Assembly (NCBI GenBank): GCA_022448525.1
Contig: JAKVCX010000007.1
Location: 11,035 to 75,034, forward strand
Reading direction: 5' to 3'
DNA: 64,000 bases
DNA from: Tenacibaculum sp.
Lineage (GTDB): Bacteria; Bacteroidota; Bacteroidia; Flavobacteriales; Flavobacteriaceae
Of the stretch, positions 1 through 64,000 are shown piece by piece. The notes under the pieces were generated by a model that ran no database searches, had not been told where the DNA came from, and was given only the letters and a program-made list of their open reading frames with translations. A program made the position numbers and the translations under genes. Position 1 is the stretch's first letter, and each line of letters starts with the position of its first letter.

Positions 1-728
1 CTCCATATCACATGATGACGGAAGAAGCGCGTAAACGTATTCAAGCTTTAGAAATGTTTTCTGAATTAGGAAGTGGATTAAACATTGCAATGAAAGATTT
101 AGAAATTCGTGGTGCTGGAGATTTATTAGGAGGAGAACAAAGTGGATTTATTAATGATATTGGTTTTGATACCTATCAGAAAATCTTAAAAGAAGCCATT
201 GAAGAACTGAAAGAAAATGAGTTCAAAGATTTATATCCAGTAGATGAAAATGCGGGTCCGAAAGAGTATGTAAAAGAAGTTCAAATTGATACTGATTTTG
301 AAATTTTATTCCCCGATGATTATGTAAATAACATCTCAGAACGTTTGAATTTATACAAGCAATTGAGTGATTTAAATGCGGAAGAAGAACTACAAACCTT
401 CGAGAAAAACATCATTGATCGTTTTGGTGAATTTCCAACACAGGTGCAAGATTTATTAGATTCTGTCCGAATTAAATGGTTAGCAAAATCATTAGGATTA
501 GAGAAAGTAATTTTAAAACAAAAACGTTTGGTAGGATATTTTGTGTCAGATCAACAATCGGATTTCTATCAAACCGAAGCATTTACGAGAATGTTGAAGT
601 ATGTACAGCAAAATTCGAAAAGCTGTGTAATGAAGGAAAAACAAACCAAAAACGGATTACGATTATTAATCACATTTATAAAAATTGATTCCGTTAAAAA
701 GGCACTAACTACTTTAGAGAAAATTTAA
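1..728 (+). CDS. mfd: Transcription-repair coupling factor, C-terminal part (5' truncated by window)
   Basis: DLEIRGAGDLLGGEQSGFI (TRG motif) followed by a TRCF-type C-terminal domain; frame is open to the window edge. Confidence 0.95.
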   Translation, partial: PYHMMTEEARKRIQALEMFSELGSGLNIAMKDLEIRGAGDLLGGEQSGFINDIGFDTYQKILKEAIEELKENEFKDLYPVDENAGPKEYVKEVQIDTDFEILFPDDYVNNISERLNLYKQLSDLNAEEELQTFEKNIIDRFGEFPTQVQDLLDSVRIKWLAKSLGLEKVILKQKRLVGYFVSDQQSDFYQTEAFTRMLKYVQQNSKSCVMKEKQTKNGLRLLITFIKIDSVKKALTTLEKI

Positions 729-731
729 AAG

Positions 732-759
732 AAAACTCGAGCTGAAAGGTTCGAGTTTT
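732..759 (+). terminator. Intrinsic terminator after mfd
   Basis: AAAACTCGA...TCGAGTTTT inverted repeat followed by a T-run. Confidence 0.8.
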
Positions 760-833
760 TTAATAACTGATTTTGAGCGAACTTTTGAGGAAAATCTGTA
801 TCTTTTTCCTTGAAAATATTTAAAAGAAAAACT

Positions 834-1925
834 ATGAAAAAGCAACAATGGCTAGTATTATGCTTAGTACTAATGAGCACTTTTGTGTTTGCAACTCGAC
901 AAACTCCAGATCATTTAATCGTTGGAAACGATAGTCTTAAACTACACGTTGGTTGGGGACATCCATCTCCGTTACAAACATATTTTCGTCAAAATAAAAA
1001 TATCAAAAATCCATTTAGAATGATTTCAACTGCAAACTATCGAGGTCATATTGCTACATGGAATATAGAAAACAGTAGGTTTTATTTGATAGGTTTAGAT
1101 GTTGATGGAACAAAACATAAACCAACAGATTTCAGTATTAAATCAGAAAATTCAGGATTTTCCAACGAGAAAAGAGTTTTTGCAGATTGGTTTACTGGCG
1201 TTATTGAATGTCGAAAAATTAATAAAGATTGGAGTGTTGCTTATACTGTGTATTACTATGTAAAGCAAGGAATTGTGGAAAGAGAAGCACAAATTACTAA
1301 TAAAGAGTTAGAAAGATTACAAGAGTTTACCGCAAAAGATACGACCAATACTGAGCTCCTTTCAAAATATTCAATGTTGTATTTGAATCAATCATACATT
1401 TCATTTTACTTCAGATTGTATGAGAGAGAAATGGTGGCTGTTAATGGAAAAAAAGGACAATTATTAGGAAAAGAAGAACGAAGCTTAGTTTTAGATAATT
1501 ACAAAAGTGATTATTCCGATTGGCCATTTAATTGGGAAAGTGAAACGTATGTCGGTGCACCAAATGGAAGTTATGTTATTGAAGATGGTAAATTGTTATT
1601 AGAATCTTTAGAATTATTATCTGGATTAAGTTTTGACGGCCCTGAAAGATCAGAATTGAATATCAAGGAATTTTTTAAAGGCAAAGAGTTTTATAAGGAT
1701 AAGCTTTTTGCTAATTGGGTTTCAGGTGTTTTTATCATCAATTTTGGAAAAGAAGAAAAAGGAGAATTTGGAATGATGCGTTTCAAAGTCAAATCTTCAT
1801 CAATCTATAAAATAGAAAATGGAGTTGTCAAAGAATCGTATGAATTACCTAAGAATAAGAAGGATTTAGAAAATATAGATAACGACCGATTAAAAGACTT
1901 GGTAAAAGAGTTTCAAAATCAGTAG
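834..1925 (+). CDS. Secreted hypothetical protein with an internally duplicated domain
   Basis: ORF 810..1925; ATG at 834 gives a signal peptide (MKKQQWLVLCLVLMSTFVFA); two similar segments ending FADWFTGVI and FANWVSGVF. Confidence 0.75.
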   Translation: MKKQQWLVLCLVLMSTFVFATRQTPDHLIVGNDSLKLHVGWGHPSPLQTYFRQNKNIKNPFRMISTANYRGHIATWNIENSRFYLIGLDVDGTKHKPTDFSIKSENSGFSNEKRVFADWFTGVIECRKINKDWSVAYTVYYYVKQGIVEREAQITNKELERLQEFTAKDTTNTELLSKYSMLYLNQSYISFYFRLYEREMVAVNGKKGQLLGKEERSLVLDNYKSDYSDWPFNWESETYVGAPNGSYVIEDGKLLLESLELLSGLSFDGPERSELNIKEFFKGKEFYKDKLFANWVSGVFIINFGKEEKGEFGMMRFKVKSSSIYKIENGVVKESYELPKNKKDLENIDNDRLKDLVKEFQNQ

Positions 1926-1978
1926 TTCTTGGGGGAATTCAAAAAGTTTAAATTTGTAGTGGTTAAAAAAGAAGGCTA

Positions 1979-3313
1979 ATGAGAAAATTAGGTGTTGTCT
2001 TGTTGTCAACTTTTGTTTTTACAACAAGCATATCAGCTCAAAAAATCAAAGGAGTTATTAAAAACGCAAGTAGTGAAACCAAGTTTTCACTTCGAACAAT
2101 TGGAGATAGAACAATCAAAGAAATTCCTATAGAAAATGGAACTTTTGAAGTTGATAATTTAAATTTAAAGGAAGGATTTTATTTAATTCGAAAAGACAAC
2201 AGTACAGAGCATGTGTATTTAAAACCAAATGATGAACTTATAATTAGTTTCGATGCTCAAAAATTTGACGAAACTTTGTCTTATGCTGGTGAAGGTTCAG
2301 AAGCAAATAATTATTTGGTAATAAAAGGGAAACTAGAGCTGGAACGTAAAAAAGATACGGATAAATTTTACGAAGGAAATGAGCAAGATTATAAAAGGAA
2401 AATTCTTGCCATTGAAAAAGAAATAAAAGATTTATTGGCTAAGGTAAACAGCGAAAGTTTCCGAAAAGAAGAAGCGAAAAATTTAAGATTCGGTTACTTA
2501 TTCGACATTTATAATTACCCGAATATAATGAAGTTCAATTTCGGAAAGAAAGTAACCGTTCCTGAAAGTTTCTTCTCTGAACTAGAAGGTGTGAACTTTG
2601 ATAATGCAGCTAACTATTTAAAATACCCGTACTACAAATATTTAGCAGGAACAAAATGGAAAAAGGATGTTGAGAATGCCGATAGTTTTGAAGAAATGAG
2701 CAGCATAATGGAAAAAATTCGTTCGAAACATATTTTTGTAGATGTGATAATCAACTCTTTTTATCGAATTGCAGATACGCCGGAGAAGTCTAAAATGCAT
2801 TTTAAGTTGATTGAAAAGTTTGTTCCGAATAAGGAATTTATAAAACAGGCGAAGGCAGAATATGAAAAAGTAAAGGCTACATCAAACGGTAATAAAGCAC
2901 CAAATTTCAAGTTTAACGATCGTAATGGAAAGCTAGTTGAATTAACGAATTTCAAAGGAAAATACGTACTCATTGATATCTGGGCGACTTGGTGTGTTCC
3001 ATGTTTAAAGCAAGTACCCTATTTAAAAAAGTTAGAGAAAAAGTATCACGATAAAAACATTGTATTTGTAGGTATTTCAGTTGATGATAAAGACGAATAC
3101 AAATTGTGGAAAGAAACTTTAGACAAGAAGAAAATGGGTGGAGTTCAACTTTTTGCAGACAAGTCTTTTGAGTCTGATTTTGTCGATGCATTTGGTGTCG
3201 CTTCAATTCCAAGGTTTATTTTAATTTCTCCCGAAGGAACTATTGTAGAAAGTCATTTTAGCAAACCATCTCATAAAATTACTGAAGATAAGCTAGATGC
3301 TTTGTTGAAGTAA
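1979..3313 (+). CDS. TlpA/ResA-family thiol-disulfide oxidoreductase with long N-terminal region
   Basis: Signal peptide; C-terminal KGKYVLIDIWATWCVPC redoxin motif. Confidence 0.9.
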   Translation: MRKLGVVLLSTFVFTTSISAQKIKGVIKNASSETKFSLRTIGDRTIKEIPIENGTFEVDNLNLKEGFYLIRKDNSTEHVYLKPNDELIISFDAQKFDETLSYAGEGSEANNYLVIKGKLELERKKDTDKFYEGNEQDYKRKILAIEKEIKDLLAKVNSESFRKEEAKNLRFGYLFDIYNYPNIMKFNFGKKVTVPESFFSELEGVNFDNAANYLKYPYYKYLAGTKWKKDVENADSFEEMSSIMEKIRSKHIFVDVIINSFYRIADTPEKSKMHFKLIEKFVPNKEFIKQAKAEYEKVKATSNGNKAPNFKFNDRNGKLVELTNFKGKYVLIDIWATWCVPCLKQVPYLKKLEKKYHDKNIVFVGISVDDKDEYKLWKETLDKKKMGGVQLFADKSFESDFVDAFGVASIPRFILISPEGTIVESHFSKPSHKITEDKLDALLK

Positions 3314-3349
3314 TTCTAATATTGAAAATGATATTAAATTTTTTGAATA

Positions 3350-4576
3350 ATGAAGATAAACTTCACTTTAGCCTTTCTTTTAGTATCGCTTGTTAGTTTT
3401 GGTCAATTACGAGAATTGGAACCAACTTCTATTGATAAATTAGACCTGAATTTTCAAGGTGAAAAACAGTTTAATGATACCTACAAAAAGGCTGAGAAGG
3501 TATGGGAAAAATTAGGTAATGGAGTTGAATACAACGAGCTATCTGATAAAGAACAACAATTGGTAGATTCTGTAGATGAAACGATGTCAAGTTATTGGGA
3601 TATTATTAGCGACGGTTGCAGCTGGTATTGTGGAGGTGGTCCTAATAAAGTAATTGCTTCAAGTTTTTTAAAACCCCAAGGAAGTACTAATTATAATCCA
3701 GAAAATGCTCATGATTTAAATTATAAAACTGCTTGGGTCGAAGGAGTTTCAGGTTATGGAATAGGAGAATATTTACTTTACAGTTTTGATGCTACTTCAC
3801 CAAGAATTACCGAGATAACTGTTGTGAATGGCTATGTAAAAAGTGAAGCAGCTTGGAAGAATAATTCCAGAGTGAAAAAACTAAAACTTTATATAGATGA
3901 TAAGCCTTTTGCAATTCTGAATTTAAAGGATCTTCGAGGAGCTCAACATTTCCAGTTTGAGCCAATTGGTAGTAGTGAAAGAGAGAATTGGAAAGATTTG
4001 AAATCGAAGCCAAATTGGACCATGAAGTTTGAAATTGCTGAAGCTTACAAAGGAGATAAATATGACGATGTTGTTATTTCTGAAATCTATTTTGACGGAA
4101 TTGATGTACATTGTTTCGCAGCTGGAACTAAAATTCTTTTAGGTGACAAAACATCAAAAAACATTGAGAATTTAAAAGTAGGAGATACGGTTTCTTATAT
4201 GGACTTTGAGACTAATAGTTTAAAATATGCTAAAATTGAAAAATTAGAAAAAGTAACTCATAATGAGTTGGCTATTTATCAATTTGAAAGTGGATTGACA
4301 ATTACGGCAACACCAGATCATCCTTTTAGAATTAGTAATAATAAATGGGCCTCATTACTACCTGAAAAGTCCGCACAGTATAAAGGTTTTGAAAACTGCA
4401 AGAGAATTTCAATAGGAGATGAATTTTTAACAGCTACTGGATATGAAAAGTTAGTTTCTATTGTTTATTCAAATAAAGCACAAGAAACATTTACCATTTC
4501 AAAATTAAGCTCAGGAAATAATTTTATAGCAAACGGATTAGTAGTTGCTGTTGAATCTTTGAGGAAAAGAAAATAA
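3350..4576 (+). CDS. Secreted protein: discoidin-like (NADase-type glycan-binding-like) domain plus C-terminal Hint domain
   Basis: Signal peptide; AWVEG..GIGE..NGY.KS..W..NSRVK pattern; Hint starts at Cys255 (H-CFAAGTKI..IENLKVGD), has TPDH block B and ends NNFIANGLVV. Confidence 0.8.
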   Translation: MKINFTLAFLLVSLVSFGQLRELEPTSIDKLDLNFQGEKQFNDTYKKAEKVWEKLGNGVEYNELSDKEQQLVDSVDETMSSYWDIISDGCSWYCGGGPNKVIASSFLKPQGSTNYNPENAHDLNYKTAWVEGVSGYGIGEYLLYSFDATSPRITEITVVNGYVKSEAAWKNNSRVKKLKLYIDDKPFAILNLKDLRGAQHFQFEPIGSSERENWKDLKSKPNWTMKFEIAEAYKGDKYDDVVISEIYFDGIDVHCFAAGTKILLGDKTSKNIENLKVGDTVSYMDFETNSLKYAKIEKLEKVTHNELAIYQFESGLTITATPDHPFRISNNKWASLLPEKSAQYKGFENCKRISIGDEFLTATGYEKLVSIVYSNKAQETFTISKLSSGNNFIANGLVVAVESLRKRK

Positions 4577-4584
4577 TAGTTGAT

Positions 4585-5118
4585 ATGAAAATTATAAGTT
4601 ACGTTTGGATCATTATTATGCTTCTTTCATTGGCTTTAACAGGAAGATTACTAACTGTTTTTAGTTCAGATTATGAGCTTATTGAAACAGGAAGTATCAT
4701 GGAAAATTTCTGCTTAAATGTTGCTTATATGGCAGGTTGGGTATTGATGTTATCAAATGGAACCTTTGTTAAAACGAAATATTTTAAAATTACGCAGGGA
4801 TTAATGTCAATCCTTATTATTGGAGCACTTTTAAAAATTATGCATTGGACAACATATGCTGATTATTTAATAGTTTTTGGTTTGTTGGGAATTTTAATTG
4901 CTTACAGCATAAGTTTCTACAAAAAACCGATTAAAAAGAGATTAGATTATTTAAAACTTACCTGGGTAATTTTATTACTAAGTAGCACAATTTTAATTTT
5001 ACTACGCGTTTTATCCATGGATTATCGATTGGTAGGAGATGTTGTTTTTTGGATATTATTGTTAGACTTTTGTATCACGAAAACGAACCTTTTTAGTAAA
5101 CAACAGTCCTATTCATAA
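4585..5118 (+). CDS. Multi-pass membrane protein with GldL-N-like motif
   Basis: About 5 hydrophobic segments; IIGALLKIMHW resembles the GldL N-terminal helix motif. Confidence 0.65.
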   Translation: MKIISYVWIIIMLLSLALTGRLLTVFSSDYELIETGSIMENFCLNVAYMAGWVLMLSNGTFVKTKYFKITQGLMSILIIGALLKIMHWTTYADYLIVFGLLGILIAYSISFYKKPIKKRLDYLKLTWVILLLSSTILILLRVLSMDYRLVGDVVFWILLLDFCITKTNLFSKQQSYS

Positions 5119-5187
5119 TCTATTTTAAAAATAGTATCTTTTGGTGTTATTTATGATGATGAACCACGATGTTTAAATGTTAGGTAA

Positions 5188-6552
5188 ATGAAACGAATAC
5201 TCACAATAGTTTTTATAGGCTTAGTAACGGTAATATACGGACAACGATTGTCTTTTAATATTACCAATGATTCTATTAAAAAAGAATTTTATCTAACAAA
5301 AATCAATAATGAAATTGTAGAAACAATTACTATTGAATCTTTCAACTTTAATGTGGATATTAACTTTGATGAAGGTTATTACTTTCTAAAAAAAGAAGAC
5401 GAGAAAACATTGTTATACTTGAAAAGAAACGATGAGTTTTCTATTTCTTTTGACGGAGAAAACTTTTTAAAATCACTTACTTTTTCAGGAAAACGAGGAG
5501 CAGGAAGAAACACCTATTTGCATAGTAAAACTTCAGAGTTGTTAGATCAAGATGGAAATTTGACTACCTTTTACAAGAGAAATTTTTATGAAGGAAATGA
5601 AAATGAGTATTTACGTCGACTCGATCAATTTTACAAAGGTTTTTACGGAACACTTTTCGGAAGTGGATTTGAAGAAAGTTTTGTAAATGAAGAATCCAAG
5701 AATTTGCAATATGGCTATTACTTGGATATTCTAAAATTCGAAAAAGCCAAAAAGCACTATGATTTTAAAGATAGTATTCAGGTTTCAAAAGCGTATTTAG
5801 CACCTTTGAGAAATGTGCATTTCGATAACCAATTGTTTTCTGATCGTTACCAGTCGTATAACGATCTTGCAGTTTTGAAATGGCAAATAGATGTAGAAAA
5901 CACCAATGATTATCCGGTAATGGAAGGAATCATAGCTTCAATTAGAACCGAAGCAATTCAGAAGGCATTATTGGTGCGTTTGTATGAAACAATGACAAAA
6001 GATGAACCAAGTAGAATGCGCGCTTATTTGGATTTTATCAAGGCTTATTCAAAAGACAATCAATTAATTGCAAAAGCGAAAGCAAAGCTTTCAGTTATTA
6101 GACAAGAAGAGGCGGAAAAAAACCTTTCTAGATTTTCATATTTAAACACTAACGGAGAAGAGGTGAAATTAGCCGATTTTAAAGGCAATTATATTTTTCT
6201 ATATCTATGGGCAACTTTTTGTAAAGATTGCGTAAATGAGTTTAAAAACATCGAAAAACTACGAGAAAACTTCGAAGATAAAAACATAGTATTTGTTGGT
6301 GTTTCTGTAGATAAGAAGGAAGATTTCGATAAATGGTCTGGTTTGGTAAAAGAATCAGGAATTAAAACAAGTGCTATGCAATTGTTTTTTGATGATGCAA
6401 GATCAAAAATTATCAAAGCTTATGATATTTCTTCTATTCCGGCCTTAGTGGTATTATCTCTGAAAGGAGAAAAGATGGAAATTGATATCAAAGAAATCGA
6501 TTCAAAGAAAACACAACGTGCTTTGCGAAAACTGTTTGATAAACAAGAGTAA
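5188..6552 (+). CDS. TlpA-family thiol-disulfide oxidoreductase, paralog of 1979..3313
   Basis: KGNYIFLYLWATFCKDC CxxC motif; shared N-region motifs (FYEGNE, EE.KNL..GY..DI). Confidence 0.85.
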   Translation: MKRILTIVFIGLVTVIYGQRLSFNITNDSIKKEFYLTKINNEIVETITIESFNFNVDINFDEGYYFLKKEDEKTLLYLKRNDEFSISFDGENFLKSLTFSGKRGAGRNTYLHSKTSELLDQDGNLTTFYKRNFYEGNENEYLRRLDQFYKGFYGTLFGSGFEESFVNEESKNLQYGYYLDILKFEKAKKHYDFKDSIQVSKAYLAPLRNVHFDNQLFSDRYQSYNDLAVLKWQIDVENTNDYPVMEGIIASIRTEAIQKALLVRLYETMTKDEPSRMRAYLDFIKAYSKDNQLIAKAKAKLSVIRQEEAEKNLSRFSYLNTNGEEVKLADFKGNYIFLYLWATFCKDCVNEFKNIEKLRENFEDKNIVFVGVSVDKKEDFDKWSGLVKESGIKTSAMQLFFDDARSKIIKAYDISSIPALVVLSLKGEKMEIDIKEIDSKKTQRALRKLFDKQE

Positions 6553-6637
6553 ATTACAATTCTTTTAAACAGCGTTCTACTGGTAAGAACGAAATTAATA
6601 ACTATCTTTCGCACTTAAATCTACTAAAAATAGTGCC

Positions 6638-7504
6638 TTGCAAAACAATTATTTAGAGAAACTTCTAGGTTTAATCATAGCAACATTTTTTATCAGTACT
6701 TCTGGTGTGTTAGGAAGATATATAAGTATGCCTTCTGAAGTTATTATTTTCTTCAGAGCTACGTTTGCAATGATCATTTTGTTTGTGTTTTTAAAATACA
6801 AACGTGTTGATTTTAAGTTAAAATCTAGCAAACATAGACTTCCATTTTTAATTGCAGGTGTGTTTATGGGTGTTCATTGGGTAACTTATTTTTATGCATT
6901 AAAACTCTCGAACGTAGCCATTGGAATGTTATCCTTATATACATTTCCAGTGATGACTGCTTTTTTAGAACCTGTTTTTTTAAAGGTAAAATTCAATCCG
7001 ATTTATATTGTCTTGGGAATTTTAGTGTTGTTAGGATTGTATATTTTATCTCCCGATTTCACATTCGAAAGTACAACAGTTCAAGGCATTTTATTCGGAT
7101 TAGTTTCAGCTTTGTGTTATTCGATTCGAATTTTAATTTTAAAGAAATATGTGCACCAGTACAATGGTGTATTACTCATGTTTTATCAAACGATTATTAT
7201 AAGTATTTGCTTGTTCCCTACTCTATTTTTTATGGATACTTCAGGGTTTCAAAGTCAACTGCCATATTTACTATTATTAGCATTTTTAACTACAGCAATT
7301 GGTCATAGTTTAATGGTTTATTCTTTACAGTTTTTCACGGCATCAACCACTAGTATCATCAGTAGCATACAACCTATTTTTGGAATTATTTTGGCTTTCA
7401 TTTTTTTAAGTGAAATACCAACTGTAAATACTTTCTTAGGAGGAGGTTTAATACTAGCAACTGTTGTAATTGAAAGTATTAGAAGTAAGAGAAGTAAAAA
7501 GTAA
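6638..7504 (+). CDS. EamA/DMT family transporter
   Basis: About 10 TM segments in two repeats; DMT-like motifs (YTFPV..AFLEP, QPIFGIILA). Confidence 0.9.
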   Translation: MQNNYLEKLLGLIIATFFISTSGVLGRYISMPSEVIIFFRATFAMIILFVFLKYKRVDFKLKSSKHRLPFLIAGVFMGVHWVTYFYALKLSNVAIGMLSLYTFPVMTAFLEPVFLKVKFNPIYIVLGILVLLGLYILSPDFTFESTTVQGILFGLVSALCYSIRILILKKYVHQYNGVLLMFYQTIIISICLFPTLFFMDTSGFQSQLPYLLLLAFLTTAIGHSLMVYSLQFFTASTTSIISSIQPIFGIILAFIFLSEIPTVNTFLGGGLILATVVIESIRSKRSKK

Positions 7505-7515
7505 ATTCTAATAAA

Positions 7516-8601
7516 TTATTTGAATCTACGTAAAGAAACATCTTCATAGTTTCTTCTAACAAAATCCAAAGCACTTTCTAAAACTTCGCCCATTCCTTTA
7601 CTTTTTTTGAAAGAGATATCGCTTGTGAAATCGAAAATTTCCATTTTTAATTTCTCGATATTTTCATTGGTAGAAATCTCATCATTCTTCATGCAAAAAA
7701 TTAACTCATCGATTCTATCTTCTGAAGATAAAATACGTTTTGCTACAATCGAACGCTCTTCAAGTTTATATTGTTCAATGGAATTTTCTTGAAGCTTATC
7801 TCCTACCAGTTTTACCATTGGATAATTTTCTTTAAAAAACTGAGGATAGTACACTTTAAATTTTCCTTCAAAGCATTGTTGATCGAAATCAATCGCCCTT
7901 ATTTTATAAACAACATTATCAAAATCGTGTGTAGGAACAATTACGTAATTGTACGATCTCATATCTCCTAACAAACGAATCATACAACGCTCATTAAATT
8001 TTACAAACTCCTTCGCAATTTGAGATTTTTGAGATTCAGTACAGTCTGGTAAAATTTCTTTAATAAAAGTATCACCTGGGATTCCTGCAATATGTTCTTC
8101 AATTAAAGTATCCTTGTAAACAAGAAAGTTTAAATTATAGGGAGATAAAATATGTTCTAATTCTAAACCATACACTCTTGAAGCATCGGTTTTTTTTACA
8201 TAGAAGTATGTGTAATTATCATTTAAAACATTACGGACTTTTACACGAAATGGTTTTGAGTTTCCAAACGTACAAAAATCGACACAGTCGATATTTAAAT
8301 ATTGAATATTGTCCTCGTTTCCATTCGAATGCAGAATGTTATAAACTTTCTTTAAACTAAGATCTATTTCCTCTCTGTCAAACTCCGAATAGTATACACG
8401 AACCCACAAAGTATCTTCATCGTTTTTATCATACACAACAACCGACCCCTGAAAGCGTAATAAATCCTCGTAAAAAATTGGAATTTTAATGTTCCTGCTG
8501 TGTTCAATCAAGTATTCATTTAAAAAATGATTGATGGGAAACGCAGGTTTCTTTTTAGACATTAATTTTTCTTCGGAATGCATGAGTGGGTCTTTTTTCA
8601 A
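7516..8601 (-). CDS. Hypothetical protein with kinase-like (PI3/4K- or HipA-like) motifs
   Basis: YVKK, GLELE, LGDMRSYN, AIDFD; true start may be ATG at 8583 or 8562. Confidence 0.7.
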   Translation of the reverse strand: MKKDPLMHSEEKLMSKKKPAFPINHFLNEYLIEHSRNIKIPIFYEDLLRFQGSVVVYDKNDEDTLWVRVYYSEFDREEIDLSLKKVYNILHSNGNEDNIQYLNIDCVDFCTFGNSKPFRVKVRNVLNDNYTYFYVKKTDASRVYGLELEHILSPYNLNFLVYKDTLIEEHIAGIPGDTFIKEILPDCTESQKSQIAKEFVKFNERCMIRLLGDMRSYNYVIVPTHDFDNVVYKIRAIDFDQQCFEGKFKVYYPQFFKENYPMVKLVGDKLQENSIEQYKLEERSIVAKRILSSEDRIDELIFCMKNDEISTNENIEKLKMEIFDFTSDISFKKSKGMGEVLESALDFVRRNYEDVSLRRFK

Positions 8602-8666
8602 ATGTAAGCAATTAAACGAAGACTTTTGGAATAGAATTTGTTTCGAATATGTGAAACTATACTACT

Positions 8667-9587
8667 ATGAAAAACTATAAAATTACCATTCCTGAGCCTT
8701 GTCATGAAAATTGGCATCAAATGACTTCAGTGGAGAAAGGACGATTTTGTAAATCTTGTTCAAAAACAGTGATTGATTTTACTAAGAAATCTCCAAAACA
8801 AATTCAAGAATACTTGCAACTAAATCAAGGAAAACGAGTTTGTGGGCATTTTTATAAAAAACAATTAGACAGTATAGTTGTTGAATTACCTATTACTGTT
8901 TTTGAGAGAGAATTATCATTTCAAAAGATGTTTGTTTTATTGATTTTAGTGGTAATGGGAACCAGTTTGTTGAGCTGTAAAACGGAAGGCAAAACTCAGA
9001 AAATTGAGAAAGTAATAATGAGAGATTCTATGGAAACATCGGAAAAAACCATAGACAGTTTGTTCTCAATTATACAAAAGGATTCAACTATAAAGAAGAA
9101 TGAAAAGGTTATTAAAATACCAAAAAATGATAGCATTATAACAGTTTTAGGAGCACTACCTCCACCACCTAAAACTACGGGAATTGTAGTTGAAGTCACA
9201 GGTGAACCAGTTCTTGAAGAATATGACGCTCCTCATTATTTTTCACTTATTGATAAAGTTCCAAGGTTTAAAGGTGTAGTGAAAAGAGTTAATGAATCTT
9301 GGTCAGAAAACTTTGAAAGAAAGATGAAGGAGTTTGTAGTTAAAAAACTTCATGCCGAGTCATATCAAAATCTTGGATTATCTTCTGGGAAAAGGAAAAT
9401 ATTCACTCAAATTGTTATAGATAATTTAGGTAATATTGAAGAAGTAAGAGTGAGAGCTCCTCATCCAAAATTAAGAGAAGAAATACGATCAATACTGATG
9501 AACCTTCCTCAATTCATTCCTGGAGAAAATGAGAATAGACGAGTAAAAGTCAAGTATAATTTACCTATAAATTTGGTGATTGACTAA
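8667..9587 (+). CDS. TonB C-terminal domain protein with Cys-rich N-terminus
   Basis: PEPCHENW..GRFCKSCSK N-terminus, Pro-rich linker, C-terminal PQFIPG..VKVKYNLPI. Confidence 0.75.
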   Translation: MKNYKITIPEPCHENWHQMTSVEKGRFCKSCSKTVIDFTKKSPKQIQEYLQLNQGKRVCGHFYKKQLDSIVVELPITVFERELSFQKMFVLLILVVMGTSLLSCKTEGKTQKIEKVIMRDSMETSEKTIDSLFSIIQKDSTIKKNEKVIKIPKNDSIITVLGALPPPPKTTGIVVEVTGEPVLEEYDAPHYFSLIDKVPRFKGVVKRVNESWSENFERKMKEFVVKKLHAESYQNLGLSSGKRKIFTQIVIDNLGNIEEVRVRAPHPKLREEIRSILMNLPQFIPGENENRRVKVKYNLPINLVID

Positions 9588-9588
9588 G

Positions 9589-10704
9589 TTAAACTTCGAA
9601 CATTTTACCAGGTAATGTTTTAACCGCTCCTTTCAGTTCCATTTGAATTAATAATGATGATAATTTGTAAACAGGAATTTCACAATCCAATGCAATGACA
9701 TCTAACAATTCTTTTCCGTTATGTTGCAAATAATCATAAACTTTTTGTTCTTCCCCTGACAAGTCAATAAAAAGAGAGGTTTGTTTTGGAGCTGATTTCT
9801 GAGGAATATCCCAGTTCAACATAGCAATAATATCATCAGCTGAATTTAGTAAATGAGCTTGGTTATTTTTTATAAGGTTGTTGCAGCCTTTGCTATAAAC
9901 ATCATCAAACCTTCCGGGTAAAGCAAATACATCTCGGTTGTACGAATTAGCAATATCGGCTGTAACCAATGAGCCTCCTTTCTCTGCAGATTCAATTATA
10001 ATAGTTGCTTGGGATATTCCAGCAACAATACGATTGCGTTTCAAGAAGTTTTCTCGCATTGGTTTTTCATGATGCCAGAACTCGGTAATGAATCCACCAT
10101 TATTCATTACAGCTCTCATATATTTTTTATGAGTTTTTGGATACATATCATCCAAGCCATGAGCTAAAACAGCAAGTGTTTGTAAATTATTTTCAATAGC
10201 AGCTTTGTGAGCGCAAATATCAGTTCCATAAGCATATCCGCTAACAATAATTGGATTATGAGAAGCCAATTGAGCGATAAGATCATTACAAAATGAACGA
10301 CCGTAATTGGTTAGATTTCGAGTTCCGACAATTGAAATGATTTTTTCTTGATTCCAATTAATTTTTCCGTCATGAAATAACAGTAAAGGTCCATCAACAC
10401 AGTGTTGTAATCGTTTTGGATACGATGAATCTAGAAAATAACTGAAATTAATTTTTCCATCAACAATATATTTCAACTCCTCTTCTACTCGATTTAAAAA
10501 TGATGTTTTTTGAAGTTGTTTAGTAACGAATTCACCAATTCCATCAATCTTTAATAAACTCGAATTTTGTTCTTTAAATATTTGTTGAGCTGATCCAACA
10601 TGTCGGATTAATTTTTTAGCAATGATATCACCAACGTTCGGTGTAGCTTGCAGTCGAAGTACTGCAAATAATTCTTCTTCTAGCATGTTCTTTTTTAATA
10701 GCAT
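9589..10704 (-). CDS. dprA: DNA-processing protein DprA
   Basis: SIVGTR, IVSG.AYGTD..AH, F.KRNRIVAG, GGSLVTA, C-terminal winged helix. Confidence 0.95.
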   Translation of the reverse strand: MLLKKNMLEEELFAVLRLQATPNVGDIIAKKLIRHVGSAQQIFKEQNSSLLKIDGIGEFVTKQLQKTSFLNRVEEELKYIVDGKINFSYFLDSSYPKRLQHCVDGPLLLFHDGKINWNQEKIISIVGTRNLTNYGRSFCNDLIAQLASHNPIIVSGYAYGTDICAHKAAIENNLQTLAVLAHGLDDMYPKTHKKYMRAVMNNGGFITEFWHHEKPMRENFLKRNRIVAGISQATIIIESAEKGGSLVTADIANSYNRDVFALPGRFDDVYSKGCNNLIKNNQAHLLNSADDIIAMLNWDIPQKSAPKQTSLFIDLSGEEQKVYDYLQHNGKELLDVIALDCEIPVYKLSSLLIQMELKGAVKTLPGKMFEV

Positions 10705-10748
10705 AGCGAAAGTACAATTTTTTCTGAGATATTTAGAGACTTGCTTTT

Positions 10749-10779
10749 TTGGAAAAACCGACCAAAAAAATTAACTTTG
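10749..10779 (+). promoter_or_regulatory. Bacteroidota housekeeping promoter (TTG-N20-TAnnTTTG)
   Basis: TTG 10749-10751 and TAACTTTG 10772-10779, 5 nt before ATG 10785. Confidence 0.65.
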
Positions 10780-10784
10780 TAGTT

Positions 10785-11708
10785 ATGACATTGAAAAGCT
10801 ATATACAAGATTTATTATATCGTTATGATTGTGTGATAGTTCCAGGTTTTGGTGGTTTTATTGCTAACAAAATTGGAGCAACGATTGAAGGTAGTGCAAT
10901 TTATCCACCTTCAAAGAAAATTTCATTCAATGCACAATTGAATCATAATGACGGTTTATTCGTAAATCATGTTGCGGCTATTGAAAAAATTACGTTTAAC
11001 GAAGCCAATGAAAAAGTAGCTAAGGTTGTTTCTGAATGGAAAAACCTATTACAAACTCAAGCTTTGATGATTGATGGAATTGGAACCATTACAACAAATA
11101 CTGAGAACCAATTAAATTTTGAACCGAGTGGCGAAGTAAATTTCGATTTAAACTCATTTGGTTTAGCAGCGGTTTCAGATATTGAAAAAGTTGAGGTTCC
11201 TGAATTAGTTGACACTAAAGTGAAAGTGTTAACTCCTGAAGTTGAGGTTGAAGAAAACGAAGAACGTAAAGTTGTTGGAGCTGGTAATTTCTTGAAATAC
11301 GCGGCAGGTGCAGCTATATTAGTTGCGGGTGTTCTTGGAGCAAACAAATACAGCGAAAATACAAGCTTAGAGGAATTAGCGAAAGAGCAAGACGCTATAG
11401 AACAAAAAATACAAAAAGCAACTTTTATTATTGACGACCAACTTCCAACGGTTAGTTTGAATGTTGCCAAAGAAAATAACCAAGTTCACATTATTGCTGG
11501 TGCTTTTCAATTAGAGAAAAACGCTCAGAAAAAAATTAATGAATTAAAGAACAAAGGTTACGAAGCTGAAATTTTAGGTAAAAACCAATGGGGACTTACA
11601 CAAGTTTCTGTAGGTAGTTTTGCTACGAAAGAAGCTGCAGACGAAGTTATTGAAGAAATCCGAACTAAAGTTTCTGCTGACGCTTGGATTTTGGTACAAG
11701 AAGACTAA
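10785..11708 (+). CDS. HU/CCDC81-like domain plus SPOR domain protein
   Basis: IQDLLYRYDCVIVPGFGGF N-terminus, one TM, C-terminal SPOR (IIAGAFQ..NA). Confidence 0.85.
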   Translation: MTLKSYIQDLLYRYDCVIVPGFGGFIANKIGATIEGSAIYPPSKKISFNAQLNHNDGLFVNHVAAIEKITFNEANEKVAKVVSEWKNLLQTQALMIDGIGTITTNTENQLNFEPSGEVNFDLNSFGLAAVSDIEKVEVPELVDTKVKVLTPEVEVEENEERKVVGAGNFLKYAAGAAILVAGVLGANKYSENTSLEELAKEQDAIEQKIQKATFIIDDQLPTVSLNVAKENNQVHIIAGAFQLEKNAQKKINELKNKGYEAEILGKNQWGLTQVSVGSFATKEAADEVIEEIRTKVSADAWILVQED

Positions 11709-11783
11709 TTTTTCCATTTTTTATTACCTATAGTTTTTAGTTCTTTCAAGGAGCTTTCTCTATCTTTGCGGAAAATTTTAAAG

Positions 11784-12296
11784 ATGAGAGCAAAGTATCC
11801 AAGAGAATCATTAACTGTACTTACCGATTTAGTTTTACCAGGAGAAACAAACTACTTAGATAACCTTTTTGGAGGAGAGTTATTGGCAAGAATGGATCGC
11901 GCATGTAGTATTGCGGCAAGAAGACATTCAAGAAGAATTGTTGTAACGGCTTCTGTGAATCATGTGGCATTTACGAAATCCGTTCCTGTAGGAAGTGTTG
12001 TTACTCTTGAAGCAAAAGTATCTAGAGCTTTTAGATCATCAATGGAAGTTTTTGTTGATGTTTGGATAGAAGATCGTCAGTCTGGAGAGAAAACAAAAGT
12101 TAACGAAGGTATTTACACATTTGTAGCTGTAGATGAAACTGGAAAACCTGTACCAATTGCTCAAATTGAACCAGAAACCGATTTAGAGAAAGAAAGATAT
12201 GACGGTGCGCTGCGTAGAAAGCAATTGAGCTTAGTTTTAGCAGGTAAAATGAAACCAAATGAAGCTACAGAGCTTAAGGCTTTGTTTGTCGGTTAG
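11784..12296 (+). CDS. Acyl-CoA thioesterase (hotdog fold)
   Basis: N.LDNLFGGELL..MD and FTFVAVD motifs; ATG at 11784 follows TATCTTTG at 11761. Confidence 0.9.
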   Translation: MRAKYPRESLTVLTDLVLPGETNYLDNLFGGELLARMDRACSIAARRHSRRIVVTASVNHVAFTKSVPVGSVVTLEAKVSRAFRSSMEVFVDVWIEDRQSGEKTKVNEGIYTFVAVDETGKPVPIAQIEPETDLEKERYDGALRRKQLSLVLAGKMKPNEATELKALFVG

Positions 12297-13332
12297 AACG
12301 GCTTATTTTGTCTATTTCTCCATTTTCAGATAACATAATAGCAATAGATCGTGTTTTTTCAAATTGAGAAAACACGATAATCATTATTACTGTGATTGGT
12401 ACAGATAAAACCATTCCGGTAATTCCCCATATTTTTCCCCAAACAGCTAAGGAAAGAATAGTAACTAATGGACTTAAGTTTAAAGACTTTCCGAAGATTC
12501 TTGGCTCTAAAATATTTCCTACAACTACTTGAATAGCTCCAACAGCAATTGCAATAATTAAAAATGGTGTAAACTCACCAAATTGCAACAAGCTAAATAT
12601 CGCTGGAAAAATGGTTCCAACTAATGAACCAATGGTAGGAATATAATTCAGTAAGAATATTAAAAATGCCCAAAACGGAGCACTATCAATTCCAACAAAA
12701 AGTAAAACGAAGTAACTTAAAATCCCTGTTAATAAGCTGACGTAAGTCTTTAATCGAATGTAGTTAGAAATAGAATCTTCGATTTTATCGAGCATCCCTT
12801 TTACACTTTCATAATTGTTACCATTCGTTAAGATCATAAATAACTTTTTAACGAAACTTTTCTCTTCTAAAAACAAGAAAAGAGCATAAATGATAATCAT
12901 AAAAGTATCACCTAACAATCCACTAACTCCATTAGCAACGTCACCTAATACAGAACCATAATCGAAATCACCAATTACAGATTTTATTGAAGTTAGAATA
13001 TCAACATTCAAATAATTACCTAAATCGGTAATAATTTTTTCAACATTGGGTTCGTATTTGTCGTAAGAATTGGTAACGTTGGTAACACTATTGGTAATAA
13101 TTTCAGAAACAAAACCAAAAGCTAGAATGATTAAAGTAAACACAATTACGTTACTCAACCATTTCGGTATAAACTTTTCTGCGAAAGGAATTTTATAAAT
13201 GGATTTTCGAATTTCTCTAGTGAAAAACCAAAATATCACTGCAAAAATAAATGGAATTAAAATTCCTTTTCCAATAACTAAAACAGCAATGATTGCTGTC
13301 GTTACAATTATAAAGTTTGAAGCTTTGTTCAT
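12274..13332 (-). CDS. AI-2E family transporter
   Basis: LNYIPTIGS, GNILEPRIFGKSLNLSP, WGITGMVLSVP. Confidence 0.9.
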   Translation of the reverse strand: MNKASNFIIVTTAIIAVLVIGKGILIPFIFAVIFWFFTREIRKSIYKIPFAEKFIPKWLSNVIVFTLIILAFGFVSEIITNSVTNVTNSYDKYEPNVEKIITDLGNYLNVDILTSIKSVIGDFDYGSVLGDVANGVSGLLGDTFMIIIYALFLFLEEKSFVKKLFMILTNGNNYESVKGMLDKIEDSISNYIRLKTYVSLLTGILSYFVLLFVGIDSAPFWAFLIFLLNYIPTIGSLVGTIFPAIFSLLQFGEFTPFLIIAIAVGAIQVVVGNILEPRIFGKSLNLSPLVTILSLAVWGKIWGITGMVLSVPITVIMIIVFSQFEKTRSIAIMLSENGEIDKISRSNRQTKP

Positions 13333-13333
13333 T

Positions 13334-14542
13334 TTAGTTGGCTCTAATCCAATCAGAGGGATTTAATCGATTGGTGTTTTTGAAAAGTACAAAAACAAGA
13401 TCTGTTTTTCCTGTAATTTTATCGGTAAAAATCTTACCTACAGAATCTCCAGTTTTCACAGCTTGTCCTTTTTTTACATAGATTTCTCTTAGGTTCGAAT
13501 AAGTAGTAATATAATCACCATGTTGAACCATAACACTTTTAGTTCCTTTATCTGATTTTGTAATATTTAAAACTTTCCCGTTGAAAATACTTTTAGCAGT
13601 ATCTCCTTTTTTTCCACGGATATGAAGCCCAGTACTGTTGATCGTAATCGATCTAAAAGTTGGGTGTGGTTGAACACCGAATTTACGTGTAATAACTCCA
13701 TCTAAAGGCCAAGGTAAATTTCCTTTATTCTGTTCAAAATTTGCTTTTAAGGCTTTCTCTGCTTTACTTAACAAGAACTCACCTTTTTTAGCCTTTCCTT
13801 TTTTCCCTTTATTTGCTTTAGCGATAGCAGCTCTAATTGCTTTATCAATTTTTTTCGCTACTGCTTTTTCTTCTCTTATTTTCTTTTGAAGCTGTTTTTT
13901 GTACTTACTTTCTTGAGTTTTTATCTTGGTAACAAGCGTTTCTTGCTCTTCTTTCTCGTTTTCAATCTTCTTTTTTTGGTTTTTCTCTGTGTTGATTAAA
14001 ACCTTCTTTTGATTTTTCTTTTTAGTAAGAGAGTCATTCAGTCTTTTTATTTCCTCAGTTTTAGCAATAACACGTTGACCTTGTTTTTTACGGAAATTCT
14101 TGTATTGCTCAATATATTTGATTCGTTTGTAAGCTTGTAAGAAGTTTTCAGAAGAAAGTAAAAACATGGTTTTACTCTGTTGAGACTTACTCTTGTAAGA
14201 TTTAAAAACCATGGCTGCATAATCTGCCTTTAAATTAGCTAGCTCTAAATTATTTTTCTCAATTTTCTTTTCGTTATCCTTAATTTCTTTAGAAAGCTCC
14301 TCAGATTCCAGTTCAATTGTTTCAATTAAACGTTCACGAACAGTTATTTTCTGACTTAAATCTTTTAAATCATCTAAGGCATCTGTTTTTTCTTTATTTG
14401 TTTCAGAAAGTAACGTGTTGATTTTTTTAATCTCCTTATTTAGTTTTTTTCGGCGATTTTCGAGCTCTTTTCTAGATTGTCCATGTAATGACATTCCAAT
14501 GAAAAGAAAATTTAAGAAAGATATGTAAAAAAGACGTTTCAC
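13334..14542 (-). CDS. envC: Murein hydrolase activator EnvC-like (coiled coil plus M23 domain)
   Basis: Long coiled coil then KGNLPWP..G, V.HG.YIT.YSNL. Confidence 0.8.
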   Translation of the reverse strand: MKRLFYISFLNFLFIGMSLHGQSRKELENRRKKLNKEIKKINTLLSETNKEKTDALDDLKDLSQKITVRERLIETIELESEELSKEIKDNEKKIEKNNLELANLKADYAAMVFKSYKSKSQQSKTMFLLSSENFLQAYKRIKYIEQYKNFRKKQGQRVIAKTEEIKRLNDSLTKKKNQKKVLINTEKNQKKKIENEKEEQETLVTKIKTQESKYKKQLQKKIREEKAVAKKIDKAIRAAIAKANKGKKGKAKKGEFLLSKAEKALKANFEQNKGNLPWPLDGVITRKFGVQPHPTFRSITINSTGLHIRGKKGDTAKSIFNGKVLNITKSDKGTKSVMVQHGDYITTYSNLREIYVKKGQAVKTGDSVGKIFTDKITGKTDLVFVLFKNTNRLNPSDWIRAN

Positions 14543-15309
14543 TATAGTTCTATTTCTTTATAACCCGAAGGTATTTTAAACGGCATTTCTAACTTCTTAT
14601 TAAACTCAACAGAACGTAAGTTTAAATCAATATTAGTGAATTTATTTTTTTCTTTCGCTCTAATTTGAATCTTTTCAGGAAAGAGAACGTTATTCTTTTC
14701 TAGATATTTCGGATACAAGACATCCAATCTTTGATTTTTAAGTGAGTCTACAACGTATTGTTTTTTCAACTTAAAATGATCTGGACTGATATGGTAGAAA
14801 ATATCAAAAAGTGAAATTTGATTTTTTGGATACAATTTATAAGATCGGTCAACAATTTCAACTTCTTGTTTGCTTTTTTTAAGGTTGTAAATTGCTTGAC
14901 CTAAAAGCATATTTTGTAATTGAGTAAAATTAATATCTACTCCCAATAGTTTTTTCAACATTGAAAAATCTCCTTCAAAATAGTTTCTTTTATATGGAGA
15001 GTAAAAACTGACTTTTTCTGGAGTTATTTTAGCTTTGAAAACGGTAATAATTTTGGTTCCTTTCAACCAAATAACTTCATCTTTTACCATTTTCATTTTA
15101 ACTGAAAACCCAAGATTTTCCTTAGCATCTTTATAGTTTACTTTCAGTTTTGCATCAACCGTTTTTGGAAAGTTTAAGTTGTTGTGCTTTCGAACTATTT
15201 TCCTTGATGACATTTCAGCAACCTCACCAGTTGAGTTCACAACATTGCGAGAAGACTTACAAGAACCAAAAGCAAGTAATCCAACTAAAAGATAACGATA
15301 TAATTTCAT
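14542..15309 (-). CDS. DUF4292-like lipoprotein
   Basis: Lipobox FGSC; position between TPR and envC genes typical of Bacteroidota. Confidence 0.75.
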   Translation of the reverse strand: MKLYRYLLVGLLAFGSCKSSRNVVNSTGEVAEMSSRKIVRKHNNLNFPKTVDAKLKVNYKDAKENLGFSVKMKMVKDEVIWLKGTKIITVFKAKITPEKVSFYSPYKRNYFEGDFSMLKKLLGVDINFTQLQNMLLGQAIYNLKKSKQEVEIVDRSYKLYPKNQISLFDIFYHISPDHFKLKKQYVVDSLKNQRLDVLYPKYLEKNNVLFPEKIQIRAKEKNKFTNIDLNLRSVEFNKKLEMPFKIPSGYKEIEL

Positions 15310-15312
15310 GTA

Positions 15313-16335
15313 TTATTTACGTTTTTTTTGATATTTATTCACGTTTTTAGAATCACCAAGCCCTTTGTAAGCTTTAATTAGTTCATTATAAAAACGATTT
15401 TCTAATGATTTATCATCAATCACAAAATCAATACCATTTTGCAGACTTTCAACTGCTTTTTTAAATTGTTTGTTTTTATTTAATGCTTTTCCGTTCATTA
15501 AGTACACAATAGGCTGTGCAGGGAATAAAGTCATTCCTTCTTCACTATAACTTAATAATGAAGCATCGTTTTCCTTATCCAAGGAGTTTAGCAACTTTGT
15601 TAAAATTTTAAAAGACTTGTCTTTTTTAAAGAGAACTTTTAAATTTTCCTCCTTAGTATTTTGAGTTGTTGTTTCTAATTTTCTAGTTTTTACCATTGGA
15701 AACATACTTTTTCTAATAGCACGAAGACGCGAGTCTAACATTTTAGCTTCGGCCAATTCATCTAAAACTCGAATTGCTGATGCTCTGTCATTGTTTTGTA
15801 GATGAAGAAAAACAAGAGCACGTTTTTTCTTTGGATGTTTTTCAGCTATTATTTTTTGTGTTTTAATAGCATCAGAGAAGTTTCTGTTCTTTTTATGAAT
15901 AGCTACAATGTGTTCTAATATCCAAAGATTATCCTTTTCTTGAGAAAGTGCTTCCTCTCCATAAATCAGAGCTTCAGGAATTTTATTGAGGTAATAGTAG
16001 TTCTTTGATAGTTCAAAAAGAACGGCTTTATTGTTGGGAAGAATTGTGTTACATTCTTCTAATTTATCAATAGCTTTTTGATAATTGTTTATTGCTTTTT
16101 CAGTAATTGCTTCAAAGAAAAACTCTTCGAATTTCAACATTTTTTTTTCGCTTACACTAGCATCTAAAACAATACTGTCTTGAGCGAATGAGAATTGAGA
16201 AGTAAAAAAAATCAACAAACACCAAAGTAAAATATTGGTGTTTGATGTTTTCTGTTTTTGTATGTTATATGAGCTCTGTATAATCACCGATGCTAATTGA
16301 TGTAAATTCTCCGTTGTATTTTGCATAATTACCAA
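15313..16335 (-). CDS. Tetratricopeptide repeat protein
   Basis: Helical TPR-like repeats after a signal peptide; start codon uncertain (see findings). Confidence 0.8.
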   Translation of the reverse strand: MVIMQNTTENLHQLASVIIQSSYNIQKQKTSNTNILLWCLLIFFTSQFSFAQDSIVLDASVSEKKMLKFEEFFFEAITEKAINNYQKAIDKLEECNTILPNNKAVLFELSKNYYYLNKIPEALIYGEEALSQEKDNLWILEHIVAIHKKNRNFSDAIKTQKIIAEKHPKKKRALVFLHLQNNDRASAIRVLDELAEAKMLDSRLRAIRKSMFPMVKTRKLETTTQNTKEENLKVLFKKDKSFKILTKLLNSLDKENDASLLSYSEEGMTLFPAQPIVYLMNGKALNKNKQFKKAVESLQNGIDFVIDDKSLENRFYNELIKAYKGLGDSKNVNKYQKKRK

Positions 16336-17281
16336 TCATGGCATTGTCGAAATTAGCATTACTAATTTGAACATTTGTTTGAATTAAAGAGTTGGTGATA
16401 GTAGCATTTTCTACTACACTATTTTCTCCAATTGAAACATAAGGACCAATTTTAGCATTCTTAAGAACTACATTTTTTCCAATGTAACACGGTTGAATGA
16501 TTTCTGAATTTTCTAAAATAACATCGTTAGAAACTAAGTTATTTCCATCAGCTTCTTCGAAAGCTAAAACTTGTTTATTTGTATCAACTGTCGGGTCTTT
16601 TTTTCCACAATCCATCCAAGCATTTACTTTTCCTGGTATAAATTTAGCACCTTGTTTCTTTAAAGACTCTAAAACATTTGTTAATTGATACTCATTATTT
16701 TCTCTTAAGTCGTTATCAATTAAATATTGTATTTCCTCTTTTACTTTATCTCCATCTTTAAAATAGTAAATTCCAATGATGGCTAAATCAGAAACAAAAT
16801 CCTTTGGTTTTTCTATAAAGTCTGTGATGAAACCATCTTCTAACTTTACAACTCCAAAGGCACTTGGGTCTTCAACTTGTTTTACCCAAATAGCTCCATC
16901 AGCATTCGCATCGAGTGTGAAATCAGCTTTAAATAAAGTGTCAGCATAAGCTACAACGCAAGGTCCACTTAATGAATCTTTCGCACAGTAAATTGCGTGG
17001 GCAGTTCCTAAAGCTTCCTCCTGAACATAAACCGATCCTTTTGCACCTAATCCTTCGGCAATTTTGATAAGTTTATCTTTCGTATCAGATGGGAAACCTT
17101 TTTTTGTTGGACCAATAACAAAAGCAATCTCTTCAATTTTTTGATCAATTACTTTACTGATGTCTTCAACTAGTCGTTGAACGATTGTTTTTCCAGCAAT
17201 TACAGTTAAAGGTTTTGGCGTAGTTAAGGTATGAGGTCTCAAGCGAGAACCAATACCTGCCATAGGAACAATAATCTTCAT
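16265..17281 (-). CDS. Sugar-phosphate nucleotidyltransferase
   Basis: IVPMAGIGSRLRPHT..PKPL, EALGTAHA, FIEKP, hexapeptide-like tail. Confidence 0.92.
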   Translation of the reverse strand: MKIIVPMAGIGSRLRPHTLTTPKPLTVIAGKTIVQRLVEDISKVIDQKIEEIAFVIGPTKKGFPSDTKDKLIKIAEGLGAKGSVYVQEEALGTAHAIYCAKDSLSGPCVVAYADTLFKADFTLDANADGAIWVKQVEDPSAFGVVKLEDGFITDFIEKPKDFVSDLAIIGIYYFKDGDKVKEEIQYLIDNDLRENNEYQLTNVLESLKKQGAKFIPGKVNAWMDCGKKDPTVDTNKQVLAFEEADGNNLVSNDVILENSEIIQPCYIGKNVVLKNAKIGPYVSIGENSVVENATITNSLIQTNVQISNANFDNAMIGNYAKYNGEFTSISIGDYTELI

Positions 17282-17341
17282 TAATTCTTTCTTTTGTTTT
17301 TCAGTGATGCAATATACTACTTAATTAGGGTAAAATAAATT

Positions 17342-19003
17342 TTAAACCTCTTTTGGCACTGCATCTATCAAGGTTTTGGTGTATTCAGTTTTAGGATTTT
17401 TGTATAGTTCGTCGGCCTCATCAATTTCTTCTATTTCACCTTTGTTCATTACTACAACATTGTCAGACATATATTTAACTACCGATAAATCGTGAGAAAT
17501 AAAGAGGTAAGTAAAACCGAAATCTTTCTTTAAATCATTTAATAAATTTAATACTTGAGCTTGAACAGAAACATCTAATGCAGAGACGGATTCGTCACAA
17601 ATTATGAATTTAGGTTGTAGCGCTATTGTCCTTGCAATTCCAATTCTTTGTCTTTGTCCTCCTGAAAACTCATGAGGAAATCGGTTAAAATGCTCTTCTT
17701 CTAAACCTACTTTCCTAAGAATCTCAACAACATAATTTTTTCTCTCTTTGTAGGAAGTCAATATATTGTGAACTTTCATCGGTTCAATAATAGCTTCTCC
17801 AACAGGAATTCTTGGATTCAATGATGAAAAAGGATCTTGGAAAATGATTTGAATTTCTTTTCTAAGATTTTTTAAATCTTTTTTCTTAAGAGCCGTGATA
17901 TCTTTTCCTTTATAAAAAATATGTCCCGAAGTTGCTTTTTCAAGTTGTAATATAGTTCTTCCTAAAGTTGTTTTTCCGCAACCAGATTCCCCAACTAAAC
18001 CTAATGTTTCTCCTTCATAAATTGAAAAAGAGATATCATTAACAGCTTTTACTGAAGCTGTTTTTTTAAACAAAAAAGAATTGGAAATAAATTCTTTGTG
18101 TAAATTTTTTATTTCGATTAATGGTGGCTTACTGTAAATTTCTTGATGATATCGAGTTCTGTCTTCAAAGCTCTCAACGCTTAAATCAACAGAATCTTTT
18201 AAAAAATCCTCTACCGTTGGTAGTTTGTTTAAACGTTTATTCGGATTTGGTTTTGAATTTATTAGAGCCTTGGTATAATCTTGTTGTGGGTTTGTAAATA
18301 TTTCTTCTGAGGAATTATACTCTATTACTTTTCCTTTTTTAAGAACAACAACATCATCAGCAATTTCACTAACAAGGTTTAAATCGTGAGATATAAAAAG
18401 GATACTCATTTGAGTTTCTTTTTGCAGTGTTTTTAAAAGAGTAATAATTTCTTTTTGTACAGTAACATCAAGTGCTGTAGTAGGTTCATCAGCTATTAAA
18501 AGTTGAGGTTTTAAAGCTAAAGCCATAGCAATCATAACCCGTTGCTTTTGTCCGCCACTTATTTGATGAGGATAGGATTTATAAATTTCTTCAGGTCTAG
18601 GAAGTTTCACTTTTTCAAAAAGTGAAATGATTTCTTCTTGAATTTCTGTTTTTGATAGCGCAGTATGATTTTTAAAGACTTCATAAAGTTGATAACCGCA
18701 AGTCAGGCTCGGGTTTAATGAAGTCATAGGTTCTTGGAAAATCATAGATATTTGTTTTCCTCGAATTTTTAGAAAATCAGATTCGCTAAAATTTAGAAGG
18801 TTATTATTTTGAAAAGAAATACTCCCGTCAAAATCAATACTTTTTCCCGAAAGTAATCCCATAATACTTAACGATGTGATCGATTTTCCACTTCCGCTTT
18901 CTCCCACTAAACCGAGAATACTATTCTTCTTAATGGTGAAATTAACCTTGTTAAGAATAGGTTTATTTTTAATAGAAACTGAAAAATCTTTAAGGATTAG
19001 CAT
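17342..19003 (-). CDS. Peptide ABC transporter ATP-binding protein (two fused ABC domains)
   Basis: GESGSGKS and GESGCGKT Walker A motifs; SGGQKQR and SGGQRQR signatures. Confidence 0.95.
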   Translation of the reverse strand: MLILKDFSVSIKNKPILNKVNFTIKKNSILGLVGESGSGKSITSLSIMGLLSGKSIDFDGSISFQNNNLLNFSESDFLKIRGKQISMIFQEPMTSLNPSLTCGYQLYEVFKNHTALSKTEIQEEIISLFEKVKLPRPEEIYKSYPHQISGGQKQRVMIAMALALKPQLLIADEPTTALDVTVQKEIITLLKTLQKETQMSILFISHDLNLVSEIADDVVVLKKGKVIEYNSSEEIFTNPQQDYTKALINSKPNPNKRLNKLPTVEDFLKDSVDLSVESFEDRTRYHQEIYSKPPLIEIKNLHKEFISNSFLFKKTASVKAVNDISFSIYEGETLGLVGESGCGKTTLGRTILQLEKATSGHIFYKGKDITALKKKDLKNLRKEIQIIFQDPFSSLNPRIPVGEAIIEPMKVHNILTSYKERKNYVVEILRKVGLEEEHFNRFPHEFSGGQRQRIGIARTIALQPKFIICDESVSALDVSVQAQVLNLLNDLKKDFGFTYLFISHDLSVVKYMSDNVVVMNKGEIEEIDEADELYKNPKTEYTKTLIDAVPKEV

Positions 19004-19202
19004 TAATTAACTTTAGGATTACATTTTATTCAACGAATATATAAGTTGTTGTAAAAATCTGTATGAAATCAAACAAATATTTTACTGTAACTAAAAAAAA
19101 ATTATATTTGGCGCACTATTAACAAAATTTTAAGGTTTGTTTTAACATTTTTTAATGTGAAACTACTTTAAGTTTTATTTAACTCAAAATAACCCTTCAA
19201 AA

Positions 19203-22200
19203 ATGAGAAACAAGTACACTGCAAAGTTACTGCTTTCTGCTGGTATGCTAGTTTTTGCTAGTAATGCCTTTGCTCAAAGTAAAGAGCAGATCCAAAAAAT
19301 TCGTAGTGAATACGATTTGGTGAAGCTTCAAACAATTCAAAAGAATTTACAAACTAAGGAAAATCTTCAAAAAAAGGAAGCAATGAGAATTGCTCAACAA
19401 AAAGGATGGAAAACTACCATCAAAAAAGAAGATGGAACTTTTATGGAATTACAACGTGTAGTTAATGGAAAGCCAATTTATTATACTACTTTCAACGTTG
19501 ATGCTGCAAAATCTACAAGAACAGATCATTTACATTCAGGTGGTTCATTAGGTTTAAACTTAATGGGACAAGGATTAACTGCCAACGTATGGGATGGTGG
19601 AGGAACACGTAACACTCACCAAGAATTTGATGGTGCTGGTGGAAATAATCGTGTTACTACAATTGACGGTTCTACATTAAACGGAAACAGTTTTCATGCT
19701 CAGCACGTTACAGGAACAATTGTTGCTTCTGGAGTTGTTGCGAATGCAAAAGGTATGGCGCCTCATGCAAAAGCGAGAACGGCTGACTGGAATAATGATA
19801 AGTCTGAGGCAACTACAGAGACTGGAAACGGAATGATTATTTCTAACCACTCTTACGGTTTTGCTTTTAGAAATCAATTTGGACAAGTACAGCTACCACA
19901 AAACTATTTTGGAGGATATATCGAAGAATCTCGTGATTGGGATGAAATTTTATTTAATGCTCCAAACTACTTAATGGTTGTTGCTGCTGGTAACGATGGA
20001 AATGATAATACAGCTAACCAAAACCCAACTGGAGGATCTGGATGGGACAAGTTAACTGGGCACTCAACTTCTAAGAACAACCTAGTAGTTGCAAATGCTC
20101 AAGATGCTAACATTGATGCAAATGGAAATTTAGTTTCTGTTTCTATCAATAGTTCAAGTAGTGAAGGACCAACGGATGATATGCGTATTAAACCGGATAT
20201 CACTGGTAACGGTACTGGAGTTTATTCTACTTATGATAATAGTGATAGTGCTTATAATTCTATTACAGGTACTTCTATGGCATCTCCAAACGTTGCTGGA
20301 TCGTTATTGTTATTACAACAACACTACGGAAATTTAAATAGTGGTGGATTAATGAGAGCTGCTACATTAAAAGGTTTAGCTCTTCATACTGCTGATGACG
20401 CTGGTGCTGCTGGACCAGATGCTGTTTTCGGGTGGGGATTATTAAACACTAAGAGAGCTGCTCAAACTATTACAGCTAATGGAAATGGCTCTAAGATTGA
20501 AGAATTAACTTTAAATAGTGGTCAATCTTACACAATTACTGTTGATTCTGATGGAACTAGTCCATTATTAGCTTCTATTTCTTGGACAGATAGACCAGGT
20601 ACTGCTAATAGTACTGTAAACTCTACTACTCCAGTTTTAGTAAATGATTTAGATATTAGAGTAACTAAAGGAGGAACTACATATTTTCCTTATGAGTTAA
20701 CTGGGCCAACTACAAGTGCTCAACAAGATAATAATGTTGATCCTTATGAAAGAGTTGATGTAAACGGAGCATCAGGAACTTATACAATTACTGTAACTAA
20801 CAAAGGAACTTTAGTTGGTGGAAGCCAAGCATTTTCTTTAATTGTAACAGGTGTTACAGGGACTCCTGCAGTTTGTAACGCGACTACCCCAACAGGAGTT
20901 GGTGTAACTGGAGTTTCTCAAACAGGAGCTACAGTAAACTGGTCAGCTGTTGCTGGAACAACTTATGATGTAAGATATCGTCAATCAGGAACAACTTCTT
21001 GGACTGTTAATGCAGTTACTGGAACTTCTTCTTCTTTATCTGGTTTAACAGCTGGAACTGAATACCAAGTACAAGTTCGTAGTAAGTGTCCTGATGGAAC
21101 AAATTCATCTTACAGTACAACAACAACATTTACAACGTCTGCGCCAACACCATGTGAATCATTACCATATGCTGAAAGTTTTGAAAGCAACGACGGATGG
21201 ACTCAAGTTTCTGGAGATGACGGAGATTGGGTAAGAGATAGTGGAGGAACACCTTCTTCAACTACTGGACCAAGTTCAGGAGCAGATGGATCTTTCTACA
21301 TGTTCTTAGAGGCTTCAACTAATAATAGTGCAGGACAAATTGGAAACAACGCTAGTGCAATTTTAGAAAGTGGATGTTTCGATTTATCTGGAAAGTCTGA
21401 GGCTACATTTGCGTTCAAAAACCACATGTATGGAACTAACATGGGATCTTTAACGGCTCAAGTTTCTACTAATGATGGATCAACTTGGACAAATGTTTGG
21501 ACGCTTTCAGGAAACCAAGGAAACCAATGGAATTCAGTTTCTGTTAATTTAAATAGTTATGTAGGGTCAACAATCAAATTAAGATTAGTTGGTACAACAG
21601 GAAATGGATGGAGAAGTGATGTTGCAATTGACGATATCGAAGTTACTGCTGTTGATGCAGGATCTGATACGCAAGCGCCTTCAGCGCCATCTAATGTTCA
21701 AGCTTCGAGTATTACACAAACTACAGCTACGGTAAGCTGGAATGCTTCTACTGATAATGTAGGTGTTACAGGATACGAAGTATTCCAAGGTTCTTCTAGT
21801 TTAGGAACTGTTACAGGAACTTCTGCTAATTTAACAGGATTAACAGCAGGAACTTCTTATACAATTAATGTAAGAGCTCAAGATGCTGCTGGAAACGTTT
21901 CTAACGCAGGTTCTGTTACATTTACAACTGATAGTGATAACCCAGCTCCAACATATTGTACTTCTAGCGGAAGCAGAACTACTTATGAGTGGATTGATAA
22001 TGTAGAATTAGGTGGAATTACAAATGCTACTGGTGCAGGAAGCGGATATTCTGACTTTACTAACTTAGTTGGTAACTTAGCGCAAGGAAGTACTAATACT
22101 ATGATTGTAAGTGCTGGATTCAGTGGTTCTTCTTATACAGAGCACTGGGCAGTTTGGATTGACTTTAACCAAGATGGAACTTTTGCTGATAGTGAAAAAG

Positions 22201-22673
22201 TAGTTTCTGGATCTTCTTCTAGTGCAAACAACTTATCTGCTACTGTTAATGTGCCTTCTAACGCTGTTTTAGGTCAAACGAGAATGCGTGTATCTATGAA
22301 GTATAACGCTGCTCAAACAGCTTGTGAGAGCTTCGGAGATGGAGAAGTAGAAGATTATACTATTAATATTACATCTTCTTCAAACGGTTTATTTACAACC
22401 TTTAATAATACAAATGCTGATGTATTAGGAAATGAAGCAGCAACTACATTTACTGCTTATCCAAATCCAGCTAAAGATTTTATTCAAGTGAAGTCTAGCA
22501 ACAGAAATGTTGGATTAACTTCATATAGAATTATAAATACAATTGGTCAAACTGTTCAATCTGGAGAGTTAACTAATGATAGAATTAATGTTTCGAAACT
22601 TGGCTTAGGGATGTATATCTTAGAGGTTAATGACGGACAAAAATTATTCAACACTCAATTGGTTAAAAGATAG
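19203..22673 (+). CDS. T9SS-secreted S8 subtilase with FN3, MAM, FN3, GEVED and CTD
   Basis: Catalytic triad VWDGG / HAQHVTGT / GTSMASP; GEVEDY; C-terminal YPNP..GMYIL. Confidence 0.93.
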   Translation: MRNKYTAKLLLSAGMLVFASNAFAQSKEQIQKIRSEYDLVKLQTIQKNLQTKENLQKKEAMRIAQQKGWKTTIKKEDGTFMELQRVVNGKPIYYTTFNVDAAKSTRTDHLHSGGSLGLNLMGQGLTANVWDGGGTRNTHQEFDGAGGNNRVTTIDGSTLNGNSFHAQHVTGTIVASGVVANAKGMAPHAKARTADWNNDKSEATTETGNGMIISNHSYGFAFRNQFGQVQLPQNYFGGYIEESRDWDEILFNAPNYLMVVAAGNDGNDNTANQNPTGGSGWDKLTGHSTSKNNLVVANAQDANIDANGNLVSVSINSSSSEGPTDDMRIKPDITGNGTGVYSTYDNSDSAYNSITGTSMASPNVAGSLLLLQQHYGNLNSGGLMRAATLKGLALHTADDAGAAGPDAVFGWGLLNTKRAAQTITANGNGSKIEELTLNSGQSYTITVDSDGTSPLLASISWTDRPGTANSTVNSTTPVLVNDLDIRVTKGGTTYFPYELTGPTTSAQQDNNVDPYERVDVNGASGTYTITVTNKGTLVGGSQAFSLIVTGVTGTPAVCNATTPTGVGVTGVSQTGATVNWSAVAGTTYDVRYRQSGTTSWTVNAVTGTSSSLSGLTAGTEYQVQVRSKCPDGTNSSYSTTTTFTTSAPTPCESLPYAESFESNDGWTQVSGDDGDWVRDSGGTPSSTTGPSSGADGSFYMFLEASTNNSAGQIGNNASAILESGCFDLSGKSEATFAFKNHMYGTNMGSLTAQVSTNDGSTWTNVWTLSGNQGNQWNSVSVNLNSYVGSTIKLRLVGTTGNGWRSDVAIDDIEVTAVDAGSDTQAPSAPSNVQASSITQTTATVSWNASTDNVGVTGYEVFQGSSSLGTVTGTSANLTGLTAGTSYTINVRAQDAAGNVSNAGSVTFTTDSDNPAPTYCTSSGSRTTYEWIDNVELGGITNATGAGSGYSDFTNLVGNLAQGSTNTMIVSAGFSGSSYTEHWAVWIDFNQDGTFADSEKVVSGSSSSANNLSATVNVPSNAVLGQTRMRVSMKYNAAQTACESFGDGEVEDYTINITSSSNGLFTTFNNTNADVLGNEAATTFTAYPNPAKDFIQVKSSNRNVGLTSYRIINTIGQTVQSGELTNDRINVSKLGLGMYILEVNDGQKLFNTQLVKR

Positions 22674-22703
22674 AAACCCTTCAATTTTACTTAAACCAAT
22701 AAT

Positions 22704-22729
22704 AAAACCCGAGCTTTTGCTCGGGTTTT
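22704..22729 (+). terminator. Intrinsic terminator
   Basis: AAAACCCGAGC-TTTT-GCTCGGGTTTT. Confidence 0.9.
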
Positions 22730-22814
22730 TGCATTTTTTGACGGTATTTTTTTTGCAATCCATAATAATATTTTAACATAAAATTTAACATAAGCTTGCA
22801 ATTCATACAAAAAT

Positions 22815-22856
22815 TTAACAAAAATCTTAAATTATGTTAACGTTGAAGTATATTTG
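22815..22856 (+). promoter_or_regulatory. Promoter -7 box with upstream TTAA-N8-TTAA palindrome
   Basis: TATATTTG 22849-22856; TTAACAAAAATCTTAA 22815-22830. Confidence 0.5.
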
Positions 22857-22955
22857 GAATCCTTGATTACCCCTTCTGAAAATTCTTCAACAAGAGCCCT
22901 AATAAGTTGCGGGAAATCAAATAGTTTAACGAAAACCATTAAAACCCTTCAAAGA

Positions 22956-25631
22956 ATGAAAAAAATTACTTTCTTATTTCTTTTATTAACGGGAGTTGTT
23001 TTTTCTCAGCAAAAGAGAAATTGTCACTCGATGAACAATCTTGAGTTCAGACAACAAAAGGACCCGGCCATCAAGCAAAGAATGATGGAAATTGAAAAGT
23101 TTACTCAGAATAAACTTTTACAAATGCAAAGCCTTCAGAAAAAGATAGATGGTGAAATTATTAAGATTCCTGTAGTTGTACACGTAATCTATAGTAATTC
23201 ACAAGAAAATATTAGTGAAGCTCAAATCCAATCTCAAATTGATGTATTAAACGAAGACTTCAGAAGAACGAATTCTGATGCTAATAACAAATGGTCTCAA
23301 GCAGCAGATACACAAATTGAGTTTGCACTAGCAGCAATCGATCCTAACGGAAACCCTACTTCTGGTATCACAAGAAAGTCTTCTACAAGAACTTCTTGGG
23401 GAACAAACGATGCAATGAAGAGTGCTTCTCAAGGAGGAGTTAGTCCTTGGGATACATCTGAATATTTAAACATGTGGGTATGTAATATCGGTGGAGGAAT
23501 TTTAGGATATGCACAATTTCCAGGAGGTAGTGCTGCTACTGACGGAGTTGTAATGAGTCCACAATATTTTGGTAGTTCAGATAAAGGTTCTGGATTTTAT
23601 TTATCAGCTCCTTTTGATAAAGGTAGAACTACTACTCACGAAGTTGGTCACTTCTTGAACTTACGTCACATTTGGGGTGATGGTGGATGTTCAGTTGATG
23701 ATTTTGTTTCTGATACACCTACATCTGATGCGGCAAATTACGGGTGTGCAACAGGTCATACGTCTTGTGGATCTGAGGATATGGTAGAGAACTTCATGGA
23801 TTATTCTGATGATTCTTGTATGAACTTATATACAGAAGGACAAAAGAATAGAATGAGAGCTGTTTTAGAAGCTGGAGGAGTTAGAAGAAGTTTAGCTTTA
23901 TCTGATAAATTTTCACCAGCAGTATGTAATGCAACTACACCAACAGGAGTTAGTGTATCTGGAGTTTCGTCTTCAGAAGCTACAGTTTCTTGGAATGATG
24001 TTTCAGGAGCGACTTATGATGTAAGATTCCGTCCGGCTGGAACAACTTCTTGGACAGTAAATGCTGTTTCTGGAACTTCGACTACATTATCTGGTTTATC
24101 AGCTACAACTCAATATCAAGTACAAGTAAGAAGTAAGTGTTCTTCTGGAAGTTCTTCTTATAGCTCTACAGTTAGCTTTACAACTACTGAAGTACAATTA
24201 AACTACTGTGATTCTAAAGGTAACAACGTAAACGACGAGTATATCAGTAGAGTTGCTATTGGATCAATTAACAATACATCTGGAAATGGAAACGGATATT
24301 CTGATTTCACTTCTCAATCTACTACATTAGCAAAATCAGCTTCTGCTAGTATTACAATTACACCAACTTGGACAGGAACTGTTTATAGCGAAGGTTATGC
24401 AGTATTTATCGATTATAACCAAGATGGAGATTTCGCGGATAGCGGAGAAACTGTTTGGACACAATCTGCTACACAAAATACACCAGTTTCTGGATCGTTT
24501 ACAGTTCCAGCTGGAGCTGCTGAAGGAGCAACTAGAATGCGTGTATCTATGAAATATAATGGAGTACCTACTTCATGTGAAACATTCTCTTACGGAGAAG
24601 TAGAAGATTATACAGTTGTTATTGGAGCGTCTGCACCAGATACACAAGCGCCTTCTACACCTTCAAATGTGCAAGCTTCGGCTGTAACACAAACAACAGC
24701 TACAGTAAGCTGGAATGCGTCTTCTGATAACGTAGGAGTTACAGGATATGAAGTATTTAGAGGATCTACAAGCTTAGGAACTGTAACAGGAACTTCAGCT
24801 AACTTAACAGGATTATCAGCAAATACTTCTTACACAGTTTCAGTAAGAGCTAATGATGCTGCTGGAAACCAATCAAACGCTGGATCAGTTACATTCACAA
24901 CATTAAGTAATCAAGTTTCTTACTGTACTTCTAGCGGAAGCAGAACTACATACGAATGGATTGACAATGTTGAATTAGGAGGAATTGCAAATGCTACAGG
25001 AGCAGGAAGTGGATATTCTGACTTTACTAGTCAAGTTGGAACATTAGCACAAGGAAGTTCAAATACTATGATTGTAAGTGCTGGATTTAGAAGCTCTTCT
25101 TATACTGAGTATTGGGCAGTATGGATTGACTTCAACCAAGATGGAACATTCTCTGCAAGTGAGAAAGTAGTTTCTGGATCTTCTTCTAGTGCAAATAACT
25201 TATCTGCTACAGTAAATGTACCTTCAAATGCAGTATTAGGTAATACTAGAATGCGTGTATCTATGAAGTATAACGCAGCGCAAACAGCTTGTGAAAACTT
25301 TGGAGATGGAGAAGTAGAAGATTATACAATTAATATTACAAGCTCAGCTCGTCAAGACTTAGTGTCTTCAGATGCTGATGCATTAGGAAATGAATCTGCA
25401 ATAGATTTATTAGCATTCCCTAACCCGACAACTAACTTTGTTCAGGTAAGGTTATCTAATAGAACTGCTGAAATATCTTCATATAGTATTGTGAATACAA
25501 TCGGACAAACAGTTCAAAAAGGTGAACTTACTAATGGAACAATTAACGTTTCTAATCTATCATTAGGAATGTACATTTTAGAAGTAAATGATGGTCAAAA
25601 ATCATTTAAAATTAAATTATTGAAGAAATAA
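22956..25631 (+). CDS. T9SS-secreted M43 (pappalysin/ulilysin-like) metalloprotease with FN3, GEVED, FN3, GEVED and CTD
   Basis: Cys-switch-like RNC, HEVGHFLNLRH, Met-turn NFMDY; ATG at 22956 gives a signal peptide. Confidence 0.92.
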   Translation: MKKITFLFLLLTGVVFSQQKRNCHSMNNLEFRQQKDPAIKQRMMEIEKFTQNKLLQMQSLQKKIDGEIIKIPVVVHVIYSNSQENISEAQIQSQIDVLNEDFRRTNSDANNKWSQAADTQIEFALAAIDPNGNPTSGITRKSSTRTSWGTNDAMKSASQGGVSPWDTSEYLNMWVCNIGGGILGYAQFPGGSAATDGVVMSPQYFGSSDKGSGFYLSAPFDKGRTTTHEVGHFLNLRHIWGDGGCSVDDFVSDTPTSDAANYGCATGHTSCGSEDMVENFMDYSDDSCMNLYTEGQKNRMRAVLEAGGVRRSLALSDKFSPAVCNATTPTGVSVSGVSSSEATVSWNDVSGATYDVRFRPAGTTSWTVNAVSGTSTTLSGLSATTQYQVQVRSKCSSGSSSYSSTVSFTTTEVQLNYCDSKGNNVNDEYISRVAIGSINNTSGNGNGYSDFTSQSTTLAKSASASITITPTWTGTVYSEGYAVFIDYNQDGDFADSGETVWTQSATQNTPVSGSFTVPAGAAEGATRMRVSMKYNGVPTSCETFSYGEVEDYTVVIGASAPDTQAPSTPSNVQASAVTQTTATVSWNASSDNVGVTGYEVFRGSTSLGTVTGTSANLTGLSANTSYTVSVRANDAAGNQSNAGSVTFTTLSNQVSYCTSSGSRTTYEWIDNVELGGIANATGAGSGYSDFTSQVGTLAQGSSNTMIVSAGFRSSSYTEYWAVWIDFNQDGTFSASEKVVSGSSSSANNLSATVNVPSNAVLGNTRMRVSMKYNAAQTACENFGDGEVEDYTINITSSARQDLVSSDADALGNESAIDLLAFPNPTTNFVQVRLSNRTAEISSYSIVNTIGQTVQKGELTNGTINVSNLSLGMYILEVNDGQKSFKIKLLKK

Positions 25632-25659
25632 TAGATGTCCTTACCCTATTATTGATGGT

Positions 25660-25686
25660 AAAACCCGAGCAATTTGCTCGGGTTTT
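25660..25686 (+). terminator. Intrinsic terminator
   Basis: AAAACCCGAGC-AATTT-GCTCGGGTTTT. Confidence 0.9.
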
Positions 25687-25769
25687 TTACTTTTTTAACA
25701 TTTTCTTTGGTAATTCATAACCTAAAAATAACAATTCATTGCGTTTTTTAATGCAAACTATACAAATCC

Positions 25770-25811
25770 TTAACGTATTCGTTAAAAAAAACGATCGTTC
25801 CTGTATATTTG
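25770..25811 (+). promoter_or_regulatory. Promoter -7 box with upstream perfect palindrome
   Basis: TTAACGTATTCGTTAA 25770-25785; TATATTTG 25804-25811. Confidence 0.5.
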
Positions 25812-25910
25812 GCACCCCTATAAATCCTCATTCATAAATTCTCCAAAAAGAACCGAATTGGTTATAGGATGTGTAATAGTTTCAAATTTTCATTAAAAAG
25901 CCCTAAACAA

Positions 25911-28454
25911 ATGAAGAAAATTACCTTATTATTTTTAATGCTTACCGGTGTGGTATTCTCTCAAACAAAGCGTTCTTGTCACGCTGATGAGATGATGAAA
26001 GAAAAATTTAAAAATAATCCAGCTGCAGAAGAGTACATGCACCAAATGGAAAAGTTTACTCAAAACAGAATTGCTCAACTAAAAAATTCACAGAGAAAAA
26101 TTGTAGGAGATGTCTATCAAATTCCAGTGGTAGTACATGTCTTATATACAAATTCTTCGAATAACATTAGTGCAGCGCAAATTCAATCACAGTTAGATGT
26201 TTTAAACGCAGATTTTAGAAGAACAAATGCTGATAGAACGAACAAATGGTCGCAAGCAGCAGATACAAAAATCGAATTTTACTTAGCAGAAATTGATCCT
26301 AACGGTAATCCAACTACAGGAATTACGAGAAAGCAAGTAAGCAAGTCAACTTGGAATACTTCTTTAGGAGAAGGTGATGCATTAAAGAAATCTTCTCAAG
26401 GTGGTGTTGATCCATGGAATACAGCAGAGTATTTAAACATGTGGGTTGTAGATAACATCATTAGAAACACAAATACAGGTACTGCTACTATTTTAGGTTT
26501 TGCTCAATTCCCTTGGGATACTGATGCATCAACAGATGGAGTAGTAATGGCTGATCAATATTTTGGTACAACAGGAACTGCTCAAGCTCCTTTTGACGGA
26601 GGTAGAACAACAACTCACGAAGTTGGACACTATTTTGGTTTACGTCACATTTGGGGTGACGGTGGTTGTGGGGTAGATGATTTCGTATCGGATACTCCAG
26701 AGTCAGATGCGCCAAACTATGGTTGTGCTTCAGGACACACTTCTTGTGGTTCAGAAGATATGATTCAAAACTACATGGATTACTCTGATGATTCTTGTAT
26801 GAATTTATTTACTGCAGGACAAAGAGATAGAATGCATACATATTTAGAAGCTGGAGGAGCAAGACGTGCTTTAGCTTTATCTGATAAGTCAAACGGAGGA
26901 ACTCCACCGCCACCAGCAGATACTTGTTCATCAACAGTTTCTTCTTTCCCATATAGTGAAGGTTTCGAATCAGGAAACGGATGGACTCAGGTTTCTGGAG
27001 ATGACGGAGATTGGGTAAGAGATAGCGGAGGAACGCCATCTAGCAATACAGGACCAAGTACTGGAGCTGAAGGATCTTTCTACATGTTCTTAGAAGCTTC
27101 TTCTAATAGTAGTACAGGTCAAATTGGATCAAATGCAACAGCTATTTTAGAAAGTCCATGTTTTGATTTATCTGGAAAATCTGCAGCAACGTTCACATTT
27201 GAAAACCATATGTATGGTACGAATGTAGGATCATTAAAAGTTCAAGCTTTAAAAGATGGAGCTTCTTCTTGGACAGATGTTTGGTCTGATTCAGGAAATA
27301 AAGGAAACCAATGGAACGAGGTTTCAGTAAACTTAAGTGCTTACTTAGGTGGAAAAGTAAAATTAAGAATCGTTGGAACAACAGGAAATGGTTGGTCAAG
27401 TGATATTGCTGTTGATGCATTATCAGTAACAACTGGTGGAGGTTCTACAGCCGATACACAAGCGCCAACTGTACCATCAAATGTACAAGCTTCAAACATC
27501 ACAGAAACTTCAGCTACGGTAAGCTGGTCTGCTTCTTCTGATAATGTAGCAGTAACTGGATACGAAGTATTCCAAGGATCATCAAGCTTAGGAACTGTAA
27601 CAGGAACTTCGGCAAATATTACAGGATTAGTTGCTGGAACATCTTATACAATTGCAGTGAGAGCTGTAGATGCAGCTGGAAATCAATCTGCTACACGTTC
27701 AGTTTCATTTACAACGATTGATAATACACCAGCGCCAGTTTCTTACTGTTCTTCAAGCAGTAACAGAACTCAGTTTGAGTGGATTGATAATGTTGAGTTA
27801 GGTGGAATCGCAAATGCTACAGGAGCAGGAAGTGGATATTCTGACTTTACTGCACAAGTAGGAACTTTAGCTCAAGGAAGCTCAAATAGTATGGTTATAA
27901 GTGCTGGATTCAGTGGAACAGCTTATACAGAGCACTGGGCAGTTTGGATTGACTTTAACCAAGATGGAACATTCGCGGATAGTGAAAAAGTTGTTTCTGG
28001 ATCTTCTTCTAGTGCAAACAACTTATCAGCTACTGTAAACGTACCAGCAGGAGCAACATTAGGTCAAACTAGAATGCGTGTTTCTATGAAGTATAACGCT
28101 GCACAAACAGCTTGTGAAACGTTTGCAGATGGAGAAGTAGAAGACTATACAATTAATATTGTAAGCTCTGCTCGTGAAGGTGGTGTATCATTAACTTCTG
28201 AGAGCTTAGGAAACGAAGCATCAATTAATGTATTAGCTTATCCAAACCCAACAACTGGATTTGTAAAAGTAAGCTTAACAAGTAAAGATGCACAGTTAGC
28301 TTCTTATGCAATTGTTAACACTATCGGACAAACGGTTCAAAGAGGTGAGTTAAGTAATGGAACTATTAATGTTGCTACCTTAACACCAGGAATATATATT
28401 TTACAAGTAAATGATGGTCAAAAATTATTTGAAGCGAAATTGATAAAAAAGTAA
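25911..28454 (+). CDS. T9SS-secreted M43 metalloprotease with MAM, FN3, GEVED and CTD
   Basis: RSC switch, [16 protein letters not shown]; ATG at 25911. Confidence 0.92.
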
Positions 28455-28485
28455 TAAAATCCCTATTTATTATTATGTACGAATT

Positions 28486-28509
28486 CCCGAGCCAAGTGCT
28501 CGGGTTTTT
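28486..28509 (+). terminator. Intrinsic terminator
   Basis: CCCGAGC-CAAGT-GCTCGGG followed by a T-run. Confidence 0.85.
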
Positions 28510-28640
28510 GTTTTTATTAAATCTACGAAAGCGGGAATCATCTTCAGTCTTATATTCAATACACTTTAATAGTTAGTGCCAACAAAATATTTCACTCTGA
28601 AACACTACCTTTGCGTGCTTACATGCGCTAAAATTATATT

Positions 28641-30503
28641 ATGAATTACCTTACTGTTGAAAATATCTCCAAAGCTTATGGAGAACGCGTTTTATTTGAA
28701 GACCTATCTTTTGGAATTAACAAAGATCAAAAGATTGCCTTTGTAGCGAAAAACGGTAGCGGTAAAACTTCTATTTTAAATATTGTTGCAGGAAAAGATG
28801 TTCCAGACTCTGGACAAATTGTAAGTAGAAAAGGAATTCATATTGCCTACTTATCTCAAGAGCACGATTTTGATGTGAATAAATCGATTGAAGAAACCAT
28901 TTTCGCAACAGAGAATAAGATTCTTCCAATTATTCAAAAGTATGAACAAGCCTTGCAAAATCCAGATGATGCAGAAGCGTATCAGGCGGCGTTTGATTTA
29001 ATGGATCAACACAATGCGTGGGATTTTGAAACGCAGTACAAGCAAATTCTATCGAAATTGAAGCTTGATAAATTACAGCAAAAGGTAGGAACACTTTCTG
29101 GTGGACAGAAAAAGCGTTTGGCATTGGCGATTATCTTAATTAACAAACCTGATTTATTAATTCTAGATGAGCCAACCAACCACTTAGATTTAGAAATGAT
29201 TGAGTGGTTAGAAGCGTTTTTTGCTCGTGAAAAAATTACCTTGTTTATGGTAACGCATGATCGTTACTTTTTAGAGCGTGTGTGTAATGAAATTATTGAG
29301 TTAGATAACGGACAGTTATACAAGTACAAAGGAAACTATTCGTACTACTTACAAAACAAAGAAGAACGAAAAGCTTTAGAAGCAACCAACCTTAGCAAAG
29401 CGAAGAGTTTATATAAAAAAGAATTGGATTGGATGCGTCGTCAGCCAAAGGCACGTACCACCAAATCAAAATCTAGAATTGATGATTTCTTCGAAATCAA
29501 AGCCAAAGCACACCAACGCCGACAAGAACATGAAGTTCAATTAGAAATTAACATGGAGCGTTTGGGTAGTAAGATTGTAGAATTACACAAATTGAAAAAA
29601 TCCTTTGACGATAAAGTAATTTTAGATGGTTTTGAATATGTGTTTAAAAAAGGAGAACGCATAGGAATTATTGGTAAAAACGGAACCGGAAAATCATCGT
29701 TCTTAAATTTATTAACCGGACAAATTCCTGTTGATGGCGGAAAGATTGTCGTAGGTGAAACCGTAAAGTTTGGTTATTACACCCAAAAGGGAATAAAGAT
29801 TAAAGAAGGGCAGAAGGTAATTGAAGTGATTAAAGAATTTGGGGAAGAAATTCCATTAACCAAAGGGAGAAGAATTTCTGCGGCACAATTACTAGAGCGT
29901 TTCTTGTTTGATCGTAAAAAGCAATACGATTTCGTAGAGAAGTTAAGTGGAGGTGAGCAAAAGCGTTTGTACCTGTGTGCGGTTTTGATACAAAACCCAA
30001 ACTTCTTGATTTTAGATGAGCCAACCAACGATTTAGATGTAGTAACGCTAAATGTACTAGAAAACTTCTTATTGGATTATCCTGGGAATTTAATGGTGGT
30101 TTCTCACGACCGTTATTTTATGGATAAAATTGTGGATTCGTTGTTTGTGTTTAGAGGAAATGGAGTAGTGGAGAACTTTCCTGGAAATTACTCTGATTTT
30201 AGAGCTTATGAAGATTCTAAAACCCCAGAACCTAAAGTAGACAAAAAAGAGCCTGTAAAACGCGAAAAAACACCTCAAAAAGGAAAGTTAAGCTATAATG
30301 AGAAGCGAGAGTTTGGAATTTTAGAAATTGATATTGAAAAACTCCAAAAAAAGAAAACCGATATAGAAGGACAATTTGCTAACGGTAGCATTGCTCCTGA
30401 AGAGATTAACGACAAATCTGTAGAACTCCAACAAATTATAGAAGACTTAGAAACCAAAGAAGAACGTTGGTTTGAGTTGTCAATGAAAATGGAGGGTAGT
30501 TGA
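28641..30503 (+). CDS. ABC-F family ATP-binding protein (Uup-like)
   Basis: Two ABC domains (NGSGKT, NGTGKS; LSGGQKKR, LSGGEQKR; LDEPTN) and no TM segments. Confidence 0.93.
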   Translation: MNYLTVENISKAYGERVLFEDLSFGINKDQKIAFVAKNGSGKTSILNIVAGKDVPDSGQIVSRKGIHIAYLSQEHDFDVNKSIEETIFATENKILPIIQKYEQALQNPDDAEAYQAAFDLMDQHNAWDFETQYKQILSKLKLDKLQQKVGTLSGGQKKRLALAIILINKPDLLILDEPTNHLDLEMIEWLEAFFAREKITLFMVTHDRYFLERVCNEIIELDNGQLYKYKGNYSYYLQNKEERKALEATNLSKAKSLYKKELDWMRRQPKARTTKSKSRIDDFFEIKAKAHQRRQEHEVQLEINMERLGSKIVELHKLKKSFDDKVILDGFEYVFKKGERIGIIGKNGTGKSSFLNLLTGQIPVDGGKIVVGETVKFGYYTQKGIKIKEGQKVIEVIKEFGEEIPLTKGRRISAAQLLERFLFDRKKQYDFVEKLSGGEQKRLYLCAVLIQNPNFLILDEPTNDLDVVTLNVLENFLLDYPGNLMVVSHDRYFMDKIVDSLFVFRGNGVVENFPGNYSDFRAYEDSKTPEPKVDKKEPVKREKTPQKGKLSYNEKREFGILEIDIEKLQKKKTDIEGQFANGSIAPEEINDKSVELQQIIEDLETKEERWFELSMKMEGS

Positions 30504-38273: not shown

Positions 38274-38963
38274 TATATTTTAACCGTCATTACGAGGCAT
38301 GTGTCAAATTGAGTTTGAGAACATGACGAAGTAATCTTAAAGTAGGTAGTCAGATTGCTTCACTGCATTGTATTTCTCCCGAAGTTTCGGGACGCAATGA
38401 CGTTTGCTTTGATTATTCTTCACGTTGATTTTCTGAGGTTGAGGAAGGAGAGTTACATTTTAACCGTCATTACGAGGCTTGTGTCAAATTGAGTTTGACA
38501 ACATGACGAAGTAATCTTAAAGTCGGTAGTCAGATTGCTTCACTGCATTTTATTTCTCCCGAAGTTTCGGGCCGCAATGACGTTTGCTTTGATTGTTCTT
38601 CACGTTGATTTTCTGAGATTAAGGAAGGAGAGTTATATTTTAATCGTCATTACGAGGTATGTGTCAAATTGAGTTTGAGAACATGATGAAGTAATCTTAA
38701 AGTCGGTAGTCAGATTGCTTCACTGCATTTTATTTCTCCCGAAGTTTCGGGACGCAATAACGTTTGCTTTGATTGTTCTTCACGTTGATTTTCTGAGGTT
38801 GAGGAAGGAGAGTTATATTTTAATCGTCATTACGAGGCATGTGTCAAATTGAGTTTGAGAACATGACGAAGTAATCTTAAAGTAGGTAGTCAGATTGCTT
38901 CACTGCATTTTATTTCTCCCGAAGTTTCGGGACGCAATGACGTTTGCTTTGATTTTCTGAGGT
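38274..38963. repeat. Tandem array of four 180-bp units, each with a 118-bp REP-like palindrome
   Basis: CGTCATTACG...CGCAATGACG at 38285, 38465, 38645 and 38825; the last unit has a short deletion in its linker. Confidence 0.95.
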
Positions 38964-38974
38964 CTTTGTTTGGT

Positions 38975-39126
38975 GTTGCGATTTGGTCAGCGAAGTTCGC
39001 TCGAGGTTCCGTTGCGTTGCGATTGTCTCAACGAAGTTCGCTGGAGGTTCCGTTGCGTTGCGATTGTCTCAGCGAAGTTCGCTGAAGGTTTCGTTGCGTT
39101 GCAATTGCATCAGCGAAGTTCGCTGA
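38975..39126. repeat. Tandem array of four 41-bp units with CAGCGAAGTTCGCTG hairpin
   Basis: Hairpin cores start at 38988, 39029, 39070 and 39111. Confidence 0.92.
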
Positions 39127-39187
39127 GTGTTTTGAAACTGTATGAAGCCATTTTAATATAGATCTGGTAGCATTATAACAAATAACA

Positions 39188-39211
39188 AAAAGCGCCTTTT
39201 TAGGCGCTTTT
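39188..39211. terminator. Intrinsic terminator (bidirectional shape)
   Basis: AAAAGCGCCT-TTTT-AGGCGCTTTT downstream of 39240..40313. Confidence 0.85.
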
Positions 39212-39239
39212 CTACTTACATACTAGGAGTTAGAGAAGA

Positions 39240-40313
39240 CTAATGTAATACTTGTCCTCCAGCAACTACACTTTTATTTTCTAAGCTACTTTCTGAACTC
39301 ATTGTGGCTACAATAAATGAAAGTTTAATATTGTTAAATACCAACCCAACTGTTAATTGTCCGAATGTGAAACTTTTATCGTTGATACCTAAGTTTGTAG
39401 CATATTCTTCCGTTCCGTAATATTGATTGTAATTAAACGCACCGAAAAAACGTAATTTGTTATTTGTTAAAGCTGCATCTGCGTAGAAATCTACTCCGAA
39501 AGAAGCACTTCCTGCAAATTTATCCGTAGTTGTTCCAAATTCAGGGAAGTCTGCAGTTCCTTTTGCTCTTAAACGTGATACAAAGTTGAACTGGTTATTT
39601 CTTGAGTGAATATAGGCTAGTGGATATTCAATATCTAATACGGTGTTACCACCACTTGATACTAATCTTTGATAGGCTTCTTCTTGTTTTGCGCTTTCTA
39701 AATCGTTCGCAGAACTACTTGATACCATTGCACCTAAACTTACGCGTAATACAGAAAGGTTTCCGCTTACTAATTCAGAATAAATAGATCCTGAGTTGTT
39801 TCCGACACTAAAACCAGTATTATTTAAAACACTGAATCGTTCTCCTTTGTTATCGTATAAAATATCAAAGAAGGCTCTTGCTCTTTTTGGACCAAAGCTT
39901 AATACTGTTGTTGTTTTGTATTGTAAATATTCCTTTACGTATTCGTTTGATAAACTATCAATAACTGGAGTTAGTTTGGCAATTGAATCTTTTGAAGATT
40001 TTAACTGCTTTTCATAGTCTTTAATTTCAGTATCAGTTAGAGTCAAAGCTCCTTCAACATTGTCGTATAATTTTGATAGAGCAGTGTTATATGAATCAAC
40101 AAATTTTTCTTTTTCCTTTTGCAGTCTCTTTTGTTGAATTATAGTTAAAGTTCTGTAGTATTTAAATACTTTTTTTCCGTTTACTGTTGATGTTTCTGGA
40201 ACAAATGTTTTTCCTAAAGTAGGATTGTCTTTGATTTTAAAACTTGGCGTATGCTGTGCATAACTATATATAGTTACTATGCAGATTAACAGTGTTAATA
40301 GCTTTGTTTTCAT
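39240..40313 (-). CDS. Secreted/outer-membrane hypothetical protein
   Basis: Signal peptide, coiled-coil segment, beta-strand-rich C-terminal half. Confidence 0.75.
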   Translation of the reverse strand: MKTKLLTLLICIVTIYSYAQHTPSFKIKDNPTLGKTFVPETSTVNGKKVFKYYRTLTIIQQKRLQKEKEKFVDSYNTALSKLYDNVEGALTLTDTEIKDYEKQLKSSKDSIAKLTPVIDSLSNEYVKEYLQYKTTTVLSFGPKRARAFFDILYDNKGERFSVLNNTGFSVGNNSGSIYSELVSGNLSVLRVSLGAMVSSSSANDLESAKQEEAYQRLVSSGGNTVLDIEYPLAYIHSRNNQFNFVSRLRAKGTADFPEFGTTTDKFAGSASFGVDFYADAALTNNKLRFFGAFNYNQYYGTEEYATNLGINDKSFTFGQLTVGLVFNNIKLSFIVATMSSESSLENKSVVAGGQVLH

Positions 40314-40451
40314 GGTGATAAAGTTTAGTTATACACCAAAGTTCTTAAAAACAGAAGCCGTTTTGCTTTAAAAAGTCATGACAGAATTGATTTTACCCAT
40401 AAAAGAGGAAGAATAGGGCATAAGAGTTCTTTATAGGAATTAACTCAATAA

Positions 40452-41279
40452 TTATTCACCCTCGTTTTCTTCATATAACATAAAATCGATTGTAAGTTCT
40501 ACAGTTTCATTGTTATCATTATATCCCCAATATGTTGGATAATATCCATCTCCCCATCCTGATGAAAACATAATTACATTGGAACTGGTACTCTTATTTA
40601 TAATATGATTATTCCAATCGCCTATATCACTTGAGAATTCATTACCAGAAGAATATTTCGAAAATTCATCGGCTAATAAATTATCGTAATAGTTTTTATC
40701 TGGGTTATTTTCGTAAAATGCATCTATTTTAACTTCATATTCTTTGTTTGTTTTTGCATCAATAAAACAGCCAAGTCCGGCTTCCACAGCAAATCCAAAG
40801 TAGTCGTCATCTTCGAGGTTTTTAAAATCATTGATATCAATATCTTCTGTAATGGCCAATATCCATCTAGAAGCATTTTCGGGTTTGAATTTTATTTTTG
40901 CAAAAGAAATTCTGAAGTGATCTGGTTCTACTTCTGTTATATAAAGTTTTACTGGATAATTTCCAGGAGCTACAGTTCGTGCAAAAGGTGCAGCACTGTG
41001 TGTGAAAAATGGGTCGCTAACTATTATTTTTCCTGTAGGTAAGTTGATATTACCAATTTCAATTTCTTTTAAATTATTAGCATTTGAAGCGGATAAATCA
41101 TATTTAATTTCGATATCCTTTAGTTCTGTATTCTTCTTCTTTTTAAAGATTTTGAACAATTTCATTTGATGTGATTTTTGAGAATTTGTACATGCCGAAA
41201 AAATAAAAGAGGCAGTCAAAATGATTATTGACAAGCCAATATTATGAAGAGAGGTATATTTTATGATTCTATTTCCCAT
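40452..41279 (-). CDS. DUF4241-like protein, possibly a lipoprotein
   Basis: LPTGKIIVSDP, GFAVEAGLGCF, FSSGWGDGYYPTYWG; start either 41279 (FSAC lipobox) or 41165. Confidence 0.75.
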   Translation of the reverse strand: MGNRIIKYTSLHNIGLSIIILTASFIFSACTNSQKSHQMKLFKIFKKKKNTELKDIEIKYDLSASNANNLKEIEIGNINLPTGKIIVSDPFFTHSAAPFARTVAPGNYPVKLYITEVEPDHFRISFAKIKFKPENASRWILAITEDIDINDFKNLEDDDYFGFAVEAGLGCFIDAKTNKEYEVKIDAFYENNPDKNYYDNLLADEFSKYSSGNEFSSDIGDWNNHIINKSTSSNVIMFSSGWGDGYYPTYWGYNDNNETVELTIDFMLYEENEGE

Positions 41280-41677
41280 TTTGCTTGGTCGTCCACAGGA
41301 TTCGGTAATCTTCCCTCTAACCATTTCATTAAAGTTTCTGGTTTAAACTCCCTGTCTTTTGTTTCAATAACCCAAGACAAAAAGTCTTCTGGCCCACCAT
41401 TCATGTATGGTGCGGGAGAAACAGGATAGAAAACAGTTGGAAGTCTTTCATTAACTGATAAGTAATTCACAACACATCCTAACTCTTGAACAACATTCCA
41501 TGCTAAACTATGATGAATATCTAATTGAAATTTGATCCACCAAAATCCTTTTTCATCAGATCCATGTGAAATTGAATTCGTCATCGAAGGAATTCTGTTC
41601 ATATATTCCAATAAGGATGCAAAAGCACTATCCTCCAGTTTTTTATTATTCCCTTTGTTTTTTAAGAAGTCAAACAT
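41261..41677 (-). CDS. Hypothetical protein
   Basis: 138-aa ORF with Trp/Pro-rich motifs (FYPVSPAPYMNGGP). Confidence 0.75.
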   Translation of the reverse strand: MFDFLKNKGNNKKLEDSAFASLLEYMNRIPSMTNSISHGSDEKGFWWIKFQLDIHHSLAWNVVQELGCVVNYLSVNERLPTVFYPVSPAPYMNGGPEDFLSWVIETKDREFKPETLMKWLEGRLPNPVDDQAKWEIES

Positions 41678-41753
41678 ATGTATAAAGTTAAGATTTTAGT
41701 TTCTTCAAAGTGTATCGTAATATAACCTATGTAAAATTCGATAATTTAAATGA

Positions 41754-42440
41754 TTACTTTTCTAAATAGAAGCTATTTATTTGTTCTGGACTTAATGTTA
41801 CCCATTTTAAATTCGATAAGTTAATGTTACTTTTCGGATTATTACTTAGCACTAGAAGATAGTTAGTATGAAACCCAAAAGTGTTCCAGTCAATATCATG
41901 ATGTATCTTTTTTGTAAATCCACGAGAGAAGCCATTAGAACTTAAATTAACAACCCAGACTTGACTTTGCGTCAAATTTAATTGAGCAACTTTAGTTTTA
42001 TCAGGTGAAAACTTAAAACCTCCAGTTGAAAAGGAATAAAAAACATCTTCTAATTGTGTATTATATACACGCAAATTTGCGCAGTTAGTACCACAACCCC
42101 AAGTATGTAAAATCTGATTTTGTTTGTTCCATTTAAAAGTTCCTCCATAACCAGGTGTTATTTCGGCAATTTTATTAAGCGTATTTAGCTCATAACAAAC
42201 TAATTTGTATGCTTTTCCTTTTGGTTTATATCTGAAGAATACATAATTGTTATTTGAACTTATCTGTAAATCTTTTATCTCCACCCAAGGTTTAAATTTT
42301 GTGATATTAATGGTATCGCTGTTGGTGTAAACAAATACATCGTAAAATACTTTATCATGGAATTTAATTGCTGCTTTCTTCGTCTGAGAATGCAGTAAAA
42401 AAGATGTTAGTAGTACGATAAGTTGTAATAGCTTTTTCAT
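41754..42440 (-). CDS. Secreted hypothetical protein, beta-propeller-like
   Basis: Signal peptide; TolB-like segments (ISSNNNYV, FSPDKTKVA). Confidence 0.65.
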   Translation of the reverse strand: MKKLLQLIVLLTSFLLHSQTKKAAIKFHDKVFYDVFVYTNSDTINITKFKPWVEIKDLQISSNNNYVFFRYKPKGKAYKLVCYELNTLNKIAEITPGYGGTFKWNKQNQILHTWGCGTNCANLRVYNTQLEDVFYSFSTGGFKFSPDKTKVAQLNLTQSQVWVVNLSSNGFSRGFTKKIHHDIDWNTFGFHTNYLLVLSNNPKSNINLSNLKWVTLSPEQINSFYLEK

Positions 42441-42481
42441 AATTTTTTAAATACTAAAGAAATAAAATCCTACTAGTTATT

Positions 42482-42946
42482 TTACTTCTTCCTAAACTTC
42501 TTTTCAATTAATTTTTTCTCCCAATCCTTTCCGAAAAACTCAAAACTTCCAAATGCATAAATCCCTAGAAAAAAAATCCAAGCAATTAGCATGTAAAGAA
42601 ATAACCACCATCCCTCTGAATCAGATTCACTGATAGCTATGAAAAGAAAGAAAGCGAGATTTAGTATTGCTAAAGCCAACAACTTGTAAAAACCTTTCAC
42701 TGTTTGCACATATTTTTCTTCTTTTCTTATTTGTGCTAACTCTTCTTTTTTATCAATATCGGATATATTAATTTCAAAAACAGAGGCTAATGCTTTTAAT
42801 GATTCTAAACTTGCATTTTCTCCGTTTTCTATACGTTGAATGGTTCTTATACTCAAACCGCTCATATCTGCCAATTGTTCTTGAGACCAGTGACGTTCTA
42901 ATCTCATTTTTTTAATATCTCTTAAATTACTTGTGTTAGAATCCAT
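42482..42946 (-). CDS. XRE-family HTH regulator with C-terminal 2TM domain
   Basis: WSQEQLADMSGLSIRTIQRIENG followed by two TM helices. Confidence 0.88.
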   Translation of the reverse strand: MDSNTSNLRDIKKMRLERHWSQEQLADMSGLSIRTIQRIENGENASLESLKALASVFEINISDIDKKEELAQIRKEEKYVQTVKGFYKLLALAILNLAFFLFIAISESDSEGWWLFLYMLIAWIFFLGIYAFGSFEFFGKDWEKKLIEKKFRKK

Positions 42947-43209
42947 AATATTTTGTGTTTCGTATTTAGCACGATGCAAAACTACATCACAGGTTTTTGT
43001 TTCTATGGAAAGCTATGCGACATCTATACGACAGCAACGTGACAGTAATATAACACAAGTAGTTAGCAAAAACAAAAGGCATATTGATCTTAGAATTTGG
43101 ATGAATGAATTTATTTAGATTTCTATAAAGTTTCAATATAATTTTACCAGTTTAGCGATATGTTTTTCAGATATAATTAATAAGTGTTTTATTCTGCCTA
43201 CTTTTTGGT

Positions 43210-44016
43210 TTACGCAATTGGAAATTTCTTTTTTAAAGTTTTCCATATATGTTTTGGTAACAATGGTTCTATTAATTGCCCTAAATATGATTTTGGAGTT
43301 TCTTCTTTAATACCAAATTTTTCAGGTTCTCTGTCTGGACAAGTATAAGTTCCAAAGATTATATCCATAATTGGAGAAATATTAGCATAATTTCCTGCTT
43401 TCCTATCTAAATCATGATGCCAATGATGAAGCTCTGGAGCGCCAATTAAAATTCGCAATGGTCCAATTGATAATCTCACATTTGAATGTATATAAATTGC
43501 CCAAATTCCTCGAAACGCTATTACTCCAGCAATAGATTCTAATGGAAAGCCCATAATAAAAGCAGGTAAATTTATGAGTCCGATAGTATATATAGAATCT
43601 AGTGGATGTTCACGATGTGCTGCCAACCAATCTAAATGCTCTGCACTGTGATGAACTTTATGGAACCTCCATAAAAAATCGACTTTATGTTGTAATCTGT
43701 GTCCCCAATAAATAAGCAAATCACTAAAAAATAAAACCTCGATTACTTGAAGGACGAAAGGTTGCTTTCTAATTTCTTGTTGAAAAGAATCCGGCACAAT
43801 TGAAGTTAAATATTCTCCAAAATAATAAAGCGACCAAAGTACTAAACCACTCCAAATTATATATTGACCTAAAAAAAAGGAAAAATCTAGAAGCCATTTT
43901 GGTCTGAAGAACTTTTGATTTGGTTTTGCTGGAAAGACTTTTTCCATAGGAACAAATACCGTAATTAAGAAGAGCAAACTGATTCCAGTGGTTATTATAA
44001 TTTCATAGATTTCCAT
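43210..44016 (-). CDS. Sterol desaturase/fatty acid hydroxylase family protein
   Basis: His boxes HRLQH, HKVHH, HSN, HHWHH. Confidence 0.9.
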   Translation of the reverse strand: MEIYEIIITTGISLLFLITVFVPMEKVFPAKPNQKFFRPKWLLDFSFFLGQYIIWSGLVLWSLYYFGEYLTSIVPDSFQQEIRKQPFVLQVIEVLFFSDLLIYWGHRLQHKVDFLWRFHKVHHSAEHLDWLAAHREHPLDSIYTIGLINLPAFIMGFPLESIAGVIAFRGIWAIYIHSNVRLSIGPLRILIGAPELHHWHHDLDRKAGNYANISPIMDIIFGTYTCPDREPEKFGIKEETPKSYLGQLIEPLLPKHIWKTLKKKFPIA

Positions 44017-44023
44017 ATCAAAG

Positions 44024-44401
44024 CTATCTTTTAATAGAATCAGTTACCGTAGTATCTTTCTTACTTTTTTGAAAATCATTACGCTTAAAAATAATACCAG
44101 ATTTTGAACTGCTTAATAAAGCTGCGTCAACTATAGAGTCCATTTCTGCTTTTGAAGTTGTACTTTGTTTTACTTTAGGATTTACAAGCGTAAGGGATTT
44201 TGAAGAAGATAACAAATGAAGCTTTTTTAAAGAATCTATCCCTTTAGTACTGTCAAGTTGAATTTTATCATTACTTGGGTTTGAAATAGTAGACCCTGAG
44301 GAGATGTGTTCAGTAAAATACCCAGCTTTATAAACCACAAAAGCAATTATTAATGAACAGAATAAAGTGATCGTTAGTCCTTTTATGATGTTAGATTTCA
44401 T
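44024..44401 (-). CDS. Hypothetical protein with N-terminal TM
   Basis: 125-aa ORF, repeated LLSSSKS motif, abuts the desaturase gene. Confidence 0.65.
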   Translation of the reverse strand: MKSNIIKGLTITLFCSLIIAFVVYKAGYFTEHISSGSTISNPSNDKIQLDSTKGIDSLKKLHLLSSSKSLTLVNPKVKQSTTSKAEMDSIVDAALLSSSKSGIIFKRNDFQKSKKDTTVTDSIKR

Positions 44402-44461
44402 GAGCTTTTTTTAAAGTTTAAACATACACTTTAATATTATGAAAAGTTGTTCAGGCATTAG

Positions 44462-44818
44462 CTATTTCAGCCATTTAGCAAAGGCTAGCTTTAGTTTAGC
44501 CTCGTCTATTTTTGTTTGTTTCGCTAAATATGGTAGCATATCTAAGACGTAAGTTTTTAGTTTCAGATCACGAAAACGCTCAATTTTATAATGCTTTAAT
44601 AAGGCATCCATATTTTTTTCGGTTGCATTTTCCAAACATTCACGAACAAATACATTTTGATTTTCCTCATTAATAGAATCTGCATATTTAGCAAGGCACT
44701 TCTGGGTTGAGGTCGCTACAGTTTTTAAAGTTTCTGATGACTGAGAAAGTCCAGTTTGAACAGTTACAACAAATAGGATAGTGAATAGAATTCTTTTCAT
44801 AATAGATTTTTTATTCAA
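44462..44818 (-). CDS. Small secreted hypothetical protein
   Basis: Signal peptide; two Cys. Confidence 0.6.
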   Translation of the reverse strand: MNKKSIMKRILFTILFVVTVQTGLSQSSETLKTVATSTQKCLAKYADSINEENQNVFVRECLENATEKNMDALLKHYKIERFRDLKLKTYVLDMLPYLAKQTKIDEAKLKLAFAKWLK

Positions 44819-44841
44819 ATATACTGGATAAATTGAATAAA

Positions 44842-44868
44842 AAAAGGAAGGTTTTACACCTTCCTTTT
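44842..44868 (-). terminator. Intrinsic terminator after the psd-family gene
   Basis: AAAAGGAAGGT-TTTAC-ACCTTCCTTTT. Confidence 0.85.
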
Positions 44869-44916
44869 CCGATTGAATTAATAACCTGGAATTTAATCCA
44901 TAGTCAACATGTTTTT

Positions 44917-46194
44917 TTATTTATTAAACAATACAGAAGCTTGTCCGTATTGAAAGTGAATTGGTTCTTGACCTGGACTGTATTTATACATGTAAAGATC
45001 TCTTGGTGGATTTTGGAATAACATGATAATATCAGAACCTCCGAATCTGAATTTTCCAAACTCTTGTCCTTTTACTACAACCTCATCCTGTAAATTTTCA
45101 TACATCTTAACACCAGAAACTTGGCACATTCCAATTGGTAAAATTGCAACTTTACCAACTTCTGGACCAGCATCCATAACAATTAAACCTCGTGCTTGGT
45201 TAAATTCATAACCATCTCCAGCACCATCAGGAGCGTCCCATTGTCCGTCTGGTTTTAATTCTACATTTAAATACACTTTTCCTTCAATTGGTCTTATTTC
45301 TAAGACTTTTCCAGCAACTGGTGTATGGAATCGATGATAGTCAAACGGACTTAAGAAATAGTGAACGAAAGTTCCACCATTAAAGTCGTTTACATACGGA
45401 CTATCTTGAAGTAAATCACTAATAGTTCCTATAGTATGCGTTCCTTTTAATTTTAATTGCTTTTTATCTCCTTCAAGACCAATTACATTTCCTTCTTGAT
45501 CGATTGGATAAAATTGCTTGTACGTACAATCTGCAGGTGAAACAACAACTTTGTTATCGTTTGGTGCAGTAATAGGACGTAAAGGACTAATTCCGGTATC
45601 AGGATCGGCATCATTAAATTCTCTAAAGAAGAACTGATTGAATGTTTTCCAAGATGATTCGTTTTTCGCATATAAAGGGAAGTTGTACATTCTATCGTAT
45701 TTAAAAGAGTGTAAACTTTCTTTAGTTAGAGAAGCTGGAGTATCTAAGAATCTTCCCCAAGCTTTTGCAAAATCTACTAACCAATCAGCAAATTTTTCAA
45801 AGCTTTGCATCGTGGTATTTGTTCCTGGAATTTTTTGGTCAATTAACCAATACGATTGGCAAAGTAAATCGTATACCTTCTGGTTGTATCCGTTTTTTTG
45901 CCCGTTACTTTTCCAAGCATTTGGATATTCAGGATCGTTACGTTCATTTGGCACCATTCTCACGTATAAATCTAAATAATCTAAATACGCATTAATTGAA
46001 GTCGGCCATCCGTTCCCTTTAAACTCATTGTTAATTGCGTTGTACAAATCTGAGTTTAAATTTTTCTTTGCAGCAGCAACAGCAACATTTAAAGATGCAG
46101 TTAAAGCAGCAGCCATCGCAGGATCATCTGCTAAAAGTTCTTGTAATGAAGTTACAACTGGTTCGTGTTTTTGGTGTAGCGTTAAAGTTTCCAT
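44917..46194 (-). CDS. Phosphatidylserine decarboxylase-family proenzyme with long soluble N-domain
   Basis: FNQFFFRE, SPAD, DYHRFHTP, GGSD self-cleavage motif. Confidence 0.88.
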   Translation of the reverse strand: METLTLHQKHEPVVTSLQELLADDPAMAAALTASLNVAVAAAKKNLNSDLYNAINNEFKGNGWPTSINAYLDYLDLYVRMVPNERNDPEYPNAWKSNGQKNGYNQKVYDLLCQSYWLIDQKIPGTNTTMQSFEKFADWLVDFAKAWGRFLDTPASLTKESLHSFKYDRMYNFPLYAKNESSWKTFNQFFFREFNDADPDTGISPLRPITAPNDNKVVVSPADCTYKQFYPIDQEGNVIGLEGDKKQLKLKGTHTIGTISDLLQDSPYVNDFNGGTFVHYFLSPFDYHRFHTPVAGKVLEIRPIEGKVYLNVELKPDGQWDAPDGAGDGYEFNQARGLIVMDAGPEVGKVAILPIGMCQVSGVKMYENLQDEVVVKGQEFGKFRFGGSDIIMLFQNPPRDLYMYKYSPGQEPIHFQYGQASVLFNK

Positions 46195-46322
46195 TTTATT
46201 GAGGTTGGTTAAAATTATAGTACCAATTTACCTCTAGAAATGGTTGTTATTCTGAAAAAGACCTTAACAAATCGTAATTGATGTATAAGAGCCTGAAATT
46301 AAGGTATAGATGTAATTGATTT

Positions 46323-46808
46323 TTATTCAATTTTAGCACGATGCTCATCGTACAATCCAATTAATAAACTATTTCCCTTAGCATCAATTTTAAGCCCGCC
46401 ATACTTCGCTTTTTCATATTTTTCTGCATCACCTTCTTGAAAGAAAAAAGACTCAGCACCAATATTTATATTCCAGTTATTGGGAGAAGTATATTCAATA
46501 GGAAGTTCACCTTCATTTAAAGAAGAAGGATCTTTTTGAAATCTAACTTTTGACGCTACATTGTTACTATCAAGTTGTACGATGCAAAATCCTCGCTTAG
46601 GAATGTCAGCATCATTGTTTCGAGAAAGGTTATAACGTAATCGCATGTAATCTCCTTGCATTAAAGAACGCGGATCAACAGGTGCTAGTTCTAGTAAAAC
46701 TAGCTGTCCTTCTTTTAATAAAGTTTCCTTTTTAAAAATCGAATAGTTGAAATATACCAACAATAAAATGAGGTTTCCAAATACAATAGGCCATTTATAC
46801 TTTTTCAT
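46323..46808 (-). CDS. GDYXXLXY domain protein
   Basis: LAPVDPRSLMQGDYMRLRY. Confidence 0.92.
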   Translation of the reverse strand: MKKYKWPIVFGNLILLLVYFNYSIFKKETLLKEGQLVLLELAPVDPRSLMQGDYMRLRYNLSRNNDADIPKRGFCIVQLDSNNVASKVRFQKDPSSLNEGELPIEYTSPNNWNINIGAESFFFQEGDAEKYEKAKYGGLKIDAKGNSLLIGLYDEHRAKIE

Positions 46809-47868
46809 TTTCTGATAGTTTTTTATGAGTGAATAGGTAAAATGCTAAAAACAAAATACCCGTTGTAAACATCATGATAGATTTGGTAAGGAGTGTGAAC
46901 TTTAGATCATAATAATATTGACTAACGAAATAAATGAATGCAATAATTCCAATAGCTAAACCAGTTTTATAATTGACTTTAAAACTCAATAGAATTATTA
47001 AAATCGCTCCAGAAATTGCGGGAGAAAGTACCGTTGATGCTAAGATGAGAATTGTAAAAATGTAAATTCCAATTTTACTCTGAATATCTTTTACTTGTAA
47101 GATATTTATTAATTCTATTATCACGTACACAATGAATAGAATGACAGAGATTGACGAAAGCCAAATATACTCTGGTGTTATTCTCAACATTCCTTTTTTT
47201 CCTAGGAAGATTAACCCAATTAATAAAGAGAAAATTAACCCAATTCGTAAAGGATTGTACAATCGAGATAGTTTTTTACTAGTTGTTATGATTTTACCTT
47301 CATTAAGCATAAAGAATGATAAGATAAAAACCATAGCGAACGTGTACAAATGGATTAGGTCATATTGGTTTCCTTCCAAAAGAAGTGCTAAAAAACTAAG
47401 GTTTGTAACCAAAGTAGCTACAAATGATAAAATATAATTTTGAACAAGAATTAAGGTTGCAATTCCAACAAAAACGAAGATTATTTGAATGGTACTCTCA
47501 TCAAAATTCACCCGCTCTAAACCCATCCATATCAAAGTAAAACCAATAACGTAGGAAGAAACACTGATGGTGTCAATTATAATTCTATCAGAGATTTTAT
47601 TTAATCCAACAGCGCCAAGAACGAAAATAATTCCAGTTACGAGTAAACCTTCTTTTGAGTTGTATAATCCCGCTATAAAAAGGAATCCTAAAAAGGTTAT
47701 ACAAGACAATAATCCGCCGAAAATGGAAAGTATTTTTATCGCTAAAGATTGTTCATCGTTTTGATTCTCATATTCATTTTTGATGGCCTCTTCGTTAAAA
47801 GTTAATTCTTGTCCTTCTATATTTTGAATGGAATCAATTAACGATTTTATGTTTTCACTATTCTTCAT
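46795..47868 (-). CDS. DUF4401-like membrane protein
   Basis: Multi-TM; YYY.L..TLL.KS tail; conserved neighbour of GDYXXLXY genes. Confidence 0.8.
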   Translation of the reverse strand: MKNSENIKSLIDSIQNIEGQELTFNEEAIKNEYENQNDEQSLAIKILSIFGGLLSCITFLGFLFIAGLYNSKEGLLVTGIIFVLGAVGLNKISDRIIIDTISVSSYVIGFTLIWMGLERVNFDESTIQIIFVFVGIATLILVQNYILSFVATLVTNLSFLALLLEGNQYDLIHLYTFAMVFILSFFMLNEGKIITTSKKLSRLYNPLRIGLIFSLLIGLIFLGKKGMLRITPEYIWLSSISVILFIVYVIIELINILQVKDIQSKIGIYIFTILILASTVLSPAISGAILIILLSFKVNYKTGLAIGIIAFIYFVSQYYYDLKFTLLTKSIMMFTTGILFLAFYLFTHKKLSENEKV

Positions 47869-48790
47869 GATTCCACTTTTTTTGATAATTAATTAAGTTC
47901 AAAATGGTAAATGTTACACCTACAATGATGAACACGCTAATAAATAAAAACATTAATTCATTATTGGAAATATTAATAAAAACAGCCGACGCAATTATAA
48001 TTAAGCTAAAAGGAATAACTGAAAGATAAAATCCGTTTTTTGTTTGCAGTCCATGTTTGAGTCCAAACACATAAGATATTCCAGTTATGATAATTAGGAA
48101 TAAGAAGGCGAATTCAAACTTTTCAAAAATTCCAATGGAAATTCCCAACGTGGCATAAGTTACAGATGCCAAAATCATAGTATTTAAAAACCAATTTGGT
48201 GCTTTGTTTTTACTAAACACAACGAACAAAACAGGAATCATATTTACTATAAAGTGCAAGGTGTACACAAAAGTAATCGACCAATTTTTGGCAACTTGTT
48301 CTGTATATAAATAAAGCGTTGTATTAATTAGTAGGAAGTAGATTAACCATAAGGGAGCAAAATCAGAAACTATTGCCCATAATGTCACAAAAACGGTCCA
48401 TCCGAGGAAAAAGTCATAAGCATTCGCTCCAGTTTGGTAGATTTGTCCAAAAACAGCAAATAAAACACCTACGAGAACAGAAGCTCCGGTAAGAATAATA
48501 TTTTTAATCTTTTCATCGAGCTTTAAGAAAAACAACGTTGAGGTAGTAATGATTAAAATACCTTGTGTTAAACCAATCTTTACAAACTTGTGCATGTCTG
48601 CCCAGTTGTAAGCAAAGAAGAAAATGATTCCAGCAACGGTAAAACCTACACCTAAACTGATAATGAATAGATTGAAAAATTTTTTCCAATCGGTTTGGTT
48701 ACTGTATACGTGACTGTTTAACGCTTTTTGAATAGTTTGTTCAGATGCGTTTGAGTGCCTGCTTATAATATGAATATCATCTCTTTTCAT
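47858..48790 (-). CDS. DUF2157-like membrane protein
   Basis: GIIFFFAYNW, FGQIYQTGA. Confidence 0.85.
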   Translation of the reverse strand: MKRDDIHIISRHSNASEQTIQKALNSHVYSNQTDWKKFFNLFIISLGVGFTVAGIIFFFAYNWADMHKFVKIGLTQGILIITTSTLFFLKLDEKIKNIILTGASVLVGVLFAVFGQIYQTGANAYDFFLGWTVFVTLWAIVSDFAPLWLIYFLLINTTLYLYTEQVAKNWSITFVYTLHFIVNMIPVLFVVFSKNKAPNWFLNTMILASVTYATLGISIGIFEKFEFAFLFLIIITGISYVFGLKHGLQTKNGFYLSVIPFSLIIIASAVFINISNNELMFLFISVFIIVGVTFTILNLINYQKKWNHEE

Positions 48791-48817
48791 AAACTAATTA
48801 ACGTTTTTAAATAATCG

Positions 48818-49396
48818 TTATTTGAGAACTTGTACTAAATACACAATTCCAAAAAGCCATCCTACATACATTGTTGTATAGGATAAAGCATAAAAAATAG
48901 CTCTTTGAATTGAACCTTTTGTTTCATTTGATTTGTTGAAAACCAATTTTAATGCTCTAAAAAACAACCAATAAAGCATTCCTAAAATTATAAATAAGGA
49001 AAACCAAAAAACCACTTCTAAAAGAGCTAGTAACAGTACGAAAACAATAGACATTACTATCCAAAGTACAATTGATACAATAATTCCTCCAATACCATCA
49101 CCAACTTCCACAAAAGGAGAATCTAAGGAAGGCGAAGATTCGGAGAGTATTGCTTTTGGTTTGAAGCTTTTTATTTTAGGGAAATTATCAATTAAATCTA
49201 TTCCCGTATATAATCCGTAGGTGACAAACGAAAACAGCGCAGTTGCAATAATTCCTAATGATATATAGAAGTTGTTAGTAATGCTTCTGTTGTAATTTAT
49301 TCCCGTAAAATAAACGGTAAGAATAGTTACTACAATAACAATCAAGGAAACAATAAAAACAGATTTCCCTTTGAAATATGGTTGTTTTATTTTCAA
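48818..49396 (-). CDS. Hypothetical membrane protein
   Basis: About 4 TM helices. Confidence 0.75.
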   Translation of the reverse strand: MKIKQPYFKGKSVFIVSLIVIVVTILTVYFTGINYNRSITNNFYISLGIIATALFSFVTYGLYTGIDLIDNFPKIKSFKPKAILSESSPSLDSPFVEVGDGIGGIIVSIVLWIVMSIVFVLLLALLEVVFWFSLFIILGMLYWLFFRALKLVFNKSNETKGSIQRAIFYALSYTTMYVGWLFGIVYLVQVLK

Positions 49397-49441
49397 GTCA
49401 AGGCAATTTTTGGTTCTTTGAGAATGTATAAAGGATAGAAC

Positions 49442-49807
49442 TTATGGTGTTCTCATAATCTTTTCAATTTTCTTTCCTTTTGCCAACTCATCAATTATTT
49501 TATCCAAATAACGTGCTTTTTGAGTGAGTTCATTGGTGATTTCTTCCACACGATAACCACAAATAACACCTTTGATTAAACTTGCATTAGGATTTAAATT
49601 TGCTTCTTCAAAAAATGTTCTGAATGTAACTTGGTCATCAATTAGTTCTTGGATTTTGGTGTCATTAAAACCTGTTAACCATTCAATAATTTGATGCAGT
49701 TCTTCCTTGGTTTTACCTTTCTTTTCAACTTTATTTACGTAGTGTGGGTATACAGAAGAAAACTTCATATTAGCAATTCGTTCGTCGTGGTGACTAGTAT
49801 CTGCCAT
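49442..49807 (-). CDS. DUF2200 family protein
   Basis: FSSVYPHYVNKVEKKG, IKGVICGYRVEE, YLDKIIDELAKGK. Confidence 0.9.
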   Translation of the reverse strand: MADTSHHDERIANMKFSSVYPHYVNKVEKKGKTKEELHQIIEWLTGFNDTKIQELIDDQVTFRTFFEEANLNPNASLIKGVICGYRVEEITNELTQKARYLDKIIDELAKGKKIEKIMRTP

Positions 49808-49850
49808 AGTTTTACATTTGTTGATTTAGGTTAAAGTTATAAAAAGTAAA

Positions 49851-52800
49851 TTAAAACTCTGTTTCATAATAAGTTGTTGCATCCGCTAATAACTGATTTA
49901 GTAAATTCTTTTCTTCGGCGATTCGGTGCTCATTCCAATCTAAACTTTTGATAAAATCATTAACAATAACATCTAAATGTTTCGTGATACTGTTAATATT
50001 GAAATATAAACGACCCGTTCTACGCACAAAGAAATCAGCCAAACTATTAGTCATTTCAAAATTGATACAATACCATAATTCTGCACGAATTAATCGTTGT
50101 TCAATAGTTCCTGAAGCAAAATAAGAAGTTCGTTCTAAAATTGTATTAGCTCTTTTTCCATAAGTGGTGCACAAATGCCAAGCATAATAGGAATCTTCCA
50201 TTCCTAAATCACGTAATTGTTGTTCCAATTCTTTTTGATAAGCTTCCACTTCATCAACTGAATGCATACTTGGGTTTACCAATAGAATATTTTCAGTTTT
50301 TGATTTTTTATAAGAATTTCTGCGTTTTTCATCCATGGTTTTTAACACGGCATCTATAACACGATGTGCCATTTTGCGGTAACCAGTTAGTTTCCCTCCA
50401 GCAATTGAAATTAATCCACTTTTAGAAATGAAAATCTCGTCTTTTCTTGAGAGTTCCGAAGGATCTTTTTCCTCTTCATGAATTAAAGGTCGTAATCCCG
50501 CCCAATTCGATTCAATATCGTTAACTGTTAAGTCAACATCAGGAAATGTATTATTCACAGCTTTCAGAAGATATTCAGCATCCTCTTTAGTAGCAACTAC
50601 ACGATCTAAGCTTCCATAATAATTGGTGTCTGTAGTTCCAACATAGGTACATCTTCCTCGCGGAATGGCAAAAACCATTCTTCCATCTGGAACATCAAAA
50701 TAAACAGATTGCTTAATTGGCAGTTTTTCATGTGGAAAAACAATATGAACACCTTTGGTTAGGTGTAAATGTTTGTTGTTTTTAGAAGTATCTTTTTCAC
50801 GTAATAAATCCACCCACGGACCTGCAGCAGAAACATAATTTCTCGCTTTTACACTGAACTTTTTCCCAGTGTTGATGTCAATACATTCAACATGCTCAAT
50901 TTTTCCTTCTTTATTATAAACGAATGAATCCATTTCGCAGTAATTAACAACTGTCGCCCCAAATTCGGAAGCTTTCTTTAATATTTCAATTGTTAAACGA
51001 GCATCATCTGTTCTATATTCAGCATAGTATCCACTACCCAATGTGATTTTGTCATCTAGCATTGGTTCTTTTTCCATGGTTTCTTTTTTATCTAGCATTC
51101 TACGAGCATCATCTCCACCAACATTTGCCAATAAATCATAAACCTTTAAACCAATGGCAGTCATCATTTTTCCATATGTTCCGCCTTCAATCAAAGGCAA
51201 TAACATTTTTTCAGGAATAACTAAATGTGGAGCAAGTTTATGCACAATTGCGCGTTCTGAACCAGATTCTCTTACCAAACCTATTTCTAGTTGTTTGAGA
51301 TATCGAAGTCCGCCATGAATGAGTTTTGTAGATTTATTACTTGTTCCCGAGGCAAAGTCGTTTTTTTCAACCAAACATACTTTCATACCTCTAGAAGAAG
51401 CATCTAATGCAATTCCAGCTCCTGTAATTCCTCCTCCGATAACCAATAAATCAAAAGTCTCTGACTTTAACTTTTTCAAATGTTTATCGCGATCCAAAAC
51501 TGAGAAACGAATTGGATCGGGTTTGGCTTTTTTATTTTTTGAAGTTTGCGTTCGTTCGATAGCTTTTAGCCATCCCTTATATTTCTTTTTACGAACTTTA
51601 GGTTTCATTTTTGTAGTAAAAATGGTATCAACTTCTCGAATAGTTTCGATATCCTTTTTTGTCCAAATTCCCGCTTTCATTCCAGCTAATAAAGCTGCTC
51701 CAAAAGCAGTAACTTCAATCATTTTTGGTCGATCAACAGATACATTTAAAATATCAGATTGAAACTGCATTAAGTAGTTATTAGCGCTTGCACCACCATC
51801 AACTTTCAGTGAAATCATTTCTTTCCCACTATCTTTCATCATAGCGTTAATTACATCTTTGGTTTGATACGCTAATGCCTCAACTGTGGCTTTGATGATT
51901 TCTTCTTTACCAGTATCTAAGGTCATTCCATATATACTTCCTTTGGCATCTGCATCCCAATAAGGTGCTCCTAATCCAGAAAAAGCAGGAACAACATAAA
52001 TGTTTTTTAAAGGAGGAATACTATTACAAATAGCTTCTGTATCGGCAGCATTATCAATAAGATTCATGCGATCTCGTAACCATTGGATGGAAGCTCCTCC
52101 TACGAAAATACTTCCTTCTAATGCATATTGAACAGCCTCAGATTCTAAACTACAAGTTAATGTTGTGAGTAACCCACTTTGTGAAAGCACTTGGTTTGTT
52201 CCTGTATTCAAGAGCATAAAACATCCTGTTCCATAAGTGTTTTTAGCAATTCCTGCTTTAAAACCACCCTGACCAAATAAAGAAGCTTGTTGGTCTCCTG
52301 CAACACCGTAAATCGGAATGACAGTTCCGTTGAAATCAATATCTCCAAAATGTGACGATGAGGTTTGAACTTCTGGTAATAATGAAGTTGGAATGTCTAG
52401 AGCTTTTAGTAAGGTATCATCCCAACTTAGATTTTTAATATCATAAATCATCGTGCGAGACGCATTGGTATGGTCGGTAACATGTTTTTGATGATTTGTA
52501 AATTTGTAAATCAACCAACTATCAACAGTTCCAAAACAAAGTTTACCGGCGTCTGCTTTTTCTTTAGCTCCATCAACATTTTCAAGAATCCACTTTAATT
52601 TTGTTGCAGAAAAATAAGAGTCGATAACTAAACCTGTGTGTTCTTTTACATAATTCGATAAACCACGATTTTTTAAATCGTCACAAATATCTTTAGTTCT
52701 TTTATCTAACCAAACAATAGCATTGTAAATAGGTTCTCCAGTTTCTTTATCCCAAACTACGGTTGTTTCACGTTGATTGGTAATTCCAATAGCTGCGATT

Positions 52801-53018
52801 TCCTCAGGTTTTATGCCTGATTTTTTTACTGCTTCATGAAACGTTTCTTTTTGATCATTAAAAATTTCATTCGGATTATGTTCAACCCATCCTGATTTCG
52901 GATAATATTGCGTTAATTCCTTTTGAGCAATCGCTTTTATTTGTCCTTTTTCATCAAATATTATAGTTCGAGTACTGGTTGTACCTTGATCGAAAGCGAT
53001 TAGATATTTTGGCTTCAT
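49851..53018 (-). CDS. glpK-glpD: Fused glycerol kinase / FAD-dependent glycerol-3-phosphate dehydrogenase
   Basis: N-half DQGTTSTR, ITNQRETT, GDQQA, YALEGS; C-half DLLVIGGGITG, SGTSNKSTKLIHGGLRYL; single 1055-aa frame. Confidence 0.93.
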   Translation of the reverse strand: MKPKYLIAFDQGTTSTRTIIFDEKGQIKAIAQKELTQYYPKSGWVEHNPNEIFNDQKETFHEAVKKSGIKPEEIAAIGITNQRETTVVWDKETGEPIYNAIVWLDKRTKDICDDLKNRGLSNYVKEHTGLVIDSYFSATKLKWILENVDGAKEKADAGKLCFGTVDSWLIYKFTNHQKHVTDHTNASRTMIYDIKNLSWDDTLLKALDIPTSLLPEVQTSSSHFGDIDFNGTVIPIYGVAGDQQASLFGQGGFKAGIAKNTYGTGCFMLLNTGTNQVLSQSGLLTTLTCSLESEAVQYALEGSIFVGGASIQWLRDRMNLIDNAADTEAICNSIPPLKNIYVVPAFSGLGAPYWDADAKGSIYGMTLDTGKEEIIKATVEALAYQTKDVINAMMKDSGKEMISLKVDGGASANNYLMQFQSDILNVSVDRPKMIEVTAFGAALLAGMKAGIWTKKDIETIREVDTIFTTKMKPKVRKKKYKGWLKAIERTQTSKNKKAKPDPIRFSVLDRDKHLKKLKSETFDLLVIGGGITGAGIALDASSRGMKVCLVEKNDFASGTSNKSTKLIHGGLRYLKQLEIGLVRESGSERAIVHKLAPHLVIPEKMLLPLIEGGTYGKMMTAIGLKVYDLLANVGGDDARRMLDKKETMEKEPMLDDKITLGSGYYAEYRTDDARLTIEILKKASEFGATVVNYCEMDSFVYNKEGKIEHVECIDINTGKKFSVKARNYVSAAGPWVDLLREKDTSKNNKHLHLTKGVHIVFPHEKLPIKQSVYFDVPDGRMVFAIPRGRCTYVGTTDTNYYGSLDRVVATKEDAEYLLKAVNNTFPDVDLTVNDIESNWAGLRPLIHEEEKDPSELSRKDEIFISKSGLISIAGGKLTGYRKMAHRVIDAVLKTMDEKRRNSYKKSKTENILLVNPSMHSVDEVEAYQKELEQQLRDLGMEDSYYAWHLCTTYGKRANTILERTSYFASGTIEQRLIRAELWYCINFEMTNSLADFFVRRTGRLYFNINSITKHLDVIVNDFIKSLDWNEHRIAEEKNLLNQLLADATTYYETEF

Positions 53019-53053
53019 TATTAATAGTTAGGGTTTTACCTATACCACATAAG

Positions 53054-53800
53054 TTAGTCTATTTCACTATTTTCGAGTTGTAGACTTACCTGAAGTATAT
53101 TTTTCTTTTCTAAAATAGGCAAATTATTGAATTTAAGAAGCAATTGCGCTACGGCAATCGTATCGTTTTCGCAATAACGAATAATTCTAGTAATGTCTTT
53201 ATCTTTAAAATATACATTGGCAACCTCACTACCATCAATATCTTGTTTCGGAGAAGGAATTCCTAAAATATGCGTAAGTAAACTTAATGAAGTATAATGT
53301 TTAAAGTCACCAAATTTCCAAAGTTCCATAGTGTCTAAATGCGGAACTTCCCACGGTTTTTTTCCAAATAAATTGAGTTTTTTCGGTAATGTAATTCCAT
53401 TAATGACCATTCTTCTAGCGATGTAAGGAAAGTCGAACTCTTTACCATTATGGGCGCACAATAGGTGTTTTTTGTGATTAAAATGAGTATCCAATAAATC
53501 TTTAAAATCTAATAGAATTTCATTTTCATTACTTCCTGCAAAAGAGGTAACTCGTAGTTGAAGATTGTTTTCTTTTTCAACAAAGTATCCCACAGAAATA
53601 CAGATGATTTTCCCGAATTCTGCCCAAATTCCGGCACGTTCGTAAAATTCTTTTGGTGTGAATTCATCTTTTCGTTGATACTGAGTTTTCAGTCCAAAAA
53701 AATGTTGTGTTTCCTCGGGAACATCATTCCAATGTTCGTACTGAGGAACCGTTTCAATATCTAAAAACAAGATATTGTTCAGTTCAAAATGTGTTGACAT
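53054..53800 (-). CDS. PolB-like 3'-5' exonuclease family protein
   Basis: LFLDIETVP, AHNGKEFDFPY, YCENDT. Confidence 0.9.
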   Translation of the reverse strand: MSTHFELNNILFLDIETVPQYEHWNDVPEETQHFFGLKTQYQRKDEFTPKEFYERAGIWAEFGKIICISVGYFVEKENNLQLRVTSFAGSNENEILLDFKDLLDTHFNHKKHLLCAHNGKEFDFPYIARRMVINGITLPKKLNLFGKKPWEVPHLDTMELWKFGDFKHYTSLSLLTHILGIPSPKQDIDGSEVANVYFKDKDITRIIRYCENDTIAVAQLLLKFNNLPILEKKNILQVSLQLENSEID

Positions 53801-53897
53801 GAATATATAGCAATTTGATTTTCAGTGTGCAATTTTGGTAAAAGTATGAAATTATTTTAAAACAGGAATTACTATAAATCGGTCAAACTAAATCAAA

Positions 53898-53921
53898 AAA
53901 ATCCCGTTTTAACGGGATTTT
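53898..53921 (-). terminator. Intrinsic terminator
   Basis: AAAATCCCGTT-TT-AACGGGATTTT. Confidence 0.85.
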
Positions 53922-53927
53922 CATGAG

Positions 53928-55223
53928 TTATGATTTGTTCATAATGTCTTCAATTTCTTCAGCTTCAATAGGAATATTTCGCATTAAGTTGAATGGTTCA
54001 GCGTTATCTTGAATTACAACATCGTCTTCTAAACGAATTCCAAAACCTTCATCTGGTAAGTAAATTCCTGGCTCAACAGTAAATACCATGTTTGCTTGCA
54101 TTGGTTCATGTAATAACCCATAATCATGCGTATCTAATCCCATATGGTGAGAAGTTCCGTGCATGAAGTACTTTTTATATGCAGGCCAATCTGGATTTTC
54201 ATTTTGAACATCGGCTTTGTCTAATAATCCTAAACCAAGTAATTCAGAAGTCATTAATTTTCCAACTTCTTTATGATATTCTGTCCAATCTGCACCAGGA
54301 ACTAACATTTTTGTCGCGTCATTTTTAACACGATTTACCGCGTTATATACATCTCTTTGACGATCTGTAAAACGTCCAGAAACAGGAATTGTTCTACTCA
54401 TATCACTCGAGTAATTTGCGTATTCAGCACCTACATCTAGTAAAATTAATTCACCAGCTTTACATTGTTGGTTATTTTCAATGTAATGTAAAACGTTGGC
54501 ATTACTTCCGCTTGCGATAATTGGAGTATAGGCAAATCCTTTAGAACGATTTCTTAAGAATTCATGAGAAAACTCAGCTTCAATTTCATATTCCCAAACA
54601 TCAGGTTGTACAAAGTTTAAAATTCTTCTGAAACCTTTTTCAGTAATATCACAAGCTTTTTGAATTAAATCTAATTCAATTTGATCTTTTATAGAACGTA
54701 AACGTTGTAAAATAGGATTACTCTTAGCAACAGAATGTGCAGGGTATTTATTTAGTAACCATTTTGTGAAACGAGCTTCTCTAGTTTCCGTTTCAATATT
54801 TGCACGATAATGCTCATTTGTATTGATATAAACAGTATCAGCATACGCCATCATTTCTGCCAATACTTTTTCTAAATCTTGTAACCAGAAAACAGTTTTT
54901 ACTCCACTAGTTTCAAAAGCTTTTTCTTTAGTTAGCTTTTCACCTTCCCAAACCGCAATATGCTCATTCGTTTCTCTTAAGAATAAGACTTCTCTTAAGC
55001 TTTCTTTAGGACAGTCTGGAAAAACCACTAGAATACTTTCTTCCTGATCTACACCACTTAAAAAGAAAATATCTCTGTGTTGCTCAAAAGGAAGTGTAGA
55101 ATCTGCACTTACAGGATAAATATCATTAGAATTAAATACAGCTAAACTATTTGGCTTCATTTGAGCCATGAAGTTCTTTCTGTTTTTTATAAATAGTTCT
55201 TTGTTTATTGGTAAATATTTCAT
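53928..55223 (-). CDS. pepP: Xaa-Pro aminopeptidase (M24B)
   Basis: LLDVGAEY..Y.SDMSRT, HGTSHHMGLDTHD, TVEPGIY, GIRLEDD; ATG at 55223. Confidence 0.9.
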   Translation of the reverse strand: MKYLPINKELFIKNRKNFMAQMKPNSLAVFNSNDIYPVSADSTLPFEQHRDIFFLSGVDQEESILVVFPDCPKESLREVLFLRETNEHIAVWEGEKLTKEKAFETSGVKTVFWLQDLEKVLAEMMAYADTVYINTNEHYRANIETETREARFTKWLLNKYPAHSVAKSNPILQRLRSIKDQIELDLIQKACDITEKGFRRILNFVQPDVWEYEIEAEFSHEFLRNRSKGFAYTPIIASGSNANVLHYIENNQQCKAGELILLDVGAEYANYSSDMSRTIPVSGRFTDRQRDVYNAVNRVKNDATKMLVPGADWTEYHKEVGKLMTSELLGLGLLDKADVQNENPDWPAYKKYFMHGTSHHMGLDTHDYGLLHEPMQANMVFTVEPGIYLPDEGFGIRLEDDVVIQDNAEPFNLMRNIPIEAEEIEDIMNKS

Positions 55224-55298
55224 TTGATTTTGGCGTTTACATGTTTGTGTTTTCCAAAAATAATTAAAGAAATAGTTACAAGAAGTAGCCAAATGGCT

Positions 55299-55868
55299 TT
55301 ATTTTACGTTTTTGCGGATTCTACTCATGTGTCTTGTTGAAATTCCTAAAAAAGAAGCCAAATAATGAAGAGGAATCCTTTGTAGAAGTTGAGGATCGTT
55401 TTTAAGTAATTTTTGATAACGTTCTTCCGGTGAAAGTGTGAGCAAGTCTATTCTATAATCATCGATTCTAAAAATTTGATTTTCAATAAGTTTATGGTAA
55501 AACATAAAAAACGCTGTATTATTTTCAAGAAGGTATTTGAATTTATCTACAGAAATTACCCACAAAGAACAATCCGTTAATGCTTTGACGTTTTTTCTTG
55601 AAACAGTTTGATTTAAGAAGCTTTTTAAAGCAACAGTACAAGAATTTTTTAAAGCTAAATAGGTCGTTTTTTCTTCAAGTCCAACCTGAATAGAATGTTG
55701 TAAAACTCCATTTTCAATGTAACAAAAGTATTCACAGATAGTTCCTGATGCTACGAATAACTCATTTTTTCGAATTGATTTTTTTTCAAAAGAGTTCAAT
55801 ACTTCAGGTAAAGCTCTATACAAGTTTGAGTCATTTATGATATGTTTTAGATATTCCTCTAAATTCAT
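55299..55868 (-). CDS. Crp/Fnr-family cyclic-nucleotide-binding regulator
   Basis: cNMP domain; PEERY..L and LASFLGIS.RHMSRIR. Confidence 0.88.
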   Translation of the reverse strand: MNLEEYLKHIINDSNLYRALPEVLNSFEKKSIRKNELFVASGTICEYFCYIENGVLQHSIQVGLEEKTTYLALKNSCTVALKSFLNQTVSRKNVKALTDCSLWVISVDKFKYLLENNTAFFMFYHKLIENQIFRIDDYRIDLLTLSPEERYQKLLKNDPQLLQRIPLHYLASFLGISTRHMSRIRKNVK

Positions 55869-55925
55869 ATTACAAATTAAGGCATATTAGTTTACTTTGA
55901 ATTCCTAATTATTATCTAAAAAAGG

Positions 55926-57251
55926 TTATCCGTTATCTTTTCTAGGTCCTTTTTTAAACCTTCTCTTATTATTGTTTCTTCTATTTTTAGATGATTTAGA
56001 GTTGTTTTCTTTAGTCTCGTTAGATTTCTTTTTACGACCAAAGTTTCTTTTAGGTTTATTGCTTTGAGATGTTTTAGTTTTTTTGGGTGAAGATTGTTTT
56101 GGTTGAGATTGTTCTGTCGGAGTAAGATCGAAACCTTCTAATTCAACAATTTTTAATTTTTGCTGTAATAACTTCTCAATATTTTTTACATATTCTAATT
56201 CTTCTCTGCTTACTAAAGAAATTGCTTCTCCACTTGCACCAGCTCTACCTGTTCTTCCAATTCTATGTACATAGTCTTCTGGAATATTGGGTAATTCATA
56301 ATTAATTACGTGTGGTAATAGCGGAATATCTAAACCTCGTGCGGCAATATCAGTAGCAACTAAAACACGGATGCTGTTTTCTTTAAATCCTTTTAGCGCT
56401 TTTGTTCGTGCACTTTGACTTTTATTTCCATGTATAGCTGCGGAAGAAATATCTTTCTTTTGAAGTTTCTCAGCCAATCTATTTGCACCGTGTTTGGTTC
56501 TGGTGAAAATCAGTACTTGATCCCAGTTTCCTTCTGAAATCAATTCAATAATCATTGCTGCCTTTCTACTTTTTGGAACACGATAAATCTTTTGTGTTAC
56601 CATTTCTGCAGTTGTGTTTTCAGGTGCAGCTTCAACTAACGAAGGATTGGTTAAAATTCCTTGAGCTAGTTTTTTGATTTCTTTTGAAAAAGTAGCCGAG
56701 AAAAGTAAGTTTTGCCTTTGATTGGGTAGCAAAGCAATGATCTTTTTAATATCTCTTACAAATCCCATATCTAGCATTCTATCCGCTTCATCAAGAATGA
56801 GAATATCAACTCGTTTCAAAGACAATGCTTTTTGGTCATGCAAATCTAAAAGTCTTCCAGGCGTAGCCACTAAAACATCAACTCCATTTCTAATGGCAGC
56901 AATTTGCTTTTGTGGTTTTACACCTCCGAATATTACGGTAGATTTTATATTGATGTGTTTACTGTAATCTCTTACGTTGTCATAAACTTGAGCGGCTAGT
57001 TCTCTTGTAGGAGTTAAAATAAGTGCTCGAATTGGACGAAACTTTGGGTTCTTTGTATCTGTAATTATTTGTAATATCGGTAATGTAAATCCTGCTGTTT
57101 TACCAGTTCCGGTTTGCGCCGAGGCAAGAACATCATTTCCTTCTAAAATTACTGGTATTGCTTTTTCTTGTATTGGGGATGGAGTTGTATATCCTTTTTC
57201 TTCAATTGCTTTTAAAAGCTCTTTTTTTAATCCTAACGATTCGAATGTCAT
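55926..57251 (-). CDS. rhlE: DEAD-box RNA helicase (RhlE-like)
   Basis: [32 protein letters not shown]; basic tail. Confidence 0.9.
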
Positions 57252-57330
57252 AAATATGTGTATAGAAATAAATTAAGTTTTATTTCTTTATCGATGACAA
57301 AGGTACTGTTATAGATCTTGTAAAATGGAA

Positions 57331-57360
57331 AAAGCGTCAAAAAACTAATTCAGACGCTTT
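57331..57360. terminator. Possible intrinsic terminator
   Basis: AAAGCGTC...GACGCTTT inverted repeat with a long loop. Confidence 0.5.
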
Positions 57361-57382
57361 CAAATATTCTTTTTGATGAATG

Positions 57383-57634
57383 TTATTTCTTCATCGCTCC
57401 TTTTATAACACCAATAATTGCCATTAACACACCACCACCAACAGTTCCTCCGGCAATACTTCCAACGATTCCACTTAAATCTAATCCTAACATTCCTAGT
57501 AAATGACCACCAAGTCCGCCTCCTAGAATTCCAACAACGGAATTCCACAATGTACCCATTGAGAATTTTTTTAATACAGCGCCAGCTAAGTTTCCACCCA
57601 AAGCTCCTGTAAGTAAACTAATGATTAATTCCAT
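57383..57634 (-). CDS. Small Gly-rich membrane protein
   Basis: 83 aa with GxxxG-rich helices. Confidence 0.8.
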   Translation of the reverse strand: MELIISLLTGALGGNLAGAVLKKFSMGTLWNSVVGILGGGLGGHLLGMLGLDLSGIVGSIAGGTVGGGVLMAIIGVIKGAMKK

Positions 57635-57754
57635 AATTAATTGATTTAAAATTTGTTATTGCGTTATGAAGATAACAAAAACTAATTCAAAATCATAAGG
57701 TTAATAACCAATATGAATCAAAGCATCTTATATGTTTAAATCTAGAAATTTGTT

Positions 57755-58282
57755 TCAGTTTGCTAAAAATAGATAGAGATTATGAGAAATTGAATATGTA
57801 ATTATCGTAAAGATCAATAGAATAAATTCGTTCTTTTTTAAGTCTATTCTTTTTGCAATTATGATTCCCATACATGCAACTAAGGAAAAAAGAAGGAGAT
57901 AAATTGTTAGATTAATTTCTTCATAATGAATGTAGCAAATAAGTGATTTATTAAAGCTGTAAAATGAATATCTGATTAAAGAATAGAATTCAAACCAAAA
58001 AGAAACTGAAAGTGAGAATATTAATAAAAGCCGTGTATAATATTTTAATGACGATTTGACCTTGATAAAAACAAGATAAGTACCGATAATGAGTACTATA
58101 TTTAGTAAAAGCAGAAGGTATAACTTTTCCGATGTTTGATTAAGTTCAAGTTTTATAGGAAATAGTTTTGTGAAATAAGGAAATGATAAATGCCAAAATA
58201 GTATGAAGATTCTGTATGACAAAACAAAAAAAATGATGTCAACAATTACGTTTTTGTACTTATTAAATTTTCGCCGTGACAT
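57755..58282 (-). CDS. Hypothetical membrane protein
   Basis: Very AT-rich, about 5 TM helices, no recognised motif. Confidence 0.5.
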   Translation of the reverse strand: MSRRKFNKYKNVIVDIIFFVLSYRIFILFWHLSFPYFTKLFPIKLELNQTSEKLYLLLLLNIVLIIGTYLVFIKVKSSLKYYTRLLLIFSLSVSFWFEFYSLIRYSFYSFNKSLICYIHYEEINLTIYLLLFSLVACMGIIIAKRIDLKKNEFILLIFTIITYSISHNLYLFLAN

Positions 58283-58298
58283 TTATTAGTTAATGTAA

Positions 58299-59261
58299 TT
58301 AATAACCAATATGAAACAAAGCATCTCCTAAGTTTACTACCGGAAAATTGTTTTTAGCAATTATGTATCCATCTTTTGGAGCTTTCACAGGAAATTTAGT
58401 TTCACCGTAAGTATCCATAATAAAACCAAGAATTTCTCCTTTAGAAATAGCCGCACCGTTTTCAACTTTGGTATTAAATATGCCTGCGGCTTTTGCTCGA
58501 ATCCAGCTTCTTTTTGCAATGGTAATTACTGAGTTGTTTTGAGGAATTTCAATTGATTCACTAATCATGTTAAAATGCCTAAGAATACGTAATGTTCCGT
58601 AAATCCCTTCTTGAATAGCATGTTCGTCAAGTCTTAGTGATTCTCCACCTTCATAAACAATTACTGGTATGTTATGTTTGAAACATTCATTTCTGAATGA
58701 CTTGGGAATAGCTTTAGAAGGAAAAATGAAGGGAGCGTTAAATAATCCTGCTAGATTTTTTCCTCTTTCATCTTGTGGTGTAAATCGAATTTGAGGAAAG
58801 TTACTACGTTGCGCTCCTCCAGTATGAAAATCAATGGCGAAATCAACATTCTTTGTAATTTCTTTCATTAAATAATAAGCAAGTCGGCTTGCTAAAGAAC
58901 CTTTTCTAGAGCCTGGAAAACTTCGGTTTACATCTTTTCCATGTAATTCACGAGAAAAACTTAGAAAGCCAAAGATGTTTAAAAGCGGTACCACAATTAC
59001 ACAACCTCTATGAATTTTATACGATTTGTCTATCAACATTCTACGAACTAATTCAATACTATTGGTTTCGTCACCATGCAAACCTCCTTGTAATAAAATA
59101 GTCGGACCTAATTCTTTTCCATTAAAAACATATACCGGAATTTCAATTACAGTTCCAGTAGGTAATCTATCAACAGGAATTTTAATGAGTTTCGATTCAC
59201 CCAAGCCAATTTTCTCTCCACGTATGCTTATCTCTTCGTTCTTGAATTCTTTGTCGAACAT
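58299..59261 (-). CDS. Succinylglutamate desuccinylase/aspartoacylase family protein
   Basis: GGLHGDE, DVNRSFPG, IDFHTGG, YEGGE. Confidence 0.92.
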   Translation of the reverse strand: MFDKEFKNEEISIRGEKIGLGESKLIKIPVDRLPTGTVIEIPVYVFNGKELGPTILLQGGLHGDETNSIELVRRMLIDKSYKIHRGCVIVVPLLNIFGFLSFSRELHGKDVNRSFPGSRKGSLASRLAYYLMKEITKNVDFAIDFHTGGAQRSNFPQIRFTPQDERGKNLAGLFNAPFIFPSKAIPKSFRNECFKHNIPVIVYEGGESLRLDEHAIQEGIYGTLRILRHFNMISESIEIPQNNSVITIAKRSWIRAKAAGIFNTKVENGAAISKGEILGFIMDTYGETKFPVKAPKDGYIIAKNNFPVVNLGDALFHIGY

Positions 59262-60130
59262 TTCTTTTCTAAATATTTAATAATTCCTTCTGCTACATTC
59301 ACTCTTGTATAAGCTTCAACACCTTGCAACCCTGGCGTAGAATTTACTTCAATTAATAATGGACCTCTTTTCGATCTAATTAAATCAACTCCAGCTATTG
59401 GTAACCCCAAATAGTTAGCCGCTTTAATTGCCATAGTTTTTTCTTGATTCGTCAGTTGAACTTTTGAGCCTGAACCACCTCTGTGAATATTAGATCTAAA
59501 ATCGTCGTCTAATCCTTTTCTCTTCATTGCAGAAATTACTTTGTCTCCAGCTACAATTACTCTGATATCTTCACTATTACTTTCTTTCACAAATTCTTGA
59601 AGTAAAATGTGCATGTTCATTCGGTAGAATGTATCTATAATGGATTTTGCTGATTTTTTACTTTCCGCTAACATTACACCCATTCCTTGAGTTCCTTCTT
59701 GCATTTTTATAATAACCGGGGCACCACCTAATAATTCAATTTGTTCTTTAATATTTTCTGGGTTTACTGAAAATAAAGTATCAGGAATCGGAATTCCTTT
59801 TCTATTCATAATTTGTAGCGTACGAACTTTGTTCTGTGCTCTAATAATTCCTAAAGAACGAGCAGAACTAAATACGTCATTCATTTCAAATTCTTTAACA
59901 ACGGCAGCTCCATGTCTAGTTGCTGATGCTCCAATTCTTGGAATAATTATATCAGGTTCATCAATAATATTTTCACCATCATAAATAATTTCCCTTTTTC
60001 CACCACTCAATTTAATAGAACATCTCATGTGATTGATGATACTTACATCATGACCTCTTTTGGCGGCTTCGTCATACAAACGTTTTGTAGAATAAACATG
60101 TTCACCGACGGAAAGAATAAAAATGTTCAT
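59228..60130 (-). CDS. rimK: RimK-family ATP-grasp alpha-L-glutamate ligase
   Basis: IIPRIGAS.T, GTQGMGV, DFRSNIHRGG, GVDLI, IEVNSTPG. Confidence 0.88.
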   Translation of the reverse strand: MNIFILSVGEHVYSTKRLYDEAAKRGHDVSIINHMRCSIKLSGGKREIIYDGENIIDEPDIIIPRIGASATRHGAAVVKEFEMNDVFSSARSLGIIRAQNKVRTLQIMNRKGIPIPDTLFSVNPENIKEQIELLGGAPVIIKMQEGTQGMGVMLAESKKSAKSIIDTFYRMNMHILLQEFVKESNSEDIRVIVAGDKVISAMKRKGLDDDFRSNIHRGGSGSKVQLTNQEKTMAIKAANYLGLPIAGVDLIRSKRGPLLIEVNSTPGLQGVEAYTRVNVAEGIIKYLEKKCSTKNSRTKR

Positions 60131-60305
60131 ATGGCTTTTTTTACAAATCTAGTTAAAATATAAAACGGAATATATTGGTTAAATATAATTATTAAAATAC
60201 AAGTAAAGCTTGAAACTTTAACACTTTAGAATACCCGTGATTACTAAAAAAGTAGCATCAGGTGAAAACTATTTTTTATTTTTGAGACTACTTAAACCAA
60301 ACCAA

Positions 60306-63137
60306 ATGAAAAAAACACTTTCCTTTTTATTGCTTTTAGGAGCTACAGTTTATGGTCAACAAAACGCAACTTCTTCTGAAGTAGTGAAAGACGCTTTGAC
60401 AAAGAAGCGAACTATAACTAAAAATTCGCTAGTTAAAAATATTCCGTTTACAAACATTGGTCCTACAATTATGAGTGGAAGAGTGGTTGATATTGATGTG
60501 AATCCACAAAACACAAATGAATTTTATGTTGGTTATGCATCTGGTGGATTATGGCACACAAAAAATAACGGGAATACGTTTACGCCGGTTATGGATAATA
60601 CCGATACTCAAAACATTGGTGATATTGCGGTTGATTGGAAAAGTAACACAATTTGGGTTGGAACTGGAGAAAACAATTCTTCGAGATCATCGTATGCTGG
60701 AATTGGAATTTTGAAATCAACTGATGGAGGAGAAAATTGGGAAAATGTTGGTTTGTTCGATTCTCATCATATTGGTAGATTATTGATAAACCCGAATAAT
60801 CCTGATGAAGTTGTTGTTGGTGTTTTAGGTCATTTATATTCTTCAAACAATGAAAGAGGAATTTATAAAACTACAGATGGAGGAAAAACATGGAAAAGAA
60901 CTTTATTCATAAATGATGACACGGGAATTATAGATGTGCAACACGCACCAAATAATTTTAATGTACTGTATGCGGCTTCTTGGGAAAGGGAACGTAAAGC
61001 ATGGAACTTTGAAGGAAATGGGAAAAACTCAGCAATTTATAAATCTGAAGACGGTGGAAATTCGTGGAAGAAAATTTCTGAGAACAATGGATTTCCAAAT
61101 GGAGATGGTGTTGGTAGAATTGGATTAGCGGTTTATGATGAAAATACCGTATATGCTTCACATGATAGTCAGTTTAGAAGAAAGAAAGAAGAGAAGAAAA
61201 AGTCATCTACGAATGCATTAACGAAAGAAGATTTCAAAACAATGTCTGTAGAATCGTTTTTAGCGTTATCAGATAAAAAATTGAATTCTTATTTGAAGAT
61301 GAATGGTTTTCAAGAAAAGTATCGTGCTGAAAATGTAAAGCAAATGGTGCGTGCAGGTTCAGTAAAACCTATTGATTTGGCTAAGTATTTGGAAGATGCA
61401 AACTCATTATTGTTTGATACTCCTGTTGTAGGAGCTGAGGTTTTTAAAACTGCAAACGGAGGAAAATCTTGGAAAAAAACACACGATGGTTATTTAGATG
61501 ATTTATACTATTCGTACGGATATTATTTTGGAGAAATTAGAGTTGACCCTCAAGATAAAGACGGGATTTATATTTTAGGTGTACCAATTCTAAAATCTAA
61601 AGATGGAGGAAAGACTTTTACATCTATCAGTAGAGAAAATGTACATGCAGATCATCAAGCCTTATGGGTTAATTCTAAAGTTCAAGGTCATTTAATTGAC
61701 GGAAATGATGGCGGTTTAAATGTTTCTTATGATGATGGAAAGAGCTGGTTGAAATTAAATACACCACCAGTTGGACAGTTTTATGCTATTTATGCCGATA
61801 ACCAAAAGTCTTATAACGTTTATGGAGGATTACAAGATAATGGAGTTTGGACTGCGAATAACAACGCAAAAATTAATAAAGCTTGGTTACAGTCAGGAAA
61901 AAACCCATACGAATCTATTATGGGGGGTGATGGAATGCAAGTTCAAGTAGATAATAGAAATCCTGATATCGTTTATACCGGTTATCAGTTTGGGAATTAC
62001 TTCAGAATTGATAGGTCTTCAGGAAGACAAAAGTATATTCAGCCAAAACATGTTTTAGGTGAAAGTCCATATCGTTTCAACTGGCAAACACCAATTCACT
62101 TGTCGGTGCATAATCAAGACATCTTGTACTTAGGAGGGAATAAATTACATCGATCTTTAAATCAGGGAAATGATTGGGAAACAATCTCAGAAGATTTAAC
62201 AAAAGGAGGTAAAAAAGGAAATGTTGCTTACGGAACATTGACATCAATTAGTGAAAGTCCTTTTCAGTTCGGATTAATTTATACAGGTTCGGATGATGGT
62301 TTAGTTCACGTAACTAAAAATGGTGGTGGAAGCTGGGAAGTAATTTCTAATTCATTACCAAAAGATTTATGGGTAAGTAGAGTAATTGCTTCAAAACATA
62401 AGAAAGAACGTGTGTACGTTACGTTAAACGGATACAGATGGGATGATTTTAATTCGTATGTGTATGTTTCAAATGATTACGGTAAAACTTGGGAAAACAT
62501 AGGGAAAACAATACCTGCTTCTCCAGTAAATGTAATTAAAGAAGATCCTGAAAGACATAATATTTTGTATCTCGGAACTGATAATGGATTATATACTTCT
62601 TTTAATGGAGGAAGTTCTTGGGAAATTTTCCACAAGAATTTACCAAATGTTGCAGTTCATGATGTTGTAATTCAACCAGAAGCAAAGGAGTTAATTGTTG
62701 GTACACACGGAAGAAGTTTATACAAAGCAAGTATTACATCTTTACAACAGTTTTCAGATAAGATTGAGAGTAAGCCAAATCATATATTTTCTATTGAAAA
62801 TATTAGAAAAGGAAGATTTTGGGGGAACACATGGAGTAAATGGTTAAAGCCAAACACACCAGAATTAAAAATTCCTTTTTACGCAAATAAAAACGGAAAG
62901 GTTACAATAGATGTTTACAATGATGATATTAAAGTGAACTCGTTAACAGTAAATGCAGAGAGAGGATTTAATGAGGCAATGTTTGATGTTTCATTTAATG
63001 AAAAAGGATTAAAAGAGTTTAAAAAAGAGAAAAAGGCCGTAATTATATCGAAAGCAAAGAATGGAATAACATATTTACCAAAAGGAAAGTATGTTGTCAA
63101 ACTTGCTGGAGAAGAGCAAACGTTTGAAATTAAGTAG
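60306..63137 (+). CDS. VPS10/sortilin-like BNR-repeat protein (glycosyl hydrolase-like)
   Basis: Repeated S/T-x-D-G-G-x-x-W Asp-boxes; GPTIMSGR; ATG at 60306. Confidence 0.88.
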   Translation: MKKTLSFLLLLGATVYGQQNATSSEVVKDALTKKRTITKNSLVKNIPFTNIGPTIMSGRVVDIDVNPQNTNEFYVGYASGGLWHTKNNGNTFTPVMDNTDTQNIGDIAVDWKSNTIWVGTGENNSSRSSYAGIGILKSTDGGENWENVGLFDSHHIGRLLINPNNPDEVVVGVLGHLYSSNNERGIYKTTDGGKTWKRTLFINDDTGIIDVQHAPNNFNVLYAASWERERKAWNFEGNGKNSAIYKSEDGGNSWKKISENNGFPNGDGVGRIGLAVYDENTVYASHDSQFRRKKEEKKKSSTNALTKEDFKTMSVESFLALSDKKLNSYLKMNGFQEKYRAENVKQMVRAGSVKPIDLAKYLEDANSLLFDTPVVGAEVFKTANGGKSWKKTHDGYLDDLYYSYGYYFGEIRVDPQDKDGIYILGVPILKSKDGGKTFTSISRENVHADHQALWVNSKVQGHLIDGNDGGLNVSYDDGKSWLKLNTPPVGQFYAIYADNQKSYNVYGGLQDNGVWTANNNAKINKAWLQSGKNPYESIMGGDGMQVQVDNRNPDIVYTGYQFGNYFRIDRSSGRQKYIQPKHVLGESPYRFNWQTPIHLSVHNQDILYLGGNKLHRSLNQGNDWETISEDLTKGGKKGNVAYGTLTSISESPFQFGLIYTGSDDGLVHVTKNGGGSWEVISNSLPKDLWVSRVIASKHKKERVYVTLNGYRWDDFNSYVYVSNDYGKTWENIGKTIPASPVNVIKEDPERHNILYLGTDNGLYTSFNGGSSWEIFHKNLPNVAVHDVVIQPEAKELIVGTHGRSLYKASITSLQQFSDKIESKPNHIFSIENIRKGRFWGNTWSKWLKPNTPELKIPFYANKNGKVTIDVYNDDIKVNSLTVNAERGFNEAMFDVSFNEKGLKEFKKEKKAVIISKAKNGITYLPKGKYVVKLAGEEQTFEIK

Positions 63138-63142
63138 AGTTA

Positions 63143-63505
63143 ATGGGAATTATTAAAGTGACAGACATCCGATTGTTTACAAATCATGGATGTTTAGATG
63201 AGGAAGCAAGAATTGGTTCAGAGTACAGAGTTGATATTGAAGTAAAAGCAGATTTAATGAAGTCAGCTGAAACTGATGATTTAGACGATACTGTTGACTA
63301 TGTTCATTTGAATAAAATAGCCAAAGAAGAAATGGGAATTCGTTCAAAATTACTTGAAAAAGTAGCAAAACGAATTATCGATAGAATTTTTAATGAAATA
63401 AAAATGGTAGAAGAAGCAACCGTAAGTATCTCAAAACTAAACCCTCCCATTGGTGGAAATGTTGGAGAAGTAACAATTGTATTGTCAAATACACGTAAAA
63501 ATTAA
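63143..63505 (+). CDS. folB: Dihydroneopterin aldolase
   Basis: HGCLDEE..IG..Y.VD, TVDY, SKLLE.VA, SKLNPP. Confidence 0.95.
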   Translation: MGIIKVTDIRLFTNHGCLDEEARIGSEYRVDIEVKADLMKSAETDDLDDTVDYVHLNKIAKEEMGIRSKLLEKVAKRIIDRIFNEIKMVEEATVSISKLNPPIGGNVGEVTIVLSNTRKN

Positions 63506-63512
63506 AAAATAC

Positions 63513-63542
63513 TTGCCGTAAATAAGAAAAGTATTAAATTTG
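63513..63542 (+). promoter_or_regulatory. Bacteroidota housekeeping promoter for tRNA-Cys
   Basis: TTG 63513-63515, 19-nt spacer, TAAATTTG 63535-63542. Confidence 0.8.
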
Positions 63543-63555
63543 CATTCTCACATTA

Positions 63556-63626
63556 GGTGTCGTGGCCGAGTGGCTAGGCAGTGGTCTGCAACACCATCTA
63601 CAGCGGTTCGAATCCGCTCGACACCT
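63556..63626 (+). tRNA. tRNA-Cys (GCA)
   Basis: Acceptor stem GGTGTCG/CGACACC, anticodon loop CTGCAAC, T-loop TTCGAAT; CCA not encoded. Confidence 0.97.
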
Positions 63627-63628
63627 CA

Positions 63629-63660
63629 AAAAAGCTTTTACGAACTGTAAAAGCTTTTTT
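63629..63660 (+). terminator. Intrinsic terminator after the tRNA
   Basis: AAAGCTTTTAC-GAACT-GTAAAAGCTTT plus T-run. Confidence 0.85.
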
Positions 63661-63720
63661 ATTTCCTATTATCAAATTATTAACTTTAAGTTTCGTTAAA
63701 ATTTCAGATATTTGTTTTCT

Positions 63721-64000
63721 ATGCGTATATATCCAATAGAAACAGGTAATTTTAAGCTTGATGGTGGAGCCATGTTTGGCGTAGTCCCAAAGTCTTTATG
63801 GGAAAGGACAAATCCAGCAGATTCCAATAATATGATTGAAATGGGAATGCGTTGCATGCTCATTGAAGATGGAGATCGGTTAACATTAATTGATGCTGGT
63901 ATTGGAAATAAACAATCTGATAAATTCTTTGGTTATTACTATTTATACGGAGATTTTTCATTAGATACTTCTTTAGCTAAATACGGTTTTCATCGTGATG
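63721..64000 (+). CDS. MBL-fold metallo-hydrolase, 3' truncated (absent from ORF track)
   Basis: Manual translation MRIYPIETGNFKLDGGAMFGVVPK...LIDAGIG. Confidence 0.88.
   Translation, partial: MRIYPIETGNFKLDGGAMFGVVPKSLWERTNPADSNNMIEMGMRCMLIEDGDRLTLIDAGIGNKQSDKFFGYYYLYGDFSLDTSLAKYGFHRD

What the first reader, a model, noticed from the sequence alone, without database searches (positions are those of the whole stretch)
3350..4576. Secreted glycan-binding-like domain with a C-terminal Hint domain lacking His-Asn
Seen: after DGIDVH the Hint domain begins at Cys255 (codon 4112-4114), retains CF..GT.I, IE.LKVGD and TPDH, and ends FIANGLVVAVESLRKRK with no terminal HN and essentially no C-extein. 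Established: Hint domains with C1 and block B but no terminal Asn do N-terminal thioester cleavage, as in Hedgehog, which transfers the N-domain to a nucleophile (cholesterol). Inference: the exported domain may be autoprocessed and released or coupled to a lipid, sugar or protein. Its CSWYC motif and the flanking TlpA genes suggest redox dependence.
Basis: partly seen in the sequence, partly recalled or inferred. Interest (0 to 1): 0.7.

Follow-up and report, generated by a model that had tools for sequence, protein, structure and literature searches.

The report
Exported lectin with self-cleaving Hint tail
This gene encodes an exported sugar-binding-type domain fused directly to a Hedgehog/intein-type self-processing domain that has lost its C-terminal cutting motif; it probably cuts or transfers the lectin at one defined bond, and a Cys-Cys-His trio that evolves as a unit next to that bond may gate the reaction.

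Summary
ORF 3350-4576 (+) encodes 408 aa: a signal peptide, a CSWYC motif, a NADase_transloc/discoidin domain (Pfam E 4.6e-56), then a complete Hint fold starting at Cys255 (AF2 pLDDT 91; TM 0.85-0.89 to Tetrahymena BIL2). It ends ...ANGLVV-AV-E, where A400-V401 occupy the His-Asn positions.

The protein belongs to a large uncharacterised family (>1600 homologues; 426 GTDB species, mainly Bacteroidota). Cys255, Thr321, His324, His304 and Glu402 are essentially invariant (249/253). Relatives in tandem arrays keep a canonical ...VHN-K-C junction, so this branch specifically lost Asn cyclisation.

The most likely function is N-terminal-only autoprocessing through a His254-Cys255 thioester. This is inferred, not demonstrated.

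A new finding: Cys90, Cys94 and His254 are lost together about 20 times independently, often to Asp/Asn/Leu. This points to a metal or redox site at the scissile bond.

The TlpA neighbours are not conserved (3 of 84 loci), and there is no conserved operon partner.

The domain also passes Pfam's AXH threshold. Its profile hits ataxin-1 AXH and BIL2 equally (E ~1e-8), linking eukaryotic AXH to this Hint subtype.

Verdict: a new variant of a known kind.

The parts
3350..3403 (+). Sec/SPI-type signal peptide (aa 1-18, MKINFTLAFLLVSLVSFG). The predicted cleavage exposes Gln19.
   Evidence: The sequence has an n-region Lys, a hydrophobic core and no lipobox Cys. Gln19 is >=90% conserved in the family, which fits the Bacteroidetes Q-rule (PMC5837995). 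AF2 models residues 2-17 as a helix. Cleavage itself is inferred.
3404..3613 (+). Poorly conserved N-terminal region (aa 19-88), mostly helical in the model
   Evidence: It matches no Pfam or NCBIfam family. The mean top-residue frequency is 0.58. AF2 models helices at 35-56 and 66-74.
3614..3640 (+). GCSWYCGGG motif (aa 89-97) containing Cys90 (3617-3619) and Cys94 (3629-3631)
   Evidence: This is the most conserved stretch of the protein (top-residue frequency 0.96). Cys90 and Cys94 covary with His254.
3623..4096 (+). NADase_transloc / NADase_discoid F5/8-type-C (discoidin-like) putative glycan-binding domain (aa 92-249)
   Evidence: PF25302 scores 189.5 bits (E 4.6e-56) and NF047619 scores 145.2 bits. 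There is a weak sequence match to PDB 7ji1.
4097..4117 (+). Junction GIDVH|CF (aa 250-256). The predicted scissile bond lies between His254 (4109-4111) and Cys255 (4112-4114).
   Evidence: Top-residue frequency is 0.95. G250, D252, V253 and C255 are invariant, and H254 is 97% conserved. There is no linker between the lectin and the Hint.
4112..4552 (+). Complete Hint (BIL-like) domain, aa 255-401
   Evidence: The domain-only AF2 model has pLDDT 91.1 and pTM 0.85. Foldseek TM scores (query/target) are BIL2 0.85/0.89, Ssp DnaB mini-intein 0.72/0.80, C. thermocellum BIL 0.74/0.85 and Hedgehog HhC 0.68/0.74. The family profile hits BIL2 at E 1.3e-8.
4259..4261 (+). His304, an invariant extra histidine on the long beta-hairpin of the Hint
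   Evidence: It is invariant, and 252 of 253 sequences have His here. In the profile alignment the BIL2 zinc ligand H48 lies 2 residues upstream (PMC8616854). Its role is inferred.
4310..4321 (+). Block B motif T321-P-D-H324 (TxxH)
   Evidence: T321 and H324 are invariant and D323 is 97% conserved. This motif assists the N-S acyl shift in inteins (PMC10663303).
4325..4435 (+). AXH-like segment after block B (aa 326-362: F..W333.SL.P338..S.QY344KGF)
   Evidence: Pfam AXH scores 39.9 bits against a gathering threshold of 33. The W-x-S-x-x-P motif is shared with ataxin-1 AXH and BIL2 in the alignments. W333, P338 and Y344 are invariant.
4547..4555 (+). A400-V401 at the positions of the intein His-Asn, followed by invariant Glu402 at the +1 position
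   Evidence: Relatives align ...ANGxLVHN-K/E at this point. The family consensus is G-[VIT]-E, and E402 is invariant.
4553..4576 (+). Seven-residue tail ESLRKRK plus the stop codon. There is no C-extein.
   Evidence: The tail is poorly conserved apart from E402.

Best explanation
The gene encodes a Sec-exported precursor in which a discoidin-type lectin module (aa 19-254) is fused, without a linker, to a C-terminal Hint domain (aa 255-401) of the BIL/BUBL-like subtype. [quoted passage not shown] It has lost the His-Asn needed for C-terminal cleavage and has no +1 nucleophile, so the thioester can only be resolved by an external nucleophile. The default outcome is a single-turnover cut that separates a ~27 kDa lectin fragment ending at His254 from a ~17 kDa Hint fragment. 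Cys90, Cys94 and His254 form one functional unit next to the scissile bond. This is most simply a Cys2-His metal site, with invariant Cys255 or water as a possible fourth ligand, or a thiol/disulfide switch. Either would make the reaction conditional on metal or redox state in the envelope.

Shown here: the architecture, the fold, residue invariance, loss of His-Asn relative to sister domains, and the three-site covariation.

Inferred: export, actual cleavage, the chemistry of the triad and the identity of the nucleophile.
For: Domains are identified. The Hint fold is confident and complete. C255, H304, T321, H324 and E402 are all present in 249 of 253 homologues at 30-97% identity. In the non-catalytic relative AXH, block-B Thr and His are replaced by Leu and Tyr. 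Sister domains in tandem arrays keep ...LVHN-K-x-C, and terminal copies grade HN-E > TN-E > HS-E > HF-E > GV-E, which shows a specific loss of Asn cyclisation. The junction and the CSWYC motif are the two most conserved segments (0.95 and 0.96). For the triad, 217 sequences have the Cys pair with His, 33 have neither and only 3 are mixed. On a tree built without those three columns there are about 20 coincident losses, with recurrent convergence on Asp/Asn/Leu, and no other column covaries comparably. Precedents: B-type BILs cleave N-terminally without the C-terminal motif (PMC7765530). The MoaA intein is blocked by a disulfide between an N-extein Cys and Cys1, and zinc binds intein active sites (PMC10663303). 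In BIL2 zinc repositions the block-B His (PMC8616854). The signal peptide with conserved Gln19 fits the Q-rule. Fusions of the same cassette to TonB_C, YARHG and MORN domains fit an envelope location.
Against: There is no experimental evidence of processing for any member, and no paper on the family was found. The F-block Asp and His of class-1 inteins are not evident: TYTISKLSSGDNF replaces the usual D...H pattern. The Hint is almost as conserved as the lectin (0.77 vs 0.81), which is more than a throw-away single-turnover protease would need and hints at an additional role such as acceptor binding or a partner. Proximity rests on covariation and on the known adjacency of N and C termini in discoidin folds. 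The event counts depend on an approximate NJ tree.
Confidence: 0.55

Rival explanations
1. Hedgehog/BUBL-like ligation. The thioester is not hydrolysed but attacked by a specific envelope nucleophile, such as an amine or hydroxyl of peptidoglycan, a lipid (for example phosphatidylethanolamine or LPS) or the glycan bound by the lectin itself. The lectin would then become covalently anchored through the carboxyl of His254. In this reading the Hint is a self-contained 'sortase-free' attachment device.
For: The Hint is at the extreme C terminus with no Asn, as in Hedgehog. The closest solved structure, BIL2, transfers its N-extein to a lysine epsilon-amine (PMC8616854). The Hint surface is strongly conserved, including the AXH-like segment and the invariant H304, W333, P338, Y344 and E402. 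That is more than cleavage alone requires and is compatible with acceptor binding or activation. Glu402 sits at the +1 position, which lies beside Cys1 in the Hint fold, so it could act as a general base (inference).
Against: No sterol-recognition-like or other adduct-recognition region follows the Hint, only 7 residues. No acceptor-related gene is linked. I could not establish equivalence of any residue to the Hedgehog nucleophile-activating Asp46. W333 and P338 are also conserved in tandem-array copies with intact His-Asn, so they may be structural.
Confidence: 0.25
2. Non-catalytic Hint. The protein stays intact and the Hint/AXH-like domain serves as a binding or dimerisation module, as AXH does in ataxin-1 and HBP1. 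Cys255 would only be a ligand of a structural Cys3-His metal site together with Cys90, Cys94 and His254.
For: Pfam AXH is the only C-terminal model above its gathering threshold (39.9 vs 33 bits). The profile hits ataxin-1 AXH at E 1.2e-8. The Hint is conserved overall. The periplasm is oxidising, which disfavours a free Cys1 thiol.
Against: Cys255, Thr321 and His324 remain invariant in the ~33 sequences that have lost Cys90, Cys94 and His254, so Cys255 is not conserved merely as a partner of that site. AXH itself has lost block-B Thr and His and covers only about two thirds of the fold. AXH structures do not appear in the top 50 structural matches, whereas active inteins, BILs and HhC do.
Confidence: 0.12
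3. Internal thioester capture. After the N-S shift the acyl group is passed to Cys94 or Cys90 of the lectin itself (trans-thioesterification). This releases the Hint and leaves a reactive thiolactone 'warhead' on the lectin that later reacts covalently with a bound target, by analogy with thioester-domain adhesins and complement-type thioester proteins.
For: The CxxxC motif is coupled to the -1 residue. The N and C termini of discoidin folds are adjacent (established knowledge), so the Cys thiols could reach the His254 carbonyl.
Against: This is purely speculative. The many lineages that replaced Cys/Cys/His by Asp/Asn/Leu keep the Hint catalytic residues, so the Cys pair is dispensable for whatever the Hint does. 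A His that covaries with two Cys looks more like a metal site.
Confidence: 0.04
4. Remnant of a mobile intein, or a pre-toxin Hint (PT-HINT) of a polymorphic toxin.
For: There are weak hits to Intein_splicing, Hom_end_hint and PT-HINT-type models. Some database names read 'Hint domain-containing homing endonuclease' or 'Intein'.
Against: There is no endonuclease domain, no C-extein, no terminal Asn and no +1 nucleophile. No toxin domain lies downstream and no immunity-like neighbour is conserved. The position and architecture are fixed across >1600 homologues with 45-97% identity, which is the opposite of a sporadic mobile insertion.
Confidence: 0.02

Closest known systems
BIL2 domain of the Tetrahymena thermophila BUBL1 polyubiquitin-like locus (PDB 6TMM/6Y75)
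   Same: It is the best structural match (TM 0.85-0.89, rmsd ~2.1 Å) and the best Hint sequence match (profile E 1.3e-8 over the whole domain). It shares Cys1, the block-B His, the W-x-S-x-x-P segment after block B and the ...NF.ANG... block G core. Its thioester is resolved by an external amine (Lys), and zinc modulates the reaction (PMC8616854).
   Different: BIL2 is eukaryotic and cytoplasmic, sits between two ubiquitin-like domains and keeps the terminal Asn (N143). The window protein is bacterial and exported, sits at the extreme C terminus, has Ala-Val (family: Gly-Val) instead of His-Asn, and carries a lectin as its N-extein.
Bacterial intein-like (BIL) domains, A-type (e.g. C. thermocellum BIL, PDB 2LWY) and B-type
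   Same: These are Hint domains in secreted or variable bacterial proteins that auto-cleave rather than splice. B-type BILs lack the C-terminal motif and cleave at their N terminus (PMC7765530). The structural match to 2LWY is TM 0.74/0.85, with profile E 3.8e-4. Sister domains of this family have the A-type-like His-Asn with a non-nucleophilic +1 residue.
   Different: The family lacks the A-type His-Asn. It scores worst of all against Pfam Hint_2 (16 bits vs GA 28.4); that Hint_2 is the model built around B-type BILs is from my memory. BILs are described in hypervariable, non-conserved proteins, whereas this is a fixed, well-conserved architecture.
Hedgehog C-terminal autoprocessing domain (HhC/Hog; PDB 1AT0)
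   Same: It is a C-terminal Hint with Cys1 and TxxH and no Asn cyclisation. It releases an exported N-terminal domain through a thioester resolved by an external nucleophile. TM is 0.68/0.74.
   Different: There is no sterol/adduct recognition region after the Hint. The Pfam Hint score is below threshold (22.9 vs 29.7 bits). No equivalent of Asp46 could be identified. The -1 residue is His rather than Gly, and the phylum and cargo are different.
AXH module of ataxin-1 / HBP1 (Pfam PF08517; PDB 4J2J, 1OA8, 1V06)
   Same: The sequence match is significant (Pfam 39.9 bits > GA 33; profile E 1.2e-8 to ataxin-1 and 9e-7 to HBP1). Shared features include block A (F.xG..I.L..G....iEdLk..D) and the PF...GW.S..P..S.Q segment. 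UniRef names members 'AXH domain-containing protein'.
   Different: AXH aligns only to profile positions 7-112 of 159 and so lacks the C-terminal third of the Hint. It has Leu and Tyr in place of block-B Thr and His, it is nuclear and non-catalytic, and it is absent from the top 50 structural matches. AXH is better seen as a degenerate relative of this Hint subtype than the reverse.
Translocation (glycan-binding) domain of Streptococcus pyogenes NAD+ glycohydrolase SPN (Pfam PF25302; PDB 7JI1)
   Same: The N-terminal domain is a full-length, high-scoring member of the same Pfam and NCBIfam domain families.
   Different: In SPN the domain is followed by an NADase toxin domain and works with streptolysin O. 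Here it is followed by a Hint, there is no NADase domain, and it carries a CSWYC motif at its start. No glycan ligand is known.
Redox- and metal-conditional inteins (P. abyssi MoaA intein disulfide trap; Zn-inhibited RecA, DnaB and Prp8 inteins)
   Same: In these, an N-extein Cys, or metal binding at the active site, controls step 1 of the Hint reaction (PMC10663303). This is the behaviour proposed for Cys90/Cys94/His254.
   Different: Those are true splicing inteins in cytoplasmic enzymes. The site proposed here is built from residues 160 positions upstream plus the -1 residue, and it is inferred only from covariation.

Membership tests
Hint (Hedgehog/intein) superfamily | Hint beta-fold (horseshoe, pseudo-two-fold) | tested here: met
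   The AF2 domain model has pLDDT 91.1. The top 50 Foldseek hits are all inteins, BILs or HhC, with TM up to 0.89.
Hint (Hedgehog/intein) superfamily | Block A nucleophile (Cys/Ser at position 1) and block B TxxH | tested here: met
   C255, T321 and H324 are invariant in 253 homologues. TIGR01445 intein_Nterm scores 27.3 bits against a cutoff of 24.5.
Intein (protein-splicing element) | Terminal (His-)Asn and a +1 Cys/Ser/Thr on a C-extein, inserted within a host protein | tested here: not met
   A400-V401 (family G-V) sit at the His-Asn positions, +1 is Glu402, and only 7 residues follow.
Hedgehog-type Hog domain | C-terminal Hint without Asn cyclisation that processes an exported N-terminal domain | tested here: met
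   This follows from the architecture and motif analysis. The processing itself was not tested.
Hedgehog-type Hog domain | Adduct/sterol-recognition region after the Hint, and a nucleophile-activating Asp (or His) at position 46 | tested here: not met
   No region follows the Hint. Pfam Hint (PF01079) scores 22.9 bits, below its threshold of 29.7. Equivalence of H304 to position 46 could not be established (and manual alignment), so that part is inconclusive.
A-type BIL / BUBL-type BIL | Sequence and structural similarity to BIL domains | tested here: met
   The profile hits BIL2 at E 1.3e-8 over positions 7-150 and Cth BIL at 3.8e-4. TM is 0.85-0.89 and 0.74-0.85 respectively.
A-type BIL / BUBL-type BIL | Conserved C-terminal His-Asn | tested here: not met
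   His-Asn is absent from the whole family but present in sister tandem-array domains.
B-type BIL (Pfam Hint_2) | Match to the family model, and lack of the C-terminal motif combined with N-terminal cleavage | tested here: inconclusive
   Hint_2 scores 16 bits against a gathering threshold of 28.4, so the model is not met. The functional pattern (no C-terminal motif) is shared. Cleavage was not tested.
AXH module (PF08517) | Score above the Pfam gathering threshold | tested here: met
   39.9 bits against 33. Tandem-array relatives score 64-137 bits.
AXH module (PF08517) | ~120-residue non-catalytic module as in ataxin-1 and HBP1 (no Cys1, no TxxH, no Hint C-terminal half) | tested here: not met
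   The window domain is a complete 147-residue Hint with catalytic residues. AXH aligns only to positions 7-112 and has Leu/Tyr at the Thr/His positions. No AXH structure appears in the top 50 Foldseek hits.
NADase_transloc / NADase-type glycan-binding domain (PF25302, NF047619) | Full-length match above the curated cutoffs | tested here: met
   189.5 bits (cutoff 27) over profile positions 1-146 of 146, and 145.2 bits (cutoff 38) over 1-130 of 130.
NADase_transloc / NADase-type glycan-binding domain (PF25302, NF047619) | Actual glycan binding | not testable with these tools
   This needs glycan arrays or binding assays.
Pre-toxin Hint (PT-HINT) of polymorphic toxins | Hint followed by a C-terminal toxin domain, with an immunity gene downstream | tested here: not met
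   There is no domain after the Hint and no conserved downstream gene.
T9SS cargo | C-terminal sorting domain (Por_Secre_tail / TIGR04183) | tested here: not met
   No such hit, whereas three proteases elsewhere in the window carry it.

The most novel reading that the evidence does not exclude
The family is a self-contained, metal- or redox-gated covalent attachment device of the FCB-group cell envelope. When the Cys90/Cys94/His254 site releases Cys255, the Hint converts the lectin's C terminus into a thioester. That thioester is captured by an envelope or target nucleophile (peptidoglycan, lipid or the bound glycan), or transiently by the lectin's own Cys pair. This would be a prokaryotic counterpart of Hedgehog lipidation and BUBL conjugation. 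In addition, this Hint subtype would be the prokaryotic ancestor-type of the eukaryotic AXH domain of ataxin-1 and HBP1.
Probability: 0.2. Interest if true: 0.85.

Novelty: new variant of a known kind. Interest (0 to 1): 0.62.

Why it matters
Hint domains that transfer rather than merely cut are known from animals (Hedgehog cholesterol modification) and a ciliate (BUBL conjugation). No bacterial envelope protein family has been shown to work this way.

This is a large, well-conserved and completely uncharacterised family. It has more than 1600 homologues in 426 species representatives, including Porphyromonas, Aquimarina, rumen Bacteroidales and termite-gut lineages. A lectin is fused to an N-terminal-only Hint, and the predicted bond is cheap to test. 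The convergently co-lost Cys-Cys-His trio gives a concrete handle on how a Hint reaction might be switched in an oxidising compartment, and could be useful for conditional self-cleaving tags.

Separately, the family bridges BIL-type Hint domains and the AXH module of the spinocerebellar-ataxia protein ataxin-1 at the sequence level. That suggests an evolutionary origin for AXH. I found no discussion of this link in the searchable literature.

Tried and rejected
1. **TlpA or redox-operon link.** Three individual genomes show unrelated neighbours. In tblastn of the window's neighbours against 84 loci, a TlpA-like gene lies within 5 kb in only 3. All-vs-all clustering of neighbouring ORFs found no family in more than 8 of 85 loci, and the 15-locus cluster is an antisense ORF inside the gene itself. 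I rejected this as evidence. The window's own cluster at 810-7504 is co-directional and has no terminator-like sites, so local co-transcription remains possible.

2. **Intein, homing-endonuclease or PT-HINT toxin readings.** Rejected on architecture.

3. **T9SS export.** There is no C-terminal sorting domain.

4. **Filing the domain as AXH.** Rejected. It is a complete catalytic-type Hint, and AXH is the truncated, degenerate relative.

5. **Equating invariant His304 with Hedgehog Asp46 or BIL2 His48.** Profile alignment places BIL2 H48 two residues upstream. The Hh alignment was too weak (E 0.035) to decide, so this is left open.

6. **Single-clade explanation of the Cys/Cys/His covariation.** Rejected after sampling a divergent clade. 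There are 23 separate non-CCH groups, and many variants have CCH nearest neighbours at 0.7-0.83 identity.

7. **Search for a fourth covarying ligand.** None was found.

8. **Literature.** I searched for AXH with Hint or intein, tandem Hint arrays, and Bacteroidetes Hint autoprocessing. Nothing relevant turned up.

9. **Rfam scan of the window.** Only one tRNA was found.

10. **Identity of the window's organism.** No close genome is present in the GTDB representatives; the best match is 64%.

11. **Measuring Cys90/Cys94 to His254/Cys255 distances.** Model coordinates are not exposed by the tools.
Full report
**1. Observation**

The ORF at 3350-4576 (+) is real and encodes 408 aa. Codon 4112-4114 is TGT, which is Cys255 in the context ...FDGIDVH|CFAAGTKILLGD.

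The first 18 residues form a typical Sec/SPI signal peptide with no lipobox cysteine. The next residue, Gln19, is >=90% conserved in the family. This matches the Bacteroidetes 'Q-rule' for signal peptidase I substrates (PMC5837995). Export is therefore well founded but still inferred.

**2. Domains**

- Residues 92-249 are a full-length NADase_transloc / NADase_discoid (F5/8 type C) domain. PF25302 scores 189.5 bits (E 4.6e-56) and NF047619 scores 145 bits.
- From residue 254/255 onward, five Pfam Hint-clan models give sub-threshold hits of 16-25 bits. TIGR01445 (intein N-terminal splicing region) passes its cutoff (27.3 vs 24.5 bits).
- Unexpectedly, Pfam AXH, the ataxin-1/HBP1 module, passes its gathering threshold (39.9 vs 33 bits).

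**3. Fold**

The full-length AlphaFold2 model, built from a 72-sequence alignment, has pLDDT 84. The domain-only model has pLDDT 91.1 and pTM 0.85. Against the PDB, the top 50 Foldseek hits for the domain-only model are all Hint domains (the full-length search gives the same ranking apart from two non-Hint hits at ranks 42 and 50, probably to the discoidin part):

| Structure | TM (query / target) |
|---|---|
| Tetrahymena BIL2 (6TMM/6Y75), rmsd 2.1 Å | 0.85 / 0.87-0.89 |
| Ssp DnaB mini-intein | 0.72 / 0.80 |
| C. thermocellum BIL domain | 0.74 / 0.85 |
| Hedgehog HhC (1AT0) | 0.68 / 0.74 |

AXH structures are not in the top 50, so this is a complete Hint domain and not an AXH-sized module.

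**4. The family**

The protein has 1613 homologues at E<=1e-5. The best 120 are all about 405 aa, 53-97% identical, and share the same architecture. A scan of one genome per GTDB species found 426 species with a relative. These are essentially all Bacteroidota: Flavobacteriales including many Aquimarina, Bacteroidales/Marinilabiliales, Porphyromonas, Cytophagales, Saprospiraceae and Chitinophagales. A second search adds MAGs labelled Chitinispirillales, Fibromonadaceae and Deferribacteraceae.

Database names are automatic ('NADase-type glycan-binding domain-containing protein', 'AXH domain-containing protein', 'Hint domain-containing homing endonuclease', 'Intein'). I found no paper on the family.

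**5. Catalytic residues**

In 253 aligned members, Cys255, His304, Thr321, His324 and Glu402 are all present in 249. The family consensus at the end is ...TYTISKLSSGDNFIANGLIVG[VIT]EEL, followed by 0-5 residues.

An exhaustive search with the Hint domain alone against 1.84 billion cluster representatives found 2290 relatives at E<=1e-3. Many are large prokaryotic proteins with 2-7 tandem copies of the same Hint subtype. Examples are a Nanoarchaeota MAG protein and a 4119-aa Mucilaginibacter angelicae protein.

In those arrays every copy keeps Cys1 and T-x-[DEN]-H, and the junctions read ...ANGxLVHN-K-x(0-4)-CFxAGT. That is an intact His-Asn. Terminal copies grade from LVHN-E through LVTN-E, LVHS-E and IVHF-E to this family's IVG[VIT]-E. 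In the window protein, A400-V401 therefore occupy the His-Asn positions and invariant Glu402 occupies +1.

This branch has specifically lost Asn cyclisation while keeping everything needed for the N-S acyl shift. Established Hint chemistry then predicts N-terminal-only thioester formation. Resolution would be by water or an external nucleophile, as in B-type BILs (PMC7765530), Hedgehog, or BIL2, which passes its N-extein to a lysine amine (PMC8616854).

**6. A coupled Cys-Cys-His unit at the scissile bond**

The two most conserved stretches of the protein are GCSWYCGGG (aa 89-97, top-residue frequency 0.96) and the junction GIDVHCF (aa 250-256, 0.95). For comparison, the lectin scores 0.81 and the Hint 0.77.

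Cys90, Cys94 and His254 covary. Of 253 sequences, 217 have the Cys pair with His, 33 have neither, and only 3 are mixed. The variants are not one clade:

- On an NJ tree built with the three columns masked, they form 23 separate groups.
- Parsimony gives about 20 changes of the Cys pair and about 21 of His-1.
- The same replacement, Asp90/Asn94/Leu254, appears about nine times.
- Many variants are closer to a Cys/Cys/His sequence (identity 0.70-0.83) than to any other variant.
- No other column behaves like this. The next best difference is 0.64, for the neighbouring Gly95, against 0.90-0.95 for the three sites.

All variants keep the Hint catalytic residues. The trio is therefore an accessory unit attached to the cleavage site and not part of the core catalysis.

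A concerted, repeated swap of two Cys and one His for non-ligand residues is the pattern typical of metal sites. Any fourth ligand would have to be invariant (Cys255 is the obvious candidate) or water. A thiol/disulfide switch involving Cys255 is the alternative. Both have precedents: the disulfide trap between an N-extein Cys and Cys1 in the P. abyssi MoaA intein, zinc inhibition of several inteins (PMC10663303), and zinc activation of BIL2.

I could not measure the geometry. Coordinates are not exposed, and pLDDT is <50 at residues 88-91. Proximity is inferred from the covariation and from the known adjacency of the N and C termini in discoidin domains (established knowledge).

**7. Genomic context**

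In the window, the gene sits in a co-directional cluster (810-7504) with 8-85 nt gaps and no terminator-like sites. It is flanked by two paralogous ~450-aa TlpA/ResA-like proteins and followed by a 177-aa membrane protein with a GldL_N-like segment.

This arrangement is not conserved. Three distant genomes show unrelated neighbours. Across 84 loci a TlpA-like gene lies within 5 kb in only 3, and the 177-aa membrane protein recurs in only 5 Aquimarina loci. Clustering of all neighbouring ORFs finds no partner in more than 8 of 85 loci. The gene is functionally stand-alone, and the TlpA argument fails.

Variant architectures support an envelope setting:

- lectin-Hint-TonB_C
- YARHG-...-Hint
- MORN-lectin-Hint

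The protein lacks a T9SS sorting domain, unlike three proteases elsewhere in the window.

**8. Relation to AXH**

A 17-sequence profile of the Hint domain hits ataxin-1 AXH (E 1.2e-8) and BIL2 (E 1.3e-8) equally well, and HBP1 AXH at 9e-7. The three share block A and a PF...W-x-S-x-x-P...S-Q segment after block B.

AXH aligns only to profile positions 7-112 of 159 and has Leu and Tyr where the family has Thr321 and His324. Tandem prokaryotic arrays score up to 162 bits on Pfam Hint and 137 bits on Pfam AXH. The Pfam AXH model therefore recognises a Hint subtype, and AXH is best read as a truncated, catalytically dead relative.

I recall that CATH may already place AXH in the Hint topology. That is from memory and untested. 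No paper in the searchable library links the two.

**9. Mechanism and alternatives**

| Reading | Confidence |
|---|---|
| Exported precursor; Cys255 forms a thioester with His254, then a single-turnover separation into a ~27 kDa lectin and a ~17 kDa Hint, conditional on the metal or redox state of the Cys90/Cys94/His254 site | 0.55 |
| The thioester is captured by a defined envelope or target nucleophile (Hedgehog/BUBL-like ligation). Favoured by the unusually high conservation of the Hint surface and the invariant His304 and Glu402; no acceptor determinant is visible | 0.25 |
| Non-catalytic scaffold. Disfavoured because Cys255, Thr321 and His324 stay invariant even where the Cys/Cys/His site is lost | 0.12 |
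| Internal thioester capture | 0.04 |
| Intein remnant or pre-toxin Hint | 0.02 |

Nothing here demonstrates cleavage. That experiment is simple and decisive.

**10. Novelty and verdict**

The domains and the chemistry are of known kinds, and the family already sits in databases under automatic names. Four things are new:

- recognising a fixed lectin + N-terminal-only Hint architecture conserved across the FCB group;
- its derivation from His-Asn-bearing BIL-like domains;
- the convergently co-evolving Cys-Cys-His unit at the scissile bond;
- the sequence bridge to AXH.

I rate it a new variant of a known kind, with interest 0.62.

Noticed in passing
related proteins P0122, P0123, P0126 (Nanoarchaeota MAG MBU0757110.1), P0127 (Mucilaginibacter angelicae WP_377022980.1, 4119 aa), P0146, P0155 and others: Large prokaryotic proteins carry 2-7 head-to-tail copies of the same AXH-like Hint subtype. 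Every copy has Cys1, TxxH and an intact ...LVHN-K-x(0-4)-C junction, so each Hint's N-extein is the previous Hint. I found no description of such arrays, and what they do (self-dismantling polyproteins? multiple thioester generation?) is unexplained.
   Followed up: partly
window 4112-4435 (aa 255-362) versus PDB 4J2J, 1OA8 and 1V06: The eukaryotic AXH module of ataxin-1 and HBP1 aligns significantly with this Hint subtype (E 1e-8 and 9e-7). AXH has lost block-B Thr and His and the C-terminal third of the fold. This suggests AXH derives from a BIL-type Hint. No paper linking them was found.
   Followed up: partly
window 1979-3313 (+) and 5188-6552 (+): Two paralogous ~450-aa proteins have a C-terminal TlpA/ResA-like thioredoxin fold (WCxxC and FCxxC motifs respectively) and a ~300-aa unassigned N-terminal extension. 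They bracket the target gene within a six-gene co-directional cluster that has no terminator-like sites.
   Followed up: partly
window 4585-5118 (+); loci L046, L049, L051, L052, L066: The 177-aa multi-pass membrane protein starting 8 nt after the target's stop codon has a GldL_N-like segment (26 bits). A homologue (39-47% identity) lies just upstream of the lectin-Hint gene in five Aquimarina genomes. This looks like a lineage-specific linkage of unknown meaning.
   Followed up: partly
window 810-1925 (+), 7516-8601 (-), 8667-9587 (+): Three sizeable ORFs (371, 361 and 306 aa) match no Pfam family (the 371-aa ORF also matches no NCBIfam family; the other two were scanned against Pfam only). 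The 371-aa ORF has a signal-peptide-like start and no homologue near the target gene in any of 84 related loci.
   Followed up: no
window 19203-28454 (+): Three consecutive large secreted proteases (one Peptidase_S8, two Peptidase_M43) carry MAM, fn3 and GEVED domains and a T9SS C-terminal sorting domain. The region has raised GC (0.35-0.39 against ~0.31 elsewhere).
   Followed up: no
window 49851-53018 (-): A single 1055-aa ORF fuses an FGGY carbohydrate (glycerol-type) kinase to a DAO/DAO_C glycerol-3-phosphate oxidase/dehydrogenase-type domain. Two consecutive steps of glycerol catabolism appear to be joined in one polypeptide.
   Followed up: no
related protein P0208 (546 aa); P0240 and P0265; P0148: Variant architectures of the same terminal Hint cassette: NADase_transloc-Hint-TonB_C (the Hint is internal, without His-Asn), YARHG-...-Hint, and MORN_2-NADase_transloc-Hint.
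   Followed up: partly
loci L025, L027, L031; P0285, P0290, P0320: Family members occur on contigs of MAGs labelled Lachnospiraceae, Smithella, Bacillales, Chitinispirillales, Deferribacteraceae and Fibromonadaceae. The first three are short contigs and probably mis-binned. The latter may reflect a real spread beyond Bacteroidota.
   Followed up: no
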